A stretch of DNA of 64,000 nt from the NCBI GenBank assembly GCA_963702005.1, contig OY969696.1, positions 4,096,001 to 4,160,000 on the forward strand. The letters run 5' to 3'. The stretch comes from Candidatus Aminicenantes bacterium. GTDB lineage: Bacteria; Acidobacteriota; Aminicenantia; Aminicenantales; JAFGBC01. A program made the position numbers and the translations under genes. Of the stretch, positions 1-64,000 are shown one piece after another (positions within the stretch are counted from its first letter, which is position 1; each line of letters begins with the position of its first letter). The notes under the pieces were generated by a model. It saw nothing but the letters and a program-made list of their open reading frames with translations, searched no databases and was not told the DNA's origin.

Positions 1-238
1 ACTTGCCGAAATGGATCTCGGCCCGGCCGTCCTTGGTCCCCAGCTTATCGCCCTGAACGAGGGGCAGATTGACTTCGCCCTGCTCGAATCCCTGATCCGA
101 GGCTCGCTGGACGGATACATCTCCCTTGACATAGCTCATCCTGGCGAAACTCCGGTCATAGTACCCTTCGTCCTGGGCCAGGAGGAGCAGCGGGGTTACC
201 AGAAGGATCGCTACCGTGAAAGCCCCTAGTTTTTTCAT
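1..238 (-). CDS. Secreted FecR-domain protein (DUF6600-like), 5' part only; continues beyond the window start
   Basis: Own translation, not in the ORF track: AGGAGG RBS, then MKKLGAFTVAILLVTPLLLLAQDEGYYDRSFARMSYVKGDVSVQRASDQGFEQGEVNLPLVQGDKLGTKDGRAEIHFGK (signal peptide plus FecR-like motif). Confidence 0.75.
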   Translation of the reverse strand, partial: MKKLGAFTVAILLVTPLLLLAQDEGYYDRSFARMSYVKGDVSVQRASDQGFEQGEVNLPLVQGDKLGTKDGRAEIHFGK

Positions 239-348
239 CTTGTCCTCCTATCCGCCCTTTTAAAAAGCAAAAAGCGTGCCATCTCTTCTTTCCTGGGAGG
301 AAGCGGCTGGGGGAGCGGGAGTGTCCTGGCTATGTGACAATTGGACCC

Positions 349-383
349 AAAAAAAGGGGCGGCCCCTCTCGAAGAGGCCGCCC
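349..383 (-). terminator. Rho-independent terminator downstream of the Spy/CpxP-like gene
   Basis: GGGCGGCC...GGCCGCCC stem followed by a T-run on the minus strand (A-tract 349-355 on +). Confidence 0.7.
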
Positions 384-418
384 GGATTCGGCTTATGGGA
401 TGCGCCTTGTGACGTCTC

Positions 419-928
419 TTACCACCACCGGCAGCGGGAGCGTAGGCGTAAGCCCCGTCCCGGAAAGCTGCCGCCGAACCGGCCGAAACGCCGGCCTAAG
501 GGTCGCATCCGGTCGTCCCGCCTTCCGGCTCGGAAAGCCTCCCGATACTCGTCCAGCTTCTTGATCTGGTCGGGCGTCAGGATCTTCCTCATATCGTACC
601 GGTGCTGCAGGCCGGACTTCAGATGCCCGGCTCGCAAGCGGGCCATCTCATCGATGAGCCCATCGGCTTTCTTGGGATCCAAGCCCGGATCCTTGAGGAC
701 GGCCTCGAGCTCGCCGTTGATTTTCTTCATCCGGTCGAAGAAGTCCTTCCGCTCCGATTCGCGGGCTTGGGCCATCTCGTCGAACCCGGTCTGCTGCTCC
801 GGCGTCAGGTCCAGGATATCCCGAGCCATCATCCGGAAGGGCCTTCGCTCCGTTTGCCCCTGGAGGGGAAAGGCAAGGACGGTCAGAATCGCCATGAAAG
901 CCATAGCGCTCAGGGTGCGGCGTTTCAT
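419..928 (-). CDS. Spy/CpxP-family periplasmic protein
   Basis: AGGAGG RBS before MKRRTLSAM; signal peptide; LDLTPEQ and ILTPDQ (LTxxQ) motifs; helical and charged. Confidence 0.75.
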   Translation of the reverse strand: MKRRTLSAMAFMAILTVLAFPLQGQTERRPFRMMARDILDLTPEQQTGFDEMAQARESERKDFFDRMKKINGELEAVLKDPGLDPKKADGLIDEMARLRAGHLKSGLQHRYDMRKILTPDQIKKLDEYREAFRAGRRDDRMRPLGRRFGRFGGSFPGRGLRLRSRCRWW

Positions 929-1011
929 TGTGTGCCTCCTTTGTCTCGTTTTGCGCAATAGTTTAGACAAAGGCGCTGTCGATTCCTTGGAGAATTTGCA
1001 AGGTAAGGAGG

Positions 1012-1077
1012 CAAACCTACACTTTACACTGGGACGAGGGAATGAGTTTCTCCATTATAAAGTGAAGGTTTGACCCC
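1012..1077. repeat. REP/MITE-like palindrome, degenerate copy of the GGGGTCAAACCTACACTTT family
   Basis: CAAACCTACACTTTA ... TAAAGTGAAGGTTTG(ACCCC) inverted arms; same arms as at 26906 and 30266. Confidence 0.7.
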
Positions 1078-1079
1078 TG

Positions 1080-2123
1080 TCATATTTCCCAGGCCTCGAA
1101 GCCGGCCGGGGAAAGCCAGACCGGGAGGTGACGGATGCCGCCGCCAAGCCCGAGGATGGCCGCGACCATGCGGCGCCTCAACCCGTCGTCGGGAGAAGAG
1201 AGGACGGTCAGCGAGCCCCCCTTGCCGCCCGCTCCGTTGACCTTCCAGCCCGAGGCGCCGTGCCTCTGAGCGATCTCGATGACCCGGTCGGCCCTATCCG
1301 AAACAAGCTGGGGATGGAGCGCCCGCTGGGCTTCGTTGTTCGCGATCATGATCTCGCCGTAGGCTTCGAACTCGCCTTCGAGAAGCGCTCGTCTTCCCTC
1401 AGCGGCCAGCGCCGACAGCTGCTCGAGGATTTCGAACCGTCCCTTCCCTTTCTCGAGGCGGGCGATGACCTTCTCATGGATGTCCGAAGAGCTGTGGGGA
1501 CGCCCCAAATAGACGAGGCAAAGCCTCCTCTCCAGCTCCCGGAGAACCCCCTTGCCCGGCCGAAGCCGTTCGACGCGGGCTCTGGGGTAGCTTTTCATAT
1601 CGATATAGCAGATCCCGCCATAGGCGGCGCTGATCTGGTCCTGGATTCCGCTCTGCCGGCCGAGCTTGTCCGTTTCGACGCTGTGGGCCAGCGCGGCCAG
1701 CCCGGCCGGTCCGAGCCGCCCGCCCCGCAGGAAATCGAGGGCCCCCAGGAGCGCGACGCAGACCGAGGCCGAGGTCCCGGTCGAGATCCCGGCCGGGACG
1801 GGAGAGTGAAGACGGACTTCGAGGCTCAGCTCTCCGGGCAGGGGAACCGATTGGATGGCCATCTGGAGAAGGGGGTGGAGGGACGGGGAAGGCCGGGCCG
1901 GGTTGACCCGGAAGGATTGACCGTAATTCTCGGCGTGGACAAGAACCCGCGGCGCGCTCTTCGTCCGTTCGTTCCGGACGACTTTAACCTGAACCTCGAC
2001 CGGAGGCCGGACGGCCAGGTTCAGGACCCGGCCCCACCGAGCGAACCAGGTGTCGGTCCAGCCGCCGATATCATTGATGCGGAGCGGCGCCCGGGCGTGA
2101 ACGATTCGGACGGGCCGCGCCAT
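1080..2123 (-). CDS. GHMP-family sugar kinase (HddA/heptose-7-phosphate kinase-like)
   Basis: APLRINDIGGWTD, PAGISTGTSAS, GIQDQ, KVNGAGGKGG motifs. Confidence 0.85.
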   Translation of the reverse strand: MARPVRIVHARAPLRINDIGGWTDTWFARWGRVLNLAVRPPVEVQVKVVRNERTKSAPRVLVHAENYGQSFRVNPARPSPSLHPLLQMAIQSVPLPGELSLEVRLHSPVPAGISTGTSASVCVALLGALDFLRGGRLGPAGLAALAHSVETDKLGRQSGIQDQISAAYGGICYIDMKSYPRARVERLRPGKGVLRELERRLCLVYLGRPHSSSDIHEKVIARLEKGKGRFEILEQLSALAAEGRRALLEGEFEAYGEIMIANNEAQRALHPQLVSDRADRVIEIAQRHGASGWKVNGAGGKGGSLTVLSSPDDGLRRRMVAAILGLGGGIRHLPVWLSPAGFEAWEI

Positions 2124-2130
2124 CGCGCCC

Positions 2131-3105
2131 TCAAGCCCCTCGCCGGTGGCGGAACTGATCCAGGCTCACGGCCGCCACGATGATGGCGCCGATGATGATT
2201 TCCTGGATGTAGTTCGGCCAGCCCATCATCGTGCAGCCGTTCCGGAGGAAAGACATGATGAAGACGCCGATGAGCGTCCCCAAGATGCTTCCCTCCCCGC
2301 CGACCAAGCTCCCGCCCCCGATGACGACGGCGGCGATGATGTCGAGCTCGAGTCCGACGGCCACGGTCGGGTCCCCGACGGTCAGCCGCGAGTATTCCAT
2401 GACGCCGGCCAACCCGCAGAAAAGTCCGGACAGGGTGTAAATGAGGATCTTCATCCGCCGCGTCCGGATGCCGCAGAGCCGGGCCGTGGCTTCGTTCGAG
2501 CCGATGGCGAAGACGCGGCGGCCGAACACGGTCCGCCGCAGGATGAAGGCCATCAGGACCGCGAACACGATCATCAGCCAGACGCCCGGGGCCAGCAGAA
2601 GCCAGCCCGCCTTGGGGCTCCTGGCCATGAGCTCGTTGATCCAGGTCAGCGGAGCGTCGATCTTCTGGTTGCCGGCCATCCATTTAGCGACGCCCCGGGC
2701 GATCCCCATCATCCCCAGGGTCACGATGAAGGGAACGAGGCGGAGGGTCGTGATCAGGCTGCCATTGGCGAACCCGATCAGCCCGCCGCAGAGGATCCCC
2801 GCCGCCAAAGCGGCCAGGGGCGGCACCCCCCCGTTGACGGCGTAGGCGACGACGACGCTCGCCAGGGCGATGTTGGACGCCGCCGAGAGGTCGATCCCGC
2901 CGCTGATGATGACGAAGGTCATTCCCAGCGCGCCCAGAGCGACGATGACGGATTGGGTCGCTACGCTCTTGAAGTTGGCCGGCCGCAAAAAACGATCCCG
3001 GACCTCGGGCAGCAGGGAAAAAAGAGCGATCACCAGGAGGAGCCCTAAAAACGGGGCCAGCCAATTGAGGAGGATTTTGAGCCGCGCCTTGCCGTGTCCG
3101 TTCAT
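2131..3105 (-). CDS. Monosaccharide ABC transporter permease (RbsC-like)
   Basis: GMTFVIISGGIDLS, PFIVTLG, ELDIIAAVVIGG; start taken at MNGHG, overlapping the ATPase stop. Confidence 0.92.
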   Translation of the reverse strand: MNGHGKARLKILLNWLAPFLGLLLVIALFSLLPEVRDRFLRPANFKSVATQSVIVALGALGMTFVIISGGIDLSAASNIALASVVVAYAVNGGVPPLAALAAGILCGGLIGFANGSLITTLRLVPFIVTLGMMGIARGVAKWMAGNQKIDAPLTWINELMARSPKAGWLLLAPGVWLMIVFAVLMAFILRRTVFGRRVFAIGSNEATARLCGIRTRRMKILIYTLSGLFCGLAGVMEYSRLTVGDPTVAVGLELDIIAAVVIGGGSLVGGEGSILGTLIGVFIMSFLRNGCTMMGWPNYIQEIIIGAIIVAAVSLDQFRHRRGA

Positions 3106-4637
3106 GGTTCCGCCTCGATTCGGTCCGCCCCGGCCCGTCCGACCGCGGCGGCCTGCAGGATGCCCGCTCCGTCCCAGTCCGAAGCCGGCCGGCTGTCCAC
3201 GACCCGCCCCCGATGGAAGACGGCGATCGTGTCGCAGACGCCCAGGAGCTCGGGAAGATAGGAGGACACGAACAGGACGGCCTTGCCTTGGGCGGCCAGC
3301 TTTCCGATCCATTCGTAAATCTGGGCCTTGCTCAGGACGTCGATGCCCCGGGTGGGCTCGTCCAGAAGAAGGATGTCGGATTCCTGATGGAGGAGCCGGG
3401 CCAGCGCGACCTTCTGCTGGTTTCCTCCGGAGAGGACGGCCACGGCCTCGCCCGGATGCCGCCCCTTGATCTTGACCCGCTCCATCAACCCGGCGACCGC
3501 CTCCCGGCGCCGTCCGAGCGACAGGACGCCGCGCCGACTGAAGGGATCGAGACGGCTCAGCGTTACGTTATCGGCGATCGACTGAGACAAGGCCAAGCCC
3601 TCGCCCTGACGGTCCTCGCTGAGAAGACCCAAGCCCTGCCCGATCCGCTCCCAAGGTTTTCCCGTCTCGAAACGGACCCGGCCGATCGTGACGGCTCCCC
3701 GCTCGACCTCGTCCAGGCCGAAGACGGCCCGCAGCGTCTCGGTCCGCCCCGAGCCAATCAGCCCGGCAATCCCCAGGATCTCGCCCCGCCGCAGGGCCAG
3801 GTCGACCTCGGCCTGCATGGCCCGGCCCCGGAAGCCGTCGAGGGAGAGGAGGACCTCTCCGATAGCGTGGGGAACCCGCGGGAAGAGCTCCTTGAATTCC
3901 TGGCCGACCATCATCCGGATGATCGCCTCGAGCGAGACGTCGGCCATCCGGCCCGATCCGGCGTTCCGGCCGTCCCGGAGGACCGTGAAGATATCGGCGA
4001 CCCGCCGGACCTCTTCCAGGAAATGGCTGATGTAGATGATGGCGACACCCCGCTCCTTGAGCCTGCGGATGATCCGGAAAAGCTCCTCGCTGTCTTCGAG
4101 GGTCAGGCTGCTGGTCGGCTCATCCATCACCAGAATCCGGGCCTCGTCGACGAGGGCCCGGGCGATTTCGACGATCTGCTTGGCGCCCACGCTCAGCGCC
4201 CGGACCGGGACCTCGGGAGCGATCTCGGGATGGTGCATGAAGGCCAGGACCTCCCGAACCTTCCGTCTCATTTCGGCGAAGCGGACGACGCCCCAGCGGC
4301 GGAGCTCCTTTCCGAGCAGGATGTTCTCCTCGACGCTGAGATGCGGGCAGAGGGTCAGCTCCTGGTAGATCATGCTGACGCCGCGGCGCTTCCCGTCGAA
4401 GGGGCCGGTCGGCGTGTAAGGCGCGCCCTCGATCGAGATGCGCCCGGCATCGGGACGGACGGCGCCGCTCAGGATCTTGACCAGCGTGCTCTTGCCCGCC
4501 CCGTTCTCGCCGAGCAGGGCGTGAACCTCGCCCCGGCGAAGCTCGAACCGGACGGCGTCGAGGGCGCAGGTCGCGCCGTAGCTCTTGGAGATATCCTCCA
4601 TCCGCAGGACGAGGTCATCGGCCGACGAAAGCGTCAT
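3102..4637 (-). CDS. Monosaccharide ABC transporter ATP-binding protein (RbsA-like, two NBDs)
   Basis: GENGAGKST, DEPT twice, LSGGNQQK. Confidence 0.95.
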   Translation of the reverse strand: MTLSSADDLVLRMEDISKSYGATCALDAVRFELRRGEVHALLGENGAGKSTLVKILSGAVRPDAGRISIEGAPYTPTGPFDGKRRGVSMIYQELTLCPHLSVEENILLGKELRRWGVVRFAEMRRKVREVLAFMHHPEIAPEVPVRALSVGAKQIVEIARALVDEARILVMDEPTSSLTLEDSEELFRIIRRLKERGVAIIYISHFLEEVRRVADIFTVLRDGRNAGSGRMADVSLEAIIRMMVGQEFKELFPRVPHAIGEVLLSLDGFRGRAMQAEVDLALRRGEILGIAGLIGSGRTETLRAVFGLDEVERGAVTIGRVRFETGKPWERIGQGLGLLSEDRQGEGLALSQSIADNVTLSRLDPFSRRGVLSLGRRREAVAGLMERVKIKGRHPGEAVAVLSGGNQQKVALARLLHQESDILLLDEPTRGIDVLSKAQIYEWIGKLAAQGKAVLFVSSYLPELLGVCDTIAVFHRGRVVDSRPASDWDGAGILQAAAVGRAGADRIEAEP

Positions 4638-4640
4638 CGG

Positions 4641-5642
4641 TCAGTCGTGATCCTGGAAGAATTCGGGTTCGAGGAGGGCCTTGATCTCGGGCGTGTCCAT
4701 CGTTTCCCGGGTCGCGATCGTGACGCCCGTATCGATGCGCGCTTCGATGGATTCCCCCCGCAGGTGCTTGACCATCTGGACGACCCCCAGGTAGCCCATC
4801 CGGGTCGGGTTCTGAAGGACGAGCCCATGGATGTGGCCATCGCGCAGCCCCTGGACGAGCTTGGGGCTCGAGTCGAAGCCCACGAACCGGACCTTGCCGG
4901 CCAGGCCCGCTTCCTGCAGGGCGCGCAGGGTTCCGAACGTGCTCGACTCGTTGGGGCAAAAGACTCCGGCGACATCCGGAAAACGGCCGAGCAGGTTCTC
5001 GGCCAGCTGGTAGGCGCTTTCGGTCGTCGTTCCGGCGTACTGGTCCTTGACGAGGAGGCGGATCGCGGGGAAATCCTTGGTCATCGTATCCAGGAAGCCC
5101 TGCTCCCGCTCCGTGGTGCTGGCCGATCCCTCCTGGTAGCGGATGAGGAAGATGTCCCCCGCCCCGCCCAGGAGCTCGGCCAGCCGGCGGGCCGCCAGGA
5201 CGCCGCCTTTGTAGTTGTCGGTCGCGACGAAGCTGATATAGTCGTTCCCCTGCAGCCCCGAGTCGATGACGACGACGGGGATGCCCTCGCGGACGGCGGC
5301 CCGGACCGGCGCGCAGAGGGCCCGGTCGTCGAGCGGAGCCAGGACGATGCCGTCGACGCCACGGCTGATGAAATCCTCGACGACGGTGATCTGCTGGGCC
5401 CGGTCATCCTCCCGCTGCGGTCCTTTCCAGAGGACCTCGGCGCCGAGCTCGCGGCCGGCGCGGGCCGCCCCGGAATGGATGGCCTTCCAGAACTCATGGG
5501 TCGTTCCCTTGGGAATGACGGCGATTTTAAGGGTCCGGTCGGCGGACGAAGACGGGCCGGCCTCCTTCTTACGGCAGGCGGGGACGACGGCCAACGAAGA
5601 CAGGATGAAAACCCAGGTGAGGATACGGCGAACGGATGTCAT
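4641..5642 (-). CDS. Sugar ABC transporter substrate-binding lipoprotein (RbsB-like)
   Basis: Lipobox-like VPAC; IAVIPKGTTHEFWK, VVIDS, ATDNYKGG, VGFD, LQNPTRMGY. Confidence 0.9.
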   Translation of the reverse strand: MTSVRRILTWVFILSSLAVVPACRKKEAGPSSSADRTLKIAVIPKGTTHEFWKAIHSGAARAGRELGAEVLWKGPQREDDRAQQITVVEDFISRGVDGIVLAPLDDRALCAPVRAAVREGIPVVVIDSGLQGNDYISFVATDNYKGGVLAARRLAELLGGAGDIFLIRYQEGSASTTEREQGFLDTMTKDFPAIRLLVKDQYAGTTTESAYQLAENLLGRFPDVAGVFCPNESSTFGTLRALQEAGLAGKVRFVGFDSSPKLVQGLRDGHIHGLVLQNPTRMGYLGVVQMVKHLRGESIEARIDTGVTIATRETMDTPEIKALLEPEFFQDHD

Positions 5643-5790
5643 GCCCAAAGTATACAAAAAATCCGGCAACGCGCGCCAATGTTCTTTTCAGAAAGACAGG
5701 GAGGAGCGGTTTGATTATCCGCTCCCCCCTTTTGGGCCTTTGTCTGAAGGGGAAAGGCGCCCCTGTAATATCAGAGGAATTCCGCGGGCG

Positions 5791-5994
5791 TTAGACGACC
5801 GCCTTCTTCAGGATCGGCATTCCGGTCTTCTTGGTCTCTTCGGCCACATAGCCGACCGGGACGGCGTCGAGAGCGTTGGGGCCGGCCACCTTGGCGAAGT
5901 AGAAGATCTTCTGGATCCGCCCGCCCTTGAGGGTGACATCCTTGGAATGCAGGAAATACGTCGCACCCCTGGAATTCGTGAATTGATAAGCCAT
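5791..5994 (-). CDS. Small conserved-type hypothetical protein (67 aa)
   Basis: AGGAGG RBS; natural-looking basic sequence MAYQFTNSRGATYFLHSKDVTLKGGRIQKIFYFAK...TGMPILKK. Confidence 0.75.
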   Translation of the reverse strand: MAYQFTNSRGATYFLHSKDVTLKGGRIQKIFYFAKVAGPNALDAVPVGYVAEETKKTGMPILKKAVV

Positions 5995-6025
5995 GTCATA
6001 TCCTCCTGGAGCGAATTATAACTCC

Positions 6026-7312
6026 CTAAAACCGATAACTCAAGTTAACGCCGAGGAGATTGGCGGACGTGGAGTAGGTTCCCTCGCCCAGGTTCATGCC
6101 GTTGGGCAGGAGGTAGACATCCCGGTTAGGGCTCTTCCGGTCGTTGAACATCTCGTGTTGGAAGCCGACGTCGATCCGGAACTTGCCGAAGCCATAGCCG
6201 AAGCCGAGGATTAAAGCGAGCCGGTCGGCGTCGGGCAGGTTGGGATCGACGCTGGCTTCGGGCTGGGGCGTCCAATCGTAGAGGGCCCCCCCGCGCAGGG
6301 TGAGCGCATCGTTGAACTTGTACTCCAGGCCTCCCCGGAGGATGACCGAGTCCGTGAAATTCTCGCTGACCGTCTCGGGCGCGGGATCGGGCAGCGGGTC
6401 GGGATAATCGATATTGATCTTGTACTGGTCGTAGGTGCTCCAGCCGATGTAGTGGAGGTCCACAGACGCCTGGAGCTTGGAGGTCAGCTGGTAGCCGATG
6501 CCGACGCCGATGATGTTGGGGAAATTGAAGGTCGTGTTGGCCTTGCTCGTGGCCGGGATGTACGCCTGGAGGGGTCCCGGAACGTTGCTGGGATCGAGCT
6601 TAAGGTCTCCCTCGTACTTGACCGAGAAGCCGCTCCGGTAATTCAGCCCGCAGGAGAACTTATTCGCCTTGTAAAGAAGGCCGACGTTCCAGGAGACCGT
6701 GCTGCCCGCGGCCCCGCTCACGGAGGCCGGGACGTCGTAGGAGCCGTAGGGTCCGAACGAGATCAGGCGGACGAGGTCCAGGGTCAGGGACGAATGGATG
6801 TAGGAGACGCCGAAGCCGATCCCGAGGTTGTCGCTGATGCGGTAGGCGATGGTCGGGTTGATGATGATCGTTTGCATATCATTGGAGACGCCGACGTAGC
6901 GAAGGGGGTATTTCGCCGGCCACTTCGTTCCCAGCCCGTAGGGACAGAAAAAGCCGATCCCGAAAGCGATCTTGTCGTTCCAGCGGTGGGTGATGTAGAC
7001 GTTGGGGGCGAAGAAGGTCTGATCGACCTGATCGACTTTCTGGTAGGTCGGATCGGGCCAATTGGGAAGGGCCAAGGAACCCTTGGGAATGATGACCGTG
7101 CCGCCCAGCGAGATCTGGGTCCCTTCCATGAAGGCGAGGCCGCCGGGGTTGTGGAAGACGGCGGATGGGTCGTTGGCGACGCCTACGAAAGCGCCGGCGA
7201 TACCCATGGCCGCGGCGCCGTGCTCATAGATGAGGAATCCAGAGCCGCGCGCCGCCGGTGCCGCGCCCAAGACCAAGAGACCAAGGACGCAGAAGGTCAG
7301 GCTTTTCTTCAC
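6026..7312 (-). CDS. OmpP1/FadL/TodX-family outer-membrane transporter
   Basis: Signal peptide, SGFLIYEHG..GIAGA, DPSAVFHNPGGL, PYGL, LPDADR, C-terminal YRF. Confidence 0.9.
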   Translation of the reverse strand: MKKSLTFCVLGLLVLGAAPAARGSGFLIYEHGAAAMGIAGAFVGVANDPSAVFHNPGGLAFMEGTQISLGGTVIIPKGSLALPNWPDPTYQKVDQVDQTFFAPNVYITHRWNDKIAFGIGFFCPYGLGTKWPAKYPLRYVGVSNDMQTIIINPTIAYRISDNLGIGFGVSYIHSSLTLDLVRLISFGPYGSYDVPASVSGAAGSTVSWNVGLLYKANKFSCGLNYRSGFSVKYEGDLKLDPSNVPGPLQAYIPATSKANTTFNFPNIIGVGIGYQLTSKLQASVDLHYIGWSTYDQYKINIDYPDPLPDPAPETVSENFTDSVILRGGLEYKFNDALTLRGGALYDWTPQPEASVDPNLPDADRLALILGFGYGFGKFRIDVGFQHEMFNDRKSPNRDVYLLPNGMNLGEGTYSTSANLLGVNLSYRF

Positions 7313-7447
7313 ATTCTCCTCCTTATAATAATCGATAACGTTGACGACAATCCCTTGATTGATCGGGGAATATCACATTATCCAGGCTTGTCCATCTTTG
7401 TATAAAAAAAACGGCTTCCTGTCAAGGAGGAAATCGGCGGACATGGG

Positions 7448-7729
7448 CTATTGGACGAAACCGACCGTCGGCGGGACCTCGGCCGGGGTGATCGCCCCGA
7501 AATCGTCCTCGTATTTCCGGAGGTTGGAGTCGAGGGCCTCCCGGAAGCGTTTGGCATGGGCCGGACTGAGGATGAGCCGCGCAACGAGCTTGCCCATCGG
7601 TCCGTCCGGAAAGACAAACGCGAAATCGAACAAGAACTCTTCCCGGGTATGGCGGATCGCGGCCAGGTTCGAGTACTGGCCCAGGGCGACCTGTTCGTCG
7701 ACCTTGATGTCGATCTTCTTGTCCTCCAT
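7448..7729 (-). CDS. DUF3467-family protein
   Basis: GQYSNLAAIRHTREEFLFDF ... ARLILSPAHAKRF ... YEDDFGAI. Confidence 0.85.
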   Translation of the reverse strand: MEDKKIDIKVDEQVALGQYSNLAAIRHTREEFLFDFAFVFPDGPMGKLVARLILSPAHAKRFREALDSNLRKYEDDFGAITPAEVPPTVGFVQ

Positions 7730-7779
7730 GGGTCCTCCTCAGAGGGCTAAAAATATTTTAATTTTTTTTAAAAAATCGC

Positions 7780-7807
7780 TTTACAAATGAACTTTCTTTG
7801 CTATAAT
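7780..7807 (+). promoter_or_regulatory. Sigma70-type promoter with extended -10 and no downstream + strand CDS
   Basis: TTTACA(7780)-16 nt-TATAAT(7802), preceded by TGn; AT-rich UP-like tract upstream. Confidence 0.6.
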
Positions 7808-8036
7808 GATACTGGCTTTCTTGCGCGGGCTGGAGAAAGCCCCCACCTTTTTGGTTCCCATCATCAACCCCCCTTTTGCTGACAACAGCCCGCACCTCTC
7901 TCATCGCCCGCTCCCGCCCGGTCAATACACCGGATCGCCGCTCCGCTCGTCCGCGGCCGCGACGGCCGCGACGCCGGCGAGGATCACGGACGTCACAAGA
8001 ACGATCTTCGCGAATCTCATCGTTCCCTCCTTCCCT

Positions 8037-9518
8037 TTATTCGCTATAGTGCCGGATGACGCGGACGACGGCCTGCTCGCAAACCTTGCAGAGAGGCTTG
8101 GTCCCCTTCGTAAACATGAGGCAATCCAGGGCCGGCCGGTAGAGCCCCTTGGCGGCATAGCCGGCGCCCTCAAAAGCCCCGACCGTTCCCCGATACCGGC
8201 TCGCCTTGAGATAAGCGTCAACCTTGTCGGCATGCTCGCGCGACAGCCACTCGGACTCGGCCTCGGCCCGGGCGACCTCGGCGGCCGGCGCCTTGCCCCG
8301 CTTCATCTTGGCGATCCGCTCGTTGGCTTCTTTCCGGACCTTCTGGTAGGCGTTGTCCATGGCGTCGAAATCGGCCTTCTCCCAGGGCGTCGGAATCGGG
8401 AGGTCGGGCGTCGCCCATTCCTTCCACTTGAGCCGGGCGGGGTCGAGGAGGGCCGTGATGTTGGGCTCGGTCGGTTCGACGCCGGCCGGATAAAAGTCGT
8501 TGAAGGCGACCTCCGACGTGTAATATTCGTCCCCGAGGCCCGCGAAGGAATGGCCGAACTCATGGAGGAAAAGGTAGTCCCGCCACTGGTTGTCGGCGGT
8601 GAAGGTGCAGTAGAGGTTGTAGATCCCGCCGCCGCCGTAGCGGGCGTGGTTGATCATGATGAGGAGGGCGTCGTAGGGGACGACCGCGGCGATGTCGCGG
8701 AGGCTCCGGTTGTCTTCGGTCAGGACGTAGCGCTCCGAGCCGAGGGAATCGAAGGTCGCGCCCAGGGCGGTCGCCTTGAAGCTCCCGTGGCCGGGCTCGT
8801 CGCAGCCGCTCTCGTCGGACGGCTTGAGGACGCCGACGACGTTGAAGCGGTCCCGTCGGCTCCGGTAGGGTTCCTCGCGGAACAGGACGGCGACGAGCCG
8901 GTCCAAGTCGGCTTCGAACTTGCCCTCTTCGGCTTTCGTATAACCTTCGCCCAGGACGGCAAGATCGACCTTGAGATGGGGGTCGCCGCTGGTCTGGGCT
9001 CGGAAAACCTTGATCCCGGAAGCGGGCTTGTCCCGGATGATCGTCAGGTCGGCCGGATCGATTACCCGGCTGAAGAGGGGCTTGAGGACGTTGTCGCGGC
9101 CGCGGATCTCGACCGTGAAGCGGACCCGGGCTTTGGGATAGGGAATAAGGGCCGACTCGAAATAAGCCCTTTTATCGCCCTTCAAAGCCGGCTCGGAGGT
9201 CTTGTACTCGCCGAAATAGCAGTCGAATCCTTTGGAGTAAATGAGCGCTCCGGAAGTATCGTCGTAGACTTTGACGAAATAGCGCCCCGTGTTGTAGTCG
9301 TCGATGAGATTCTTGAGGCTCCCAGCCCAGGGGCCCTGATCGAGGACGCGGTCCAGGGTGAGGAACTCTTCCTTGGCGTCGCCGACGTGGACGTAGTCGA
9401 TCCGCATAGTTTTATCCAAGAAATAACGGCCGAAATCGGCGGCCCGCGCGATTTCAGGAAAGGCGATCCCGGCCAGAGCCGTGAATAACAAACACGCCGT
9501 TGCCTGATGGTTTTTCAT
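8037..9518 (-). CDS. Peptidase M64 (IgA-peptidase-like metallopeptidase), secreted
   Basis: Signal peptide; HEFGHSFAGLGDEY zinc motif; YGGGGIYN; GAFEGAGY; C-terminal CLM..CKVC. Confidence 0.9.
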   Translation of the reverse strand: MKNHQATACLLFTALAGIAFPEIARAADFGRYFLDKTMRIDYVHVGDAKEEFLTLDRVLDQGPWAGSLKNLIDDYNTGRYFVKVYDDTSGALIYSKGFDCYFGEYKTSEPALKGDKRAYFESALIPYPKARVRFTVEIRGRDNVLKPLFSRVIDPADLTIIRDKPASGIKVFRAQTSGDPHLKVDLAVLGEGYTKAEEGKFEADLDRLVAVLFREEPYRSRRDRFNVVGVLKPSDESGCDEPGHGSFKATALGATFDSLGSERYVLTEDNRSLRDIAAVVPYDALLIMINHARYGGGGIYNLYCTFTADNQWRDYLFLHEFGHSFAGLGDEYYTSEVAFNDFYPAGVEPTEPNITALLDPARLKWKEWATPDLPIPTPWEKADFDAMDNAYQKVRKEANERIAKMKRGKAPAAEVARAEAESEWLSREHADKVDAYLKASRYRGTVGAFEGAGYAAKGLYRPALDCLMFTKGTKPLCKVCEQAVVRVIRHYSE

Positions 9519-9537
9519 GGTTTCTCCTTTGAGGGAG

Positions 9538-10383
9538 TCAGGGCCGGACGACCCGGCCGGCCAGCTCCTTGAGGAGCTTGAAGGCGGCCGCCGCCGTGAT
9601 CCCGGCCGGGTCCCGAGTCGCATTGAGCTCGACGATGTCGAACCCGACGATTCGGGCCTTGAGGCCTTGGATGATGGCTATGGCCTGCCGCACCGACAGT
9701 CCGCCCGCTTCTCGGTGGGAGACGCCGGGCGCGAAGGCCGGGTCCAGGACGTCCAGGTCAAAGGACACGTAGAGGGGATTGCGGAATTCGAGGATGAGCG
9801 GCTCCCGGAGGTCCTTCATCTCGATCATCCGGACTCCGGCCTTGGCCGCGTTGGCCCTCTGGTCGTTGGAGGCGGCCCGGATCCCGACCTGGACCAAGGT
9901 CTTGGCCAAGCCTTCCTCCATGATCCGCATCATAGGACAGGCGTGGGAGAATCGGTCGCCGTAGAGGTCGGAATAGAGGTCGGGATGGGCGTCGAAATGG
10001 AGGACGTCGAGGGCGGGGTAATGCTTGGACACGGCCCGGACGACATGGAGGGTGATCGAGTGGTCTCCTCCCAGGACGATGGGCACGGCTTTCTTGGCGA
10101 GGATTCGGCCCGTGGCCTGTTCGGTGCGGGCGAAGGTCTTGTCCACGTCCCCCGACGTATCAACATCGCCCAAGTCGACGAGGATCGTGTCGTGTTCCAG
10201 GTCGACGCCGGACTCGGTGCAGGGATTATAGCACTTCCCGGTTGAGGCGGCCCGGATGGCGGCCGGTCCGCCCGCGGCTCCCCGCAGATAGCTGGACTTC
10301 TCGTCGAAGGGGACGCCGATGACGGCCAGCTTGAAATCGGGATGCTCGTCCGCTGATTTAAGCGCGCCTGCGAAATCGGACAT
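9538..10383 (-). CDS. speB: Agmatinase / ureohydrolase
   Basis: GGDHS, DAHPD, SHACP, SFDLDVLDPAFAPGV. Confidence 0.85.
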   Translation of the reverse strand: MSDFAGALKSADEHPDFKLAVIGVPFDEKSSYLRGAAGGPAAIRAASTGKCYNPCTESGVDLEHDTILVDLGDVDTSGDVDKTFARTEQATGRILAKKAVPIVLGGDHSITLHVVRAVSKHYPALDVLHFDAHPDLYSDLYGDRFSHACPMMRIMEEGLAKTLVQVGIRAASNDQRANAAKAGVRMIEMKDLREPLILEFRNPLYVSFDLDVLDPAFAPGVSHREAGGLSVRQAIAIIQGLKARIVGFDIVELNATRDPAGITAAAAFKLLKELAGRVVRP

Positions 10384-10494
10384 GACGGGCCTCCTCGGAG
10401 CCGACGCGAATTCCGTAGTCGGCCCAGATTATACCTAAAACCCTCCCCGGGCGCCATCGGCCCGGCCGGACGGGAAGCATTCATGGACGACGGC

Positions 10495-11733
10495 TCAAGC
10501 GGTCCGCAGCGAAACGGCCGCGAAGCTGACGGCGGACCGGGTCGCCTCTTCGCGCCAGACTCCGTAATTCAAGAGCGTTCCATGAAGGCCCGGGAAAAGC
10601 TCGAGGAGGCAGGCCAGCGTCGAAAACCCGCAGACGTTGGTCCGGTCCCCCGTGCGGCGGGACTCGGCCCAGAACGCCTCGGCGTCGCCGCGGCACAAGG
10701 CATCGAGCAGGGCCCGATCGTGGGCCTCGGCCTCGGGGAGGAGAGACGCGGCCGTCCGGTCATGTCCGAATTTGGGGCCGATATGGGAGAGGTCGACGCC
10801 CGCCACGACCACGGCATCGGCGCCGGCCTCTGAGACGGCCTCCCTGAGACGGCCCAGGAAGCTTCCGACGCCGGGGAGCTCGCCCGCTCGCCGGACGCGT
10901 TCGAGGTCCTCCCGGAACGAACCGCACAGGACCGGGACCAACGAGAATGAAGAGCCGAATAAATGCTGGAGGATAAGAAGCTGGAGCTCGAGGGAATGCT
11001 CATGACGGTGGGCGATGTCCCAGCCCGAAACGGCGCTTCCGCCCGCCTCGCGAAGGCTCCCGACAAGGCGGCGGCTAGTTCCGACGCGCCCCAACGGCGT
11101 TTCGAAATCTTTCTCGGTCAGGCAAAAATAGGCGCCCGCCAGCTGATGGCCCGTCCCCAGGAGAAAGACCGTCCGGGGCGGCCGGAGGCCGAGCGAGCGG
11201 TAGGCCTTGCCGTAGGCCGTCCGCCCGGCCTCGAAATCGATATGGGGCGCCGCGAGAACGCGGAGGCCGGCGCCCGGCTCTTCCCGGTCCGGGACTGAGC
11301 CCGCGTCGAGAATCCCGTCAAGAACGGCCCGGAGCCGGCCGGGATCGGCAGGATAGGCCGAGCCCGCCAGGGCGGCCGTCCGGACCGGCTCGGCCAGATA
11401 GGCGCGCTGGACTTCGTCTTGCGCGGTCCGAAACCCGGGCGAATCAAGGAGCCGGACCTCGTCGAACTCGGCCAGGAGCTTCCGGATGCCGTCGGCGGAG
11501 ACGATCGCTCCCCCCTTCCGGCGGACGAGCTCGAGCTGGATGTCCCGGACGCCCCGCCGCCCGTCGATGAGGCTGAAGAGGAGGAGAGCATCGCCCTGGA
11601 GGACGACGGGCTCGACGATGAGTCCCAGGCCGTCACGGACGATGAGGCTCCGCTTGCCCCCCAGGACGGCGGGGACGATCTCGAGGTCCGGCCTGGGTCC
11701 GGGAACGGGCTGGTCGGGGGCGTTGACTTTCAT
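10495..11733 (-). CDS. amrB: AmmeMemoRadiSam system protein B (MEMO1-like) with N-terminal extension
   Basis: APHID, EHSLELQL, DLSHIGPKFG, NVCG; start taken at MKVNAP (the longer ORF is the antisense shadow of the ferritin gene). Confidence 0.85.
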   Translation of the reverse strand: MKVNAPDQPVPGPRPDLEIVPAVLGGKRSLIVRDGLGLIVEPVVLQGDALLLFSLIDGRRGVRDIQLELVRRKGGAIVSADGIRKLLAEFDEVRLLDSPGFRTAQDEVQRAYLAEPVRTAALAGSAYPADPGRLRAVLDGILDAGSVPDREEPGAGLRVLAAPHIDFEAGRTAYGKAYRSLGLRPPRTVFLLGTGHQLAGAYFCLTEKDFETPLGRVGTSRRLVGSLREAGGSAVSGWDIAHRHEHSLELQLLILQHLFGSSFSLVPVLCGSFREDLERVRRAGELPGVGSFLGRLREAVSEAGADAVVVAGVDLSHIGPKFGHDRTAASLLPEAEAHDRALLDALCRGDAEAFWAESRRTGDRTNVCGFSTLACLLELFPGLHGTLLNYGVWREEATRSAVSFAAVSLRTA

Positions 11734-11793
11734 TTTCAAGGGTCGGAGACTATAATAACCTACTATTTGATCCGGCTGAAACAAGGAGGAGCC

Positions 11794-12774
11794 GTGGAAA
11801 AGATCAAGCGGGTCCAAAGCCGGGATGACGTCCTGCGCTACCTGAATGTCGCCCTCGAGCACGAGTGGGCGGTCAGCTTCGAATATCTTTTTCACGCCTA
11901 CTCCATGGCCAAGGGAAAATTTTTCTACGAGGATCCGATATCGAAGCTGAGGACCGACGTCCGGGCCCAGACGATTCAAATCGGGATCGACGAGATGTAC
12001 CACTCCCTCCAGCTCGGGATCGTCATCGCCCAGATGGGCGGACTCCCTTCGTTCAAGACCGACGAGGTCCTCCGCTACCCCCGCATCCTGGACAACCTCG
12101 GCCGCGACCAGAAGACCGAGGACCTGGTCACCGACCTCTACCAGGGCGTCGCCTTCCCCGAGGGCGAGTTCCCCAAAATCCAGAACATGGTCTGGAACAT
12201 CTCTTACGACGAAGTCCGCCATTCCCGCCAGTTCATCGCCATGATGGACGCCATGCGCGGGGCCGGCCAGGAGGACGCCCTCTGCTTCCCGGCCAACCCC
12301 GAGGCGGCCGCCCGGCCCGAGGTCCGGCTCCTCCACGAGATCACGGTCCTCGAAAACGAGATCATGCACCGCTACCTCAAGCACGTCATCCTGTTCAGCG
12401 AGCACCAAGACCTCAGCCAGCGGCTGTTCAAGAACTCCATCAATCACATGAGACACTGGGATAAGGCCTCGGGCTGCCTGGTCAAGCTCGGCGACGTCAT
12501 CCGGATCGAGAACGCCGTCAAGGACGCGGCCGGCGTCGAGCGCAGCGTCGATCCCATGCCCGCTTTCTATCCCGGGGAGGACCGCCCCTCGGCCCTCAAG
12601 AAGCTGCGGCCGGTCGAAGAAGCGTTGGCCGCCAAGTACGAAGCCGTGATCGGTCTTCTCCCGGACGGCGAGGTCAAGGACCAGCTTCGGCTCCATCTCG
12701 GCCTGACCCGGGAGCACATCTTCACCGTCGAATGGCTATATAAGAACGCCCTCAAGATCAAGGGCGTCTGGTGA
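11794..12774 (+). CDS. Protein with two tandem ferritin-like (diiron four-helix) domains
   Basis: AGGAGG RBS + GTG; LNVALEHE, DEMYH, DEVRH; second repeat ENEIMHRY...NHMRH...REH. Confidence 0.75.
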   Translation: MEKIKRVQSRDDVLRYLNVALEHEWAVSFEYLFHAYSMAKGKFFYEDPISKLRTDVRAQTIQIGIDEMYHSLQLGIVIAQMGGLPSFKTDEVLRYPRILDNLGRDQKTEDLVTDLYQGVAFPEGEFPKIQNMVWNISYDEVRHSRQFIAMMDAMRGAGQEDALCFPANPEAAARPEVRLLHEITVLENEIMHRYLKHVILFSEHQDLSQRLFKNSINHMRHWDKASGCLVKLGDVIRIENAVKDAAGVERSVDPMPAFYPGEDRPSALKKLRPVEEALAAKYEAVIGLLPDGEVKDQLRLHLGLTREHIFTVEWLYKNALKIKGVW

Positions 12775-12802
12775 GCGGCCGAGCCGAGGGAGGCTGTCAG
12801 CC

Positions 12803-13363
12803 ATGAAAAAGGTCACGACCCACATCAAGTCCTTCCAATATTTCTACCCCTACACGGTCGCCGTCGTCGGGGCCAAGTCCGAAAATCGCCTCAACTACAT
12901 GAGCGCGGCCTGGCATACGGCCCTGTCTTTCAACCCGCCCCTGTTCGGGGTCCTGCTCTCCAAGAAGCGCCTGACCCACGAGGTCATCTCCGAGGCGCGC
13001 GAGTTCACGGTCAATTTCCTCGACTATGACCGGGTCAAACTCTCGGCCCAGATGGGCCGGATATCGGGCCACGACCGGGACAAGGTCGCCGAGTTCCAGG
13101 TCAAGCTGGAGCCGGCCAAATTCCTCCGCTCGCCCATCCTGGCGGAGGCTTACGCGGCCTTCGAGTGCAAGCTGACCGACGTCCGCGCCTTCGGCGACCA
13201 CGACCTGTTCGTGGGGGCCGTCATTGCCGTCCACACCGAGGACAAGTCGTTCCGGTCCGACGGCGTCCTCGACACCCGCAAGGTCCAGCCCCTTCTCTAC
13301 CTGGGAAGCGATTTCTACGTCACGATCGACCCCGATACCCTGAAGCACGTCCTTCCCGATTGA
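12803..13363 (+). CDS. Flavin reductase-like protein (DIM6/NTAB family)
   Basis: LSFNPP, FTVNFL, SGHDRDK, FECKL, GDHDLFVG. Confidence 0.9.
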   Translation: MKKVTTHIKSFQYFYPYTVAVVGAKSENRLNYMSAAWHTALSFNPPLFGVLLSKKRLTHEVISEAREFTVNFLDYDRVKLSAQMGRISGHDRDKVAEFQVKLEPAKFLRSPILAEAYAAFECKLTDVRAFGDHDLFVGAVIAVHTEDKSFRSDGVLDTRKVQPLLYLGSDFYVTIDPDTLKHVLPD

Positions 13364-13398
13364 TCCGGGATATCCTCGCGGCCCGGGCACAAGACTTA

Positions 13399-13428
13399 TT
13401 GCACTAACTTAACACATATGTTAAGTTA
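13399..13428 (+). promoter_or_regulatory. abiE promoter with palindromic operator
   Basis: TTGCAC-17-TAAGTT overlapped by a perfect 10-bp inverted repeat TAACTTAACA-CATA-TGTTAAGTTA (13405-13428). Confidence 0.7.
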
Positions 13429-13433
13429 TTGCC

Positions 13434-14066
13434 ATGAATTGGAACGCGTTCCTGACCCGCTTCGCCGACCGGCCGCTCTTTCCATCGTCCCTTCTCCGGG
13501 TCGGCGCCGACGATCCCCGGCTCCTTCAGGTTCAGCTCTCGCGCTGGGTCAGGGCGAAAAAGCTCTCCCAGATCCGGCGCGGCTGGTACCTGATCGAAAA
13601 GCCCTATCGGACGCGCGAGGTGAGCGACGCCGTCATCGCCAACGCCGTCGTCCAGCCGTCCTACCTCTCCCTCGACTGGGCGCTCCAATTCTACGGGCTC
13701 ATCCCAGAGGCGACGTTCCAGCCGACCTCCGTGACCTCGCGCCGCGGCGTTCGGTTCAGGGCGACCGGCCGGCTCTTCATCTACGCCCACGTCGCGCCGG
13801 CCTTCTTCACGGGCTACGCGAGGGTGGAGGCGGCCGGGGAAAAGATCGTCGTCGCCCTCCCCGAAAAGGCCCTGCTCGACAAAATCTACCTTCAGACCCG
13901 GCAAAGCCGCTTTTCGGTCGCCTGGCTCCGGAGCCTTCGCCTCCGGAATCTCCGCGCGCTCGACCCGAGAAAAATGCGTTCCCTCGGCGTCCTTATCCAT
14001 AAGCCCGGTTTTGAGAAGATTTTAAGGGAAACCCTCGACTATATCGCCGCGGAAAGGGAGGGCTGA
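13434..14066 (+). CDS. AbiEi-type antitoxin / transcriptional regulator (type IV TA)
   Basis: LSRWVR..L.QIRRGWY, PSYLSLDWALQFYGLIPE, ALPEKALLD. Confidence 0.85.
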   Translation: MNWNAFLTRFADRPLFPSSLLRVGADDPRLLQVQLSRWVRAKKLSQIRRGWYLIEKPYRTREVSDAVIANAVVQPSYLSLDWALQFYGLIPEATFQPTSVTSRRGVRFRATGRLFIYAHVAPAFFTGYARVEAAGEKIVVALPEKALLDKIYLQTRQSRFSVAWLRSLRLRNLRALDPRKMRSLGVLIHKPGFEKILRETLDYIAAEREG

Positions 14067-14863
14067 TGAAAGATCTCGCGCTCCAGGTCGCCCGCGAAAA
14101 TCCCTCCCGACCGCTGAACGCCCTCCGCGAATACGTCCAGAGCGATCTTCTCTGGGCCCTCCAGAAGACGAAGCTGAACCTGAAGATGTATTTCGTCGGG
14201 GGGACGGCCCTCCGCTTCCTCCATCGACTGCCCCGCTTCTCGGAGGATTTGGATTTCTCGGCCGGCCGGTCCTGGAAGTCGGCGGGGTTCTCCGGCGAAA
14301 TGAGGAAAGTCGAGCGCCAGCTCCGCCTCTCGGGCTATGACGTGTCGCTCCATTTGAACGACGACCGGACGGTTCAGAAAGCGGATTTCCGTTTCCCCGG
14401 CCTTCTGGGCGAGCTGAAACTGGCGCCCCGCAAGGAACAGAAATTCCAGGTTTCGATCGAGGTGGATGTCCATCCGCCCGCCGGCTGGCGGGGAGATCGG
14501 ACGATCGTCAACATCCATCGTCCGATCCTTATCCAGCATTATGACTTGAGGTCCCTGTTTACGGCGAAATTAGCCGCCCTGTGGACAAGAGATTATGCGA
14601 AAGGCCGGGATTATTACGACCTCTTCTGGTACCTGAGCCGCTGGAAGGATCTCAGCCCGGAGCCCGCGCTTCTCGCCAACGCCCTGGCCCAGAAGAAAGG
14701 ATCCTTAAAAAGGATCGATCCCAAAAATTGGAAAGCCTGCCTCCGTGAAACGGTCGAAAAAGCCAAGTGGAAGATCATTGCGGCCGACGTCCTTCCTTTC
14801 CTCGAGCGCCCCGACGACCTCCTCGTATTCACGAAGGACAATCTGCTCCTGTTGCTCGACTGA
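14066..14863 (+). CDS. AbiEii/AbiGii nucleotidyltransferase toxin (type IV TA)
   Basis: FVGGTALR, RFSEDLDF, KLAAL..R, KGRDYYDL; TGATG translational coupling. Confidence 0.9.
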   Translation: MKDLALQVARENPSRPLNALREYVQSDLLWALQKTKLNLKMYFVGGTALRFLHRLPRFSEDLDFSAGRSWKSAGFSGEMRKVERQLRLSGYDVSLHLNDDRTVQKADFRFPGLLGELKLAPRKEQKFQVSIEVDVHPPAGWRGDRTIVNIHRPILIQHYDLRSLFTAKLAALWTRDYAKGRDYYDLFWYLSRWKDLSPEPALLANALAQKKGSLKRIDPKNWKACLRETVEKAKWKIIAADVLPFLERPDDLLVFTKDNLLLLLD

Positions 14864-15010
14864 TCTCATTCAGCAATCCGTTCGGCTCATCTTGGCCAGT
14901 TCAAAAGCCATGTCATTTCTCTCCTCTCTGAAACGTTTTCCGCGATTCGACCCGCCCTTAAGAACAAGTCCGATTTAAGACTTTTTCGGCGATCTTCTTT
15001 TAATATCGCT

Positions 15011-17104
15011 CTAGAAGCCTAAAGCGACAAGGTAGCTGATTTCATAATTCCTTACTTTTTTGTTATCTCCCATTATGCTCAGGACAAATCTTCCTGGTCC
15101 GACTTGCTGCATCAATCCTAATGAAGCTAGTGAGCCTTTCATTCCAGGGTTCTTGTACTGGTTAAAGCTTCCTGTGATGCTTAGTCCTGGCACGAGCTTT
15201 TCAAGGCTTGCATTTGCGCCCAGGCTTAGCGTGGTGAAAGGAGCCATGCCTTTTGCTGTTGTAGCAGTCGTGTATGCTCCTACTACTTGCACCTGGTTGC
15301 CTCCAAGGTCGAACATGCTGCTCAGGCTGAAAGCATTAGCCCTTCTGTCCCTTGAATTGATTGTGTCGTAGCTGAAGCTGATGTTGGCTTTCGGAGTATT
15401 CTTGGCAACTGTTAATCCTAGTGCGTTGTTATGGTTGTTAATATCAAATGTTCCTCTCACTCCAAGGTCAACTCCGAGCTTGCCAATCCTTGTGCTTCCC
15501 TGTGCAGAATAAACTTGTTCTGTAGGCGATAATAGCATTGCAATGGTTGCTCCCTGCTTTCCGTTGGTGAAGTTCATGGCAGCAGAGTTTCTTAATTTTC
15601 CGTCAACAAGCTCTGTTCCTGCTTCTAGCTGCATGTTCTTTCCCTTGTAATCAACATTCAATCTTTTTCCTTTTAATCCTGCCTTCACTCCATTACCCAA
15701 GTCCATAGTCATGTCAACTCCTTGAGTCATTGCATTCAAAGCAGTTGCAGTACTAGACCAAGTCTTAGAGCTCTTTGCAACTTCATAACACATAATGTCC
15801 TTGCCAACAGGAGTGATGTTGCCACTTTTGTCCTCTATTACGTCGCCGCTGTTAGTTCCAGTTCCTGCTAAATCATCAACATCATTAGTAAGCTCATAAA
15901 TCTCATCAATAAAAAAGAATAGCTTGAGTAGGTCAGCTTTGCACAGATCAGGATTAACTCCTGCCCAATCACCATAAGTGCCACCATACCAATGCACTCC
16001 AGGATTTCCATCACAACCTCCATATCCTGCTCCAAACATGGCTCCTGAGTCAACTTTTGTAATGTCGGCGTATTGGACCCATGTTGTGTTGTAAGCGCCC
16101 TTCAAGCGGCTTATAGCATCCAGTAAAGGTTGATCTGGTCCTGTTCTTTCCTCAATGTCCTTGCGGTCATAAGTCATGTTAGGGTTGTAGTACAATTCAC
16201 CCCATCCAGTATATTTTTGAGTGTCAATCAAATCATACCTGCTTCCGCCAGCAGTATTGTTCAATAAAATAATCACGTCATTCTCGCTAGCCTGCGGTGC
16301 TGTGAATGTTACGCTGCCTCCGGATTTGTTAAAAGCAATTAATTCTCCTAGGTGATTATTAACATTAGCCTTCCTAACAATGATGTGGTCCTTAAGTACT
16401 CCTGAGATTCCTGTAATGTTGTTGGCATCTATAGTTACTGAGCTTCCTGCGTCAATATTAGGCTTGGAATAATGAGTAATGTATCCTTGCGTATGATTGT
16501 AAACATCGAACTCAAGGTTAATTTTATTAATCTTAGCAGTTACGGGGGTCTTCTCGTTGAGAAGTTTGTATCCAAGATAGCCTAGGCCTGCTGCTCCTAC
16601 GAGACCTAATACCCACCAGTACCAACTGCTTCCTTTCTTTTCTTCTTCTTTCTTTTTCTGCTCATCCATCATCTTATTGAACTGCGCGACCTTGAGCGCG
16701 TTAGAGTAGAGTTTTTCTGTTTTCTCATCAAGGCCTGTTGTTTTCATTCCGAGGGCTTTTTGCACGCCTACTTCGTTGATGGCCTTGGCAAAGAATTCCA
16801 TTGCCTTCTGCCTGTTCTCGTCGCCTTCTTTCTGGGCGTATTCTGCTCCTTGTTGGATGTAAGATTTATACATCTGCTCCGGCGTGAATAGCCGGCCGAA
16901 CTGATCCGCTTCGGGAAGGATTAGCTTGCTCGCAGCTTTTGAATCATTTGCTTCTTGTTCGTTATTAGTGGCCGCAGCCCTGGCAAGTGTTCCTACTCCT
17001 AGGAATCCTGTCATTAGAAACGCTGCCAGTGTTTTTTGAAAGAATTTGAATTTTGGATTTTCAATGCGGGAAAAAAGGTTCCCTTTGCCCGCCGCTCGAT
17101 TCAT
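15011..17104 (-). CDS. Low-GC secreted/outer-membrane protein of unknown function, probable C-terminal beta-barrel
   Basis: 697-aa ORF with AGGAGG RBS; signal peptide; internal WYWWVLGLVGAAGLGYLGY segment; alternating beta-strand pattern ending YEISYLVALGF. Confidence 0.7.
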   Translation of the reverse strand: MNRAAGKGNLFSRIENPKFKFFQKTLAAFLMTGFLGVGTLARAAATNNEQEANDSKAASKLILPEADQFGRLFTPEQMYKSYIQQGAEYAQKEGDENRQKAMEFFAKAINEVGVQKALGMKTTGLDEKTEKLYSNALKVAQFNKMMDEQKKKEEEKKGSSWYWWVLGLVGAAGLGYLGYKLLNEKTPVTAKINKINLEFDVYNHTQGYITHYSKPNIDAGSSVTIDANNITGISGVLKDHIIVRKANVNNHLGELIAFNKSGGSVTFTAPQASENDVIILLNNTAGGSRYDLIDTQKYTGWGELYYNPNMTYDRKDIEERTGPDQPLLDAISRLKGAYNTTWVQYADITKVDSGAMFGAGYGGCDGNPGVHWYGGTYGDWAGVNPDLCKADLLKLFFFIDEIYELTNDVDDLAGTGTNSGDVIEDKSGNITPVGKDIMCYEVAKSSKTWSSTATALNAMTQGVDMTMDLGNGVKAGLKGKRLNVDYKGKNMQLEAGTELVDGKLRNSAAMNFTNGKQGATIAMLLSPTEQVYSAQGSTRIGKLGVDLGVRGTFDINNHNNALGLTVAKNTPKANISFSYDTINSRDRRANAFSLSSMFDLGGNQVQVVGAYTTATTAKGMAPFTTLSLGANASLEKLVPGLSITGSFNQYKNPGMKGSLASLGLMQQVGPGRFVLSIMGDNKKVRNYEISYLVALGF

Positions 17105-17289
17105 CGGTTCCTCCTCCTGATGCGATCAGAATGAATACCGCCCATAAATCAACCCTTGCCTCGGATTATGCCCGAAGCCGAAACCCAAAGGCAAGGGGCT
17201 GCAATGGATTTCGTCCGTGCACCCCCGAATGACGACACGCCCTCCGCGGTTGTGCTAAGATATAAATTTCGTATCTGGAGGAATGTCAG

Positions 17290-19653
17290 ATGCCGCTTCG
17301 CTTCAAACGCTTGAGCCCGATTCTCCTGCTTTTGCTCATCTCGGCCGCGCCCTTCCCGGCCAGAGCCCAGGCCCAGGATCAGGTCGGCCCGACGATACCG
17401 CCGATCGAGACGTTCATGAAGGGCGAGGATTTCGTCGGACGCGAGCCAACCTCGCCGACCTGGGCGCTCGACGGCAAGACCGTCTACTTCCGATGGAAGA
17501 AGCCGGGCGATCAGAAAGAGGAGATTTATGCCGTTTCGCTGGCTAAGCCGACGCCCCGGCCCGTCAGCGCCGATGAAATCCTCAAGAACCCGCCCGCCCC
17601 GAGACCGGACTCCGCCCGTTCCTATTATTCCTTCGGCGGGCTGGGCCTCGACCTCGAATACGACAAAACGCGGAAGCGGGCCCTGGTCAGCCAAGGCGGC
17701 GCCCTCTGGCTCCTCGAGATCGCTTCCGGGAAGAAGCGGCTGCTGACGGCCGTTGACGAGGGGACGAGTCAGGCCGGCTTCAGCTTCGACGGACAGAAAG
17801 TCTGGTTCCGCTCGGGCGACAACCTGTTCCTGCTTTCGCTCCAAGACGGGAGCCTGCGCCAACTGACCTCGTTCGCGAAAGAGAAGCCGCCGGCCGATCA
17901 GACGCCGGACGAGCTCGAAGCCTGGTACGCCCGGCAGCAGAAAGATCTCTTCAAGGAAATCGGCTCGTCGCGCGGCTGGTCGAGAGGGGACGACAAGTTC
18001 GCCGCCGCCTTCCAGGTCCCCCGCCGCAAGCCGTTCGTCCTCTCCGAGGGGGCGGCGTTGTTCGGGCTCGAGCTGTCTCCCGACGAAAAGTCGGCCCTCT
18101 TCCTCCTCTCCGAGGAAAAACTCGACGCCAAGGAGACCGTCGTCCCCTTTTACGTTACGCAATCGGGATTCACCGAAACGCGGCCCTCGCACTCCAAAGC
18201 CGCCTACCTGGGCCGGCCCGTCAAGGCCGGCCTGATGGACACCGCCTCGGGCGATATCAAATGGATCAACTTCGGGCAGGGCGAGCGGGGCGTTCGCCCC
18301 TCGGGGACCCTCTGGTCGCCGGACGGGACGACCTGCGTCATCGAGGCCTCCTCCGAAGACCGCAAGGACAGCTGGCTGTTCCGCTTGGATCTCGCGACCG
18401 GGACAACCGACGCCATCGAGCGCGTCCACGACGACGCCTGGGCGGGCGAGTACACGCTGGCCAACGTCTTCTGGTGTCCGGACGGCCTCCATCTTTCCTA
18501 CATCTCGGAGAAGGACGGCTTCGCCCATCTTTACAAGATCCCGCTGGCGACAAAGACGCCCGTCCAGCTGACGCGGGGCCGCTTCGAGGTCAGCGAAGCC
18601 CGGCTCTCCAAGGACGGCAAGCGGATATTCCTGACGACGAACGAACAGCACCCGGGCGAGCGTCACCTCTACGTCATGCCGGCCGAGGGAGGTCCTCGGA
18701 CGAGGCTGACCGAGCTCGAAGGCTGGAACGAAACGATTCTCTCGCCCAACGAGTCGGCGCTGGCCGTCCTCCATTCGACGACGACCGAGCCCGCCGAGCT
18801 CTACCTCCAAGCGGCCAAGCCCGGCGCCAAGGCGGTCCGGGTGACCCTCTCGACGACGGACGAGTTCCGGGCCGTCGCCTGGACGAAACCCGAGATCTTG
18901 AGCTTCAAGGCTCGCGACGGCGCCGACGTCTACGCCCGGCTCTACCGGCCCGCGACGCCGGCCCCGGCCGGGCCGGCCGTCATCTTCATCCACGGCGCCG
19001 GCTACCTTCAGAACGCCCACAAGGGTTGGAGCAGCTACTACCGCGAGTTCATGTTCCACGGCTATCTTACTGCTCACGGCTATCACGTCCTGGACGTGGA
19101 CTACCGGGGCAGCGCCGGGTACGGCCGCGATGTCCGGACCGCCATCTATCGCCACATGGGCGGGAAGGACTTGGACGACCTCGTCGACGGGGCCGCTTTC
19201 CTGGTCGCTCGATGCGGCGTCGCTCCGGACCGGATCGGGTGCTATGGAGGGAGCTACGGCGGCTTCCTGACGCTCATGGCCATGTTCAAGGAGCCCGCGA
19301 CGTTCCGGGCCGGGGCCGCCCTCCGTCCCGTGACGGACTGGGCCCACTACCACCCTTACTATACGGTCGACATCCTCAACCTTCCCCAGAAGGATCCCGA
19401 GGCCTATAAACAAAGCTCTCCGATCTATTTCGCCGAGGGGCTCAAGGGCGCGCTCCTCATCTGCCACGGCATGGTCGACACGAACGTCCATTTCCAGGAT
19501 ACGGTCCGGCTCGTCCAGCGTCTCATCGAGCTGGGCAAGGACAACTGGGAGGTCGCCTTCTACCCGGTCGAGGACCACAGCTTCCGGAACGCTTCGTCCT
19601 GGACGGACGAGTACAAACGGATCTTCAAGCTGTTCGAGACGAATCTCAAGTAA
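17290..19653 (+). CDS. S9 family peptidase (DPP IV-like), secreted
   Basis: Signal peptide, propeller region, HGAGY, GGSYGG nucleophile, DTNV, EDHSF. Confidence 0.92.
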   Translation: MPLRFKRLSPILLLLLISAAPFPARAQAQDQVGPTIPPIETFMKGEDFVGREPTSPTWALDGKTVYFRWKKPGDQKEEIYAVSLAKPTPRPVSADEILKNPPAPRPDSARSYYSFGGLGLDLEYDKTRKRALVSQGGALWLLEIASGKKRLLTAVDEGTSQAGFSFDGQKVWFRSGDNLFLLSLQDGSLRQLTSFAKEKPPADQTPDELEAWYARQQKDLFKEIGSSRGWSRGDDKFAAAFQVPRRKPFVLSEGAALFGLELSPDEKSALFLLSEEKLDAKETVVPFYVTQSGFTETRPSHSKAAYLGRPVKAGLMDTASGDIKWINFGQGERGVRPSGTLWSPDGTTCVIEASSEDRKDSWLFRLDLATGTTDAIERVHDDAWAGEYTLANVFWCPDGLHLSYISEKDGFAHLYKIPLATKTPVQLTRGRFEVSEARLSKDGKRIFLTTNEQHPGERHLYVMPAEGGPRTRLTELEGWNETILSPNESALAVLHSTTTEPAELYLQAAKPGAKAVRVTLSTTDEFRAVAWTKPEILSFKARDGADVYARLYRPATPAPAGPAVIFIHGAGYLQNAHKGWSSYYREFMFHGYLTAHGYHVLDVDYRGSAGYGRDVRTAIYRHMGGKDLDDLVDGAAFLVARCGVAPDRIGCYGGSYGGFLTLMAMFKEPATFRAGAALRPVTDWAHYHPYYTVDILNLPQKDPEAYKQSSPIYFAEGLKGALLICHGMVDTNVHFQDTVRLVQRLIELGKDNWEVAFYPVEDHSFRNASSWTDEYKRIFKLFETNLK

Positions 19654-19719
19654 AGAGCACTTCAAGATTTGACCCCGGTTTGTTTTTCCATATAATTGGG
19701 GGTGACCAAGGCGACCGTC

Positions 19720-20637
19720 ATGGCCAACGCGCTCACGATCGAGAACCTCCACAAATCCTTCAAGCTCGGGTTTATCCCCAAGACGAAAGAGATCCTCAAG
19801 GGGATCAGCCTCTCCGTCGAAGAGGGGACGATCTTCGGCTACCTCGGGCCCAACGGCGCCGGGAAGACGACAACCCTCAAGACCGTCCTGGGCCTCATCT
19901 TCCCCGACCGGGGCGAGATCCGGATCTTCGGCGAGTCCCACCTCGCGTTCAAAGCCCGGGAGCGGATCGGCTTCCTCCCCGAAAACCCCTATTTCTACGA
20001 CTACCTGACGGCGGCCGAGTTCCTCGACTTTTACGGCCGTCTTTTCCGCCTCGGAAAGGAGGTCCGGACCGAGCGGGCCCGGACGCTTCTCAAGCGGGTC
20101 GGCCTGGAGGGGGCCGCCGACCTCCAGCTCCGCAAGTTCTCGCGGGGCATGCTCCAGCGGATCGGCCTGGCCCAGGCCCTCATCAACGACCCGGCCTTCG
20201 TCATCCTCGACGAGCCGCTGGGCGGACTCGACCCGATCGGACGCAAAGAGATCCGCGACCTGATCGTCCAGTTCAAAGCCGAGGGGAAGACCGTCCTCCT
20301 CTCCTCCCACATCCTCCAGGACATCGAAATGATCTGCGACCGGGTCGCCGTCATCGTCGGCGGCCTCATCCTCAACCAAGGGCCGCTCCACGAGCTGGTA
20401 TCCGAAAAAATTCTGTTCACCGAAATCGCCCTGTCCGAGATCGATCCCGGCCCGCTTGCAGGGATGGGCGAGATCGTATCCGTCCACGGGGGACGGGTCC
20501 TGCTCAAGGTCTACGACGAGGCCGAGGTCGAAAGCGTCCTGGCCCTCGTCCAGGCCAAGAAGGGCCGCCTCCATTCCCTCATCCCCAGGACCGAGACCCT
20601 GGAGGACATCTTCGTCGGGATGGTCAAAGGACAATGA
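19720..20637 (+). CDS. ABC exporter ATP-binding protein (PilH-like)
   Basis: GPNGAGKTT, GFLPENPYFYDYLT, FSRGMLQR, DEP, SSH. Confidence 0.9.
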   Translation: MANALTIENLHKSFKLGFIPKTKEILKGISLSVEEGTIFGYLGPNGAGKTTTLKTVLGLIFPDRGEIRIFGESHLAFKARERIGFLPENPYFYDYLTAAEFLDFYGRLFRLGKEVRTERARTLLKRVGLEGAADLQLRKFSRGMLQRIGLAQALINDPAFVILDEPLGGLDPIGRKEIRDLIVQFKAEGKTVLLSSHILQDIEMICDRVAVIVGGLILNQGPLHELVSEKILFTEIALSEIDPGPLAGMGEIVSVHGGRVLLKVYDEAEVESVLALVQAKKGRLHSLIPRTETLEDIFVGMVKGQ

Positions 20638-21398
20638 CGATCCGCGCCATCGCCCTCAACACCTTCAAGGAAGCGGTCCGGGACCGGATCCTCTACCTTC
20701 TCTTCTTCTTTGCGGCGGCCACCCTGGTCTTCTCGCGCGTCCTGGCCCTGCTGACGGTCGGGGACCGCATCAAGATCATCAAGGACGTCGGGCTGGCCTC
20801 GCTGTCTTTGTTCGGGACGCTGATGGCCGTCCTGATCGGGACGGGCCTCGTCTATAAGGAGATCGACAAGAAGACGATTTTCACCCTCCTCTCCAAGCCG
20901 ATCGGCCGCGGCGCCTTCCTGGTCGGGAAGTTCGCCGGGCTCGTCCTGACCTTGTTCGTCATGCTCGGCCTGATGAGCCTGATCTTCCTGGCCGTCCTTT
21001 TCCTCCATACCTTCCGGTTCGAGGCCTCCCTCCTCCTCGCCATCCTTTATATCTTCTTTGAACTCATCCTGATCACGGCCGTCGCCATTCTTTTCTCCTG
21101 CTTCTCGACGCCCATCCTGAGCTCGATATTCACCCTGTCCTTCTATCTGATCGGGCATACCTCCTGGGGACTGAAAGCCCTCATCAAGAAGATCCCGCCC
21201 GGCGCCGGACGAACCCTGGCCCGGGTCCTGTTCATCCTTCTCCCCGACCTCGAAAGCCTCAACTTCAAGACCGAGGTCGTCCACGGCATCGCCATCCCGC
21301 CTGCCGCCCTCGTCAACGGCCTCCTCTACGGGCTGTGCTATACGGCCTTCATCCTGGCCCTGGCGTCGCTCGTCTTCCGCAAGAGAGACTTCATCTGA
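20634..21398 (+). CDS. ABC-2 type exporter permease (PilI-like)
   Basis: IALNTFKEAVRDRILY, KEIDKKTIFTLLSKPI, C-terminal FRKRDF; ATGA overlap. Confidence 0.88.
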   Translation: MTIRAIALNTFKEAVRDRILYLLFFFAAATLVFSRVLALLTVGDRIKIIKDVGLASLSLFGTLMAVLIGTGLVYKEIDKKTIFTLLSKPIGRGAFLVGKFAGLVLTLFVMLGLMSLIFLAVLFLHTFRFEASLLLAILYIFFELILITAVAILFSCFSTPILSSIFTLSFYLIGHTSWGLKALIKKIPPGAGRTLARVLFILLPDLESLNFKTEVVHGIAIPPAALVNGLLYGLCYTAFILALASLVFRKRDFI

Positions 21399-21402
21399 GG
21401 CC

Positions 21403-22242
21403 ATGAAAAAGCCGGTCGCCCTCATCCTCGTCCTGCTCCTTTCCTGCGGGGCGTTCGCCGGCCTCAAGCTCCGCGCGGACCGGATCACCCGGGCCAAGGT
21501 CCCGGGGGCTTCGATCATCTACATCCCTTCCGGAAAATTCCTCAGGTACGCCACACTCGGCTTCGCGAACCTGGCCGCCGACCTCATCTACCTCTGGGCC
21601 ATCCAGTACTTCAGCAACACGGCCGTCCCCGTCCGCTTTCACTACGTCGACCACGTCTTCGGGATCATCGCCGAGCTCGACCCGCGCTACATCGATCCTT
21701 ATGAAGTCGGCGCCCTGATCGCCATCTTCGACGCCCGCGACCCGGAGGCGGCCTTCGCCATCCTCAACCGCGGCCTGGCCAAGAACCCGGACCAATGGCT
21801 TTTTCCCTTCGAGGCCGGCCACCTGGCTTTAATGACGCTCAAAGACTTCAAGGTCGCCCAGGCCTACTTCCAGAAGGTCATGGACATCCCAGGCTCGCCC
21901 GAGATCGCCAAGCGCCTTTACGCCAACGCGGCCTACAAGCAGAGCGATTACAAGACCGCCTGGGAGACCTGGTCCGAAGTCCTTCGGACGACCAAGGACG
22001 AGAGGGTCAAGAAGTTCGCCGATAACCATCTCTACCAGGCCAAGTCGGCCATCGACAGCCAGGCCCTCGAGGAAGCCGCAAAAAAGTTCCGGGAGGCGAC
22101 GGGCCGGTTCCCGGCCGAGCTCGCCGAGCTCGTCCGCGCCGGACTCGTCCGGAAGATCCCCAAGGACTATGACGGCGCGGACTACGTCTATGACCCGAAG
22201 ACGGGCGTGGTCACGGCCCCTAAAAGCCCATGGAAGCGCTGA
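21403..22242 (+). CDS. TPR-like membrane-anchored protein (pilus-accessory type)
   Basis: N-terminal TM; ADLIYLWAIQY, ELDPRY, GLAKNPDQW; C-terminal T2SS-G-like FP..L..LV..G....IPKD. Confidence 0.65.
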   Translation: MKKPVALILVLLLSCGAFAGLKLRADRITRAKVPGASIIYIPSGKFLRYATLGFANLAADLIYLWAIQYFSNTAVPVRFHYVDHVFGIIAELDPRYIDPYEVGALIAIFDARDPEAAFAILNRGLAKNPDQWLFPFEAGHLALMTLKDFKVAQAYFQKVMDIPGSPEIAKRLYANAAYKQSDYKTAWETWSEVLRTTKDERVKKFADNHLYQAKSAIDSQALEEAAKKFREATGRFPAELAELVRAGLVRKIPKDYDGADYVYDPKTGVVTAPKSPWKR

Positions 22243-22994
22243 CCGTCGTCCTGGTCGGCCTTGCTCTGGGGAGCTTTCTCAACGTCGTCATCCACCGCGT
22301 CCCGAAAGGAATGAGCCTCGTCCGGCCGCCCTCGACTTGTCCGAAATGCGGGAAGGGCATCAAACCCTACGACAACATCCCCGTCCTCTCGTTCTTGATC
22401 CTGAGGGGCAAGTGCCGGTTCTGCCGGGCGCCCATCGCCTGGTCCTATCCCCTCGTCGAGCTCGCCACCGGCCTGACTTTTCTCCTGCTCTGGAATCGCT
22501 TCGACCTGACCCCGGACTTCTTCGCCGCCTGCGTCTTCAGCGGCGGCCTGATCGCCCTGAGCGTCATCGATTTCTACCACCAGATCCTGCCCGAGGTCAT
22601 CAGCCTCCCCTTGATCGGGCTCGCCTTCGGCTATGCATTCCTCCGGCCCGGCTTCGGATTCCTCCGGGCGTTGTTGGGCGCGGCCGTGGGCGCCGGCTTC
22701 CTGCTCCTCATCTACGGCGCTTACTACCTCCTCAGGAAAAAAGAGGGATTAGGCTTGGGCGACGTGATCCTGATGGTCCTCATCGGCGCTTTCCTGGGCT
22801 GGAAGCTCGTCATCCTGACGCTGATCTTGGCTTCGTTCGTGGGCGCCCTGGTCGGGATCTTCCTCATATCCTTCCGGAAGAAGGGCCTCCAGCACGCCCT
22901 CCCCTTCGGGACCTTCCTGGGACCGGCCGCCATCATCGCCCTCCTCTGGGGCGACCGGGTCATCGCCGCCTACCTGACCCTCTTCCCAAAATAA
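22230..22994 (+). CDS. pilD: Prepilin peptidase / N-methyltransferase (A24)
   Basis: GSFLNVVIHRVP, STCPKC, GKCRFC, YPLVE, GLGLGD, LPFGTFL. Confidence 0.95.
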   Translation: MEALTVVLVGLALGSFLNVVIHRVPKGMSLVRPPSTCPKCGKGIKPYDNIPVLSFLILRGKCRFCRAPIAWSYPLVELATGLTFLLLWNRFDLTPDFFAACVFSGGLIALSVIDFYHQILPEVISLPLIGLAFGYAFLRPGFGFLRALLGAAVGAGFLLLIYGAYYLLRKKEGLGLGDVILMVLIGAFLGWKLVILTLILASFVGALVGIFLISFRKKGLQHALPFGTFLGPAAIIALLWGDRVIAAYLTLFPK

Positions 22995-23084
22995 TTCTGG
23001 GGACACACGACTTAATTCCTGGGCTAGCCGGATTGGCATTTATATGGAAAAAAGAGGCGAATTAAGTCGTGTGTCCCCAGAATT
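22993..23084. repeat. Perfect 26-bp inverted repeat with 40-bp spacer (REP/MITE-like)
   Basis: AATTCTGGGGACACACGACTTAATTC (22993-23018) / GAATTAAGTCGTGTGTCCCCAGAATT (23059-23084). Confidence 0.9.
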
Positions 23085-23129
23085 GAGGACCGGTTGAATT
23101 TTGGTTCTGTCTAAGATATTCTTTTAAAC

Positions 23130-24959
23130 ATGCCCGGCTTTCCCGACGAGAAGAAGACGGCCCAGATCGTCGCCGCCGTCGTCTTTCTTTTTTTCCTGGG
23201 CTTCTCGCTGTCCGTCAATTTGCCCGTCATCTACGACGGATTCCTGTTCGCCGACCAGGCCGTTTACTACTCGATGGCCCAGAGCATCGCCTTCGATAGA
23301 GATCTCGAGTTCACCAAGAAGGACCTGGCCCGTTACTACCCCGATTTCAACGCGGGTCCCCAGGGGATATTCCTCAAAAAGGGCCGGGACGGCCGGATCT
23401 TCTTCGCCAAGTCGTTCGTCTATTCCTTGTTCGCGGCGCCCTTCGTCCGGCTGTTCGGCTCCAACGGATTCCTCGTCTTCCACTCCATCCTCCTGCTCCT
23501 CCTCCTGCTCATGGGCTTTAAATATTTCTCCCTGTCCGGACCTCCTCTGAGCGCGCTTCTCCTCGTCCTGACGTTCCTGTTCGCCTCGGTCGCCGGCGTC
23601 TATTTCATCTGGATGACGCCCGAGTTCTTCAACCTAACCCTCGTCTTCGCCATCCTGTTCCTCTGGCTCTACAAGATGAGAATCAAGGAGCGCGCGGCGG
23701 ACGGGCCGCCCGCCGCCCTCCCCACCGGCAAGCTGGAGGCCTTCTTGATGTCGGATACGACCGACTACCTGGCGGCCTTCCTGGCCGGTATCGCCGTCTA
23801 TACCAAGCCGCCCAACGCCGCCCTGCTCGGCCCCCTGTTGCTGGTCACCCTCGCCCGCCGGAAAGTCCTCAAGGCCGGCGTCATGGTCCTCTCCTTCCTC
23901 CTCTGCATCGCTCTATTGTTCAGCGCTAAGTCCATCCTGTCTTCGGACTGGTCGGACTGGAATTACCAAGGAGGGGAGCGCAAGGCCTTCTACTACGAAT
24001 TCCCGTTCGGGGACAAGGGACAAACCTTCGATACGGTCGGCTCGGCCATGACTTCGGAAGGCTACTTCGACCGCTTCCTTCTCCCCCCGAAATACATCGC
24101 CCTCAACCTTTTCTATTATTTCTTCGGACGGTTCACGGGCGCCGCTTGGTATTTTTTCCCGTCCCTCCTGTTTCTATTCCTTTTCTTCCGGGGACGCCGC
24201 GACCTCGCCCGCTGGCTCCTCCTGGCCGCCCTGGCCGCCGAGATCCTGTTTTACATCGTCATCATGCCCACCAACTTCGGGGGCGGCGGGGGGTCGCTGG
24301 CCAATCGTTACTTCATGCATATCTACCCGTTGTTCCTGTTCCTGCCCGACTTTAAAATCAAGAAACGGCATATAGTCGTCCCCTGGCTGGTGGCGGCCCT
24401 CTTCATCTCGCAGATTCTGATCAACCCCTTCCGGGGATCGGGCTACCCGGCGACCCACGCTAAGCGGTTCCCGATCAAAGCCCTCCCGCTCGAAATGACC
24501 CTGGTCAACGAGTGGCCGACCAACACCAATCCGTGGGGCTTCCGGATTCCGATCGGAACGCCCCCCAATGACGGATACCTCAACTTCCTCGACGATAATT
24601 TCTTCAAGAGGCTGGAGCCCACCGGCAACTGGACCTACTGGGACCGCGAATGCGAGATGGTCCTCAAGACGGGGCAACCGCTCAAGGAGATCGTCATCCG
24701 CCTTCTCAACAGCCCCCGGCTCGAAAACGAGATCCGGGTCAAGGTCGAAGGCCGGACCCAACGGATCACGCTCGGCTCCAAGCAGTGGGGGACGCTCCGC
24801 TTCCCGGTCGGCGACGGCTTCACGATGAAGACGACCCATCTCTACCACATCAAGATCAAGGCCGCCAAGGGCTCCATCCCCCATTACGAGGACGAGGACA
24901 ACCTCGAGCGCCGCATCCTGGGCGTCTTCTTCGAGATGGAGCTCATCCCGCGGAGCTAG
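23130..24959 (+). CDS. Polytopic membrane protein, probable GT-C fold glycosyltransferase
   Basis: Multiple TM helices; first-loop ADQAVYY..A.S...DRDL; GGGGSLANRYF motif. Confidence 0.6.
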   Translation: MPGFPDEKKTAQIVAAVVFLFFLGFSLSVNLPVIYDGFLFADQAVYYSMAQSIAFDRDLEFTKKDLARYYPDFNAGPQGIFLKKGRDGRIFFAKSFVYSLFAAPFVRLFGSNGFLVFHSILLLLLLLMGFKYFSLSGPPLSALLLVLTFLFASVAGVYFIWMTPEFFNLTLVFAILFLWLYKMRIKERAADGPPAALPTGKLEAFLMSDTTDYLAAFLAGIAVYTKPPNAALLGPLLLVTLARRKVLKAGVMVLSFLLCIALLFSAKSILSSDWSDWNYQGGERKAFYYEFPFGDKGQTFDTVGSAMTSEGYFDRFLLPPKYIALNLFYYFFGRFTGAAWYFFPSLLFLFLFFRGRRDLARWLLLAALAAEILFYIVIMPTNFGGGGGSLANRYFMHIYPLFLFLPDFKIKKRHIVVPWLVAALFISQILINPFRGSGYPATHAKRFPIKALPLEMTLVNEWPTNTNPWGFRIPIGTPPNDGYLNFLDDNFFKRLEPTGNWTYWDRECEMVLKTGQPLKEIVIRLLNSPRLENEIRVKVEGRTQRITLGSKQWGTLRFPVGDGFTMKTTHLYHIKIKAAKGSIPHYEDEDNLERRILGVFFEMELIPRS

Positions 24960-24963
24960 ATCG

Positions 24964-26878
24964 ATGTGCGGCATCTGTGGGATCGTCAAGCCCCGGCGCG
25001 GCGAGCCGGTGTCCGAGGAATTGCTGGCCGCACTGTGCCGGACCATCGTCCACCGCGGCCCCGACGACCAGGGGTTGTTCGTCGAGGGGCAGGTCGGGTT
25101 CGGGACGCGCCGGCTCAGCATCATCGACCTCGTCAGCGGCCACCAGCCCCTTTCGAACGAAGACGGCTCGGTTTGGGTCGCTTACAACGGCGAAATCTAC
25201 AACTTCGCGGACCTTCGCCAGGAACTCATCGGCCGCGGCCACGCCTTTCGGACCAAGAGCGACACCGAGACGATCGCCCACGGCTACGAGGAATGGGGCG
25301 ACGCCTGCGTCGAGCGCTTCCGGGGCATGTTCGTGTTCGCGGTCTGGGACCGGGCCAAGGGGCGGGTCTTGATCGGCCGGGACCGGCTGGGGATCAAGCC
25401 CCTCTATTACACCCTTCTCGAGGACCGGACCCTCGTCTTCGGCTCCGAGCTCAAGGCCGTCATCGCCCACCCCGGCGTCCGGCGCCGGCTTAATCCTGCG
25501 GCCCTCGACCTGTACCTGACCCTTGAGTACATCCCGGCCCCCCATTCGATCTTCGAAGGGATCTTCAAGCTGCCGGCCGGGCACACCCTCGCCTACAAGG
25601 ACGGCGAGGTCGAGGTCCAAAAATACTGGGACATCGAGACGGCGGCGGCCGGGCCGGGAAGCGGCGGCACGGACCGGGGGAAACCGCCCCGCCTCGAGGA
25701 GGCCATGGACCGCCTCTACGATCTTCTCAAGGAATCGGTCAAGCTGCGCCTCATCAGCGACGTCCCGCTCGGCGCCTTCCTGAGCGGCGGGATCGATTCC
25801 TCGACCATCGTCGGATTGATGCGGGAGCTGGGCGCCTCGCCCCTAAAGACCTTCTCGATCGGGTTCAAGGACCAGTCCTACAACGAGCTCGAGTACGCGC
25901 GGGCGATCGCCAAGCGGTTCGAGACCGACCACGAGGAGATCATCCTCGAGCCCAAGGCCCTCGAATTAACCGAAAAACTCATCCGCCACCTCGACGAGCC
26001 GTTCGGCGATTTCTCGATCTTCCCGACCTTTCTTGTCTCCGCCATGGCGCGGGCCAAGGTCACGGTCGCCCTGTCCGGGGACGGCGGGGACGAGGTCTTC
26101 GGCGGCTACGAGCATTACCAGGCCCAGAAGCTCGCCCGGCTGCCGCTGGCCGCGGCCGGGGCGATGCTGGCCGGGCCCTTCGTCAGGAGGCTCCGGCCCG
26201 CGCCCGAGAAAAAGGGAGCCAAGAACAAGCTCCGCAGGTTCGTGGCGGGCTTCGGACACGCTGCGGGAACCGGGCATCTCCGCTGGATGATGTTCCAGTC
26301 GCCGCGGACCAAAGCCCGGCTCTACACGCCGGCCCTGCGGGCCGAGCTGGCCGGAAGCGGGGATATCCGCGGCCGGGAGCCTCTCGCCTCGCTCTTCGGA
26401 CGGCTGGGCGGATTCGACCGGATCAACCGTGAGCTTTACTTGGATCTCAAGACCTATCTCCCCGACGACATCCTGGTCAAGGTCGACCGGATGAGCATGG
26501 CCGTCTCGCTCGAAGCCCGCGTCCCGCTCCTCGACCACAAGGTCGTCGAATACGCCTTCAGCCTGCCCGGAACCTGGAAGGTCCGCGGCCTGACCACGAA
26601 ATGGCTCTTCAAGAAGACGGTCGAAGAGGCTCCTCCCCAAAGAAAACATCTATAAGAAAAAGGAAGGCTTCTCCATCCCCATCAAGCATTGGCTGACGAA
26701 GGAGCTCAAGGAGCTGATGCTGGAAACCCTCTCCGAGGACAGGATCCGGGAGGGCGGGCTGTTCGAGTACCCGGCGGTGCGGCGGATGATCGGCCTCCAT
26801 CTCCAGGGCAAGGAAAACTACAGCCACCAGCTCTGGTCGCTCCTGGTCTTCGAGCTCTGGCGCGGCAAATACCTGTGA
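24964..26878 (+). CDS. asnB: Asparagine synthase (glutamine-hydrolysing)-family amidotransferase; frameshifted near 26624
   Basis: MCGICG, HRGPD, RLSIID, NGEIYN, LSGGIDSS, SGDGGDE, EARVPLLD; the conserved tail (RLLPKENIYKKKEGF...LWSLLVFELW) continues in the +1 frame to TGA 26878. Confidence 0.88.
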
Positions 26879-26905
26879 AAATCAAGATCTGCTTCAGCGC
26901 GGATT

Positions 26906-26980
26906 GGGGTCAAACCTACACTTTGTCACTAAGTGCAAATTGCTTTCTTACACTATTTGCCAAAGTGCAAGTTTGATCCC
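26906..26980. repeat. 75-bp REP/MITE-like palindrome
   Basis: GGGGTCAAACCTACACTTTG ... CAAAGTGCAAGTTTGATCCC (20-bp arms, 3 mismatches). Confidence 0.85.
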
Positions 26981-27173
26981 GTTCCGAGTCAGCGCGTCTC
27001 TCTACATGAGGTACGAATCTGCCTCGGCATCTATTTCAACCGGGCCCAGGCGTCTCTTTGTCTCTCCGAGGAGGCTGCAAGTGTGCGTAAAGCAGCCCAT
27101 GCAGCTTTTAAAGCCCTTGGCCTCGCTTTCCTGTAAAAAACAAGCCGTCCACAATCCCATGAAGATCCTCCCA

Positions 27174-29969
27174 TCATCTAATAAATTTAAACCAATTGAA
27201 ATTATTGTCTTCGTTCCACTCCGTCACGGTGTGAGCTGTATCCACCCACGCATAGATATAATAGGTTACTCCGGGAGTAAAAATCCCAAGAGCGTATGTA
27301 GCCGACAGGACAGGAGAGGATTCTCCCGCAGCCAAGGCAGGGACATCAAGTACTGAATCAATATTCCCTGAAAGGAATAGAATCTTTGAGCTGGCTGCCG
27401 CGGCGGGCCCGTTATTGGTCACTACAGCATCTAACTGGACCAGATCCATAAACATGATCCTCACTCTCTTGTAACTGAACGATGACACCACCAAGTCCGG
27501 AAGCGGCCATACTCTCCAGCCATAGACAGACGCTAAGTTGTTGGTTTCGTCCGACTCCGCAACTTCATTATTGACGTCCGCTTTCGCACTGAGAGAATAT
27601 ATTCCGGCCCACAATTGCCCTACCTCATGCGTCACGGTCGAAGTCTGGCCAGCTGCAAGCACGGGAATGCTATGCATCGTGGTATAACCAGCCGCTAACA
27701 AACTCATGGTTGAGGCGCCAGCGGTTGAGACCCCCACATTCTGGACCACGACGGTAACCGAGTTGTAGTCCGCCATCGTCGGGGTCGCCGGGCTGTGCGT
27801 CAGGCTATGAATGATTAGGTCCGGCGGCCTGACCACCACGAAGGGGTGCGTCATTCCATTGTTCAATTCGTTCGACTCGGCTACTGCGTTGTTGACGTCC
27901 GCCTGCGCCGTTACGGCATAACTCGCAGCCGCCATGGTCCCCATAGTCCGAGCCACGGCCGAGCGAGCGCCCGCCGCAAGGGCGGGAATAACGTGGGTCG
28001 TAGGAGCTGACTCCCAGTCTCCCTTCAGGCTCAGGGTCGAGGCCCCGGCCTGTGCCGTGCCCACATTCTTAACCACGGCGGTCACCGTGATCGTATCCAA
28101 TGTCGTCGGGCTCGCCGGGGAGGATCCCAAGCTGAACACGATCAGATCCGGCGGGGCGGCAACCAGGAAGCTATCCTCCCGGGAGTTGTTCGTTTCGCGC
28201 GACTCCGTGATAACGTTGTCATCGTCAGCCCACGCCGTTGCGACATAGGTCGCGGCCGCCAAAGGCCCCACGGTCCGAGTTACGGCCGCGGTCGCGCCCA
28301 CCGCAAGCGATGGAATATCATGAGTCGTATCAGCTGAGGCGATCCTCAGACGTAGGGTTGAGGCGCCGGCCTGAGCCGCGCCCACATTCTTAACCACGGC
28401 GGTCACCGTGATCGAATTCAAGGTCGTCGGGCTCGTCGGGCTGTGCGTCACGCTGTCCACGATCAGGTCTGGTAGTGCGGCGCTGGTGATTTGGAATGGC
28501 GGGCTGTCCTCATAGACCTTGCCGTCCGTCGAGTTCGAGATTCGAACCATGTAATCCGTTCCGTCCGCCAGGCCGGCCGGGACCATCCATGAATATGCCC
28601 CCGCGCCGGCGCTCGTTTCCGCGACGATCGGTTTGATCAGAGTGGACCCCTTATACAAATCTATTTTCACGTTATCGATAGCCGGGACATCCGTCGAGGA
28701 CGCCACATGGATTTGACCGGCGAGGCCCTCGGGGATCTTCCATTTGATCTTCTCCGTCGTGCCCATGACCCAGACCGAGGAGGCGTTCGGTAAAATTATG
28801 GAGATCGGACTCATATCCGGCTTCTTATGCATGATGTAAATTTCATTGTTGCCCGGGGTCAGATCCTGCCAGACGACGAAGATTTGTGAGCCCCCGACCC
28901 CCAGGAATTGGCCGCGGGAAGTGCTGGAATTATTCGTGAGCCTTTCGATTTCCCGCCAGGCGCCTCCCCCGTTCGTCGACTGCCGATGGTAGATCTCCAT
29001 GTTTCCCGGCGTGTCGTCGTTCCAGACGACATCGAGGCTTGAGTCATTGACGGCCAGGGCCGGAGCCTCGGAGCGGCCTGAATTATTGGTGAGCCTCAAA
29101 CCGGGTTGCCAGGTGGCTCCTTGATCGGCGGATTCCCGGAAATAGATCTCAGGATTCCCCGGCGTGGCGTCGCTCCAGGCGATATAGACCGTTGAGCCCA
29201 TGGCGGCGACGGCCGGAGAATTGGAGGAACCCGAATTCGTGGTGAGTCTCTTGGGAGCTTCCCAGGCGGCGCCTCCGCTCGTCGATTTCCTGAAGTAGAT
29301 CTCGTTGTTTCCGGCCGTGTTCTCTTCCCAGGCGACATAGACGCCCGAGTCGGCGGCGGCGACGGCCGGGTTTTTGGCGTCGGCAGACCCCGTATTCCCG
29401 GAGAGCGTTTTAGCGGCCTGCCAACCGGCTCCTCGGTCGGCGGATTTCGTCAAGGCGACCCCGCAATTTCCTCCCTTGGCGCTCTCGTCATTCTGCCAGG
29501 CCACATAGATATTCGCGCCGACGACGGCGATGGCCGGCTTTCCCGCTTTCGCCGTCTTATTTTCCGTCAGGGCGCGTGCGGCCTTCCAGTGATTTCCTCC
29601 ATCCTGGGACTTCATGAAATAGATCTGGGCGATCCCCGGCGTCGAATCCTCCCAGACGACATAGACGTTCAAGCCGTCGACGGCTATCGCCGGAGACTCG
29701 GAGTCACCGACATTGGTGGTGAGTCTTTGCGCCGCTTGCCAGCCGACTCCCCCATCGGCCGATTTCCGGAAGTAGATTTCGCCATTTCCCGGCGTATCGT
29801 CCGTCCATACGACGTAGACCTCCGAGCCGCTGACCGCGATTTTGGGATTCCCCGAGTCGCCCGAGGTCGTCGTAAGCCTCTTGGTAATCCAGCCCGCTCC
29901 ATAGGCAATCCCCGAGGACAGGAGCAGGACAATCAGGCCCCCCATGAGGATCATTCTCAACGGCTTCAT
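27174..29969 (-). CDS. Secreted surface protein: BNR/Asp-box propeller + Ig-like domain + CARDB repeats (paralogue 1)
   Basis: Signal peptide; repeated YVVW.D.TPGN.EIYFRKS.DGG..W; four PDL(I/V)..S...V.N.G...A.AS...ES.E.NN CARDB-type units. Confidence 0.85.
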   Translation of the reverse strand: MKPLRMILMGGLIVLLLSSGIAYGAGWITKRLTTTSGDSGNPKIAVSGSEVYVVWTDDTPGNGEIYFRKSADGGVGWQAAQRLTTNVGDSESPAIAVDGLNVYVVWEDSTPGIAQIYFMKSQDGGNHWKAARALTENKTAKAGKPAIAVVGANIYVAWQNDESAKGGNCGVALTKSADRGAGWQAAKTLSGNTGSADAKNPAVAAADSGVYVAWEENTAGNNEIYFRKSTSGGAAWEAPKRLTTNSGSSNSPAVAAMGSTVYIAWSDATPGNPEIYFRESADQGATWQPGLRLTNNSGRSEAPALAVNDSSLDVVWNDDTPGNMEIYHRQSTNGGGAWREIERLTNNSSTSRGQFLGVGGSQIFVVWQDLTPGNNEIYIMHKKPDMSPISIILPNASSVWVMGTTEKIKWKIPEGLAGQIHVASSTDVPAIDNVKIDLYKGSTLIKPIVAETSAGAGAYSWMVPAGLADGTDYMVRISNSTDGKVYEDSPPFQITSAALPDLIVDSVTHSPTSPTTLNSITVTAVVKNVGAAQAGASTLRLRIASADTTHDIPSLAVGATAAVTRTVGPLAAATYVATAWADDDNVITESRETNNSREDSFLVAAPPDLIVFSLGSSPASPTTLDTITVTAVVKNVGTAQAGASTLSLKGDWESAPTTHVIPALAAGARSAVARTMGTMAAASYAVTAQADVNNAVAESNELNNGMTHPFVVVRPPDLIIHSLTHSPATPTMADYNSVTVVVQNVGVSTAGASTMSLLAAGYTTMHSIPVLAAGQTSTVTHEVGQLWAGIYSLSAKADVNNEVAESDETNNLASVYGWRVWPLPDLVVSSFSYKRVRIMFMDLVQLDAVVTNNGPAAAASSKILFLSGNIDSVLDVPALAAGESSPVLSATYALGIFTPGVTYYIYAWVDTAHTVTEWNEDNNFNWFKFIR

Positions 29970-30139
29970 CGTCCCCTCCTTATTTGAAGAAAATTGGCGT
30001 GATTCAATTCCTCAGGACCTTTGTTGATCAACACTAAATCACGCCTAGCGGGTCGGTTTGAAACAGAAGTATTTGCTTTTTCCGAGACGTGACGGATTCC
30101 GCCTCTCGGCGCTGAATGGCCCCTCCTCCTTAGGTCTTT

Positions 30140-30193
30140 ATTGTATCGTCATCATCGAGGCGATGTCAATCGCCGCGATGACGGCAATGTCAA
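30140..30193 (-). promoter_or_regulatory. Sigma70 promoter of paralogue 1 with a second upstream TTGACA
   Basis: TTGACA(30169-30164)-18-TACAAT(30145-30140); extra TTGACA at 30193-30188; same arrangement upstream of paralogue 2. Confidence 0.6.
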
Positions 30194-30265
30194 TAGCCGT
30201 TAAAACCGCGTTACATCCCCGCCTTGCGGCCGGCTTCGACCCTGCGGACCGTCTCGGTGCGGATT

Positions 30266-30340
30266 GGGGTCAAACCTACACTTTGTCACTAAGTGCAAAT
30301 TGTCATTTTGTACTTTTTGCCAAAGTGTAGGTTTGACCCC
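30266..30340. repeat. 75-bp REP/MITE-like palindrome
   Basis: Perfect 20-bp arms GGGGTCAAACCTACACTTTG / CAAAGTGTAGGTTTGACCCC. Confidence 0.9.
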
Positions 30341-30382
30341 AATCCTACGCAGATCTGTTCCTTATCCGTAGAAGGACGATCC

Positions 30383-33178
30383 TCATCTGATATATGTCAT
30401 TGTGGCCGTATTGTTAGCATAGTTCCATTCGAGCACTCCGTGCGAATACAAGGTGAAAGTCCAAGTTCCGGCCTCCATTTGGGAAAGAAGCCTAACATTA
30501 TAATAAAAGACATAGGACTCGCCTGCCGCCAAGGGATCGATCATATAGCTTCCCCCCCATCCCGATCCTCCAGGGGAATAGACCATCCAATCGAGCCATG
30601 ACGAGGGGGCGTTCCCCGGCCCGTTATTGGTTACCACCCGTTTTACTCGGAAATACTTTAATCCAGGGATACCGATTATATCGTAGCTCAGCGATACCAC
30701 CAAGTCCGGAGACGGCGATACGATCCAGCCGTAGAGAATGTCTGTATTGTTGATTTCGTTCGACTCCGCAACTACGTTAGCGACGTCCGCTTTCGCTGAG
30801 ATCGAGTACGTGCCGGCCCACAACTGCCCTACGTTCCAATTCACGGTCGACGTTGCGCCAGCCGCGAGGGCGGGGACGCTATGCGATGTGGTAATGCCAG
30901 CTACACTTAAACTCAAAGTTGAGGCACCGGCGGTTGACCCCCCCGCATTCTTGACCACGGCGGTGACCGTGTTCTTATCCGCCATCGTCGCGTTCGCCGG
31001 GCTGTGCGTCAGGCTTTGAATAATTAAATCCGGCGGCACGATCACTAAGAAGCTGTCGGTCTTCACGTTGTTCGTCTCATTCGATTCGGCCACCGCGCCG
31101 TTGACGTCCGCCTGCGCCGTAACGACATAACTCGCGGCCGCCAAAGGCCCCACGGTCCGAGTTACGGTCGAGGTAGCGCCCACCGCAAGCGCGGGAATAG
31201 CGTGGGTCGTAGGAGTTGACTCCCAGCCGCCCTTCAGGCTCAGGGTCGAGGCCCCGGCCTGAGCCGCGCCCACATTCTTAACCACGGCGGTCACCGTGAT
31301 CGTATTCAGCGTCGTCGGACTCGCCGGACTGTGCGTCAAGCTATACACGATCAGGTCCGGCCCGGTCACCACGAAGCTGTCCTCCAGGGAGTTGTTCGTC
31401 TCGCGCGACTCCGCGATAACGTTGTTATCGTCAGCCCACGCCGTTGCGACATAGGTCGCGGCCGCCAAAGACCCCACGGTCCGAGTCACGGTCGCGGTCG
31501 CGCCCACCGCAAGCGCGGGAATAGCGTGGGTCGTGTCAGCTGAGGCGACCCTCAGACGTAGGGTTGAGGCGCCGGCCTGAGCCGCACCCACATTCTTAAC
31601 CACGGCGGTCACCGTGATCGTATTCAAGTTCGTCGGGTTCGCCGGGCTGTGCGTCAGGCTGTACACGATCAGGTCCGGGAGTGCGGCGGTGGCGATTTGG
31701 AATGGCGGGCTGTCCTCATAGACCTTGCCGTCCGTCGAGCTCGAGATTCGAACCATGTAATCCGTTCCGTCCGCCAGGCCGGCCGGGACCATCCATGAAT
31801 ATGCCCCCGCGCCGGCGCTAGTTTCCGCGACGATCGGTTTGATCAGAGTGGACCCCTTATACAAATCTATTTTCACTTTATCGATTTTGAGAAGATCCGC
31901 CAAAGACGCGGCCCCCGCCGTTTGACCGGCGATGCCCTCGGGGATCTGCCATTTGATCTTCTCCGTCGTGCCCATGACCCAGACCGAGGAGGCGTTCGGT
32001 AAAATTATGGAGATCGGACTCATATCCGGCTTCTTATGCATGATGTAAATTTCATTGTTGCCCGGGGTCAGGTCCTGCCAGACAACGAAGATTTGTGAGC
32101 CCCCGACCCCCAGGGATTGGCCGCAGGACGCGCCCGAATTATTCGTGAGCCTCTCGATTTCCCGCCAGGCGCCTCCCCCGTTCGTCGATTGCCGATGGGT
32201 GATCTCGAAATTTCCCGGCGTGTCGTCGTTCCAGACGACATCGAGGCTTGAGTCATTGACGGCCAGGGCCGGAGCCTCGGAGCGGCCTGAATTATTGGTG
32301 AGCCTCAAACCGGACTGCCAGGTGGCTCCTTGATCGGCGGATTTCCGGAAATAGATCTCAGGATTCCCGGGTGTCGTATCGCTCCAGGCGAGATAGACCG
32401 TTGAGCCCATGGCGGCGACGGCCGGAGAATTGGAGGAACCCGAATTCGTGGTGAGTCTTACGGAAGCTTGCCAAACAGCGCCTCCGTTCGTCGATTTCCT
32501 GAGGTAGATCTCGTAGTTACCGGACGTGTTCTCCTCCCAGACGACATAGACGCCCGAGTCGGCGGCGGCGACGGCCGGATTCCGGGCGTCGGCCGACCCC
32601 GAATTTCCGGATAGCGTTTTAGCGGCCTGCCAACCGACTCCTCGGTCGGCGGATTTCGTCAAGGCGATCCAGCAATTTCCTCCCTTGGCGCTATCGTCAT
32701 TATGCCAGGCCACATAGAGAGTCGCGCCGACGACGGCGATGGCCGGCTTTCCCGCTTTCGCCGTCTTGTTATTCGTCAGGGCCCGGGCGGCCTTCCAGTG
32801 GTTTCCTCCATCCTCGGATTTCATGAAATAGATCTGGGCGATCCCCGGCGTCGCATCCTCCCAGACGACATAGACGTTCGAGCCGTCGACGGCGATCGCC
32901 GGAGACTCGGAGTCACCGGCATTGGTGGTCAGTCTTTGGGTGATTTGCCAGGCGACTCCTCCATCGATCGATTTCCGGAAGTAGATTTCGCCATTTCCCG
33001 GCGTATCGTCCGTCCAGACGACATAGACCGCCGAGCCGTCGACGGCGATCTTCGGACTCCCCGAGTCGCCCGAGGTCGTCGTAAGCCTCGTAGTCATCCA
33101 GCCCGCTCCATAGGCAGTCCCCGAGGACAGGAGCAGAACGATCAGGCCCGCCATGAGGATCATTCTGAATGGTTTCAT
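30383..33178 (-). CDS. Secreted surface protein: BNR/Asp-box propeller + Ig-like domain + CARDB repeats (paralogue 2)
   Basis: Closely similar to 27174-29969 except for the last domain. Confidence 0.85.
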   Translation of the reverse strand: MKPFRMILMAGLIVLLLSSGTAYGAGWMTTRLTTTSGDSGSPKIAVDGSAVYVVWTDDTPGNGEIYFRKSIDGGVAWQITQRLTTNAGDSESPAIAVDGSNVYVVWEDATPGIAQIYFMKSEDGGNHWKAARALTNNKTAKAGKPAIAVVGATLYVAWHNDDSAKGGNCWIALTKSADRGVGWQAAKTLSGNSGSADARNPAVAAADSGVYVVWEENTSGNYEIYLRKSTNGGAVWQASVRLTTNSGSSNSPAVAAMGSTVYLAWSDTTPGNPEIYFRKSADQGATWQSGLRLTNNSGRSEAPALAVNDSSLDVVWNDDTPGNFEITHRQSTNGGGAWREIERLTNNSGASCGQSLGVGGSQIFVVWQDLTPGNNEIYIMHKKPDMSPISIILPNASSVWVMGTTEKIKWQIPEGIAGQTAGAASLADLLKIDKVKIDLYKGSTLIKPIVAETSAGAGAYSWMVPAGLADGTDYMVRISSSTDGKVYEDSPPFQIATAALPDLIVYSLTHSPANPTNLNTITVTAVVKNVGAAQAGASTLRLRVASADTTHAIPALAVGATATVTRTVGSLAAATYVATAWADDNNVIAESRETNNSLEDSFVVTGPDLIVYSLTHSPASPTTLNTITVTAVVKNVGAAQAGASTLSLKGGWESTPTTHAIPALAVGATSTVTRTVGPLAAASYVVTAQADVNGAVAESNETNNVKTDSFLVIVPPDLIIQSLTHSPANATMADKNTVTAVVKNAGGSTAGASTLSLSVAGITTSHSVPALAAGATSTVNWNVGQLWAGTYSISAKADVANVVAESNEINNTDILYGWIVSPSPDLVVSLSYDIIGIPGLKYFRVKRVVTNNGPGNAPSSWLDWMVYSPGGSGWGGSYMIDPLAAGESYVFYYNVRLLSQMEAGTWTFTLYSHGVLEWNYANNTATMTYIR

Positions 33179-33432
33179 TATCCCCTCCTTATTTGAAGAA
33201 AATTGGGGGGATTCAAATCCTCAGGACCCCGGCTGATCGACGTTAAATTGCGCCTAGCTGGTCGGCTTGAGATAGAAAAACTTGCTTTTTCCGGGAAACG
33301 ATGAATGCCCGCTCTCGGCGCTGAATCTCCCCTACTCCTTAAGTTTTTATTGTATCGTCATCATCGAGGCGATGTCAATCGCAGCGATGATGGCAATGTC
33401 AATCGAAAAGGGACTTGACGGCCATCGGAGAC

Positions 33433-34878
33433 TTAGGACTCCCTTTCCATCCAAAAGATCCTTTTCGAAGCGCGGTCGACCCTGAAGGCCTCCCCGGCCG
33501 GGAGGCCCGGCACCCAGACAATTCGGCGAGCGCGAGCCGAATCCCGAGACTTGGAGGATATCCCGACGACGATCACCGGGAGCCGGTCCCGTTCCTCGAC
33601 CGGAATCCCTTTGGCCCGCAGGATCTCCTTGAGCTTCTTCGAGCCGGGGGCGCCGAGCGGCCGGTAGCGATCGCCTTCCTGACGGTTCCTGACCACGATC
33701 GGGAATTCGATTTTATCCGCGTCGAGAAACGCCCGGGTCCGGTCGTCGAACGGAGCGGGAAACGTCCCCCGGAATTTCAGAAGCCGTCCCTTGAACTTAA
33801 CGCCCGTCTCCTTGATCGTCAAAACGCCCCGGCCGTCCCATAAGTAAGAAAATCGGACCTTTCCGGGGGCAGGCTCCGCGACCAAGACGATACCTTTGTC
33901 CCGCCGCAACATCAATCCTTTGGTCAGGGTCGCCATCTTCCCGTCGACGAGCCCGAGGACGGCTTCGACATCGGCGAACGTCACGCCCCTGAGGTTGCCT
34001 CGAATCTGCTCCAGAAAATCCCGGACGGACCGGCGGGCCTGGGCCTGAGGCAGGCGTTCGAGCGCGGGGAGGTCTAGCGTCGGTTTCCCTCTTTCGCTCT
34101 CATTGTTCTTGCCGTCAGTGTCGGCATTGACGAAACGAGAGATTCTTCGCGAACCCGGTTCGGCCCGGAGGTCCTCCTCAGCTTGAAGGATCAGGGCCAG
34201 CCGCCCAAGTTGGGAGACGACTTTGGGCTCGATCCGCTTCAGGAGGGGCAGGACTTCGTGCCGGATCCGGTTGCGGAAGAAACGGAGATCGAGGTTCGAC
34301 TCGTCCGTCCGGAAGTCGAGCCGCCGCGCGGCCAGCCAGCGGGCGATGTCTTTCCGTTCGATCCCCAGGAGAGGCCGGACGACGCCGCCCTCGCTCGCGG
34401 GCCTGATCCCGCCCAGGCCGCGGAGGCCCGTCCCGCGCAGGAGCCGCATCAGGACGGTTTCGGCCTGGTCGTCGGCGGTGTGCCCGGTCGCGATCCTGTC
34501 GGCCCCGAGCTTCTTCGCCGCGCTTTTCAAGAATTCGTAGCGCAATTCGCGGCCGGCTTCCTCGAGGTTCATTTTGCGGCGCTGGGCGTAACCCCGGACG
34601 TCCCTGGATCCGACGACGATCGGCAAGCCATATTTTGCGGCCGATTCCCGAGCGAACGTTTCGTCCTCCTTCGCGGCCGGGCGCAGGCGGTGATTAAAAT
34701 GGGCCAGGGCAAGCTCGAGTCTCAGCTCTCTCCGAGCGGCCAGGAATAGGGAGAGGAGAGCCGTCGAGTCCGGCCCGCCCGAGAAAGCGATCAAGATACG
34801 ATCCCCCGGGCGGACCAGGCCGTAGCGTCCGATCGTATTCCGGAATTGGACCAGAATGGCCGATCTCTCAGGGGCCAT
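33433..34878 (-). CDS. tilS: tRNA(Ile)-lysidine synthetase
   Basis: SGGPDS PP-loop, HFNHRLR, GHTADDQAETVL, DESN....F.RNRIR, C-terminal SKKLK...IP...R. Confidence 0.95.
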   Translation of the reverse strand: MAPERSAILVQFRNTIGRYGLVRPGDRILIAFSGGPDSTALLSLFLAARRELRLELALAHFNHRLRPAAKEDETFARESAAKYGLPIVVGSRDVRGYAQRRKMNLEEAGRELRYEFLKSAAKKLGADRIATGHTADDQAETVLMRLLRGTGLRGLGGIRPASEGGVVRPLLGIERKDIARWLAARRLDFRTDESNLDLRFFRNRIRHEVLPLLKRIEPKVVSQLGRLALILQAEEDLRAEPGSRRISRFVNADTDGKNNESERGKPTLDLPALERLPQAQARRSVRDFLEQIRGNLRGVTFADVEAVLGLVDGKMATLTKGLMLRRDKGIVLVAEPAPGKVRFSYLWDGRGVLTIKETGVKFKGRLLKFRGTFPAPFDDRTRAFLDADKIEFPIVVRNRQEGDRYRPLGAPGSKKLKEILRAKGIPVEERDRLPVIVVGISSKSRDSARARRIVWVPGLPAGEAFRVDRASKRIFWMERES

Positions 34879-34949
34879 GGCCGGAGGGGTTCCTTAGCGA
34901 ATATTCGGGCGGGCGGGCTGTCTCCATCGTGCTCGATAATACGGGAAAA

Positions 34950-35023
34950 TGGCGGCGGAGGGATTTGAACCCCCGACACTGCGGATATGAGCCGCATGCT
35001 CTGACCAACTGAGCTACGCCGCC
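34950..35023 (-). tRNA. tRNA with CAT anticodon (most like elongator tRNA-Met; Ile2 not excluded); CCA not encoded
   Basis: GGCGGCG TAGCTCAGTTGGTCAGAGC ATGCGG-CTCATAT-CCGCA GTGTC GGGGG-TTCAAAT-CCCTC CGCCGCC A cloverleaf. Confidence 0.93.
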
Positions 35024-35035
35024 GAAGGTGAAAAA

Positions 35036-35064
35036 ATTTTAGCGGAATCCGCGGGCAAAGTCAA
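35036..35064 (-). promoter_or_regulatory. Sigma70 promoter for the tRNA-tilS unit
   Basis: TTGACT-17-TAAAAT just upstream of the tRNA. Confidence 0.65.
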
Positions 35065-35134
35065 TTTGCCTTGACAGTCCCGCGGCCCCTTTGATATTGT
35101 CCTATTGCCAGCTTTTATCAAGGAGGATTATCCC

Positions 35135-35563
35135 ATGAAAAACGCCAAAGCCCTGATGACCGTCTTCATCCTTATCTTCGCCGTTTCCGGCGCCCTCCAG
35201 GCGGCCGTCCCCAGCCTCGTCGGCGCCTGGACGGGGACGGGCAAGGCGGTCGGACTCGAGCACGGCTACTACAACGTGACCTACTCCGTCACAGTGACGG
35301 ATCAGAACGGGAACTTGTTCCGGGGCAGCATCAAGATCACGACCCCGATGGGTTCCTTCACCCAAAAGTTCACCGGCATCATCAAGACCGACAACACGAT
35401 CGCGGCCAACTACCGGGAATCCACCGGCGAAAAGGTCACCGAGGCCATTTCGTTCGGGAAATACATCGCTCCGACCGCCAAACAGCCCAAGGCCGGTTAC
35501 GAAGGCTACTGGCTGAACTCGCTCAACCAGGATACCGGGACGATGTCGCTCCTCAAGAAATAG
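35135..35563 (+). CDS. Secreted hypothetical protein
   Basis: AGGAGG RBS, MKNAKAL signal peptide, LVGAWTG motif; TTGACA-18-TATTGT upstream. Confidence 0.7.
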   Translation: MKNAKALMTVFILIFAVSGALQAAVPSLVGAWTGTGKAVGLEHGYYNVTYSVTVTDQNGNLFRGSIKITTPMGSFTQKFTGIIKTDNTIAANYRESTGEKVTEAISFGKYIAPTAKQPKAGYEGYWLNSLNQDTGTMSLLKK

Positions 35564-36245
35564 CGGCCCGCACGGCGGCCGCGGCGTGAAGGGCCGTCGT
35601 GTCGAACAAGGGAAGCTCACAGTCGTCCTGACGGATGAGGAGCGGAATCTCGGTGCAGCCCAGGATGACGCCCTGGGCGCCGGATTGCGCCAGCTTCGCT
35701 ATGATGTCCAAATAGGCCCGCCGCGATTCCTCGCGGATGACGCCCCGGGCCAGCTCCTCGTAAATAACCGTGTGGATTGTCGTCAGGTCGGGCTCGGCCG
35801 GGATGAGGATGCGGAGGCCGTGCTTCTCTTTAAGCCTCTTCCGGTAAAAATCCTGCTCCATCGTATAGCGCGTCCCGAGTAATCCTACCGTTTTCAATCC
35901 TTGAGCCTTGACGGCCTCGGCCGCGGCGTCCGCAATATGGAGAAGGGGAATCTTGACCGAGGCCACAATATCGTCGGCCGTCCGATGCATGGTATTGGCG
36001 CAGATGACGATAAAATCCGCTCCGGCCCGCTCGACGTTCCGGGCCGCCTCGACCATGAGTTCCGTCAGCCTCTTCCAATCGCCCGCGACCTGGAGGCGTT
36101 CGAACTCATCGAATTCCACCGAGACCAGGACGCAGCGGGCCGAATGGGAGCCGCCCAGCTCGGCCTGAACCCCCTCGTTGATCAGCCGGTAGTATTCGAG
36201 CGTGCTATGCCAAGTCATCCCGCCCAGCAAGCCGATCGTTTTCAT
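35553..36245 (-). CDS. Aspartate/glutamate racemase family (YgeA/RacX-like)
   Basis: MKTIGLLGGM.W.ST..YY, CANTMH, LGCTEI. Confidence 0.93.
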   Translation of the reverse strand: MKTIGLLGGMTWHSTLEYYRLINEGVQAELGGSHSARCVLVSVEFDEFERLQVAGDWKRLTELMVEAARNVERAGADFIVICANTMHRTADDIVASVKIPLLHIADAAAEAVKAQGLKTVGLLGTRYTMEQDFYRKRLKEKHGLRILIPAEPDLTTIHTVIYEELARGVIREESRRAYLDIIAKLAQSGAQGVILGCTEIPLLIRQDDCELPLFDTTALHAAAAVRAAIS

Positions 36246-36255
36246 CGCAGTCCTC

Positions 36256-38388
36256 TCAGTCCTTGATCCCGGCCAGGTCGAGGATGAAGGCGTACTGGAA
36301 GGCCGTCTCGCGCAGCCGCCGGAAGCGGCCCGAGGCGCCGCCGTGTCCCGCCTCCATGTTCGTTTTTAAAATAAGCGGGTTCCGGTCGGTCTTGCTGACG
36401 CGGAGCCTGGCCACCCACTTGGCCGGCTCCCAATACTGGACCTGGGAGTCGTGGAGGCCGGTCGTCACCAGCAGGGCCGGGTAGGCCTTGGGCCGGACAT
36501 TGTCGTAAGGGGAATAATTCATCATGTATTCGTAGTAGGCCGGGTCGTTGGGATTGCCCCACTCGTCGAACTCCGTAGTCGTCAGCGGGATGGACGGGTC
36601 AAGCATGGTCGTCACGACGTCCACGAAGGGGACGGCGGCGATGACGCCCTTGAACAGGTCGGGCCGCAGGTTGACGACGGCGCCCATCAGAAGTCCCCCC
36701 GCGCTCCCGCCCTGGGCGAACAGCCTGTCGGGAGTTGTGTAGCCGTGCCGGACCAGGTATTCGGCGCAGGAGATGAAGTCGGTGAAGGTGTTCATCTTCT
36801 TGAAGAGCTTGCCGTCCTCGTACCAGAATCGGCCCATCTCGGAGCCGCCCCGGATGTGGGCCAGGGCGATAATGAAGCCGCGGTCCATGAGGGAAATCCG
36901 CATGATATTGAAACCCGGATCGGTCGAGGCGCCGTAGGAGCCGTAGCCGTAGATGAGGAGCGGCGCGGGACCTTTGTCGCGGGCGCCCTTCCGGTAGACG
37001 ACGGAAATCGGGACGAGCGTCCCGTCGTAGCCGGGCGCGCTCAGCCGCTCGGTCGCATAATCCTCGGGCTTGTAGCCGCCCAGGACCTCCTGCCGCTTGA
37101 GGACCGTTTGCTGCCGCGTCTTCATGTTGAATTCATAGACGGTCGCCGGCGTCGTCAGCGAATTGTATCTGTAGCGGAGGAGGTCGGTCGCCGGCTCGGG
37201 CGTCGGCGTCGGATAGGCTTCATAGGCTTTGTCCGGGTACTCGAGATAATAGCCGTCCTTTTCCCCCCAGGGGATGACCCGGATCTGCGACAGCCCGCCC
37301 TTCCGTTCGCTCAGGACCAGGAAATCCTTGAAGAGGCTAAACCCCTCGAGATAGACATCGGCCCGGTGGGGGATGACCTCCCGCCAATCGGCCAGGCCGG
37401 TCCGGCCGGGCGCCGCTTCCATCAGGCGGAAGTTGCGGGCCTGGTCGTTGGTCAGGATAGTGAACTTATCTCCGAGGTGGTCGACGCTGTATTCCAGGCC
37501 GTACGTCCGCGGCTGGAACATCGTGAACTCGGCCAGGGGTTGCGAAGCGTCCAGGTAGCGGTATTCAGTCGTCAGAGTGCTGCCCGAAACGATGAAAATG
37601 TATTTCTTGGAGCGGCTCTGGTCGAGCGAAAGCTCGAAGGTCGGATCCTGTTCGTAAAAGACCTCGACATCGCTTTTGGCCGGAGTGCCCAACGTGTGCC
37701 TGAAGATTTTGTAGAGACGGAGCGATTCATCGATAGCCGGGTAAAAGACGGTTTTGCTGTCGTTGGCCCAGACAGCGAAGCCGGCCGTCATCGTTATCTC
37801 CTCGGGATAAATCTTTCCCGTCTTGAGGTTCTTGAAGTAGAGCTTGTACTGCCGGCGCGAAACCGTGTCGACCCCATAGGCCAGGACCGCGTTGTCGGGG
37901 CTGACGGCGGCGCCGCCGATGTTGAAAAAGCTGTGCCCGGCGGCCATTTTGTTCCCGTCGAGCATGACCTCTTCCTTGGCCTTGAGCGTCTTGGCTTTGC
38001 GGCAGTAGACGGGATAGTCCTTGCCGGTCTCGAAACGGGTATAGTACCAGTAGCCGTTCTCGAAATAGGGGACGGACATGTCGGTCTGCTTGATCCGGCC
38101 GGTCATCTCGTTGTAGAGCTTTTCCTGGAGCGGCAGGGTGTGGGCCGTGAGCGCGTCCGTGTAAGCGTTTTCGGCCTTGAGGTACTCAACGACCTTGGGG
38201 TTGGAGCGCTCGTTGAGCCAGTAGTAATCGTCGACGCGGGTCTGCCCGTGGATGGTCAGCTCCTTGCGGATCTTCTCGGCCAGGGGCGGCTGGGGGACGT
38301 CCTGGGCAAGAACCGGAACCGCCAGCACGGCGACGAATAGGGCGGCCAGAAAAGCGGCCTTGAGTCTCAAAGAACGGGGGTTCTTCAT
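36256..38388 (-). CDS. ptrB: Oligopeptidase B (S9A), secreted
   Basis: DDYYWL, GYGSYG, GGSAGGLL, DSQVQYWEPAKW, GHGGASGR. Confidence 0.92.
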   Translation of the reverse strand: MKNPRSLRLKAAFLAALFVAVLAVPVLAQDVPQPPLAEKIRKELTIHGQTRVDDYYWLNERSNPKVVEYLKAENAYTDALTAHTLPLQEKLYNEMTGRIKQTDMSVPYFENGYWYYTRFETGKDYPVYCRKAKTLKAKEEVMLDGNKMAAGHSFFNIGGAAVSPDNAVLAYGVDTVSRRQYKLYFKNLKTGKIYPEEITMTAGFAVWANDSKTVFYPAIDESLRLYKIFRHTLGTPAKSDVEVFYEQDPTFELSLDQSRSKKYIFIVSGSTLTTEYRYLDASQPLAEFTMFQPRTYGLEYSVDHLGDKFTILTNDQARNFRLMEAAPGRTGLADWREVIPHRADVYLEGFSLFKDFLVLSERKGGLSQIRVIPWGEKDGYYLEYPDKAYEAYPTPTPEPATDLLRYRYNSLTTPATVYEFNMKTRQQTVLKRQEVLGGYKPEDYATERLSAPGYDGTLVPISVVYRKGARDKGPAPLLIYGYGSYGASTDPGFNIMRISLMDRGFIIALAHIRGGSEMGRFWYEDGKLFKKMNTFTDFISCAEYLVRHGYTTPDRLFAQGGSAGGLLMGAVVNLRPDLFKGVIAAVPFVDVVTTMLDPSIPLTTTEFDEWGNPNDPAYYEYMMNYSPYDNVRPKAYPALLVTTGLHDSQVQYWEPAKWVARLRVSKTDRNPLILKTNMEAGHGGASGRFRRLRETAFQYAFILDLAGIKD

Positions 38389-38540
38389 GCGGGTCTCCTT
38401 AAGGATTTTGTTTCAATCGTCACCGGAAACGCGATGGTACCGCCGGACACGAACGAAAGTCAACCCCTCGACACCCGAGCCTCGAGGCGGGGGCCTGTTC
38501 GGGGGTGACCCTGAGCCTCGGCGAACGGGTCAAGCCAACC

Positions 38541-39909
38541 TGTTGGGAAAAGTTGAAAAGTAGACACTTTAAACTTCAAAAGTGGACACGTGGAAAAGCC
38601 TTAATCGGGAACTTAGTGGAGGCGACCATTGAGTTGTGCCACCAGACTCGGATCTCCACGGTCTCATTGGCGAGGTTAGGAACCAGGTGCAGGTCGACCT
38701 CTTCGCCCGGGGGGACGTGCTTAATCGGGATTTCCTGTTTGTAGAAGGAGAGGCGTCGATAGGGGTTGACCACCCGCGTTTCCTTGAGGCAGAAGACATC
38801 TTTGGAGGCGTGGTAGGGTTTAGGAACGAGGAAGGGGCGGAAGAGGGACTGGCCGGCCCTGCGAGCCTTCGCAAAGCGATAATCGGGGATCTCGCCGGTC
38901 GTCGCGTGGACTTGGAGTCGATTATAGCGATGCATCTCGTCTTGGAGGACCTGGCGGACCTCCTCGAGGGTGGAGAGCTTTTCGAGGGCCGCCGTCCGCA
39001 CGATCCGATCCTGAAGCCAGCGATAGGAGCGCTCGATCTTGCCCTTGGCCTGGGGCGAGAGAGCATAGATGATCTCCACGCCCAGACTCTTCAGGACCTG
39101 CTTCCAGTAGGGATCGACGTCATCGGTCCTGAGGTTCAACTTCTTCCAAAAACTGTCCCGGTTCTGGACGAAGCGGAAGACGCGCAGGGAGTCCACGTAA
39201 TACTGTAAAGGTAAGCCATAGCGACAGATCAGGGCCTCAGCCGCCTGGATATGGGCCCAGGTGGTCTCGTGGGGAACCAGGTCGGCATACAAGAGCTTGC
39301 GGCTGTAGTCGTCCAGGGAGCTGATCAGGACCCATTGTTCCTGGGCGTAAGGAGACCAGCGGTGATGAGAGGCGTCGTGCTGGATCAGGGCGCCGATCGC
39401 GGTGGTCAGGACCTGCCGGTCGTGGAGCTTCTTCGGAGGATGTCCCTTGTAACATCCTAACGCCTTGGCCCGGCTAATGATCGTCGGGACCGAGACCTTG
39501 ATTCCCCGCTTGAGGAGTCGGTCCCGGATGGCGGAGTAGTTGTAGGAGGTGATCGGGAGGGTCCGGTCTTCGATGAGAGCCTTTTCGGCGATCAGCGCCC
39601 CCTTCATCTCCCCTTCGGCCTGGAGAGGCAGCTTCGCGGGGGACCGCCGGTGATAAGCGATCGAGAACGCCGCAGGATCCTCCCTATAGAGCTTGAGAAG
39701 GGCAAAGAACCGGGCCTTTCCGATGCCGAGGGCCTCTTCGACAACCGCGCGGTCCAGGAGGCCCTCCGTGTACCCCCTGAAGAGATTCCGGACATGCTCG
39801 GTCGTGAACCGTCTGTGAACCTGTTCCATACATTCCTCCTTCTTGAGGAATGTAACCCAGGTGTCCACTTTTCATCTTTAAACTGTCCACTTTTCAACTT
39901 TAAATAACA
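38541..39909 (-). mobile_element. IS1202-group (ISNCY) insertion sequence, apparently complete
   Basis: TGT...ACA ends; ~49-bp imperfect TIRs with repeated AAAAGT(G/A)GACA boxes; flanking direct repeat (C/A)GGGTCAAGCCAACC at 38526-38540 and 39910-39924. Confidence 0.85.
38576..39829 (-). CDS. DDE transposase (rve/IS1202-like)
   Basis: LIQHDASHH.W, DDYSR, YVD, SPQAKGKIER....LQDR; AGGAGG RBS before MEQVHRR. Confidence 0.9.
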   Translation of the reverse strand: MEQVHRRFTTEHVRNLFRGYTEGLLDRAVVEEALGIGKARFFALLKLYREDPAAFSIAYHRRSPAKLPLQAEGEMKGALIAEKALIEDRTLPITSYNYSAIRDRLLKRGIKVSVPTIISRAKALGCYKGHPPKKLHDRQVLTTAIGALIQHDASHHRWSPYAQEQWVLISSLDDYSRKLLYADLVPHETTWAHIQAAEALICRYGLPLQYYVDSLRVFRFVQNRDSFWKKLNLRTDDVDPYWKQVLKSLGVEIIYALSPQAKGKIERSYRWLQDRIVRTAALEKLSTLEEVRQVLQDEMHRYNRLQVHATTGEIPDYRFAKARRAGQSLFRPFLVPKPYHASKDVFCLKETRVVNPYRRLSFYKQEIPIKHVPPGEEVDLHLVPNLANETVEIRVWWHNSMVASTKFPIKAFPRVHF

Positions 39910-39924
39910 AGGGTCAAGCCAACC

Positions 39925-39953
39925 TTGACATCCTCCGGACCCTGATTTATGCT
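39925..39953 (+). promoter_or_regulatory. Sigma70 promoter upstream of the candidate selenoprotein gene
   Basis: TTGACA-17-TATGCT; homologous to the module at 56340-56400. Confidence 0.65.
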
Positions 39954-40039
39954 TCCGCACGGCGGCGAGATGGGATAATCGATACGGAAATGCGCCCGCA
40001 GCCGGCTCAGAAAAAAATAAGATACCAAAGGAGATCGGA

Positions 40040-42025
40040 ATGAAGGGGACGCTTTATTTTTCCGTGGTCGCGGCCGGGCTTCTTCTTGTCGCGGCGGCCG
40101 CCCCCGCGGCCAAGACCGATTCCCAAGACGCCGCGGCCGTCTGGACCGAGCTCGGGCCGATGGGGGGCAATATCGTCGCGCTCGCCCGCCATACGAAAGC
40201 CCCCGCCAAGATCTACGCTCTGACCGGGAGCTCCCCCGGCCAATTCTTCCGGTCCGCCGACAACGGGACAAGTTGGAAGCGCATGGCCATCTTCCAGGAC
40301 ACGGCCTATGACATCGCGGTTGATCCCAATAACGGTGACATCGTCTATGTCCTTTCTTACAGTGCCCTATACAAGTCCACGAACACGGGCGATTCGTTCA
40401 AGGAAATACGCTTCCCGGAAGGCATGCACGGCGCGGGACGTATGGCCGTTCGCCCCAACGATCCTAACAACCTCTACGTCGCCGGGACCTTCCGGGCCAA
40501 CAACAAAGAGTGTCTGGCGTTTCTCAAGTCCGCGGACGGAGGACAGACCTGGACGGCGATAAAATTCGACACGGGAGCGACCTATTCAACCGCCGCCGGG
40601 ATCGCCGTCTCGTCCAAGAATCCCAACACCGTTTATTTTTGCGGACATTATTATGACGGAAAATCGCGATACTATAGCCGCGTTTATAGGTCAAGAAACG
40701 GAGGAAACGCCTGGGACAACATCACGGGGCCCATCCTGAATCAAAACAACAAAACTCCCTCCGGCCTGGCCGTCGACCCCACGAATGCGGACCGCGTCTG
40801 GGTGGCCTATAACGACGGTGTACTCCGGAGCACGAACGGGGGAACGACCTGGCTCAAACAAAACAGCTCGTCTTTCTATGGCGGCCCCGTTGCCATCGAC
40901 CCCAACCAGGTTAACACCCTCTACGCGCCGAGCGAGAGCCTCAACGACCCTGGCGTTTACAAGAGCACGGACGGCGGAATCAACTGGAAAAAATACCCTG
41001 AGGGCGTCTACGGCTACGCCAACACGATTATCATCAAAGACAACACGATCCAGGTCGGAACATCGGCCGGGATCTTCCGGAGCAAGAACGGCGGCGGTTC
41101 CTACCAAGCGGCCCACCGCGGCATCAAGGCGACCTGGATTACGACCTTCGCGCTTTCCCCGAGCTCCCCGGGGACGATCTACGCCGAGGCCTGTGACTAT
41201 ACGTATTTCAAGTCGTCAGACGGCGGAGCGAGCTGGATGAAGGGGACCGATTTTTATCGCTGCCACAGCATCATGAATTTCGCCGTCCACCCCGGAAACC
41301 CGAACACGGTCCTCATCCTGGCCGGGGGCTGATATGACGACGACGTCTACAGGTCTGTAGACGGCGGCCAGCACATCACGAACGTCCTCCACAAGAACCT
41401 CGGCGTACTTGCCGGCGATCCCCGGAACGGAAACCGCCTGATCGCGGCCGGCCAGGTCGTGGACGGAACGGCCTCCATGGGCGCCTACATCAGCTTGGAC
41501 GGCGGGTTGACCTGGTCTCCGGTCAAGATCCGGAGTGACGCTAACAGCATGGCCACCGTCGCGGCCTTCGACCCGAAAAACAAAAAAATCCTATATGTCG
41601 GCGGCCAGGACGGCGTCAGCCGGGCCTGCTTGTACAAGAGCACGAACGACGGCGCCTCCTGGACTCAGCTCGCCATCCCGGCCGGCTTCGACATCCTGTG
41701 TCTGGCCGTCGACCCCAAAGCGTCCGGCACCCTCTACTTCGGCGGCGCCAACGGAGTCTTCAAGAGCACGAACGGAGGGTCGAGCTGGACCGAGCTGACC
41801 GGGGTTTACAACGCGCAATCCATGGCCGTCAATCCCAAGAACGGGGACGAGGTTTTTGTCGGTAACTGGTCCGGCGTTTTTTACAGCAAGGACCAGGGTG
41901 CGACCTGGAAGGACCTCAGCCAGGGCATGCCCGTGAAGTCCACGAACTGGGTCGCGGTCCACCCGACGAGCCGAATCATCTACGCCGGGACCTTCAACGG
42001 CGGGCTCCTCAAGCGGAATTTCTAA
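40040..42025 (+). CDS. Secreted BNR/Asp-box beta-propeller protein, 661 aa, with candidate selenocysteine at codon 431 (TGA 41330-41332)
   Basis: ORFs 40040-41332 and 41459-42025 are in one frame, separated only by TGA; the intervening codons keep the repeat (AGG-U-YDDDVYRSVDGG); SECIS-like hairpin follows. Confidence 0.8.
41344..41363 (+). promoter_or_regulatory. Bacterial SECIS-like hairpin
   Basis: UGA + 11 nt + CGUCUAC-AGGUCU-GUAGACG; spacing and apex match the E. coli fdhF SECIS. Confidence 0.75.
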
Positions 42026-42078
42026 GGGCTGGGGAATGAGGTTTGATACTTATAAGGTAGCGAGGAGGAGGTCGAACT

Positions 42079-43305
42079 ATGAAAGCGTCGAAAACCGTCA
42101 AGCGCCGGGAGTTCATGGCCAAGGCGGGCGCCGCCGCCCTGTCCATGACCGTTCTCCGTCCGGAGCTCGTCCGGGGGACTCAAGCCAATTCCAAAATCAA
42201 GGTCGGACTCATCGGCTGCGGCGGCCGGGGCGGCTGGATCGCCGGACTGTTCCGCAAGCACGGCGGCTACGAAATCACGGCCGCGGCCGATTATTTCAAG
42301 GAGCGGGTTGACGAGGTCGGAACGACTCTCGCCGTCCCCGAATCCCGCAGGTTCACGGGTCTCTCCGGCTACAAGCGGCTGCTCGACGCGGGCGTCGACG
42401 CGGCCGTCATCGAGACGCCGCCCTATTTCCATCCCGAGCAGGCCGCGGCTTCGGTCGACGCCGGCGTCCACGTCTACCTCGCCAAGCCGGTGGCCGTGGA
42501 CGTCCCGGGCTGTAACTCCATCGCCGAGACCGGCCGGCGAGCCTCGGCGAAGAAACGCGCCTTCCTGGTCGATTTCCAGACAAGAGCCCATCCGGCCTTC
42601 ATCGAAGCCGTCACAAGGGTCCACGACGGCGGCCTGGGCGAGCTGCTTTTCGGCGAAGCCGTCTACCACGCCGAATCGCCCTGGGAGCAGTGGTACGACC
42701 TGATCAAAACGGCCCCCGAAAATCCGGAGAACCGCCTCCGGGCCTGGGGCCTGGATAGGGCGCTTTCGGGAGATATGATCACCGAGCAGGACATCCACGC
42801 CCTCGACGTCATGAACTGGGTCATGGGGACGCCCCCGCTCTACGCCCTGGGATGCGGCGGTCTCAAAGCCCGGCCGAGGGTCGGGACCTGCTGGGACCAT
42901 TTCGTCGTCACCTACCAATATCCGGACAAAGTCGGCATCCAGTTCAGCGGCCGCCAGTTCAAGGGACACGGGACGGCTGAGGGCATCAAGAACCGCATGT
43001 TCGGATCCAAGGGAGTCCTGGAGACCGAGTACGGCGGCTCCGTCCTCATCCGCGGCGAGAATTACTACAACGGCGGGAAAACGGCCGAGATCTACGAGGC
43101 CGGGGCCGTCGCCAACATCGCCTCCTTCCATCGCGCCGTCGTCGAGGGCGATTTCCGGAATCCCACCGTCGCCCCGAGCGTCCAGAGCAACCTGATCACG
43201 ATCCTCGGCCGCAAGTCGGCCTACGAGAACCGCGTCGTCGGCTGGGCGGAGCTGCTCAAGGACGGCGAGCGGCTCACGCCCGACCTCAAGGGTTTGAAGG
43301 ACTAG
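42079..43305 (+). CDS. Tat-exported Gfo/Idh/MocA oxidoreductase
   Basis: KRREFM twin-arginine leader; GLIGCGGRG; TPPYFHPE; YLAKP; EQDIHALD. Confidence 0.9.
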   Translation: MKASKTVKRREFMAKAGAAALSMTVLRPELVRGTQANSKIKVGLIGCGGRGGWIAGLFRKHGGYEITAAADYFKERVDEVGTTLAVPESRRFTGLSGYKRLLDAGVDAAVIETPPYFHPEQAAASVDAGVHVYLAKPVAVDVPGCNSIAETGRRASAKKRAFLVDFQTRAHPAFIEAVTRVHDGGLGELLFGEAVYHAESPWEQWYDLIKTAPENPENRLRAWGLDRALSGDMITEQDIHALDVMNWVMGTPPLYALGCGGLKARPRVGTCWDHFVVTYQYPDKVGIQFSGRQFKGHGTAEGIKNRMFGSKGVLETEYGGSVLIRGENYYNGGKTAEIYEAGAVANIASFHRAVVEGDFRNPTVAPSVQSNLITILGRKSAYENRVVGWAELLKDGERLTPDLKGLKD

Positions 43306-43327
43306 ACCGCCAGCTAGGAGTATCGCC

Positions 43328-44191
43328 ATGTTTAAGATCGGCCTCGGCCTCGTGTATCTCGTCTCGGCCTTGATCGCAAGTCCGGCCGCCGCCGGCACCG
43401 CCGCGGCTTCCGGAAACGGCGGGCCCGAAGTCAGGCTGGGCGTCTGCGATTGGACGATCGGAAAGTCCGGCGACCCGGCCGCGCTCGGACTGGCCGGAAG
43501 TCTGGGCCTGGACGGCGTCCAGGTCAGTCTCGCCTCCGAGGGCGATTCGCTGGCCCTCGTCCAACCCGCCTTGCGCCGCGCCTATCTCGAAGCGGCCGAA
43601 AGGACGGGTATCGCCATCGCCTCTTTCGCCATCGGCGAGCTCAACGACGTCCCGCTCAAGAGCGACCCGCGCGCTGAAAAATGGCTGGGCCAGGGCATCG
43701 AGGTCGCCCAGGCCATGGGCATCGGGATCCTCCTGGTCCCGTTTTTCGGCAAGGGAGACCTGAGAAACGATCCTCCCGGATTCGACGCCGCGGTTGCGGC
43801 CCTGAAAAGGCTCGCTCCCCGGGCCGAGAAGGCCGATGTAATCTTGGCCCTCGAGAACTGGCTCAGCGCCGGAGAGAACCTCGCAATTCTCGAGCGCGTC
43901 GGCTCGCCGGCCGTCCGGATCTACTACGACGTCGGGAACTCCCAGGACGCCGGGCATCCCATCCTCGAGGAGATCCGACTGCTCGGGGATCGCATCGCGG
44001 AATTCCATGCCAAGGATACCAAGGACCTCTACGGCAAGGGCGCGATGGATTTCCCGGCCGTTCGCAAGGCGATGGAGGACATCGGCTACCGGGGCTGGCT
44101 CATCCTGGAGGGCACCAAGACGCCGCTGGGGGTCGAGAAGAGCATCCGCTACGACGCGGACTACCTGAAGGAAGTCTTCGCGGTCAAATGA
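43328..44191 (+). CDS. Exported sugar phosphate isomerase/epimerase (xylose-isomerase-like TIM barrel)
   Basis: Signal peptide; LALENW, YYDVGNS, FHAKD, LILE metal ligands. Confidence 0.85.
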   Translation: MFKIGLGLVYLVSALIASPAAAGTAAASGNGGPEVRLGVCDWTIGKSGDPAALGLAGSLGLDGVQVSLASEGDSLALVQPALRRAYLEAAERTGIAIASFAIGELNDVPLKSDPRAEKWLGQGIEVAQAMGIGILLVPFFGKGDLRNDPPGFDAAVAALKRLAPRAEKADVILALENWLSAGENLAILERVGSPAVRIYYDVGNSQDAGHPILEEIRLLGDRIAEFHAKDTKDLYGKGAMDFPAVRKAMEDIGYRGWLILEGTKTPLGVEKSIRYDADYLKEVFAVK

Positions 44192-44713
44192 CCGCGTCTT
44201 TTCATTTCCAGTCTCCATTGAGCAGGAAGCCCGCCCAGAAGTAGGGATGGGAAATGGTCCGGTCGGGATTACGGATGAACTCGATCTGAGCGAATTGAAG
44301 AGCCCGATCCTTGCTCAGTCCGGCCTTAAGGTAAGAATAAAACCGCGTCATCAGTTCCGAGGTGGCGACGTCCGCCACTTTCCATTGTGAGGCTAAGACC
44401 GTGCGAGCCCCGGCATACTGAAAGGCCCTTGTCAGGCCTATCAATCCTTCGCCGCCCATTTCTTTTCCCAGCCCTGTCTCGCAGGCGGAAAGCGTCACCA
44501 AGTCCGCGTCGATCCGCATCCTTTCGAATACTTCCCAAGCCTGGAGGATTCCGTTGTCCCGACCTTCTATTACGGCCGGGGGAATTGACAAGGCCAGTCC
44601 GGAATTAAGGGGGAACAACTCATCCAGGAAGCCATGGCAGGCGAAATGGATATAACGAACGCCCTTGCCGAGTGCTTTTGCCTTTTCTTCCGTCGCTTCT
44701 TCGCCCAGATAGA
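44169..44713. repeat. 545-bp direct repeat, left copy (pairs with 57341-57885)
   Basis: Colinear at constant offset 13172 with scattered substitutions. Confidence 0.92.
44202..44713 (-). pseudogene. Duplicated 3' fragment of the CHAT protease gene
   Basis: YLGEEATEE...HFACHG...LSACETG...GFLLNGDWK, nearly identical to the end of 57374-60754; homology stops abruptly at 44713. Confidence 0.88.
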
Positions 44714-45411
44714 AGGCCTCAGAGGAGAATGCGACCAAGCTGGAAGCACAACTGAAAACCACTCAGTTGCGAGCCCAGCAAACAGAACAGCTCACAAAAA
44801 CCCAGGATAAAACGTTAGCCATATTAGTAAAAGTGCTGTCTCACTCTCAACTCCAGGCGCTTCGCGCAGATGCTGAAGTAGCAGTCGCATTAGACCGTCT
44901 TAAGGAGCCCATAAACATTAATTGATCGGCGCTCCTAATTCGACAAGCGCCTGACGTGTATTTTTCACCCTAATCCTGCTAGCGGAATGCGGAATGAAGC
45001 TGCATTCAGGAGGATAAGCTTTTTGCCTCCTTGGATAGGCCCCACGATTTGACAGCTCAGACGGCTAACTAAAGAGAGTTATGTGGCCCCGAAATTGCAA
45101 ACGTCCGTTGACGCGGCCCGACTTCTCCATTTACGATGATTATGAGTTCGCGATCTTCATCGGCGGTCGCCAGCCGGGCGATAAAGCCGTCCTCGAAATC
45201 GTCCTGGGCGCGCTCGACGGGCCGATCACGGTGGGAGATGTGACCGTCGTCTCCCGGACGGCCGGCCTGAACCCGCCGAAACGTTTTAAGATCGAGGTGA
45301 CCTTCGGCGACTGGGAACGCGCCCGCTCGACGGTGTATCGATCCGAATCCCAAAGCCCAAACACGGGCTGAGCGGCCATCACGGATATCCGGGGACCCGC
45401 CCCGGCTCTGG

Positions 45412-46440
45412 CTATTTTGCGAAAGGGCGGAGTCTGTAACAGTAAATTTCAGGATTCGGCTGCAAGTTCCCGGAAGCGGCCTCTCCTGAACCTTCGAGGT
45501 AGAGAATATCGCCGCAGGCGTGGAGTATCCTCATGGATAAGGCGATGTCGCCGATAATGAAATGACCCTCTGTATCAAAAAGATCAAGGCGATCTTCGCG
45601 TTGAATAACAAGAAGCCCCAAATCGAGGTAATAAGGGCCATTGAAGATCAATGGCGAGCCGGACTTCTTGTTGCTACGGTCAAAATGAGGGTTCGTAAAA
45701 GATCGAATCCATCGTCCATCGGCCGCGTATTTCCGGACCTCATAATACAAAGGATTCATTTCATAGATGAAATCATCTTTATCAATGGCCATCCCGTCGG
45801 CGACCGCGCTGAATCCCATGTTTAAAACCGGCTGAGGAATGGGGGCAAAGGAAAAGACCGTACCGCCCTCCTTATCCAGCTTATGGATCGTATCGAAGGT
45901 ATCGCGATGGCCGGGCCTGACCGTCCCCGAGTACATAAAGATTTCGTTCTTGCTGTTTATATGAAGAAAATAATAGATCCTAGGTTTCCCCAGGATAGTA
46001 TCTCGATATCTATAATCTGAATCATAGATTATGATTTGATTCCGCAGAAAATCGGAAAGGAGAATCTCGTTTCCTGAATTAACGGCGACACTCACCGGAG
46101 TCGAATACTCGCCCGGTCCCTGGCCGCGTCGTCCCAATAATTGCTTAAACTTCCCCGTAGCGCTAAAAACATAGACTTGTCTCAATTGCCAGCCATCGGC
46201 AATTATTAAATTCCCTTTTGCATCTACATCTAAGTCGGTTATGGAAGCGATAGCCGATTCAGCGCTCAGCTCGAGATGAACGCTATTGACATCATCAAAT
46301 AGATCGCTTATTTTTCGCGCTGAAGCGATCGTTTGGAACTCTGGTCTTGATAATGGCGAAGCTTCAGAATTCTCTCGTCGAGAGCATTCAGCACATATTA
46401 AGATCAGAACCGCAAGACAAATCAATCCCCAGTTGCGCAT
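45412..46440 (-). CDS. 6-bladed beta-propeller (NHL/TolB-like), exported
   Basis: N-terminal hydrophobic leader with Cys; LIIADG..QVYVFS..GKF...LGRRGQGPGEY. Confidence 0.8.
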   Translation of the reverse strand: MRNWGLICLAVLILICAECSRRENSEASPLSRPEFQTIASARKISDLFDDVNSVHLELSAESAIASITDLDVDAKGNLIIADGWQLRQVYVFSATGKFKQLLGRRGQGPGEYSTPVSVAVNSGNEILLSDFLRNQIIIYDSDYRYRDTILGKPRIYYFLHINSKNEIFMYSGTVRPGHRDTFDTIHKLDKEGGTVFSFAPIPQPVLNMGFSAVADGMAIDKDDFIYEMNPLYYEVRKYAADGRWIRSFTNPHFDRSNKKSGSPLIFNGPYYLDLGLLVIQREDRLDLFDTEGHFIIGDIALSMRILHACGDILYLEGSGEAASGNLQPNPEIYCYRLRPFAK

Positions 46441-46514
46441 GATTCCTCTTCTAAGTATCCACCACGATTCTATTCTTCTGCGCTTTCATAGCGGCTTTCA
46501 AGCATAGACTAACA

Positions 46515-47153
46515 TTATCGCCCGAAATCAAGCTCTATTAGCGAATGCACTTTTTCAAAAAACCTAATATTTTTACCTTCATCCCTATAATCTGAAATAC
46601 TTGCCGCTATAATATGTTTATCATGGTTCAATAGTAATATTATGGGAGATAATATATGGGAAAATCTTTTTGCTAGTACATTCAATTCATCTCTAGCTGA
46701 TAATTCCCTAATATAAAATAAATTAATAAAGCTAACATATTGATATTGATCTATATCCGTCAATATTACTATTATATTAATTCTAGACCTTTCGATAAGA
46801 GGACGTTGAATTTGAAGCAATCTCATCTCTGCGCTGAGGCACCGATCACAAGATGACCCTCGAAGGATATACAACAGTATATATCCTTTAGCTTCATCAA
46901 ATAATCGGCATGCCTGCAAATTATATTTTTTAAGATCCTCAATATCTTTGCTCAAATCGATGCCCTCAAGGTTATGTTCAAGAATGGCTATCTGATCGCT
47001 CAAACTTAAAGTGATTTTATTTTTCCATATTTGATTCTCAGCCTTAATCTCTGTTACCTTTAATATTAGTGCCCCATTAATTAATATCATTATAGCAATG
47101 CAAATGAGTTGCCATTCTTTTAATATCGTGATCGCCCATTTCTTTACAAGCAT
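46515..47153 (-). CDS. Membrane-anchored protein with thioredoxin/peroxiredoxin-like CxxC domain
   Basis: N-terminal TM; LLYILRGSSCDRCL; SPIILLLNHDKHI cis-Pro-strand pattern; very AT-rich. Confidence 0.6.
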   Translation of the reverse strand: MLVKKWAITILKEWQLICIAIMILINGALILKVTEIKAENQIWKNKITLSLSDQIAILEHNLEGIDLSKDIEDLKKYNLQACRLFDEAKGYILLYILRGSSCDRCLSAEMRLLQIQRPLIERSRINIIVILTDIDQYQYVSFINLFYIRELSARDELNVLAKRFSHILSPIILLLNHDKHIIAASISDYRDEGKNIRFFEKVHSLIELDFGR

Positions 47154-47192
47154 TTAGCACTTTTCATATCATCTTTGTTTTCTTTTAAGTTT

Positions 47193-48332
47193 TCATATCA
47201 TATCAAGCTTAAGAGAATAAACAATCACATAAGGATTCCACTTCCCTTCTGAATTGCTTGAAATCCTAGCTCTAAGCATAAAGAGATTGTTTCCAAACGT
47301 CAGAATCCCGTGTGGCCCTGCTATATAATCAGGCATTATAATGTCGCCATATATCTTTATAAGATCTAAATCATATACATCTAAAAAGATCCGCTTTCCA
47401 TTTGGTTGATTAAATATTATTCCTATCAATTTGTCGCCAATACGAAAAATCTGAAGAATATGGCTCCAGGTTAAATGGTATTCTTTTCGCTTTTGAAAAT
47501 CTTCCTCAATGGCCTTATCCATTGGCTTTGAAGGCGGCACATAATAAATGGACCTTCCTTGAACTTGCTTAATGAGTTTTCCTCGAAAATCGAATTTTCT
47601 TATCAAATACTCATAAGGCTGAATGACAAATATGTGGTTTTCAACAATAATTATCCCTCCTCCCTTTGATTCTGTACCAGGAGCATAATTTTTCGATGGC
47701 CCACAAAACTTATTTAATATATTTCCATGCGTATCGCACTCATGAATAACTTCGCCGATTCCTTGAGGGCCTGCTGCGCCACTTGTGTAACAAAAGATCC
47801 TCCCGTCATTAGTAACGGCTAGCTTTTCTAAATAAAGCGGAATACCGAATTGATAATTATAGCGGAAGTCCTCATTGAAAATACAAACCCGCAGGAGATC
47901 CCCATCATAAACATAATAATGACCACTCTGCATATGATAGAACATATTATCAGGAAATAAATATTGCCCTTCTCCTTTTCCCTGGCTGCCAATTCTTGCT
48001 TTTCCTCTTCCCGTATGATCGAATACTAGGATTTGTCTAACCCATAAATTATCAAGAATAATAAAATCTCTCATAGAATTAACGGCCCCAAAACTCGGCA
48101 ACGGGCTTAGCTCGAACCCTGGACTTGTAAGTAAAGGAATGCGTTCAGTTTCTTCGAATAAATCGTTAAATGATTTTGTTAATATCGGAAATCTTGACTT
48201 ATAATTCGATTGCTTAGCAAGATTTCCTGAATGCTGTTGGTCCTCTAGAAAAAAGATGAAGACTAATAATACTAAAATAATACTCTCTAAAATCACCCTT
48301 ACGATCGAACATTTAAATCGGAATAGATACAA
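47193..48332 (-). CDS. 6-bladed beta-propeller, membrane-anchored
   Basis: N-terminal TM; FIILD....QILVFD..G....IGSQGKGEGQY; distant similarity to 45412-46440. Confidence 0.78.
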   Translation of the reverse strand: MYLFRFKCSIVRVILESIILVLLVFIFFLEDQQHSGNLAKQSNYKSRFPILTKSFNDLFEETERIPLLTSPGFELSPLPSFGAVNSMRDFIILDNLWVRQILVFDHTGRGKARIGSQGKGEGQYLFPDNMFYHMQSGHYYVYDGDLLRVCIFNEDFRYNYQFGIPLYLEKLAVTNDGRIFCYTSGAAGPQGIGEVIHECDTHGNILNKFCGPSKNYAPGTESKGGGIIIVENHIFVIQPYEYLIRKFDFRGKLIKQVQGRSIYYVPPSKPMDKAIEEDFQKRKEYHLTWSHILQIFRIGDKLIGIIFNQPNGKRIFLDVYDLDLIKIYGDIIMPDYIAGPHGILTFGNNLFMLRARISSNSEGKWNPYVIVYSLKLDMI

Positions 48333-48388
48333 TTATTATATTCTTTATTTGCTATTTTGAATAACCAATAATCTTTTTATAGATTTCT

Positions 48389-48589
48389 TTAATACCATAA
48401 GGCGCTTGCAGGCAAACAATGGTCATACGTAGCAGCTTCACAATGATATAGCGTTCCAGTTATATAAACCCAATCAAGCTTTGGCGGAACTGCCTCTGCA
48501 TTATTCGTAAATAGAACAAGAAGGCTCATACAACAGATAAGCAAAATGAACGTAACAACAAATACCGCAACCAACCTTTTATTTTTCAT
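48389..48589 (-). CDS. Secreted small peptide precursor A (signal + 33-aa HC-x6-HC peptide)
   Basis: GGGAGA RBS; signal peptide ending NAEA; paralogue at 51301-51501. Confidence 0.8.
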   Translation of the reverse strand: MKNKRLVAVFVVTFILLICCMSLLVLFTNNAEAVPPKLDWVYITGTLYHCEAATYDHCLPASALWY

Positions 48590-48610
48590 TCTCTTCTCCC
48601 TTTGTTTTAA

Positions 48611-48697
48611 AGAATATTATTATTATTCTGATAAATCAAGATTATTTACTTTTCCTAAATTTTTTTTACTTTTCTCTTTTTTTGCTATCTTTATACA
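48611..48697 (-). promoter_or_regulatory. Promoter/operator region of peptide A
   Basis: TTGATT-17-TATTCT; AGAATA-N7-TATTCT palindrome; upstream TGTATAAAGATA box; all conserved upstream of peptide B. Confidence 0.65.
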
Positions 48698-48749
48698 AAA
48701 CTGAAAATTATATTATTGCACAATAATCCTCACAATTCCTTACTTACTT

Positions 48750-50353
48750 CCGTAGATTGCCGATAGGCGGCCCCTGTTCAGGCATAAAGTCTCCTGGTAT
48801 AAGGAGTTTGAGAGAACTCATGCCCTCACCCGGTGGGTGAAGGACCTTAACCAGGAGGGTATTTTTATGATAACGCAAGGGATCTTGCCGTTCAAGCTCG
48901 AACGGACCGACGAACTCATCACGCCGAGAAGCGGGCTGGCGCTGTTCGCCGAAGTCGTCCGGACGCTCAAGGTTCGGGACAAGGTAAGATCGTACTTTCC
49001 CCGGCCGGGCTCGAACCGGGGCTACGAGGCTTGGGCCTATATTGAGCCGCTGCTTCTGATGCTGGAGGGCGGCGGGCGGCATGTCGAGGACCTGCGGGAG
49101 ATCCGGGACGACGCGGCGTTGAGACGGATCATCGGGCTGCGGCGGATGCCGTCGCTGTCGACGTTCGGGGACTGGCTGGTCAGGATGGGATGGAGAGGGG
49201 TTCGGGCAGTCGTCCGGGTTGGGGAGGAGACGGCGGAGGCGATCGGGAAGCGGATCGCGACGCCGGATGACACGCTGGATATTGACGGGACGGTGATCGA
49301 GTCGGAAAAACGGGCGGCGCAGTGGACCTATAAGAAGGTCAGGGGGTACCAACCGATCCTGGGCTTCCTGGCGGAGACGGGGGTCTGTGTGAGCCACGAG
49401 TTTCGGGAAGGGCATATCCCCGGCCACAGCGGCGCGTTGAAGTTCCTGAAGAGGTGTCTGCGGCTGTGTCCCGGGATTAAACGGCTGCGGTCCGACAGCG
49501 CCTTCTACCAGGCCGATGTCATCAACTGGTGCCAGACGCAGGGGATCGGGTTTACGATCACGGCCGACCAAAATGTTGGAGTGAAAGAGGTTATCCCGAC
49601 GGTGCGGGACTGGAGGCCGCTCCGGGACGAGGCGGGGAAGGAGATCGATCGGGAGGTCGGCACCGCGATCTATCTGCTGGCCAAAGGCCGGGAGGCGTTG
49701 CGGTTGGTCCTCCAACGCTGGCACGATCCGCAGTTGTCGCTGTTCGCGCCCTAAGGCTATTGTTATCACATCCTCGCCACCAACCGGGATGAGCTGACGG
49801 CCGAGCAAGTCGTTTACTTTCATAACCGCCGGGGTCAGGCCGAGAACCTGATCAAAGAGGTCAAGATCGGGTTCGGGATGGAGCAGATGACGAGCGGCGA
49901 CTTCGCCGCCAACGCTCTCTGGTTCGCCCTCGGCCTTTTGGCTTATAACTTGACCCAGGCCCAGAAGCTCCTCTTCCTGGACCCGGACTGGACGACGAAG
50001 ACGATCGCGACGATCCGCTGGCAGCTGATCGACGTCGCTGGGCGTCTCATCTGTCACGGCCGGAGGCTGGTCCTCCGTCTGGCCGTCTCCCGAGAGAAGT
50101 TCGTCGTCCTCCTCCGGATGCGGCAGCTCATCGCCGCCTTTACGTAACAGCCTGTTCGGCGAAGCCCCCGCCTTTCATCCCCTGTACCCCTCGGATCAGG
50201 CAAGGTCTGTTTAAAAACGCCTCTTATGGCCAACTCTGAGTCCGATGCCCGTCGTCCGGCTCGCCGCTGCGCTTGCCGTTGACCCCTGCCGTCCGCAAAG
50301 CCCCCCAGGATTCAAAAATACCAAGTCAAAAAATCTCTAACGGCAATTTCGGG
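48750..50353 (+). mobile_element. IS1380-family insertion sequence
   Basis: Imperfect TIRs CCGTAGATTGCCGATAG / CTAACGGCAATTTCGGG; GC-rich block within AT-rich DNA. Confidence 0.8.
48867..50147 (+). pseudogene. IS1380 transposase with in-frame TAA (49752-49754)
   Basis: LDIDGT, YKKVRGYQP, RSDSAFY, then after the stop RGQAENLIKEVK..FG, FAANALW in the same frame. Confidence 0.85.
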
Positions 50354-51300
50354 TCTAATGTGTTCCCATGAAGACAGCGGCATGACCGGCAGGCTAGACC
50401 CAACGGTCCTGCGCCCTAGCAAAATAAAAGTTCTTCTTATCAGAGGGATTGCGGCTTTTATTCTTGTTGCTGTAAGGCAGATAGCAGTTAATTCTTTTTT
50501 GAACTTCAGGTTCCAGCTCCCATAATTGCCCGCATCCCAACTCCAGATTAGGCCCCTCCGGCAACCCTTCCAAGTTCTTATCGGTCTATCTGATCTGTGG
50601 TAGAAAATAAACGGCGCCTGCCTCATCCTTTCCCGCATCATTCGCCAAGATTACTTCGTTCCGCTTCGCAGTTGCCTTTGGAATAATATACGACAGCTCG
50701 ATCTTCCACTTGGCGTTCTTAATAAACCGACTCCCGGGATCTGCGGCGACGTCTTTCTTCAATCCCTTTTCTATGATTTCTTTCTCCTCAAGCCCCTTGA
50801 CACTTATAGGCCGCAGATACCTTTCGACCACCTTCAGCATCATTTTCTATTTCTGAGCCGAAAAAGGACATCGAATTCGTCCCTCGTCAACATTCTTTTG
50901 CCGGAGGGATTAGCTCCGACTTCGCTCGCGTCGGTAGAGACATGGGTTAAAATCCAGCCACCCCTCTTTTTTCGTCAGAAGGACTATATAATGAAACATC
51001 ATCTTGATCAGTTCCTGATGAGTTTTTCGAAAATCGCCGATCGTCTAAAAATCCAGCATAAGCTTCTCGGTCAAGTCCGTATGGATCCCATTCTCCTGAG
51101 CTTGCCGGGTTAAACGTTACGAAGCTCGCTCTCCAGAATCCACATTTCCAAAAAAGCTCAATCTGAATCCGAGAATAATATGCCAGAGGCTTTCAGCCTA
51201 CCTCCTAGAAATCAATTTTCCTTTAATTCTGGGCGTCGGATAATAATATGTAAATACCTTCATATATAGAAGAAATAGTAATCTTTCTCTTACAGCTTTT

Positions 51301-51501
51301 TCACCAGGTCATAGCGCTTCCAGGCCAGCAATGATCTTCCAAACCAGGTTCGCAATGATAGTACAAATCAAACCAATAAATAAAGTCGAGTTTTGGCGGG
51401 ACCGCTTCAGCTTTTTTCGCAGATAAAATAAAAACGCTAATAAAACAGGATAACGATACGAGCGCAAAAACGATCGCCGCAACTAACTTTTTATTTTTCA
51501 T
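51301..51501 (-). CDS. Secreted small peptide precursor B (signal + 33-aa HC-x6-HC peptide)
   Basis: GGGAGA RBS; signal peptide ending KAEA; paralogue of 48389-48589. Confidence 0.8.
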   Translation of the reverse strand: MKNKKLVAAIVFALVSLSCFISVFILSAKKAEAVPPKLDFIYWFDLYYHCEPGLEDHCWPGSAMTW

Positions 51502-51522
51502 TTTCTTCTCCCCTTCTTTGTT

Positions 51523-51609
51523 AGAATATTAATATTATTCTAGTAAATCAAGATCTTTCTCTTCTCTTAATTTTTTTTCGCTTTTCCCTCTTTTTGTTAT
51601 CTTTATACA
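51523..51609 (-). promoter_or_regulatory. Promoter/operator region of peptide B
   Basis: TTGATT-17-TATTCT, AGAATA-N7-TATTCT and TGTATAAAGATA at the same spacing as for peptide A. Confidence 0.65.
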
Positions 51610-51690
51610 TAATTATAAATCATGGTCATTGAATTCATATTTGCCATCTCTTGACTATTAAAATAATCCAAGTTTTGTATCAAAGATTGT

Positions 51691-52422
51691 CTATTTGATT
51701 CCTGATCGGGGTATTAATTTTTCTCTTATTAGAGTTGGGGGAACTCCAAATGTTTCTTTAAAGCGCTTACAAAAAGAAGCATGGCGATAGCCAATATTAA
51801 AACTAATTTCCTTGATCAATCGATTTGTATTGATTATATCCCACAATGCAATACATAATTTATTCTTAGTAATATACTTCTCAAGAGTAAGATCTGTAAT
51901 TTCTCGGAATCTTCGAGAGAGCCAACATCTAGAAATGTCATGAATCTGTGATAGCTTTGTAAGATTAAAGGTTTCATATGGATTCTCCGCAATTTCTTGT
52001 TGTAGAGTTGCGACCTTAAAGAAGACGGTGGATGGGTGAATCATTAATCCAAGGTTTTTTATATAGTATTTTGAAGTTGTTAATTTATTAATTATATCTA
52101 ATTGATTTTGAGAAAAACAATTTACCCATTGAAAAGAAATCCCAAAAATTGGAGAAGAAAATGGTCTTTTTTTTAAACACAGTTCCCTAATCATAATAAA
52201 AGGAATATTTCGATTAGCTACCGCAAATAAATATTTATCAAGACAATGAGCAAGGCTGCATTGAAAATTGCAGTAAAGAAATATAATTTCTGTTTGATTT
52301 TTATTAATCATTTTATTATGTAAATTGACTTCTTCAAAATGATAGGTGCTCTTCCTCAATTGTTTTTTTATATTATCAGATATTTCATCGCTCATTGCGT
52401 CTAAAAGGATTTTTTTTCTCAT
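51691..52422 (-). CDS. AraC-family transcriptional regulator
   Basis: C-terminal LSRRFREIT....YI....IKEISFNIGY....F.KRFKETFGVPP..IR. Confidence 0.85.
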   Translation of the reverse strand: MRKKILLDAMSDEISDNIKKQLRKSTYHFEEVNLHNKMINKNQTEIIFLYCNFQCSLAHCLDKYLFAVANRNIPFIMIRELCLKKRPFSSPIFGISFQWVNCFSQNQLDIINKLTTSKYYIKNLGLMIHPSTVFFKVATLQQEIAENPYETFNLTKLSQIHDISRCWLSRRFREITDLTLEKYITKNKLCIALWDIINTNRLIKEISFNIGYRHASFCKRFKETFGVPPTLIREKLIPRSGIK

Positions 52423-52958
52423 TACTAAATATCAGTTAAATTCTAGTTTCTCAAGAATCCATTTTTTAAATTAATTAGTATAAATACATTAAATATTGAC
52501 GCTTATGAGCTTGAATCGTTGGATCCAAACAGTAAATTCAGAGGGATTGAAAGCTCTGAAGAGAAAAACGATTTCGGGCCGGCCGTCACGCTTGCCGCCC
52601 AAAATTGCCCAGGAGGTGGAGCGCCATTTTGAACAGTCGCCTTAAAATTTTGGCTTGAACCGGGCTCGATTGAGCGGTCCCATGCTGACAGGGTATCTAA
52701 GGAGGCGCTACGGGCCGAAGATGCAAGTACGACAAGCTCAGAAATGAATGCATCATTTAGAATATCGGCTAAAATGAACCAGTTATTTCTATCTTCAAGC
52801 CTGGGAAAGAGAGGCGAAACAATCTCGCCAAGAGTGTAAAAAAACTTCAAATTCTTAGGCTTCGGGAAACGATGCCTTTTCGGGATGAAACAGGGTTTAG
52901 CCTGCGTTCGCGACCGGGGCGGCAGTGGGTCAAGAGAGGACACTTTTTTCAATTCGCC

Positions 52959-54005
52959 CTACCACACCCTGTCAGGCCTCTTAGCTTCTACCCTGTCCTG
53001 GACGTCCTTGGGCAGGGAGGACAGGAAATCCAGACCGGTCATCTGTTCAATCTCGTCTATCGATACGAGGTATTCGCTGTAAGCGTGGCCTCTCAGGTCC
53101 TTGTTGGGCAGGAGGAAGGCCAGGGCTTCAATGTCATTCGGGTTCTTGGCGTCGACGACGATCTTGAAGAAGTGGGTGGGCACTGCGACGCTATCTTTTC
53201 CGATGACGGGATAGGAAACCTTTTTATCGGCGACGGCGAATACCGGACCCGTAATTACCGTCAGGGTCCCCTTCTGCTCCACCCATCCCCTCACGGCCTC
53301 TTCCAGGTCCTTCCAGATGCCCTGATTGAACCCGACGCCCACCTGCGGGGCTATGTTTGAAAGCAGGAAACTCTCGGCCATTACTTTTTCGTTTCTGCTC
53401 ATGTCGGCGGCCGGCGCCTGGTGTCCCCTGTCGTAACCGCTGCCTGTGTAGTCGCTCAGTTCGGCGCGGGAGCCATAAGGGATTGAGGTGTCCGGCGCGA
53501 AGGCGTTCGTCCGCTCGACTCCGCCGCTCAGGTCTCCGGGGCTTATTTCATACTGGACCCATACCGGAATCTTCAGCCTGGCGCCCTGGGCAAGCGCGTA
53601 GCCTTCCTGGAAACGTTCATACAAGGCTTCAGGCTTGCCGACTTTCAAATGGCGATTTGGCTGTGCCGTTTCTGCGCCAATCTTTTCTTCCGCTGCCGCC
53701 GGCGCTTCAACGGTTGCGCCTTCCGCCGTTCCCGCGTAGCCTCTCACATAGGTTCTATAAATCCAGCCTGACTGCCCCGTGACCGGATTGACGACTTTGT
53801 AATACCCTGCTTTCCTGTTGGACGTATCGTCGGATTTGAACTGAAGCTGGACATCTTTCTCAACAGTGCAGACTACCCTGGAATCCTTTGATGGGCTTTC
53901 GTAAACATTGGCTTTCCTCGTGACCTTCAAGTAGTCGGCGAAAGAGAAGCCTGAGATAAGGGCGATGAGCAGGGCAAGTCTCGTGGCAAACTTAGTGATT
54001 CTCAT
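52959..54005 (-). CDS. Secreted DNA/RNA non-specific endonuclease (NucA/EndG-like) with N-terminal SH3-like domain
   Basis: SGYDRGHQAPAAD, ESFLLSNIAPQ, FNQGIW..LE, VITGP, VPTHFFK; N-terminal ANVYESPS...GWIYRTYV. Confidence 0.9.
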   Translation of the reverse strand: MRITKFATRLALLIALISGFSFADYLKVTRKANVYESPSKDSRVVCTVEKDVQLQFKSDDTSNRKAGYYKVVNPVTGQSGWIYRTYVRGYAGTAEGATVEAPAAAEEKIGAETAQPNRHLKVGKPEALYERFQEGYALAQGARLKIPVWVQYEISPGDLSGGVERTNAFAPDTSIPYGSRAELSDYTGSGYDRGHQAPAADMSRNEKVMAESFLLSNIAPQVGVGFNQGIWKDLEEAVRGWVEQKGTLTVITGPVFAVADKKVSYPVIGKDSVAVPTHFFKIVVDAKNPNDIEALAFLLPNKDLRGHAYSEYLVSIDEIEQMTGLDFLSSLPKDVQDRVEAKRPDRVW

Positions 54006-54402
54006 TGGAGTCTCTGCCGGTATGTTTTGCCAATTTCACAGATAGCTTCGCCTGCCTTTCCTTTTCTGCGCTGCTCATGAAGCCCAAGATGTCCCTGAAC
54101 AACTTCACCGAAGCCTTGCTTCCTCCCGAAATTATGGCTCCAGTGATTACGTAGCCAAGAAAGTTGGTCTTGTCGGCAACGATGATGATGCTAAGGGCAT
54201 CAAACTTCCACAAGAAACAAACCAAAGCGCAAACAAACAGGAAGACGAATTCCTTGGTGCCCTTTCCATCGCAGTGCTTGATGAAAATCCTGTTTTCAAA
54301 GATGATGGAGAGACCCCTTTCAATCAAGAAAGCGAGGATAACGATCGTAGCCAAAACCTTAAACGAACGATCCCAATCGAAATGAAAAAAAATAGGTTCC
54401 AT
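53992..54402 (-). CDS. Small membrane protein, translationally coupled to the nuclease
   Basis: Three hydrophobic segments; LIER, ITGAIISGGSK; AAGGGGG RBS. Confidence 0.65.
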   Translation of the reverse strand: MEPIFFHFDWDRSFKVLATIVILAFLIERGLSIIFENRIFIKHCDGKGTKEFVFLFVCALVCFLWKFDALSIIIVADKTNFLGYVITGAIISGGSKASVKLFRDILGFMSSAEKERQAKLSVKLAKHTGRDSNENH

Positions 54403-54941
54403 GTCTTTCCCCCTTAAAGAAACTAAACGTTTTTATCGCCCGATTAAGGCGACCAGACTCCCCTCAAGCATTAGCCTGTAACCGGAAGGATTAAAACTCC
54501 ATGCTCTTATTGCCAATAGGCGTCCGAATCCCATTGCCTTAGAAACCCCCTCCAAATTTCTTTGTCCTCCCAAAAGCCTATACTACTTTAATAATTTAGT
54601 CGGCGTTTTGTCAACGAGATTGAAAATTGGATTGGGAATCGATTCTCCAGGATTCGGATTTGAACTGGCTTTTAATGCGCGAAAAGTAAATAGTGCTTTT
54701 TGCCTTGGGCCCTTAGCAAGCTTTGTAATCTGTATTGTGCAGGAATTATTAATAGTATTAGGGTTTTGCTTGCATTTTTGTCAATTTTTTGTTAAATAAA
54801 TATTTTAGAATCCGTTCCTGGAAAGGGGGACTATATCAAACACACTATGCTTTATATCGGGGGTTGGGCGGCCAGACACTTAGTAGACGCGCCGCCGGAA
54901 GCCCTTGCTGGATAGAGGATTCTGGTCATGACGAGTTTCTA

Positions 54942-56117
54942 ATGAGTGTCACCGACCTGCTCATTTCGATCTGCAAGTTTGCCTCGATTGCGTTTACGGG
55001 GTTCTTTGGGGTTCTTGCCCTTACGCGTCCGTACCGTGACAAAGACGGCCAACTAACCCGCTTAGGACGCACTGCCCTCGGAGGGATTGTCATAAGTTTC
55101 GCAATCGCTGTGCTTTCACAGTCGCTTGAGCTTCAACGTTCACATCAACAAGCTCTTGCTGCACAAGAGAAAACGCAGAACGAACTTGCGCGCTTCGAGC
55201 GTTTGCTTCATGAAGTGCAGCGGACGTCACCGCTTACCGCAGTGCGGATCAAGTTGTTTGTCGACAACGTGCCCGACGATATTTGTTCAAAAATCATCGA
55301 GGCAAAGCACGCTGCTGATTCGATTACATCTGAGCCAGGGTTTCAAGACTTGGAAGAACATCATAATGTCGGCGCTGACGATGAAAAGTCATTGGAACAG
55401 TCTGAACTGGATAAAAAGGCGATCCGGCCATTCATCGTGTGGCTGGCAACCGGTCGCTTTCTAGTAGAACAGGAAAAAGAGGGACTCATTGCTTTAAGCC
55501 TGGACAACCACTTCTCCGCGCTTGTCTGTATCGGATGGGTAAAAGAGCCTAGCGTTTTCGCTAGCCAAGAAAAGATTAGCACGTTGCCATCGGGCACCCT
55601 GATCGGAGACGAGATTGATTGGTGGCCTTCTTGGGGGGTTCCACAGCGCCTATACGAACGAAAGAATGCCCTCAGACCGGACGTTAAGATCGACGTGGAC
55701 GGACAATCCGTCATCCTTTCCATCAACATCAACTATACCGCGCTTGACGCTAGTCTGCTGCGTTATGCGCGGAACAGCGTTTTAACCGCAGCTTTTCCTG
55801 ATGATATAGAGCTCTTCAGCTGGAGTCCTACAAAAACGGGGGAGGCTTCAGACTCCGGTGAGCTGCTACTGCTACCCTTTGATACTGTTAAGGTGGACGA
55901 CAGCGTCGTTCAGATGGCTCAACGTCAAGATTTGGAGCTGGTCAAGCGAGCTCCATCCTGGTTTCGCAAACTGCGCCTAGAAATTATACCAAATGGCATT
56001 GAACAGCTCTCAAAATCATACGATCTATCCCTGACTTCCGACGAAGAGATCTTTGTGGGAGATCGCGGCGATGAGCCACGCGGATACGTTAGACTCTGGA
56101 ACGGCCATTCCCGATAA
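54942..56117 (+). CDS. Hypothetical protein with two N-terminal TM helices and a coiled coil
   Basis: Long open frame of intermediate GC; start chosen at MSVTDLL. Confidence 0.6.
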   Translation: MSVTDLLISICKFASIAFTGFFGVLALTRPYRDKDGQLTRLGRTALGGIVISFAIAVLSQSLELQRSHQQALAAQEKTQNELARFERLLHEVQRTSPLTAVRIKLFVDNVPDDICSKIIEAKHAADSITSEPGFQDLEEHHNVGADDEKSLEQSELDKKAIRPFIVWLATGRFLVEQEKEGLIALSLDNHFSALVCIGWVKEPSVFASQEKISTLPSGTLIGDEIDWWPSWGVPQRLYERKNALRPDVKIDVDGQSVILSININYTALDASLLRYARNSVLTAAFPDDIELFSWSPTKTGEASDSGELLLLPFDTVKVDDSVVQMAQRQDLELVKRAPSWFRKLRLEIIPNGIEQLSKSYDLSLTSDEEIFVGDRGDEPRGYVRLWNGHSR

Positions 56118-56272
56118 AAGAATCTTGGGTTATCGAATTGGAGTTGCCGCTGGCGCTCAAACATCGTGTTGCACCTGACGAAGTGGCCGGCGTTCCTCCG
56201 CTCGTTGGCGTTAATGGCCGTAGTAAATTCCCCTCTTCGATGCTAGTTCTGTTCGGTCGCGGGCGCTCAAGG

Positions 56273-57151
56273 GATAAGAGTTTCCTTTTCGGCTGCGCTG
56301 GCCGAGGGGACATCTTTGGAGCATCTGTGTTCCCATGGACCCATCTAACCATAATGAGGAAGCATAAATCGGACCTCAGGACCTGTCAAGGAAGGCTTGA
56401 GCGGGGGGGAAGGGCGACCCAGAAGCTGTGCGCGGCGCCCGATGCGGCGGAATTCCTCCGGACCTCCCCCCGCTCTGGAAAAAGGTTATGAAAAATATTC
56501 GACCGGGGGATCAGCGGCCAGGAGATATTCCTGGAAGGCGACCTGAGGCGGCGGTGGCCTGTCCGCCACAAAGGTTAACTTCAGGTGCGCGATGATCCGG
56601 TCTACGACGGCAGACTCCGTGAGGAAGGCGACAACCTTCATGGTCCCGCCGCATTTCGGACAGAGCATCGGGTCGATCTCATAGACCTTCCGGATCATCG
56701 CCGCCCAGCCCTTGGAGGGGATGCGCAGGAGGTCTTCCTCGACCAGGCGGAGGACCGGGGGATTCTGGGCCGCCTTCCGGACTTTCCCTCGGTGGGCATT
56801 GGCATAGAGGCCGTAGTAGCGGACCATGACTTGCCCTTTGTCGGGGATGTGCGAGGTCACCCGGGCGATGAACTCCAGATAGTCCATCGTCTCTTGCTCG
56901 GCCGCGTTTTGACCATATCGGCAACCGACCTTGCCCTCGGGCTCCAAAAACGAGAGCCTCTCCAACGACAGCACCGTCCGGATCATGTACTTTCCGACCC
57001 GCTCGGCTTCCGGCTTGGTCTTGGCCCTCACCCGGCTGTGGACTGAGAAGCCTGTCACCTCATCCACTCCGCCCTCGGTCACCAGAAAATGAAGGTGCGG
57101 GTGAAGATTAATCCTATCCCCGAACGTCTGGATGGCCGCAATGATGCCGGG
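56273..57151 (-). mobile_element. IS91/ISCR-like rolling-circle element remnant (truncated Y2 transposase plus oriIS-side end)
   Basis: QTFGD.IN.HPHLHFLVTEGG (HUH), GFSVH, KYMIR, VRYYGLYAN, CPKCGG; N-terminus missing; end AAAAGGAAACTCTTATC resembles oriIS. Confidence 0.75.
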
Positions 57152-57340
57152 CCAATGTCATGGATCGGGCCGCGTCTCCCTGGAAAGAGGCGTTGACCGC
57201 GACCCGGAAGGGCAAATCAGGTCGAGAAAACGTCAACGGCCGTTGCCGCTCGTCGGAGGCAATGGGAAACGCAAGGGTACGGATACAGAGGAAAAAGAGT
57301 ACCGGGAGGGACCGATGGAATGAGCTTGGAGAGGCCGTTC

Positions 57341-57885
57341 AGGAGGTCTTTGCGGTCAAATGACCGCGTCTTTTCATTTCCAGTCTCCATTGAGCAGGAA
57401 GCCCGCCCAGTAGTAGGGATGGGAAATGGCCCGGTCCGGATTGCGGATGAACTCGATCTGAGCCAATTGAAGAGCCCTGTCCTTGCTCAGTCCGGCCTTA
57501 AGGTAAGAATAAAACCGCGTCATCAGTTCCGAGGTGGCGACGTCCGCCACTTTCCATTGTGAGGCCAAGACCGTGCGAGCCCCGGCATACTGAAAGGCCC
57601 TTGTCAGGCCTATCAATCCTTCGCCGCCCATTTCTTTCCCCAGCCCTGTCTCGCAGGCGGAAAGCGTCACCAAGTCCGCATCGATCCGCGTCCTTTCGAA
57701 CACTTCCCAAGCTTGGAGGATTCCGTTGTCCCGACCTTCCATTACGGCGGGGGGAATTGACAGGGCCAGTCCGGAATTAAGGGGGAACAACTCATCCAAG
57801 AAGCCATGGCAGGCGAAGTGGATATAACGAACGTCCTTGCTGATAGCCTTGGCCTTTTCTTCCGTCGCTTCTTCGCCCAGATAGA
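57341..57885. repeat. 545-bp direct repeat, right copy (pairs with 44169-44713)
   Basis: Includes the last codons of the isomerase gene (EVFAVK-stop) and the CHAT 3' end. Confidence 0.92.
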
Positions 57886-60754
57886 TCGTTGCGTCTCCTT
57901 TGTAGAGGCCAGCAATCGAGGTGACCTCCTTCCGCGTTCCGGGCAGAGGAGTCAAATCATGCCCCCTCTGGACGGCCGCCCGGACGCCGGGATCCTGAGC
58001 ATCCCCGGCGTTTTGGTTTTCCAGGCCGGGGTATTTCGGATCGCCGAAAGCAAGCAGCGTTGTCCTCGTCCTCATCGCATCCGAAGCTCTTCGCTGCTTT
58101 TTGAGTTCCTCAAAGACCGTCGCCGACAGGGCTATCTGTATCGGTTTCCATTCGGCCAAGAATTGCCAATTTTTATTTTTCTCCTTTGTTTTTGCGGAAC
58201 GGATGAGAGCTCCGAAAGGGAGGGTGTGGAGCGGTCCGTCGGGGATAAACAGGATCCGCTCGCTCTTCTCGATTATTTTGCCCGCAGGCCGTATCAGCAT
58301 CTCATAGAGCTTCTTGCCCTGCGCAAGCAGGCCTTCCTGAAGGGATGCCGCCTGGCCTTGCTGGATCAAGAGGTTGAATCTTTCGACCTCGCTTCTCAAT
58401 CGATTTTCAGACACGGCCATGTCGATAACCGCGAACCGGTTGACCGTCACCACGAAAAGCCGGCTTCTCTCCTCCCCCAGGTCATAGGAGAGAAGGACGG
58501 TCCCGGGGTCGAGCGCCTTCTGAGCGCTTAAAAGATCCAGGGCCTCCGGATACTGAAGGGCGGCAAAATTCGGAGATACTTTTTTGATCTGCTCGGCGAT
58601 CTCCGTTTGCCTCGACCTCAAAACACGAAGGTCTTCCAGGAGTTTTTCGATTTCCGCTTGATCCTTTTCGGGGTTGAGCTCGGCCAGGCGCCCTTGAATT
58701 CTGTCATAGTCCCAGGCCGTGCGCTTTCGGCCGCGCTCCAGCTCTTCCGGCACATCGGCCAAAAAAACGAGGTCCCGCTCGGCGAGCATGGCCAGAAATT
58801 GCCGGGCGCGCCATCGCTCCAGTGTTTGGAAGGCCTCTTCCGGTTTCTTGAGCTTCATCAGGACCTCGATATAGGACTGATAAAGGGCCTTATGCTCGGA
58901 GCGGTAGGCCGCTTTGATGTCCGGGGATCCTCCCAGCTTTCCGATATGAGTCTCGATGGCTTCAATGGAGCGCCGGAGATAATCGGCCGCCTCCTGAAGC
59001 CGGTCTGTCTTCAAGCAGATGGCTCCCAGTGAATACAGGGAGCTGGAAAGGCGACTGCTTCCCGGAGCAAGCCGTTCTTCAATAGGCACTGCTTTCCCAT
59101 AGAGCGATTCCGCTTCTTGAAGGTTACCCTTCTTGAAAGCAACTTCCCCCAAATTTTGGAGCCCTCCCGCCACCTCCAGACTTCCCGGAGCGTTCTTTTC
59201 CGTGATGACAAAGCCTTGACGGAAGAAATCCTCGGCCGCCTTGAGGTCCTGTCTGTCAAAGGCCAGATGACCGAGATTTTCCAGGGCGTCGGCGGAGTTA
59301 AGGCCGCCGGGCGCCAGATTTTCCCGGATCGTTAGGGCTTTTTTGAAACAGGCCTCCGCAGATTCGAAATCCCGGCGGTTCTTGAAGACCATGCCGAGGT
59401 TTATGAGATTGGCAGCCATATCATCGCCGTCCGGCTTCACTTTTTCCCAGAATGAGAGCGCCAGCTTGAGGTAAGACTCGGCCGAATCATAGTCGGACCT
59501 ATTGCCCGCTATAACAGCTAAGTTATTATAAATATAGATGATTTCTTCGCTGTCCGGAGTCAGCTTTTTCTTGATGGCCAGGGCTTTCTTATAATAATTC
59601 TCGGCCGTTTCCAGGTTGTCGCGAGAGAAGGCCACATTGCCGAGGTTGATAAACGTCGCGGCCGCCTCGGGGCTTTCCGGGGAGTTTTTCTGGTCGATGG
59701 CGAGCGTCTTTTTGAAATAGTCTTCGGCCGCGTCCAAATCGCCTCGATTTCGAGCGACATTGCCGAGGTTATTCAAGGTCCCGGCCAAGGCCACGCTGCC
59801 GGGCGCCAGGTTTTCCAGGATGTCCCGGGCGCGCTTGAGGGCGGATTCAGCCTTCTCCAGATCGCCGAGCCTCCGGCTCACGGTCCCCACGTTGTTCAGA
59901 ACGCCGGCGGCCAGAAGGCTGGCCGGAGCAAATTTTTCGCAGATCTCCAGGGCCGCCTGGGCGGCGGCGCCCGCAGCCTGCAGGTTCCCCCGGCTCCGCG
60001 TCAAGGTCGCCAGTCCGTTTTGGAATCTCGCTAGGGAAAGGCCTTCGCCGAACTTTCTTCCCAGAGTTTCAATGGCGAAATTCAAGGCTTTCTCCGCCTC
60101 ATCAAATTTATTCTGTTTCCTGTACAGAGTCGCCATAGCTTCCCAAATCGAAGCTTGAGCCAGCGCGCTGTCCGTCAGTTGAGCGACACAGAGAGCCTCC
60201 TGATAAACGGCGAAAGCGCCTTCCCCTTGGGCTGCGTCCGCTAGGGCGGTTCCCGTTTGAAGTGTCAACCAGGTGACAAGATCTTGATCGTTTGATTTTT
60301 TCGCGGATTGAACGGCTTTCGCTAAAAGGGATTTTCCCTTTTCGACCTCCCCGGCCTTAATCAACTGGATTCCCGACCGGAATTCGGACAGCATTTCCCC
60401 GTTCAGCTTGGGCTCGACTTTCACTCTCCAGTCTCCGGCCGGAACTTCAAAATTCAGGGGTTGACCCGAGCGCTCTCCGAGGAGCTTAACCGAGCCGCGG
60501 GGGCCTTGCTCCCACTCCACCCACCAGAAATCGAAGACGGAGCCGATCGCCCCTTTGTCTTTCTCGGGATTCGCGGACGGGCGAGAACCGACCTCCCAGG
60601 CCGTGATGATGTCTCCGGGCTGAAGGCCCGCTTTTTCGGCCGCCGATCCTTTAGCGACTTCCTCGACGACGACGCCCCTCTCCAGGCCGAAAAGGCTCAG
60701 GGCGATTCCGATCAAGGCCAGACAGCCGAAAATAGAGAGAATTTTTTTGGCCAT
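57374..60754 (-). CDS. Exported PDZ + TPR + CHAT (caspase HetF-associated) protease
   Basis: Start at MAKKILS (signal peptide); GSAAEKAGLQPGDII (PDZ); TPR array; PDGPLH.LPF, HFACHG, LSACETG catalytic His/Cys. Confidence 0.9.
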   Translation of the reverse strand: MAKKILSIFGCLALIGIALSLFGLERGVVVEEVAKGSAAEKAGLQPGDIITAWEVGSRPSANPEKDKGAIGSVFDFWWVEWEQGPRGSVKLLGERSGQPLNFEVPAGDWRVKVEPKLNGEMLSEFRSGIQLIKAGEVEKGKSLLAKAVQSAKKSNDQDLVTWLTLQTGTALADAAQGEGAFAVYQEALCVAQLTDSALAQASIWEAMATLYRKQNKFDEAEKALNFAIETLGRKFGEGLSLARFQNGLATLTRSRGNLQAAGAAAQAALEICEKFAPASLLAAGVLNNVGTVSRRLGDLEKAESALKRARDILENLAPGSVALAGTLNNLGNVARNRGDLDAAEDYFKKTLAIDQKNSPESPEAAATFINLGNVAFSRDNLETAENYYKKALAIKKKLTPDSEEIIYIYNNLAVIAGNRSDYDSAESYLKLALSFWEKVKPDGDDMAANLINLGMVFKNRRDFESAEACFKKALTIRENLAPGGLNSADALENLGHLAFDRQDLKAAEDFFRQGFVITEKNAPGSLEVAGGLQNLGEVAFKKGNLQEAESLYGKAVPIEERLAPGSSRLSSSLYSLGAICLKTDRLQEAADYLRRSIEAIETHIGKLGGSPDIKAAYRSEHKALYQSYIEVLMKLKKPEEAFQTLERWRARQFLAMLAERDLVFLADVPEELERGRKRTAWDYDRIQGRLAELNPEKDQAEIEKLLEDLRVLRSRQTEIAEQIKKVSPNFAALQYPEALDLLSAQKALDPGTVLLSYDLGEERSRLFVVTVNRFAVIDMAVSENRLRSEVERFNLLIQQGQAASLQEGLLAQGKKLYEMLIRPAGKIIEKSERILFIPDGPLHTLPFGALIRSAKTKEKNKNWQFLAEWKPIQIALSATVFEELKKQRRASDAMRTRTTLLAFGDPKYPGLENQNAGDAQDPGVRAAVQRGHDLTPLPGTRKEVTSIAGLYKGDATIYLGEEATEEKAKAISKDVRYIHFACHGFLDELFPLNSGLALSIPPAVMEGRDNGILQAWEVFERTRIDADLVTLSACETGLGKEMGGEGLIGLTRAFQYAGARTVLASQWKVADVATSELMTRFYSYLKAGLSKDRALQLAQIEFIRNPDRAISHPYYWAGFLLNGDWK

Positions 60755-60767
60755 GGCCGCTCTCCCC

Positions 60768-61646
60768 CTAATCAGGCGTCGGGGGAGTCCTAAAAAGCCC
60801 CAGCAATTTGGGGAAAGTTTCATTCTCCGGAAATTGCGCGCGGGCCGTCTGTACGGTCCGGTAGGCATCGTAGAAGAGCCCTTTGTCGAGAAGATAGCCG
60901 TACTCGACAAGAAAGCGGGTGATCCGGTTTCCCTCCGGGATTTCTTTGATCACCTCGGCAAGCTCTCCGCGGAGGGAATTCGTCTCGGCTTTGCTCAGGA
61001 CCTGAAACTTTCCTCCGCCTTGATTGGAGTCCGAAAAAATCACCCAATTGTATATCATCCCTTCCCGAAATATTTCCGCGGGAACTCTCGCCTGGCTCTC
61101 CTGAATCTGTTTTTCATAAACCGATTTTCGCTCCGTCCCATCCGCTTTTTGATAGATATGCAGGGAATAGGGAGGGCGATCTTCCTCCCATTGAAAAATG
61201 AGGCCGCCTTCCGGGTAGAGAACCGGCGTGTTGTCGGGCTGGATGATCTTGACGGCGCTTTTAGCCCGGGTGACCAAGGCGACCGTTCTCTCCTCATCTT
61301 TTCGGATCAGGCCCTGGAATATTTTCTTCAATTTTGAAACGGCCTTCTTGCCCCTGCTCTCCGCGATCTTAGGCTCTTGGATCGTATAGGGCGAGGTCGC
61401 TTCGCTGATGCTCTCGGTGCGAAGACCCAGATAGTTCAGAACCGCCTTTCCGCCCGCTCCGATACGGATGACATCGCCGGGATAGAGGGGCTGAAGAGGA
61501 AGGAGGTCCGCCCAGTCATGGCCCCTCATTATTTCCGCCTTTCCCGCAACCTCGGTAAGGGTCGCAGCCGGAGCCCTTGTTTCCTCGGCCAAACCGAACA
61601 GGCCGGCGATGATGGATATCAAACCGAAAAGACACATTCTTTTCAT
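60768..61646 (-). CDS. Secreted protein with FecR-like N-terminus (DUF928-like partner of CHAT/CHASE2)
   Basis: Signal peptide; LYPGDVIRIGAGGKA; ALVTR; YNW; GLFYDA near the C-terminus. Confidence 0.6.
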   Translation of the reverse strand: MKRMCLFGLISIIAGLFGLAEETRAPAATLTEVAGKAEIMRGHDWADLLPLQPLYPGDVIRIGAGGKAVLNYLGLRTESISEATSPYTIQEPKIAESRGKKAVSKLKKIFQGLIRKDEERTVALVTRAKSAVKIIQPDNTPVLYPEGGLIFQWEEDRPPYSLHIYQKADGTERKSVYEKQIQESQARVPAEIFREGMIYNWVIFSDSNQGGGKFQVLSKAETNSLRGELAEVIKEIPEGNRITRFLVEYGYLLDKGLFYDAYRTVQTARAQFPENETFPKLLGLFRTPPTPD

Positions 61647-62980
61647 TGGCGGCCTCCTTGTTTCGGATCGCTTTTTTTAGACTTAGGGAAACGAAGCTTC
61701 GTCTCCAGTTTTTCGATTTTCCGGTCTTTCTCTTTGAGTCTATCCTTCAAATCTTCGACTTCCCTTTTAACCCTGGAGTAGCGTTCGATTAAGGAAAATT
61801 CCCCATGAAGGAAGACTGAGGCGGCCGCCGGGATGAAATTCAGCCAGCGGCTCAGGCTGGAGAAAACGAGATAGCTCCCGAAGACGGCCAGCGGGATCAC
61901 GGACAGCAAACAGATGAGGGACGCTTTAAAAGGCGCATAGCGGACAAAGACCAAGGAGAGAATGACGACGACGGCCAACTCGAATAATAATTCAAAAAGA
62001 TGGCTGACCGGCTTCAGGGGCTTGGCCTTCAGCAGCGTTTCGATAGAGTTGGCGATGATTTCCGTCCCGGACAGGAGCCCCTTGGGCGTCGGATAAAAAT
62101 CCCTGGATTCCTTGAAAGTGCCGCCGACGAGGACGATTTTACCGGAGAGAAGGGGCGAGGACTGGAGGAAGAGGTCGGGGACCTTCCAGAAACTGGAGCT
62201 GCTCAGCGAGTTGAAACTGCGCTTATCGCCGATGAACCGAATATTATCGAGGGGGGAATGGCGGCTTCCTTTCAGGAGGGCCGGGGTTTTCCCGCCGCGG
62301 CCCGTTTCCTCCCCCAGGCCTTTTTCGCCCCGATTCAGCAGGGTTTGAAATGTCTCCCAGGTCAATCCCTCGCCGGCCGCGACAATCGAGAGAGCGAAGC
62401 AAGGGTATCGTCTTTGACCGCCCATTTCCAGAACAAGGCGCATCTTGCGAAGGACCCCATCCCCAGCGATGGGATAATTCACGGCTCCGTAGAAAACAGC
62501 GTCGGGAGTCTTGAAGGGAAGTCCCTGACCGATAGGATAGGCGGCTTCGCCCTTCTTCGATTCTTCTCTTTTCAAGTCCGAAGAAAGAACCACCGGAATT
62601 TTCCATTGTTCGAGGCGTTCAAGCGCGGCGGCCATCAGGCCGTCTTCGGCCGTGGGGGTGCTTAAATCCACATCCAGGCCGATGACTCTTGGCCTGGCCC
62701 GAGCCAGCTTGACGAGAAGCTCCGAAAGAACCCGCCTGGATAAAGGGCTCGTTGAATGAAAAAGGTCCCGATAGTCCGCGTCGCCGATTTCAATCAGGAA
62801 GATGTCCGCCGACCTTTTCTCTTTTTCCCACCAGACCATAAAATCAAAAACGCCGTTCTCCCAGCCCGCTAAGATCCCGAGAAAGGAAAGAGCGCTCGTG
62901 ATGAGGCTGACCAGGAATCCGACGGCCAGGCCGTGCGCCAGGACTTTTTTGGAGAGGTTGCAGGAATGAACTTCAGCCAC
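61643..62980 (-). CDS. CHASE2-domain membrane sensor without catalytic output domain
   Basis: IFLIEIGD, PRVIGLDV, DGVLRK, GKIVLVG, D.YPTP.G..SG.EI.AN; TM helices and a short coiled-coil tail. Confidence 0.85.
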   Translation of the reverse strand: MAEVHSCNLSKKVLAHGLAVGFLVSLITSALSFLGILAGWENGVFDFMVWWEKEKRSADIFLIEIGDADYRDLFHSTSPLSRRVLSELLVKLARARPRVIGLDVDLSTPTAEDGLMAAALERLEQWKIPVVLSSDLKREESKKGEAAYPIGQGLPFKTPDAVFYGAVNYPIAGDGVLRKMRLVLEMGGQRRYPCFALSIVAAGEGLTWETFQTLLNRGEKGLGEETGRGGKTPALLKGSRHSPLDNIRFIGDKRSFNSLSSSSFWKVPDLFLQSSPLLSGKIVLVGGTFKESRDFYPTPKGLLSGTEIIANSIETLLKAKPLKPVSHLFELLFELAVVVILSLVFVRYAPFKASLICLLSVIPLAVFGSYLVFSSLSRWLNFIPAAASVFLHGEFSLIERYSRVKREVEDLKDRLKEKDRKIEKLETKLRFPKSKKSDPKQGGRQ

Positions 62981-63173
62981 GGAAACCCCTATCCCGGGAT
63001 GACTCCGGTTATTCCCTTCCTCTTAGGAAAAAATATCACAGCGAATGGATTTGTGTCAAGTCAATCCGGCCCTCTGGAGCGGCCGGTGACCTTAGGGACC
63101 TTCCCTGATGACAGAAGGCTTGTGATTTCGTTAGAATAGGAACCTCGGCAACTTCACGAAAAGGAGTTCGAAC

Positions 63174-64000
63174 ATGGGGATCCGCGGACAAGGACGATTA
63201 TTCAAAGGGTTGGCGTTCGGACTGCTGGCGCTTTGGCTGACGGCAGGCATCGCCGCCGCCCAAACCGACGTTCCGTACCAGAAGCCTCCCAAGGAAATCC
63301 TCGCTCTGGCGGACGTCGCCCAGCCGCCCCGGATGATCACCGACCGCCACAACCGGTACATGGCCTTTCTGACCAGGCCGAACTATAAAACGCTCCAGGA
63401 GCTCGCCGAGCCCGAGCTCAAGCTGGCCGGCATCCGGGTCAACCCCCAGAACCACGACCGGGCCCGGACCATGTCCTACACGACGATCTCTCTTCAGGAA
63501 TTCCCATCGGGCAAACCCATCCCGATCGCCGGCCTGCCAAACGACCTCCGGATGGAATATATCGGGTTCTCCCCCCAGGGCTCCTATTTCTCGTTCATCC
63601 AGGTCGGGAAAACGGGTCTCGAGCTCTGGATAATCGAGATGAAGACGGGGCAAGCCCGGCGGCTCAGCGCGCCCGTTTTATCGGCCGTCCTGGGCTATAT
63701 CTACACCTGGTCCCCCGACGAGCGGACCATCTACGCCATGAAACGTCTTCACACCGAGCCCTATGTCGAGGAGAAAGAGCTGCCGACCGGACCCGCCATC
63801 CAGGAGGCGACCGGAACCAAGGCCGCCGCCTGGACCTACCAGGACCTCCTCCGCAACAAGCAGGACGAGAAGCGCTTCGACTATTTCGCCGCCCGCTCCA
63901 TCGTCCGCTATGCGCTTGACGGCCCCGAACAGCCCTATCTCCCCGCCGCCGTCTATACGAGCGCCCAGCTTTCCCCGGACGGCGCTTTTTTCCTCACCGA
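63174..64000 (+). CDS. S9-family (glutamyl endopeptidase-like) peptidase, 5' part; continues past the window end
   Basis: Own translation: AGGAG RBS, signal peptide, YQKPPKEILAL, ELAEPELKLAGIRVNP, TYQDLL.N..DE..F. Confidence 0.8.
   Translation, partial: MGIRGQGRLFKGLAFGLLALWLTAGIAAAQTDVPYQKPPKEILALADVAQPPRMITDRHNRYMAFLTRPNYKTLQELAEPELKLAGIRVNPQNHDRARTMSYTTISLQEFPSGKPIPIAGLPNDLRMEYIGFSPQGSYFSFIQVGKTGLELWIIEMKTGQARRLSAPVLSAVLGYIYTWSPDERTIYAMKRLHTEPYVEEKELPTGPAIQEATGTKAAAWTYQDLLRNKQDEKRFDYFAARSIVRYALDGPEQPYLPAAVYTSAQLSPDGAFFLT

Follow-up and report, generated by a model that had tools for sequence, protein, structure and literature searches.

At 40040..42025 of the window (the whole 64,000-nt stretch of DNA from a Candidatus Aminicenantes bacterium that was analyzed), two annotated open reading frames (ORFs) share one frame and are separated by a single TGA. 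Are these two genes, a damaged gene, or one gene whose TGA is translated? Gene callers mis-annotate selenoproteins, and selenoproteins are, to our knowledge, rare and nearly always thioredoxin-fold or metal-centre oxidoreductases. The initial annotation read the locus as a new secreted β-propeller selenoprotein. Comparative sequence evidence leads us to conclude that the two ORFs very probably form a single gene for a 661-residue selenoprotein and that the in-frame TGA almost certainly encodes selenocysteine (Sec).

One reading frame across the TGA

All features described here lie on the forward strand. A Shine-Dalgarno-like AAGGAG (40028..40033), read from the sequence, lies 6 nt upstream of ATG 40040. 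The ORF that begins there encodes 430 amino acids and is terminated by the TGA at 41330..41332 (ORF 40040..41332); as initially described, the frame is then open to TAA 42023-42025. Reading the TGA as U yields a 661-aa product with U431, and the ORF reading and homology together define the whole gene of 661 codons as 40040..42025. Homology to paralogues and orthologues spans the TGA (residues 1-661), and the residues past U carry on the Asp-box repeat, UYDDDVYRSVDGG, as had been noted. The TGA is unchanged in contigs spanning 41200-41500 from two independent runs of two studies (X1 and X3), which upholds its authenticity. The N-terminus is signal-peptide-like (residues ~1-24, MKGTLYFSVVAAGLLLVAAAAPAA, 40040..40111), as read from the sequence. 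The predicted model places a helix at residues 2-19 and a low-confidence linker at residues 20-31, and a crude signal-peptide regular expression is satisfied by 39 of 46 family members.

If the TGA were a true stop, the locus would instead yield a truncated propeller of 430 residues, followed by either an independent product of 188 residues or a dead tail, and the hairpin downstream of the TGA would be an Asp-box by-product. Gene callers agree with such a stop, the window protein and its orthologues are filed publicly as 430-aa entries, and the first later in-frame start, GTG 41459, lies 42 codons on and could initiate the downstream ORF. However, no Shine-Dalgarno-like sequence was seen before this GTG and no signal peptide for the tail, in line with the initial annotation.

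Predicted fold and resemblance to GH74

AlphaFold2 models the read-through 661-aa product as a single folded unit (pLDDT 94.5, pTM 0.91), and the double seven-bladed fold bears out the propeller that had been proposed. An N-terminal seven-bladed Asp-box propeller (residues ~35-345, 40143..41074) was delimited from the model, Foldseek comparison with GH74 and a profile search of the PDB, and a C-terminal one (residues ~346-661, 41075..42022) from the model and Foldseek. The TGA falls in the C-terminal propeller, within its second blade; a true stop would sever this blade in a seven-bladed propeller that folds confidently when whole.

GH74 has an architecture of tandem seven-bladed propellers (PMC2716378). 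The GH74 xyloglucanases and OXG-RCBH matched here (PDB 5fkq, 6p2o, 2ebs, 5jwz, 4lgn, and 2cn2) are likewise tandem seven-bladed Asp-box propellers, and the window protein resembles them in carrying both propellers on one chain (~650-750 residues in GH74). Foldseek matched GH74 structures over the full length, with E values from 8e-30 (best) to 1e-25 and TMq of 0.62-0.68, and profile E values ranged from 1e-54 (best against the PDB) to 1e-37, whereas sequence identity was only 16-20%. The product is therefore predicted, with high confidence, to be a GH74-like tandem pair of seven-bladed Asp-box propellers. The criterion used for GH74 was a pair of catalytic aspartates, with each propeller contributing one to the lining of the inter-domain cleft; in this comparison the HMM alignments to PDB chains were displaced by whole blades and gave no reliable register. 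NCBIfam NF045728 ("F510_1955 family glycosylhydrolase") scored 209.5 bits, above its cut-off of 175, in six partial stretches of its 246-position model, and the match is therefore repeat-driven. Pfam Sortilin-Vps10 was matched at 1e-41 and was compared alongside Pfam BNR and PSII_BNR (Ycf48). Unlike the window protein, none of NF045728, Sortilin-Vps10, BNR, and PSII_BNR is described with selenocysteine.

The TGA and hairpin recur across a family

The 4.3-Mb genome holds 14 TGA-bearing copies, the window's and 13 others. In each of them a single TGA stands at the shared alignment column with the same hairpin after it, and their protein sequences are 33-44% identical; copies this divergent are not one recently duplicated pseudogene. 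Ten homologues in six other genomes, from four families of the order, also carry the TGA at this column together with the hairpin. A DNA pattern scan of GTDB genomes and metagenomes returned 75 matches, all 75 with one TGA at the same column and then the hairpin. Within the order, 13 of 246 genomes matched, and a reversed control pattern gave one match in total; pattern matches with a mismatched stem (G047, G059, G067, G075, G086, and G127) were not counted as members. The family alignment comprised 11 references read with an altered code and 41 database proteins. Public-protein orthologues at 86-89% identity are all entered as 430-aa proteins cut at the same TGA, whereas in-frame conservation of the 230 codons downstream extends to every family member, which argues against a true stop. 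The recurrence of the same TGA and hairpin in paralogues, other genomes, and pattern matches indicates that the TGA is not an accident of the window gene.

Damage of the kind that a nonsense mutation, a pseudogene, or a sequencing error in one assembly would represent does occur in this family: the neighboring paralogue at C1:756153-758166 is truly broken by a frameshift, and one homologue in genome G016 has two TGAs and no hairpin. For the window gene we regard such damage as practically negligible, given that the same TGA stands in 14 paralogues, six other genomes, and 75/75 pattern matches, that it is identical in contigs of two independent runs, and that orthologues at 86-89% identity end at the same residue.

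Homologues with UGA and the hairpin at one column, and a few with Cys there, support the selenoprotein reading. Cys occupies the column in three relatives (P0007, P0008, and C1:2127103 of G000), nested among or next to Sec forms. The picture for the remaining non-TGA relatives is mixed. Inside the Sec clade, only 3 of 16 have Cys, and the other 13 have D, S, A, Y, P, V, N, or a gap, an outcome that the initial annotation had named in advance as counting against its reading. Such a predominance of non-Cys residues at the Sec column is atypical of a selenoprotein family.

The hairpin has the features of a bacterial SECIS

The hairpin CGTCTAC-AGGTCT-GTAGACG (41344..41363) starts exactly 11 nt past the TGA, as claimed, and its assignment as a SECIS draws on comparison, covariation, and folding. 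Its stem, CGUCUAC/GUAGACG, is perfect and without a bulge, with 7 bp, or 8 bp counting the A-U pair that closes a GGUC tetraloop; the whole is encoded inside V-Y-R-S-V-D of the next Asp-box. The E. coli fdhF SECIS also starts 11 nt after the UGA and has the apex AGGUCU, and we take the spacing and apex of the window hairpin to be those of fdhF. The fdhF element requires a bulged U in its upper stem; the window hairpin, in contrast, has none, as the initial annotation had remarked. Like bacterial SECIS elements in general, the hairpin lies in the coding sequence right after the UGA and has a small apical loop and an upper stem of 7-8 bp. It differs from known elements in being a single short hairpin within an Asp-box repeat (VYRSVD) and in matching no Rfam model, and its family in using three in-frame spacings; at 41250-41450, Rfam returned no SECIS or other family. 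The published bSECIS model, as summarized in the review PMC13188914, allows a loop of 3-9 nt, a stem of 4-16 bp, and a G in the first two loop positions, with further limits of 16-37 nt from UGA to loop and an MFE of ≤ −7.5. With a UGA-to-loop distance of 18 nt and a G in the first or second loop position (GGUC), the hairpin falls within all four constraints of that model.

Folded in isolation, the hairpin reached −9.6 kcal/mol (z −3.98), and 0 of 200 shuffles were equally good. The fold of its 81-nt context was no better than shuffles (z −0.49), an unexceptional result that would fit a true stop. Across the 24 copies found by homology, 98.8% of stem cells were paired; pair 34-51 was G-C in 17 and A-U in 7 with zero mismatches, and pair 38-47 was A-U in 22 and U-A in 2. 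The covariation score was reached by 0 of 500 shuffles, and slid controls collapsed. In 65 distinct contexts found by pattern, the pair adjoining the fixed core was G-C in 44, A-U in 20, and A.C in 1, and the UGA-to-stem spacing was 11 nt in 42, 14 nt in 19, and 17 nt in 4.

Codon choice points the same way. The hairpin Ser codon is TCT in 12/12 copies and in 0/61 cases in other Asp-boxes of the same proteins, the Arg codon is AGG in 12/12 copies against 5/28 Arg codons, and the Val codon is GTA in 10 of 12 copies. A change between GAC and GAT, which is synonymous, occurs in step with GTC/ATC on the opposite arm. Codon bias and covariation thus exceed protein constraint, and the idea that the hairpin is a mere consequence of the Asp-box peptide was rejected. 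These patterns indicate that the hairpin is selected as RNA. With TCT, AGG, and GTA differing from the codons of other Asp-boxes, and with the downstream conservation described above, we consider termination at the TGA very improbable.

Selenocysteine machinery and genome context

The Sec machinery sought in this genome was found: selA, selD, selB, and a tRNA-Sec with anticodon TCA form one operon at C1:765.4-770.1 kb. Five paralogues that are intact and bear the TGA, together with a broken copy, lie within ~12 kb of the operon ends, and in genomes G058 and G147 selA shares a contig with a TGA-bearing homologue. SelA is present in 7/7 genomes with a verified TGA form, compared with 109/246 genomes of the order.

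The UGA might be recoded in another way: a near-cognate tRNA for Trp, Cys, or Arg could read through it under stimulation by the hairpin, UGA could be reassigned throughout the lineage, or the site could serve mainly as a selenium-dependent switch between truncated and full-length products. Tolerance of many residues at this column among non-TGA relatives would suit such recoding, and Sec, being read here from nucleotide sequence, is a candidate at the protein level. Sec decoding is generally inefficient, so both truncated and full-length products may exist. On the other hand, the hairpin is built like a SECIS recognized by SelB, in both geometry and loop, paralogues lie around the sel operon, and SelA accompanies every verified carrier; we judge these alternatives unlikely. 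General reassignment of UGA was rejected because TGA serves as the stop codon of numerous ordinary ORFs in this genome; among them are 6 of the 14 paralogues that carry the in-frame TGA.

Other selenoprotein signals were also surveyed. FdhA gave no match above the cut-off in this genome and none with a TGA, and the genome's SelD has no TGA. A codon-usage score around every in-frame TGA of the whole genome (12,034 candidates) did not separate the 14 known sites from background, and a within-genome Sec/Cys homology screen gave 318 matches, mainly off-frame between repeated genes. The sel operon is embedded among family genes, of which this genome has 14 copies, as against no Sec-type FdhA or SelD.

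A candidate redox site at Sec431

UGA-431 (41330..41332) is read as Sec from its constant alignment column across paralogues, homologues, and pattern matches. In the model, Sec431 occupies the loop that connects strands 2 and 3 of its blade. This loop is on the side away from the Asp-boxes, where Asp-box glycosidases have their active site. Cys408 (codon TGC, 41261..41263), a candidate Sec partner on the evidence of sequence, model, and family Cys counts, is placed in the loop that leads into strand 1 of the same blade, and the strand register suggests that it neighbors the Sec431 loop. The positions of Cys385, Cys408, and U431 and their 23-residue spacing stood as initially given, but the three do not form a family triad: Cys408 is kept in 33-34 of 46 non-redundant members, a Cys stands 23-26 residues before U in 34 of them, and Cys385 occurs in only 3 of 46. 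Some Cys lies within 30 residues of U in 45 of the 46; member C1:1221154 has none within 60 residues before or 40 after.

Two long paralogues (821 aa and 830 aa) flank a Fer4_5 polyferredoxin and TlpA-like thioredoxins with a WCxPC motif. Such neighbors recur next to family members of other organisms, with TlpA3 at 20 of 81 loci and Fer4_5 at 11 of 81, and one or the other was present at 11 of 30 pattern loci of at least 6 kb. Next to the window's copy itself there are neither thioredoxin nor sel genes. Because the two long paralogue lineages share this conserved cluster, Sec431 is probably a Se/S redox site.

Discussion

The account that we favor, and hold in all likelihood to be correct, is that of a SECIS-recoded, exported, GH74-like propeller with a putative Sec431/Cys408 redox site. 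By the mechanism established for bacteria, SelB loaded with Sec-tRNA(Sec) would bind the hairpin while the UGA occupies the ribosomal A site; selenocysteine would be inserted at UGA-431, and translation would then continue for 230 codons. The precursor, with its signal-peptide-like N-terminus, would probably be exported and is predicted with high confidence to fold as the propeller pair, in which Sec431 and Cys408 could form a redox-active selenol/selenenylsulfide site. In the 821-aa and 830-aa lineages and in relatives elsewhere, TlpA-like periplasmic thioredoxins and the membrane polyferredoxin may service this site, and the window's copy would be a dispersed short paralogue of that thioredoxin-linked system.

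Table 1 of PMC13188914, a catalogue from 2026 that covers 119 families of prokaryotic selenoproteins, lists no propeller, BNR, or glycoside-hydrolase family, although the BSepDB/deep-Sep supplements might differ; within that table, the proposal that the family is new holds. No GH74 member with Sec appears there, and none was found in literature searches. Extracytoplasmic or envelope selenoproteins that the catalogue does include are the FCYXU-type TonB-dependent receptor, the GSU2204-family outer-membrane barrel, the ExtKL cytochrome, DsbA/DsbG-like proteins, and thiol:disulfide interchange proteins (PMC13188914). As catalogued there, these are exported, contain one Sec, and are in many cases tied to thiol/disulfide or metal chemistry, and the window protein appears to be alike in these respects. 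It differs from them in its β-propeller, a wholly different fold, in its Sec context (G-G-U-G-x-D-D with a Cys ~23 residues upstream, rather than CxxU/UxxC), and in the 14 copies of its family in one genome. Judged from sequence comparisons, the exported β-propeller selenoproteins of uncultured sediment Aminicenantes almost certainly constitute a large, previously uncatalogued family.

A broader and tentative possibility is that Aminicenantes possess an unrecognized extracytoplasmic selenium redox system, in which Sec/Cys propellers act as terminal catalysts on an extracellular substrate at the end of an electron chain. Candidate substrates would be sulfur or polysulfide, a metalloid, a peroxide, or an oxidized polymer. 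The route of the electrons might include the membrane polyferredoxin, TlpA-like thioredoxins in soluble form, and a thioredoxin with a fused domain that resembles an outer-membrane barrel. The propeller family may be a principal reason that these genomes keep the Sec machinery.

Overall, the prokaryotic selenoproteome would gain a family, with Sec on a scaffold where it had not been catalogued before, a GH74-like double β-propeller predicted to be exported. In one genome the family has grown to 14 genes, with a link to the sel operon, and its SECIS is fashioned from codons of the Asp-box repeat itself. A natural data set is provided by the >60 different contexts in which this minimal SECIS stands at one of three permitted spacings. 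The reading also corrects a systematic truncation in public databases, whose entries for the orthologues are 430-aa proteins. The family is also a candidate pointer to extracellular selenium-dependent chemistry in a widespread uncultured lineage of sediments and wetlands.

In-frame TGA and SECIS-like hairpin

In the single-contig, 4.31-Mb genome (60% G+C), a 430-aa ORF on the forward strand (40040-41332) is preceded by a Shine-Dalgarno-like AAGGAG, read from the sequence 6 nt upstream of its ATG at 40040, and is terminated by a TGA at 41330-41332. The frame (40040-42025) stays open past this codon to a TAA at 42023-42025, and translation of the TGA as selenocysteine (Sec, U) gives 661 residues with Sec at position 431. 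The first possible start downstream of the TGA is GTG 41459, with no AAGGAG-like sequence ahead of it. A hairpin, CGUCUAC-AGGUCU-GUAGACG (41344-41363, forward strand), begins 11 nt past the TGA. The arrangement described in the initial annotation, one frame with a single TGA and a hairpin 11 nt on, was therefore confirmed as written.

An assembly error, raised as a possible sequencing artifact, does not explain the TGA: contigs of two public runs from two studies (wetland metagenomes) span 41200-41500 in one piece and carry the TGA unaltered, one of these runs being possibly the source of the assembly. The sole difference in run contigs over this interval was A>G at 41370 (Gln444 to Arg), found in contigs of sequencing runs X3 and X4; in close metagenome relatives, too, this residue is R or K.

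The proposal that the hairpin is a SECIS element was supported by comparison with the published bacterial SECIS model (section 5 of PMC13188914), with which it agrees on all four constraints: a loop of 4 to 6 nt with G first or second, a stem of 7 to 8 bp, a UGA-to-loop distance of 18 nt, and an MFE of −9.6 kcal/mol for the hairpin folded by itself (z, −3.98). The fold of its 81-nt context was not remarkable (z, −0.49), and no Rfam family matched the hairpin region. The SECIS of Escherichia coli fdhF has a bulged U, which is absent from the family hairpin. The recoding, as read here, follows the mechanism already established for bacteria.

Recurrence of the TGA and selection on the hairpin

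When the protein was searched against whole genomes with stops translated through, many paralogues in the same genome were found to hold exactly one TGA. In 14 of these, 33 to 44% identical to the query, the single TGA falls at one alignment column, within the motif ...L-x-G-G-U-G-x-D-D-(V/I)-Y-R-S-V-D-G-G, and the same column holds TGA in 10 more homologues from six other genomes and four families of the order Aminicenantales. A DNA pattern comprising the TGA and the hairpin core was run on 185,579 species-representative genomes and on JGI metagenomes, returning 9 stretches from the former (all informatively named records being "Candidatus Aminicenantes" MAGs, with two labeled only "uncultured") and 62 stretches (66 matches) from the latter. 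Every one of the 75 matches has its TGA in frame within a member of this protein family. Whether homologues share the UGA and SECIS, as the initial annotation had asked, is thus answered by the 14 paralogues, the 10 homologues, and 75/75 pattern matches, all with the hairpin. In public protein sets, orthologues at 86 to 89% identity are entered as 430-residue proteins and so were ended at the same codon.

A relaxed pattern matched 13 of the 246 genomes of the order, with 13 copies in the genome studied here and 5 in its congener, while a reversed control gave one match in total. Among the relaxed matches were stems with an A.A mismatch (TCTAC...GAAGA) after TGA and a similar loop, AGGUCY (G059:C66:6136-6177, G067:C1:397305-397341, G075:C118:6683-6715, G086:C57:3-35, G086 C639:1448-1480, and G127:C315:7555-7591, in other genomes of the order); these may belong to a different gene family or represent a SECIS that has diverged.

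The hairpin follows the TGA in every TGA-bearing copy, at a spacing of 11, 14, or 17 nt (42, 19, and 4 of 65 distinct contexts, respectively). Covariation was assessed on 24 copies that had been found through protein homology and were hence not picked for their stem. Pairing was seen in 98.8% of stem cells; one pair was G-C in 17 copies and A-U in 7 with no mismatches, and another was A-U in 22 and U-A in 2. The covariation score was matched by none of 500 shuffles, and sliding the 3' arm destroyed the pairing. The switch from G-C to A-U joins a Val/Ile replacement in one arm to a GAC/GAT change in the other that is synonymous, a coupling for which protein selection cannot account. Among copies retrieved by the pattern, the pair directly flanking the fixed core was G-C 44 times, A-U 20 times, and A.C once. 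Codons in the hairpin also differ from those used elsewhere in the same proteins: Ser is TCT in 12/12 copies versus 0/61 in the other Asp-boxes, Arg is AGG in 12/12 versus 5 of 28 Arg codons, and Val is GTA in 10/12. Y-R-S-V-D is not retained in paralogues that lack the TGA. These sequence patterns argue strongly that the hairpin is selected as RNA.

Selenocysteine machinery and its linkage

The search for Sec machinery advised in the initial annotation found a complete set, with selA (765433-766842 of the contig), selD (766858-768063, without a TGA), selB (768205-769998), and tRNA-Sec (770011-770102, anticodon TCA) forming one operon. On one flank (756-765 kb) are four paralogues with a TGA, three of them intact and one frameshifted; on the other (772-783 kb) are two long paralogues, 821 and 830 aa in length. 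In two other genomes of the order (G058 and G147), selA lies 5 to 11 kb from a TGA-bearing homologue on the same contig. Of the 246 genomes of the order, 109 encode SelA, as do 7/7 with a verified TGA form. An FdhA search of the genome gave no match up to the family cutoff and no TGA in any match.

The paralogue at 756153-758166, on the margin of the sel-linked array, is split across two frames (N-terminal part, 757327-758166; C-terminal part with TGA and hairpin, 756153-757259) and is probably a frameshifted pseudogene. Elsewhere, a 460-aa protein on the minus strand (about 461980-463362; positions 1117-2499 of extracted locus L002) has SelB winged-helix domains 2 and 3 (PF09106 and PF09107) without an EF-Tu GTPase domain; distinct from the full-length SelB of the operon, it resembles a SECIS-binding module that stands alone.

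Predicted fold and location of the probable Sec residue

Pfam assigned Sortilin-Vps10 (1e-41) and BNR to the window's protein, and NCBIfam NF045728 (F510_1955 family glycosylhydrolase) scored above its cutoff, yet in six partial stretches. By a profile of 53 family members, the closest solved relatives are GH74 xyloglucanases (E, 1e-54 to 1e-37). The AlphaFold2 model of the readthrough product had a mean pLDDT of 94.5 and a pTM of 0.91, with disorder confined to the linker at 20-31. Foldseek aligned it full-length with GH74 structures (E, 8e-30; TMq, 0.62 to 0.68), although identity was just 16 to 20%; on this alignment, the protein is predicted to be a tandem seven-bladed Asp-box propeller. 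The TGA falls within blade 2 of the C-terminal propeller, and a stop there would cut the blade. The N terminus is signal-peptide-like, and 39 of 46 nonredundant members passed a crude signal-peptide test.

By DSSP, the strands of this blade are 411-416, 424-428, 434-439, and 447-452, so that U431 sits in the 2-3 loop. Asp-boxes sit in the 3-4 loop, and Asp-box glycosidases have their active site on the other face (PMC2716378), so the model places U431 on the active-site face. Cys408 is three residues ahead of strand 1, and the 1-2 hairpin register (416 opposite 424) would put it opposite residue 432, beside U431. Of the even spacing proposed for Cys385, Cys408, and Sec431, the nearer Cys stood, being 23 to 26 residues upstream of U in 34/46 members, whereas Cys385 is present in 3/46. 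Most remaining members have Cys at −29 and/or +24/+25, and 45/46 have one within 30 residues.

Many members extend past the double propeller with Flg_new_2 or InlB B-repeat-like domains (e.g., L125:2371-4833, 821 aa; L089:3582-7601, 1,340 aa), and translations of loci L034 and L070 have a hydrophobic C-terminal tail; these sequence features suggest cell-surface attachment.

Genomic neighborhood

The two long paralogues beside the sel operon (772368-782771; L125:2371-12771) enclose four genes. Their products are a TlpA-like thioredoxin with a fused DUF6029 (WATWCVPC), a protein resembling CarboxypepD_reg-TlpA (ADWCGPC), a polyferredoxin membrane protein (Fer4_5), and one more TlpA-like protein, the third. 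The cluster occurs once in this genome, and its genes also adjoin members of the family in further genomes and in metagenome contigs, at 45 to 90% identity. Of 81 loci, the third TlpA and TlpA-DUF6029 were each present in 20 and CarboxypepD_reg-TlpA and Fer4_5 each in 11, with SelA in 3, SelD in 2, and SelB in 4; of the 30 pattern loci at least 6 kb long, 11 had a thioredoxin or polyferredoxin match. This neighborhood lends circumstantial support to a thiol/selenol redox role, and a redox-pair function and electron route are plausible, if tentative, proposals.

The window's copy has different neighbors. Downstream are a TAT-signal Gfo/Idh/MocA oxidoreductase and a xylose-isomerase-like barrel. 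Directly upstream, on the minus strand, is a 430-aa ORF (38576-39868) with no Pfam match at E 1e-4, which gives an impression of a transposase or integrase; if so, it would suit this copy as a dispersed paralogue. Also on the minus strand are two 931-aa paralogues (27174-29969 and 30383-33178) with BNR_2, a Kre9/KNH-like Ig domain, and several CARDB domains, without an in-frame TGA, and a 186-aa ORF (44202-44762) that matches just the C-terminal part (positions 122-289) of a CHAT domain and may be a fragment.

Evolution of the Sec column and novelty of the family

A maximum-likelihood tree (quick search, rooted at the midpoint) was built from 69 rows, of which 46 were Sec and 23 non-Sec. Non-Sec forms are dispersed in it within a Sec-dominated clade, and well-supported branches require at least 10 state changes. 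Two Cys forms (database protein P0007 and the copy at 2127103 of the contig) directly adjoin Sec forms. This scatter fits an early gain of Sec followed by repeated loss. Non-Cys residues at the column, named at the outset as evidence against recoding, do occur: of the 16 non-Sec members of the Sec clade, 3 have Cys, and the other 13 have D, S, A, Y, P, V, N, or a gap. Loss of Sec has usually meant abandonment of the site, with Cys replacement less usual, which is the main oddity of this family relative to known selenoprotein families.

The 119 prokaryotic selenoprotein families and subfamilies in Table 1 of a 2026 review (PMC13188914) include no propeller, BNR, Sortilin, or glycoside-hydrolase family, in keeping with the earlier failure to recognize this family among known selenoproteins. 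The terms BNR, propeller, sortilin, sialidase, and glycos- are absent from the main texts of that review, deep-Sep (PMC12013277), and BSepDB (PMC13326102), and full-text searches of article main texts yielded nothing relevant linking selenoproteins to Asp-box propellers, GH74, or Aminicenantes. Overall, the window's gene is very probably a genuine selenoprotein gene. The novelty lies in the protein family, with its fold, location, and copy number, in the linkage of the family to the sel operon, and in the way a SECIS is written into the repeat motif.

Follow-up and report, generated by a model that had tools for sequence, protein, structure and literature searches.

Two members of a family of small peptides with an invariant HC motif are encoded in the window, the whole 64,000-nucleotide stretch analysed here, in a recurring four-gene order with two DUF5128 propellers and a CxxC protein, on an island of foreign DNA. 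The explanation which we favour, with a probability of about 0.4, is that two NHL-type propellers and a dedicated membrane-anchored thioredoxin-like protein handle a Sec-exported peptide carrying a Cys pair, and that this peptide probably serves in antagonism or signalling. An earlier note on this DNA had proposed a peptide system of this kind, and its interpretation is partly supported by the present analysis.

The island and its two peptide genes

The features of the locus are collected in Table 1. The cassette genes named in the earlier note were found at the right coordinates, all on the minus strand. Its description of the cassette as AT-rich is valid for the other cassette genes (GC 0.32-0.38) but not for propeller B (GC 0.465). 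The island has a GC content of 0.30-0.40 compared to 0.576 for the window, and IS remnants lie on its flanks and within it; it is therefore foreign DNA which has been horizontally acquired. The AraC gene has an island-like GC of 0.296.

Table 1. Features of the cassette locus in the window
Feature	Position	Strand	Basis
AraC/XylS-type regulator, 243 aa	51691..52422	-	PF12833 HTH_18
Conserved block upstream of peptide B	51502..51613	-	alignment with peptide A upstream block
Peptide B precursor, 66 aa	51301..51501	-	predicted signal peptide ending AEA and 33-aa HC-x6-HC tail
Insert between peptide genes, no family match	50250..51250		GC 0.47
IS1380-family transposase, two ORFs (305 aa, 89 aa)	48837..49754 and 49878..50147	+	NF033539, PF13701
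Conserved block upstream of peptide A	48590..48704	-	same inverted repeat as peptide B block
Peptide A precursor, 66 aa	48389..48589	-	same signal/tail plan as peptide B
Propeller A, 379 aa	47193..48332	-	PF17170 DUF5128
Membrane-anchored CxxC (CDRC) protein, 212 aa, probably thioredoxin-like	46515..47153	-	CxxC; redoxin-like neighbours
Propeller B, 342 aa	45412..46440	-	PF17170 DUF5128, NHL
Degraded transposase-like remnant, right island edge	52493..52950	+	PF13565 HTH_32, sub-threshold

An IS1380 element had been reported between the two peptide genes. It is present, but it is broken and accompanied by about 1 kb of further DNA. Its ORFs score 174.1 and 70.3 bits with NF033539 (cut-off 180) and also match PF13701; the copy has a host-like GC of 0.62, and clear terminal inverted repeats were not found. 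The IS has split the cassette locus, an observation which counts against the explanation we favour. The additional insert gave no Pfam match for its four stop-to-stop ORFs, no plasmid match and no remnant of any cassette gene. The remnant at the right edge matches HTH_32 with E 1.2e-6 and 29.4 bits, under the cut-off of 33.7, and its frames are broken. A truncated CHAT gene and transposase remnants border the locus.

Peptides A and B are 48% identical over 66 aa (32 invariant columns in the pairwise alignment), and 17 of the 33 residues in the mature parts are identical, as counted before. The pattern HC-x6-HC-x-P-x-S-A is common to both tails; when back-translated it has two matches in the window and none in 100 shuffles. 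Both ORFs look coding because dN/dS for the whole peptides is 0.51 (dS 0.76, dN 0.39) and different codons are used at 14 of the 32 identical residues. The variable loops had been taken to suggest diversifying specificity. This is at variance with a dN/dS of 0.46 in the mature part, which is below 1 and thus gives no sign of diversifying selection.

Peptide A has no match among Pfam or NCBIfam families. A profile search gave 13 matches at E <= 1e-3, of which 10 were retained as relatives of 66-73 aa, so that the peptides form a real family in which the cysteines and histidines are kept in 12 of 12 members. Altogether H49, C50, H57, C58, P60, S62, A63 and the Ala at position -1 are invariant, and W40 is found in 11 members, peptide B having Phe there. 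At position -3 of the cleavage site the alignment, judged by eye, has Ala in nine members, Leu in two and Thr in one. Cys50 and Cys58 are the sole invariant Cys pair of the cassette outside the CxxC motif. It should be noted that a simple disulfide gives no account of the invariant His beside each Cys, which counts against our preferred explanation. The precursor sequence predicts export by Sec, after which signal peptidase I would cleave behind the invariant Ala (between AEA and VPP) and leave a peptide of 33 aa.

The blocks upstream of the two genes are identical in 87 of 108 aligned columns (81%), compared to 133 of 201 in the coding sequences and 28 of 72 further upstream. Both contain the inverted repeat AGAATA-N7-TATTCT and a ribosome-binding site, GGGGAGAAG in the A-rich block of peptide B and GGGAGAAG in that of peptide A. 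The peptide B block had no Rfam match and no convincing RNA fold (z -1.81), and the fold of the peptide A block has a z-score of 0.78. A sigma-70-like site is located at 48735-48707, directly upstream of the peptide A block. The AraC protein has a C-terminal HTH (PF12833, 40.4 bits, cut-off 33.6) and many sub-threshold matches to AraC families in NCBIfam, and no family matched its N-terminal 135 aa. Its gene, seen next to the cassette in this window only, may together with the conserved 108-nt block control expression of the peptide genes.

The propellers and the CxxC protein

In propeller A a hydrophobic anchor at the N-terminus is followed by a six-bladed NHL-like beta-propeller (DUF5128, 41.8 bits, cut-off 22.9; AlphaFold model with pLDDT 86.7). 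Its best fold match in the PDB is 4RAA (B. fragilis BF0058), followed by the Brat/TRIM NHL domains. Relatives were found in 23 further clusters with 40-56% identity, and the polar residues invariant in these 23 rows include D94, N95, R99, D143, D145, R178, Y182, S184, E198, Y240, Y242, S290 and D318. By eye, about 16 of the 23 rows have a Cys closing the N-terminal hydrophobic stretch, and from their sequences the orthologues would usually be lipoproteins. Unlike most of them the propeller A of the window has no lipobox Cys, which also counts against the favoured explanation. Propeller B has a hydrophobic segment at its N-terminus, ahead of a DUF5128/NHL propeller (66.1 bits for PF17170, cut-off 22.9, and 21.4 bits for NHL), and is 24% identical to propeller A. 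The conserved gene order suggests that the propellers might be extracytoplasmic partners in handling the peptide, as scaffold, carrier or immunity protein.

The CDRC protein matched nothing in Pfam, NCBIfam, the thioredoxin HMMs or the PDB sequences. Its nearest Atlas clusters are annotated as 'Redoxin/Thioredoxin domain-containing protein' (0.96-0.97). In a model of low confidence (pLDDT 53.6) the elements follow each other as strand, CxxC, helix, strand, helix, strand, strand, helix, and this model gives weak Foldseek matches to ResA/TlpA-type proteins. These results make the earlier suggestion of a thioredoxin-like middle protein plausible, and this membrane-anchored protein is probably thioredoxin-like. 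An N-terminal anchor, a CxxC which in the model starts a helix after a strand within a thioredoxin-like order of elements, and the closest neighbours by fold and in the Atlas are likenesses to the ResA/TlpA/CcmG class; the missing HMM and PDB sequence matches are a difference, and so is the usual thioredoxin cis-Pro, which in the alignment is present in the window protein and absent in the orthologue from L025 (see below). The dipeptide within the CxxC of CDRC is unusual for proteins of this class. The CDRC protein would act on the only two cysteines of the peptide, most likely by closing or proof-reading a Cys50-Cys58 disulfide.

Recurrence of the cassette and its relation to known systems

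The linkage of the peptide to propellers and a CxxC protein was found again in L025, an Aminicenantes MAG, where the order is peptide, propeller, CxxC protein, propeller, as in the window, with gaps of 22-61 nt. The genes at 2582-3715, 3744-4376 and 4399-5430 are 44%, 31% and 42% identical to propeller A, the CDRC protein (SCDRC is kept) and propeller B, with lengths of 377, 210 and 343 aa compared to 379, 212 and 342 aa. Complete loci of the HC type thus number two, the window and L025, and the neighbourhood evidence comes from few loci. On a contig of 1015 bp (L032) the genes that come after the same peptide are unrelated, which counts against the favoured explanation. A 1-nt shift in a T9 run breaks the peptide frame in both L025 and L032.

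The earlier note stated that NVEALA genes adjoin 6-bladed propeller genes in Bacteroidota, and this was seen in six of six cases examined on plasmid records. A parallel set was made up of four cassettes from two plasmid lineages of gut Bacteroidota, in each of which an NVEALA or NVEALA-like peptide comes before a DUF5128 propeller and then a CxxC protein. On the P. vulgatus plasmid (NZ_CP096966.1) a propeller-family gene follows all four NVEALA genes and a CxxC protein comes next in three of the four loci, one of these three having an extra second propeller and one a signal peptidase I; the P. massiliensis record has NVEALA-like peptide, propeller and CxxC protein. The gene order is the same as in the window, the peptides likewise have a hydrophobic segment at the N-terminus and cysteines in a C-terminal core, the CxxC proteins (141-208 aa) have their CxxC directly after a hydrophobic stretch as in CDRC, homology between their propellers and those of the window is seen in pairwise comparison (E 1e-6 and 6e-7), and the cassettes are on mobile DNA with several per replicon. 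However, the NVEALA motif is missing from the HC peptides, their AxA site directly follows the hydrophobic core, and they have 2 Cys and 2 invariant His where the NVEALA cores have 4-7 Cys and no conserved His. The window cassette is in another phylum, has an adjacent AraC gene and no dedicated signal peptidase. No homology was detectable between CDRC and the Bacteroidota CxxC proteins. Membership of the HC peptides in NVEALA was rejected, Pfam and hhalign being negative; the best E with the NVEALA model (PF14055) was 0.029, for one of 12 members and its N-terminus only. The NVEALA, DUF5128 and CxxC-redoxin cassettes exist only as annotation families, and a literature search found no paper on them.

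Enterocin P is a Sec-dependent class II bacteriocin, and operons with thiol-disulfide oxidoreductases are represented by pediocin (PedC) and sublancin (BdbB). The cassette resembles these in a small peptide with predicted Sec export, a Cys pair capable of forming a disulfide and a dedicated thioredoxin-like gene. It differs in that the host is probably diderm with no outer-membrane route encoded, and that no immunity gene was recognised. DUF5128 propellers also occur inside a TIGR04149/TIGR04150 radical-SAM RiPP cluster (Parabacteroides distasonis plasmid NZ_OY725758.1), where a regulator and a small ribosomal peptide precursor are encoded next to them; such clusters of Bacteroidales are treated as putative bacteriocin loci (PMC4573289). 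Their precursor has no Sec-type signal, and in the window a radical-SAM maturase, a pseudo-rSAM protein, a LanC-like protein and a glycosyltransferase are all lacking. The precursors of the bufferins and DAG-RiPPs made by MNIO enzymes likewise have functional cysteines together with a signal of the Sec or lipoprotein type, and some bind metal (PMC13056109). Pfam and NCBIfam gave no MNIO/DUF692 gene and no partner gene in the window cassette. As the earlier note had stated, no RiPP modification enzyme or ABC exporter is recognisable in the island by Pfam and NCBIfam searches.

Competing explanations and the preferred reading

ResA/TlpA-class proteins act as reductants. A rather unlikely alternative is that such a reductant keeps the thiols free in a periplasmic metal-handling mini-protein which stays in the envelope, with two His-Cys dyads forming a 2His-2Cys site for Cu or Zn and the propellers as docking partners. 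A His beside each invariant Cys at fixed spacing in 12 of 12 members, which a plain disulfide does not need, would fit this, as would the lack of an encoded outer-membrane exporter and the ResA/TlpA-class fold matches of the CxxC model, although the latter depend on a model of low confidence. Bufferins, which are Sec-exported, Cys-based copper-binding peptides (PMC13056109), could be a precedent. Against it, the cassettes with this layout in Bacteroidota have cores of 4-7 Cys with no conserved His, four hypervariable copies on a single plasmid would be unusual in metal homeostasis, and the island has an AraC-type regulator and neither metal transporter nor metal sensor.

In methylamine dehydrogenase the large subunit is a propeller and the small subunit is Cys-rich, and MauD is the thioredoxin-like protein. 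By this analogy the peptide could be a small, possibly cofactor-bearing subunit of a periplasmic propeller enzyme, and the conserved order of small Cys protein, propeller and thioredoxin-like protein, the many invariant polar residues in propeller A and the nearly invariant W40 agree with it. We consider it improbable: position 40 is Phe in peptide B, the invariant propeller residues are at canonical NHL-repeat positions, the best propeller fold matches are binding domains and not enzymes, the CxxC protein has no NCBIfam match at all, and hypervariable peptides in several copies, as seen in Bacteroidota, are a poor fit for an enzyme subunit. It is equally hard to believe that the cassette is decaying acquired DNA, no longer functional here and with unexpressed small ORFs. 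The interruption by IS1380 and about 1 kb of further DNA, the debris in the flanks, the frameshift in the L025/L032 peptide gene and the missing lipobox Cys of propeller A speak for decay, but all four cassette genes are full length compared to the L025 orthologues, both peptide genes retain all invariant residues, strong ribosome-binding sites and the 81% identical upstream block, the peptide dN/dS is 0.5, and the broken element is the IS and not the cassette.

The preferred reading is thus a disulfide-constrained exported peptide which, by analogy, would be used between cells in antagonism or signalling. No immunity gene, modifying enzyme or outer-membrane exporter is recognisable in the island, which counts against this reading and leaves release of the peptide from a diderm cell without explanation. 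Further points against it are the small number of complete HC-type loci, the frameshift in L025 and L032, the missing matches, poor model and unconserved cis-Pro of the CDRC protein, the negative comparisons of CDRC and the HC peptides with their Bacteroidota counterparts, and the dN/dS below 1. Judged by gene layout, the cassette is the Acidobacteriota/Aminicenantes counterpart of the NVEALA/DUF5128/CxxC cassettes of Bacteroidota. The peptides with the HC motif are a new family, in a new phylum, on a known but uncharacterised type of cassette.

The HC-x6-HC peptide family

Window gene calls recovered, on the minus strand, all the cassette genes which the earlier note had named (see the table). 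The two 66-aa peptide ORFs are 48% identical, and the identity of 17 out of 33 residues claimed for the mature peptides was reproduced. When the motif HC-x6-HC-x-P-x-S-A was back-translated it gave exactly two matches in the window and none in 100 shuffles. Different codons are used at 14 of the 32 residues identical in peptides A and B, and dN/dS between them is 0.51 overall, 0.46 for the mature part and 0.53 for the signal. Because of the differing codons and a dN/dS of ~0.5, both ORFs can be taken to be under purifying selection as proteins. These ratios (0.51, and 0.46 in the mature part) carry no signal of diversifying selection, and lend no support to the proposal that the variable loops reflect diversifying specificity.

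Immediately 5' of each peptide start codon lies a block of 108 columns with 81% identity between A and B, compared to 66% in the coding sequence and 39% in the DNA further upstream. Within the block are a strong ribosome-binding site of the GGGAGAAG type and the inverted repeat AGAATA-N7-TATTCT; it may be either a promoter-operator or a 5' leader. An Rfam scan of window 44000-54000, upstream blocks included, gave no family match, and RNA folding of the blocks gave no convincing structure (z 0.78 and -1.81).

For peptide A and the CxxC protein, word-index homologue searches yielded no protein from outside the window. A HMMER profile search with the HC peptides among 1.84 billion representatives gave 13 matches at E <= 1e-3: peptide A itself, 10 proteins of 66-73 aa (E down to 4e-18) and two long proteins. 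Both long proteins were dropped from the family, P0012 (554 aa) as a non-member and P0008 (636 aa) for having neither the second His nor the PxSA motif. P0008 is built of 12 tandem repeats, each with YHCEEGFSNWC (profile match E 2e-9), and is treated as unrelated.

Peptides A and B and the 10 relatives of 66-73 aa make up an alignment of 12 rows, in which M1, the predicted -1 Ala, H49, C50, H57, C58, P60, S62 and A63 are invariant. The Cys and His residues, whose conservation in homologues the earlier note had made a decisive point, are thus kept in 12 out of 12, and the HC-to-HC spacing is constant throughout. W40 is found in 11 of the 12; peptide B has Phe, for which reason a Trp-derived quinone cofactor was rejected. 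The peptides begin with basic residues, followed by ~20 hydrophobic ones as a core and then by a site of the AxA type, where the -1 Ala is invariant (12/12) and position -3, judged by eye, is Ala in nine, Leu in two and Thr in one. Such a site looks like that of signal peptidase I. None of the 12 peptides matched a family in Pfam or NCBIfam.

The four-gene cassette

A degenerate DNA pattern for the HC peptides was scanned across 185,579 species genomes and the 58 resulting loci were read in frame. Only L025, a contig of a Candidatus Aminicenantes MAG, and L032, a contig of 1015 bp, encode family members. The 37 Pseudomonas loci are one common unrelated stretch, and 19 are isolated chance matches, of which L004 lies inside a glycosyltransferase gene in a different frame. 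A pattern search for related loci based on a 5-row peptide alignment gave 46 matches, none of them confirmed.

Conservation of the gene neighborhood, proposed earlier as a check, is found in L025, which carries the same four genes in the same order with short gaps. This contig begins 2.3 kb upstream of the peptide and is too short to show presence or absence of the AraC gene. The peptide gene is directly upstream of a propeller gene for peptide A and in L025; this is not so for peptide B, which is next to the insert, nor in L032. The latter encodes the same peptide as L025 and diverges from it straight after the stop codon into unrelated ORFs, a 63-aa Gly/Ala-rich hydrophobic one and a 187-aa signal-bearing one, with no propeller. 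L032 is binned to a Minisyncoccia MAG and represents either a different context or a chimeric assembly. In both contigs a 1-nt shift in a T9 run, just 3' of a good ribosome-binding site and ATG start, interrupts the peptide frame; the shift may be an artefact of sequencing, mark a pseudogene or reflect phase variation by slippage.

Features of the window and of the loci compared with it
Sequence	Feature	Coordinates	Strand	Description
Window	second low-GC patch	14066-20634		at 15-17 kb, GC 0.44
Window	tandem paralogues	27174-33178		two, 931 aa each
Window	truncated CHAT ORF	44202-44762		186 aa
Window	propeller B	45412-46440	-	GC 0.465
Window	CDRC (CxxC) protein	46515-47153	-
Window	propeller A	47193-48332	-
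Window	peptide A	48389-48589	-	66 aa
Window	IS1380	48837-50147	+	broken, GC 0.62
Window	peptide B	51301-51501	-	66 aa
Window	AraC	51691-52422	-
Window	SH3 + non-specific endonuclease gene	52959-54005
Window	Y2-type transposase fragment	56486-57082
Window	PDZ-TPR-CHAT protein	57374-60910		1178 aa
L025	second module	39-1877
L025	gene 1, HC peptide	2323-2520		T9 frame shift
L025	gene 2, propeller			377 aa, 44% identity to propeller A
L025	gene 3			210 aa, 31% identity to CDRC protein, SCDRC kept
L025	gene 4, propeller	4399-5430		343 aa, 42% identity to propeller B; GC 0.423
L032	HC peptide	63-261		T9 frame shift
L032	ORFs after peptide	224-1007		63 aa and 187 aa
NZ_CP096966.1	cassette 1			NVEALA, propeller, 176-aa CYPC protein (hydrophobic stretch before motif), second propeller
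NZ_CP096966.1	cassette 2			NVEALA and BF3164-family lipoprotein only
NZ_CP096966.1	cassette 3			NVEALA, propeller, 177-aa CTSC lipoprotein
NZ_CP096966.1	cassette 4	41696-49194		NVEALA, propeller, annotated redoxin (CSSC; AhpC-TSA E 9e-4), signal peptidase I; next genes O-antigen-ligase-family, hypothetical, transglutaminase-domain

A second module lies immediately upstream of the HC cassette in L025. It encodes a 178-aa protein that aligns weakly with the CxxC protein (21% identity) and has CC in place of CxxC, a 350-aa propeller of the DUF5128 family with at least 11 further clusters in its family from Aminicenantes-type sources, and an 83-aa signal-bearing peptide with 7 Cys, the start of which overlaps the propeller stop codon.

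The CDRC protein has a hydrophobic N-terminal helix. It matched no Pfam or NCBIfam model at E <= 0.1, the thioredoxin, redoxin and AhpC-TSA models included, and no PDB sequence at E <= 1. Three weaker lines agree that it is thioredoxin-like: its Atlas feature neighbors (0.96-0.97) are clusters of ~200 aa, most of them of Bacteroidota origin, named 'Redoxin/Thioredoxin domain-containing protein'; a low-confidence model (pLDDT 53.6) has the order strand-helix-strand-helix-strand-strand-helix with the CxxC at the start of the first helix; and the Foldseek matches of this model, weak as they are (E 3e-4 to 2e-2, TM 0.3-0.5), are all of the ResA/TlpA type. The thioredoxin fold has a conserved cis-proline before strand 3. 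A Pro is found at this place in the window protein (SPIILLL) and in four out of four CxxC proteins of Bacteroidota cassettes (by eye), and is absent at the aligned place in the L025 orthologue.

Both propellers belong to DUF5128 (PF17170, gathering score 22.9), with 66.1 bits for propeller B and 41.8 bits for propeller A. The predicted model of propeller A (pLDDT 86.7) has ~24 strands in a six-bladed NHL-like fold, and sequence-profile matches to NHL domains go down to E 2e-19. Its invariant polar residues occupy canonical NHL-repeat positions and therefore do not demonstrate catalysis. The best PDB fold match is 4RAA (E 4e-14), a B. fragilis exported protein of unknown function (BF0058), and next come NHL domains from Brat and TRIM proteins. 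In PMC11402942, a table from a B. fragilis transcriptome gives BF9343_0058 the name 'Lipoprotein' and BF9343_0061 the name 'Redoxin domain-containing protein'; the BF and BF9343 tag series may differ.

A propeller profile search gave 82 proteins at E <= 1e-5. They include 23 clusters with 40-56% identity to propeller A, and those few of the clusters that have names come from Candidatus Saccharicenans and Acidobacteriota. No further orthologues of propeller B were retrieved. In ~16 of 23 propeller A rows, judged by eye, a Cys ends the N-terminal hydrophobic stretch as in a lipoprotein; the window propeller A has no Cys there. When the complex of propeller A (residues 50-379) with the mature form of peptide A was predicted, runs without controls gave 0.48, 0.02 and 0.02, which speaks neither for nor against binding. 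Elsewhere, a Chondrinema propeller with a 184-aa neighbor (L062) proved not to be a CxxC cassette and L061 is an isolated DUF4934 fragment.

The island and the Bacteroidota parallels

The cassette is foreign DNA within a stretch rich in mobile elements. It lies in a low-GC island at ~45.4-52.9 kb of a window with ~58% GC. The earlier note had described the whole cassette as AT-rich; this holds for the AraC gene, both peptide genes, propeller A and the CxxC gene (GC 0.30-0.40) and fails for propeller B. The latter is richer by 10-14 GC points both here (0.465 vs 0.32-0.36) and in L025 (0.423 vs 0.28-0.31), and the excess seems inherent to the gene rather than a mark of its having been acquired separately. 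The C-terminal HTH_18 domain of the AraC protein scores 40.4 bits (cut-off 33.6). Between the two peptide genes there are a broken IS1380 with host-like GC, for which no terminal repeats were found, and ~1 kb of unassigned DNA; the insert at 50150-51300 had no match among plasmids, nor had propeller A. A search of the window for further remnants of the cassette found none. As claimed earlier, no RiPP modification enzyme family was recognized in any island ORF. A known anti-phage defense system was also rejected, 0/10 island and flanking proteins matching PADLOC at E <= 0.01.

To the right of AraC there is a transposase HTH remnant with a sub-threshold score, and the ORF to the left of the island corresponds only to the C-terminal part of a CHAT domain. 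A full PDZ-TPR-CHAT protein is encoded 13 kb to the right, with the Y2-type transposase fragment and the SH3 and endonuclease gene between the two. Elsewhere in the window, the second low-GC patch holds a 697-aa ORF and an adjoining 1161-aa ORF without Pfam match, beside an AbiEii toxin-type gene, and the pair of 931-aa paralogues in tandem combines BNR and Kre9-like domains with multiple CARDB domains.

NVEALA (PF14055) is a peptide family of Bacteroidota, where it and the DUF5128 '6-bladed beta-propeller' are recurrent annotations in gut species. Membership of the HC peptides was rejected, since none of the 12 reaches the gathering score of 27 bits; the best, P0010, has 14.5 bits (E 0.029) over the N-terminal residues 3-24 only, compared to 47 bits for true NVEALA genes. 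The N-V/I-E-A-L-A motif after the hydrophobic segment is absent in 12/12, which have only an AxA-type site, and hhalign of the HC alignment against six NVEALA sequences aligned two columns, i.e., no detectable kinship.

Bacteroidota cassettes were reached by tblastn of propeller B against plasmids and then through annotated records. Within the first 50 kb of the P. vulgatus plasmid NZ_CP096966.1 there are four NVEALA genes. A gene of the propeller family comes after every one of them, and cassette 1 has the same gene layout as the window. From the gene set of cassette 4 there is a hint that NVEALA peptides have a cleaving enzyme of their own and are perhaps modified further. A P. dorei plasmid is the same element and no independent case. 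In a P. massiliensis record an NVEALA-like peptide is encoded together with a DUF5128 propeller and a CNVC protein, and on a B. fragilis plasmid an NVEALA gene is followed by a weak TolB-like propeller. The association of NVEALA genes with six-bladed propellers given in the earlier note was borne out: at all six loci examined, the gene after the NVEALA or NVEALA-like one is of the propeller family, and in four of the six a CxxC protein is next. The window propellers are distant homologues of the P. vulgatus ones (E 1e-6 and 6e-7), and no kinship between the CxxC proteins of the window and of the Bacteroidota cassettes was detected by BLAST or hhalign.

On a Parabacteroides plasmid DUF5128 propellers lie inside a TIGR04149/TIGR04150 radical-SAM RiPP cluster, a type treated as a putative bacteriocin locus in a passage of PMC4573289. 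Among the full-text papers searched, none naming NVEALA or DUF5128 was found, and none relevant for BF3164, DUF4934, PF17170 or PF14055. Two transcriptome papers, in the parts concerned, list such genes in tables only (PMC10434189, PMC11402942).

Possible roles of the peptide

The observations to be accounted for are a peptide family with an invariant motif, a recurring four-gene order, membership of DUF5128, a foreign island and the same layout in Bacteroidota. Each of the four cassette products has a hydrophobic segment at its start, from which an extracytoplasmic place of action is predicted. A-L-A, the end of the NVEALA motif, is an AxA site, and this together with the signal peptidase of cassette 4 suggests that both peptide types may be released by signal peptidase I. 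In the mechanism we propose, the HC peptide would be exported by Sec and cleaved after AEA. Its Cys pair is the only invariant one in the cassette besides the CxxC motif, and the thioredoxin-like protein would act on it; the propellers would be binding or handling partners of the peptide, the product of which may have an intercellular role.

We prefer to read the product as an exported bioactive peptide, with a probability of about 0.4, because the comparators are multi-copy, have hypervariable cores, lie on mobile DNA and are associated with RiPP loci. That the peptide forms a metal site would best explain the invariant His and the missing outer-membrane exporter; we nevertheless consider it unlikely. 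Weaker still are two further readings, both of which we regard as improbable. One makes the peptide an enzyme subunit, and here the polar residues of propeller A stand at ordinary NHL positions. The other is decay of the cassette, for which a pseudogene is among the three explanations of the T9 shift in L025 and L032, and beside which stands the purifying selection on both window peptides.

Beyond the preferred reading of an exported bioactive peptide, we tentatively suggest that the HC and NVEALA peptides could be two faces of one phylum-spanning, uncharacterized class of Sec-exported Cys-peptide systems. Their NHL-type propeller (lipo)proteins, one or sometimes two per cassette, and a private thioredoxin-like oxidoreductase would then be new machinery for peptide maturation, presentation or immunity. 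If this is true, the systems would form a new class, akin to bacteriocins or RiPPs, that dispenses with classical modifying enzymes and with ABC exporters. Its minimal member would then be the 33-aa HC-x6-HC peptide, as a hairpin with a switch set by redox state or metal.

The cassette is real, conserved and uncharacterized, and it adds a new peptide family and a new phylum to a known but unstudied cassette type. The same layout is found in Acidobacteriota (Aminicenantes) with an unrelated, much simpler peptide, which argues that the handling of small exported Cys peptides is a general task of the propeller and CxxC pair as a module. The HC peptide, 33 residues long with two each of Cys and His and a simple site for signal peptidase, is a minimal, synthesizable substrate for probing the roles of propellers and redoxin. 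If the products are antagonistic or signalling, they would be an unexplored class of such molecules carried on mobile DNA.
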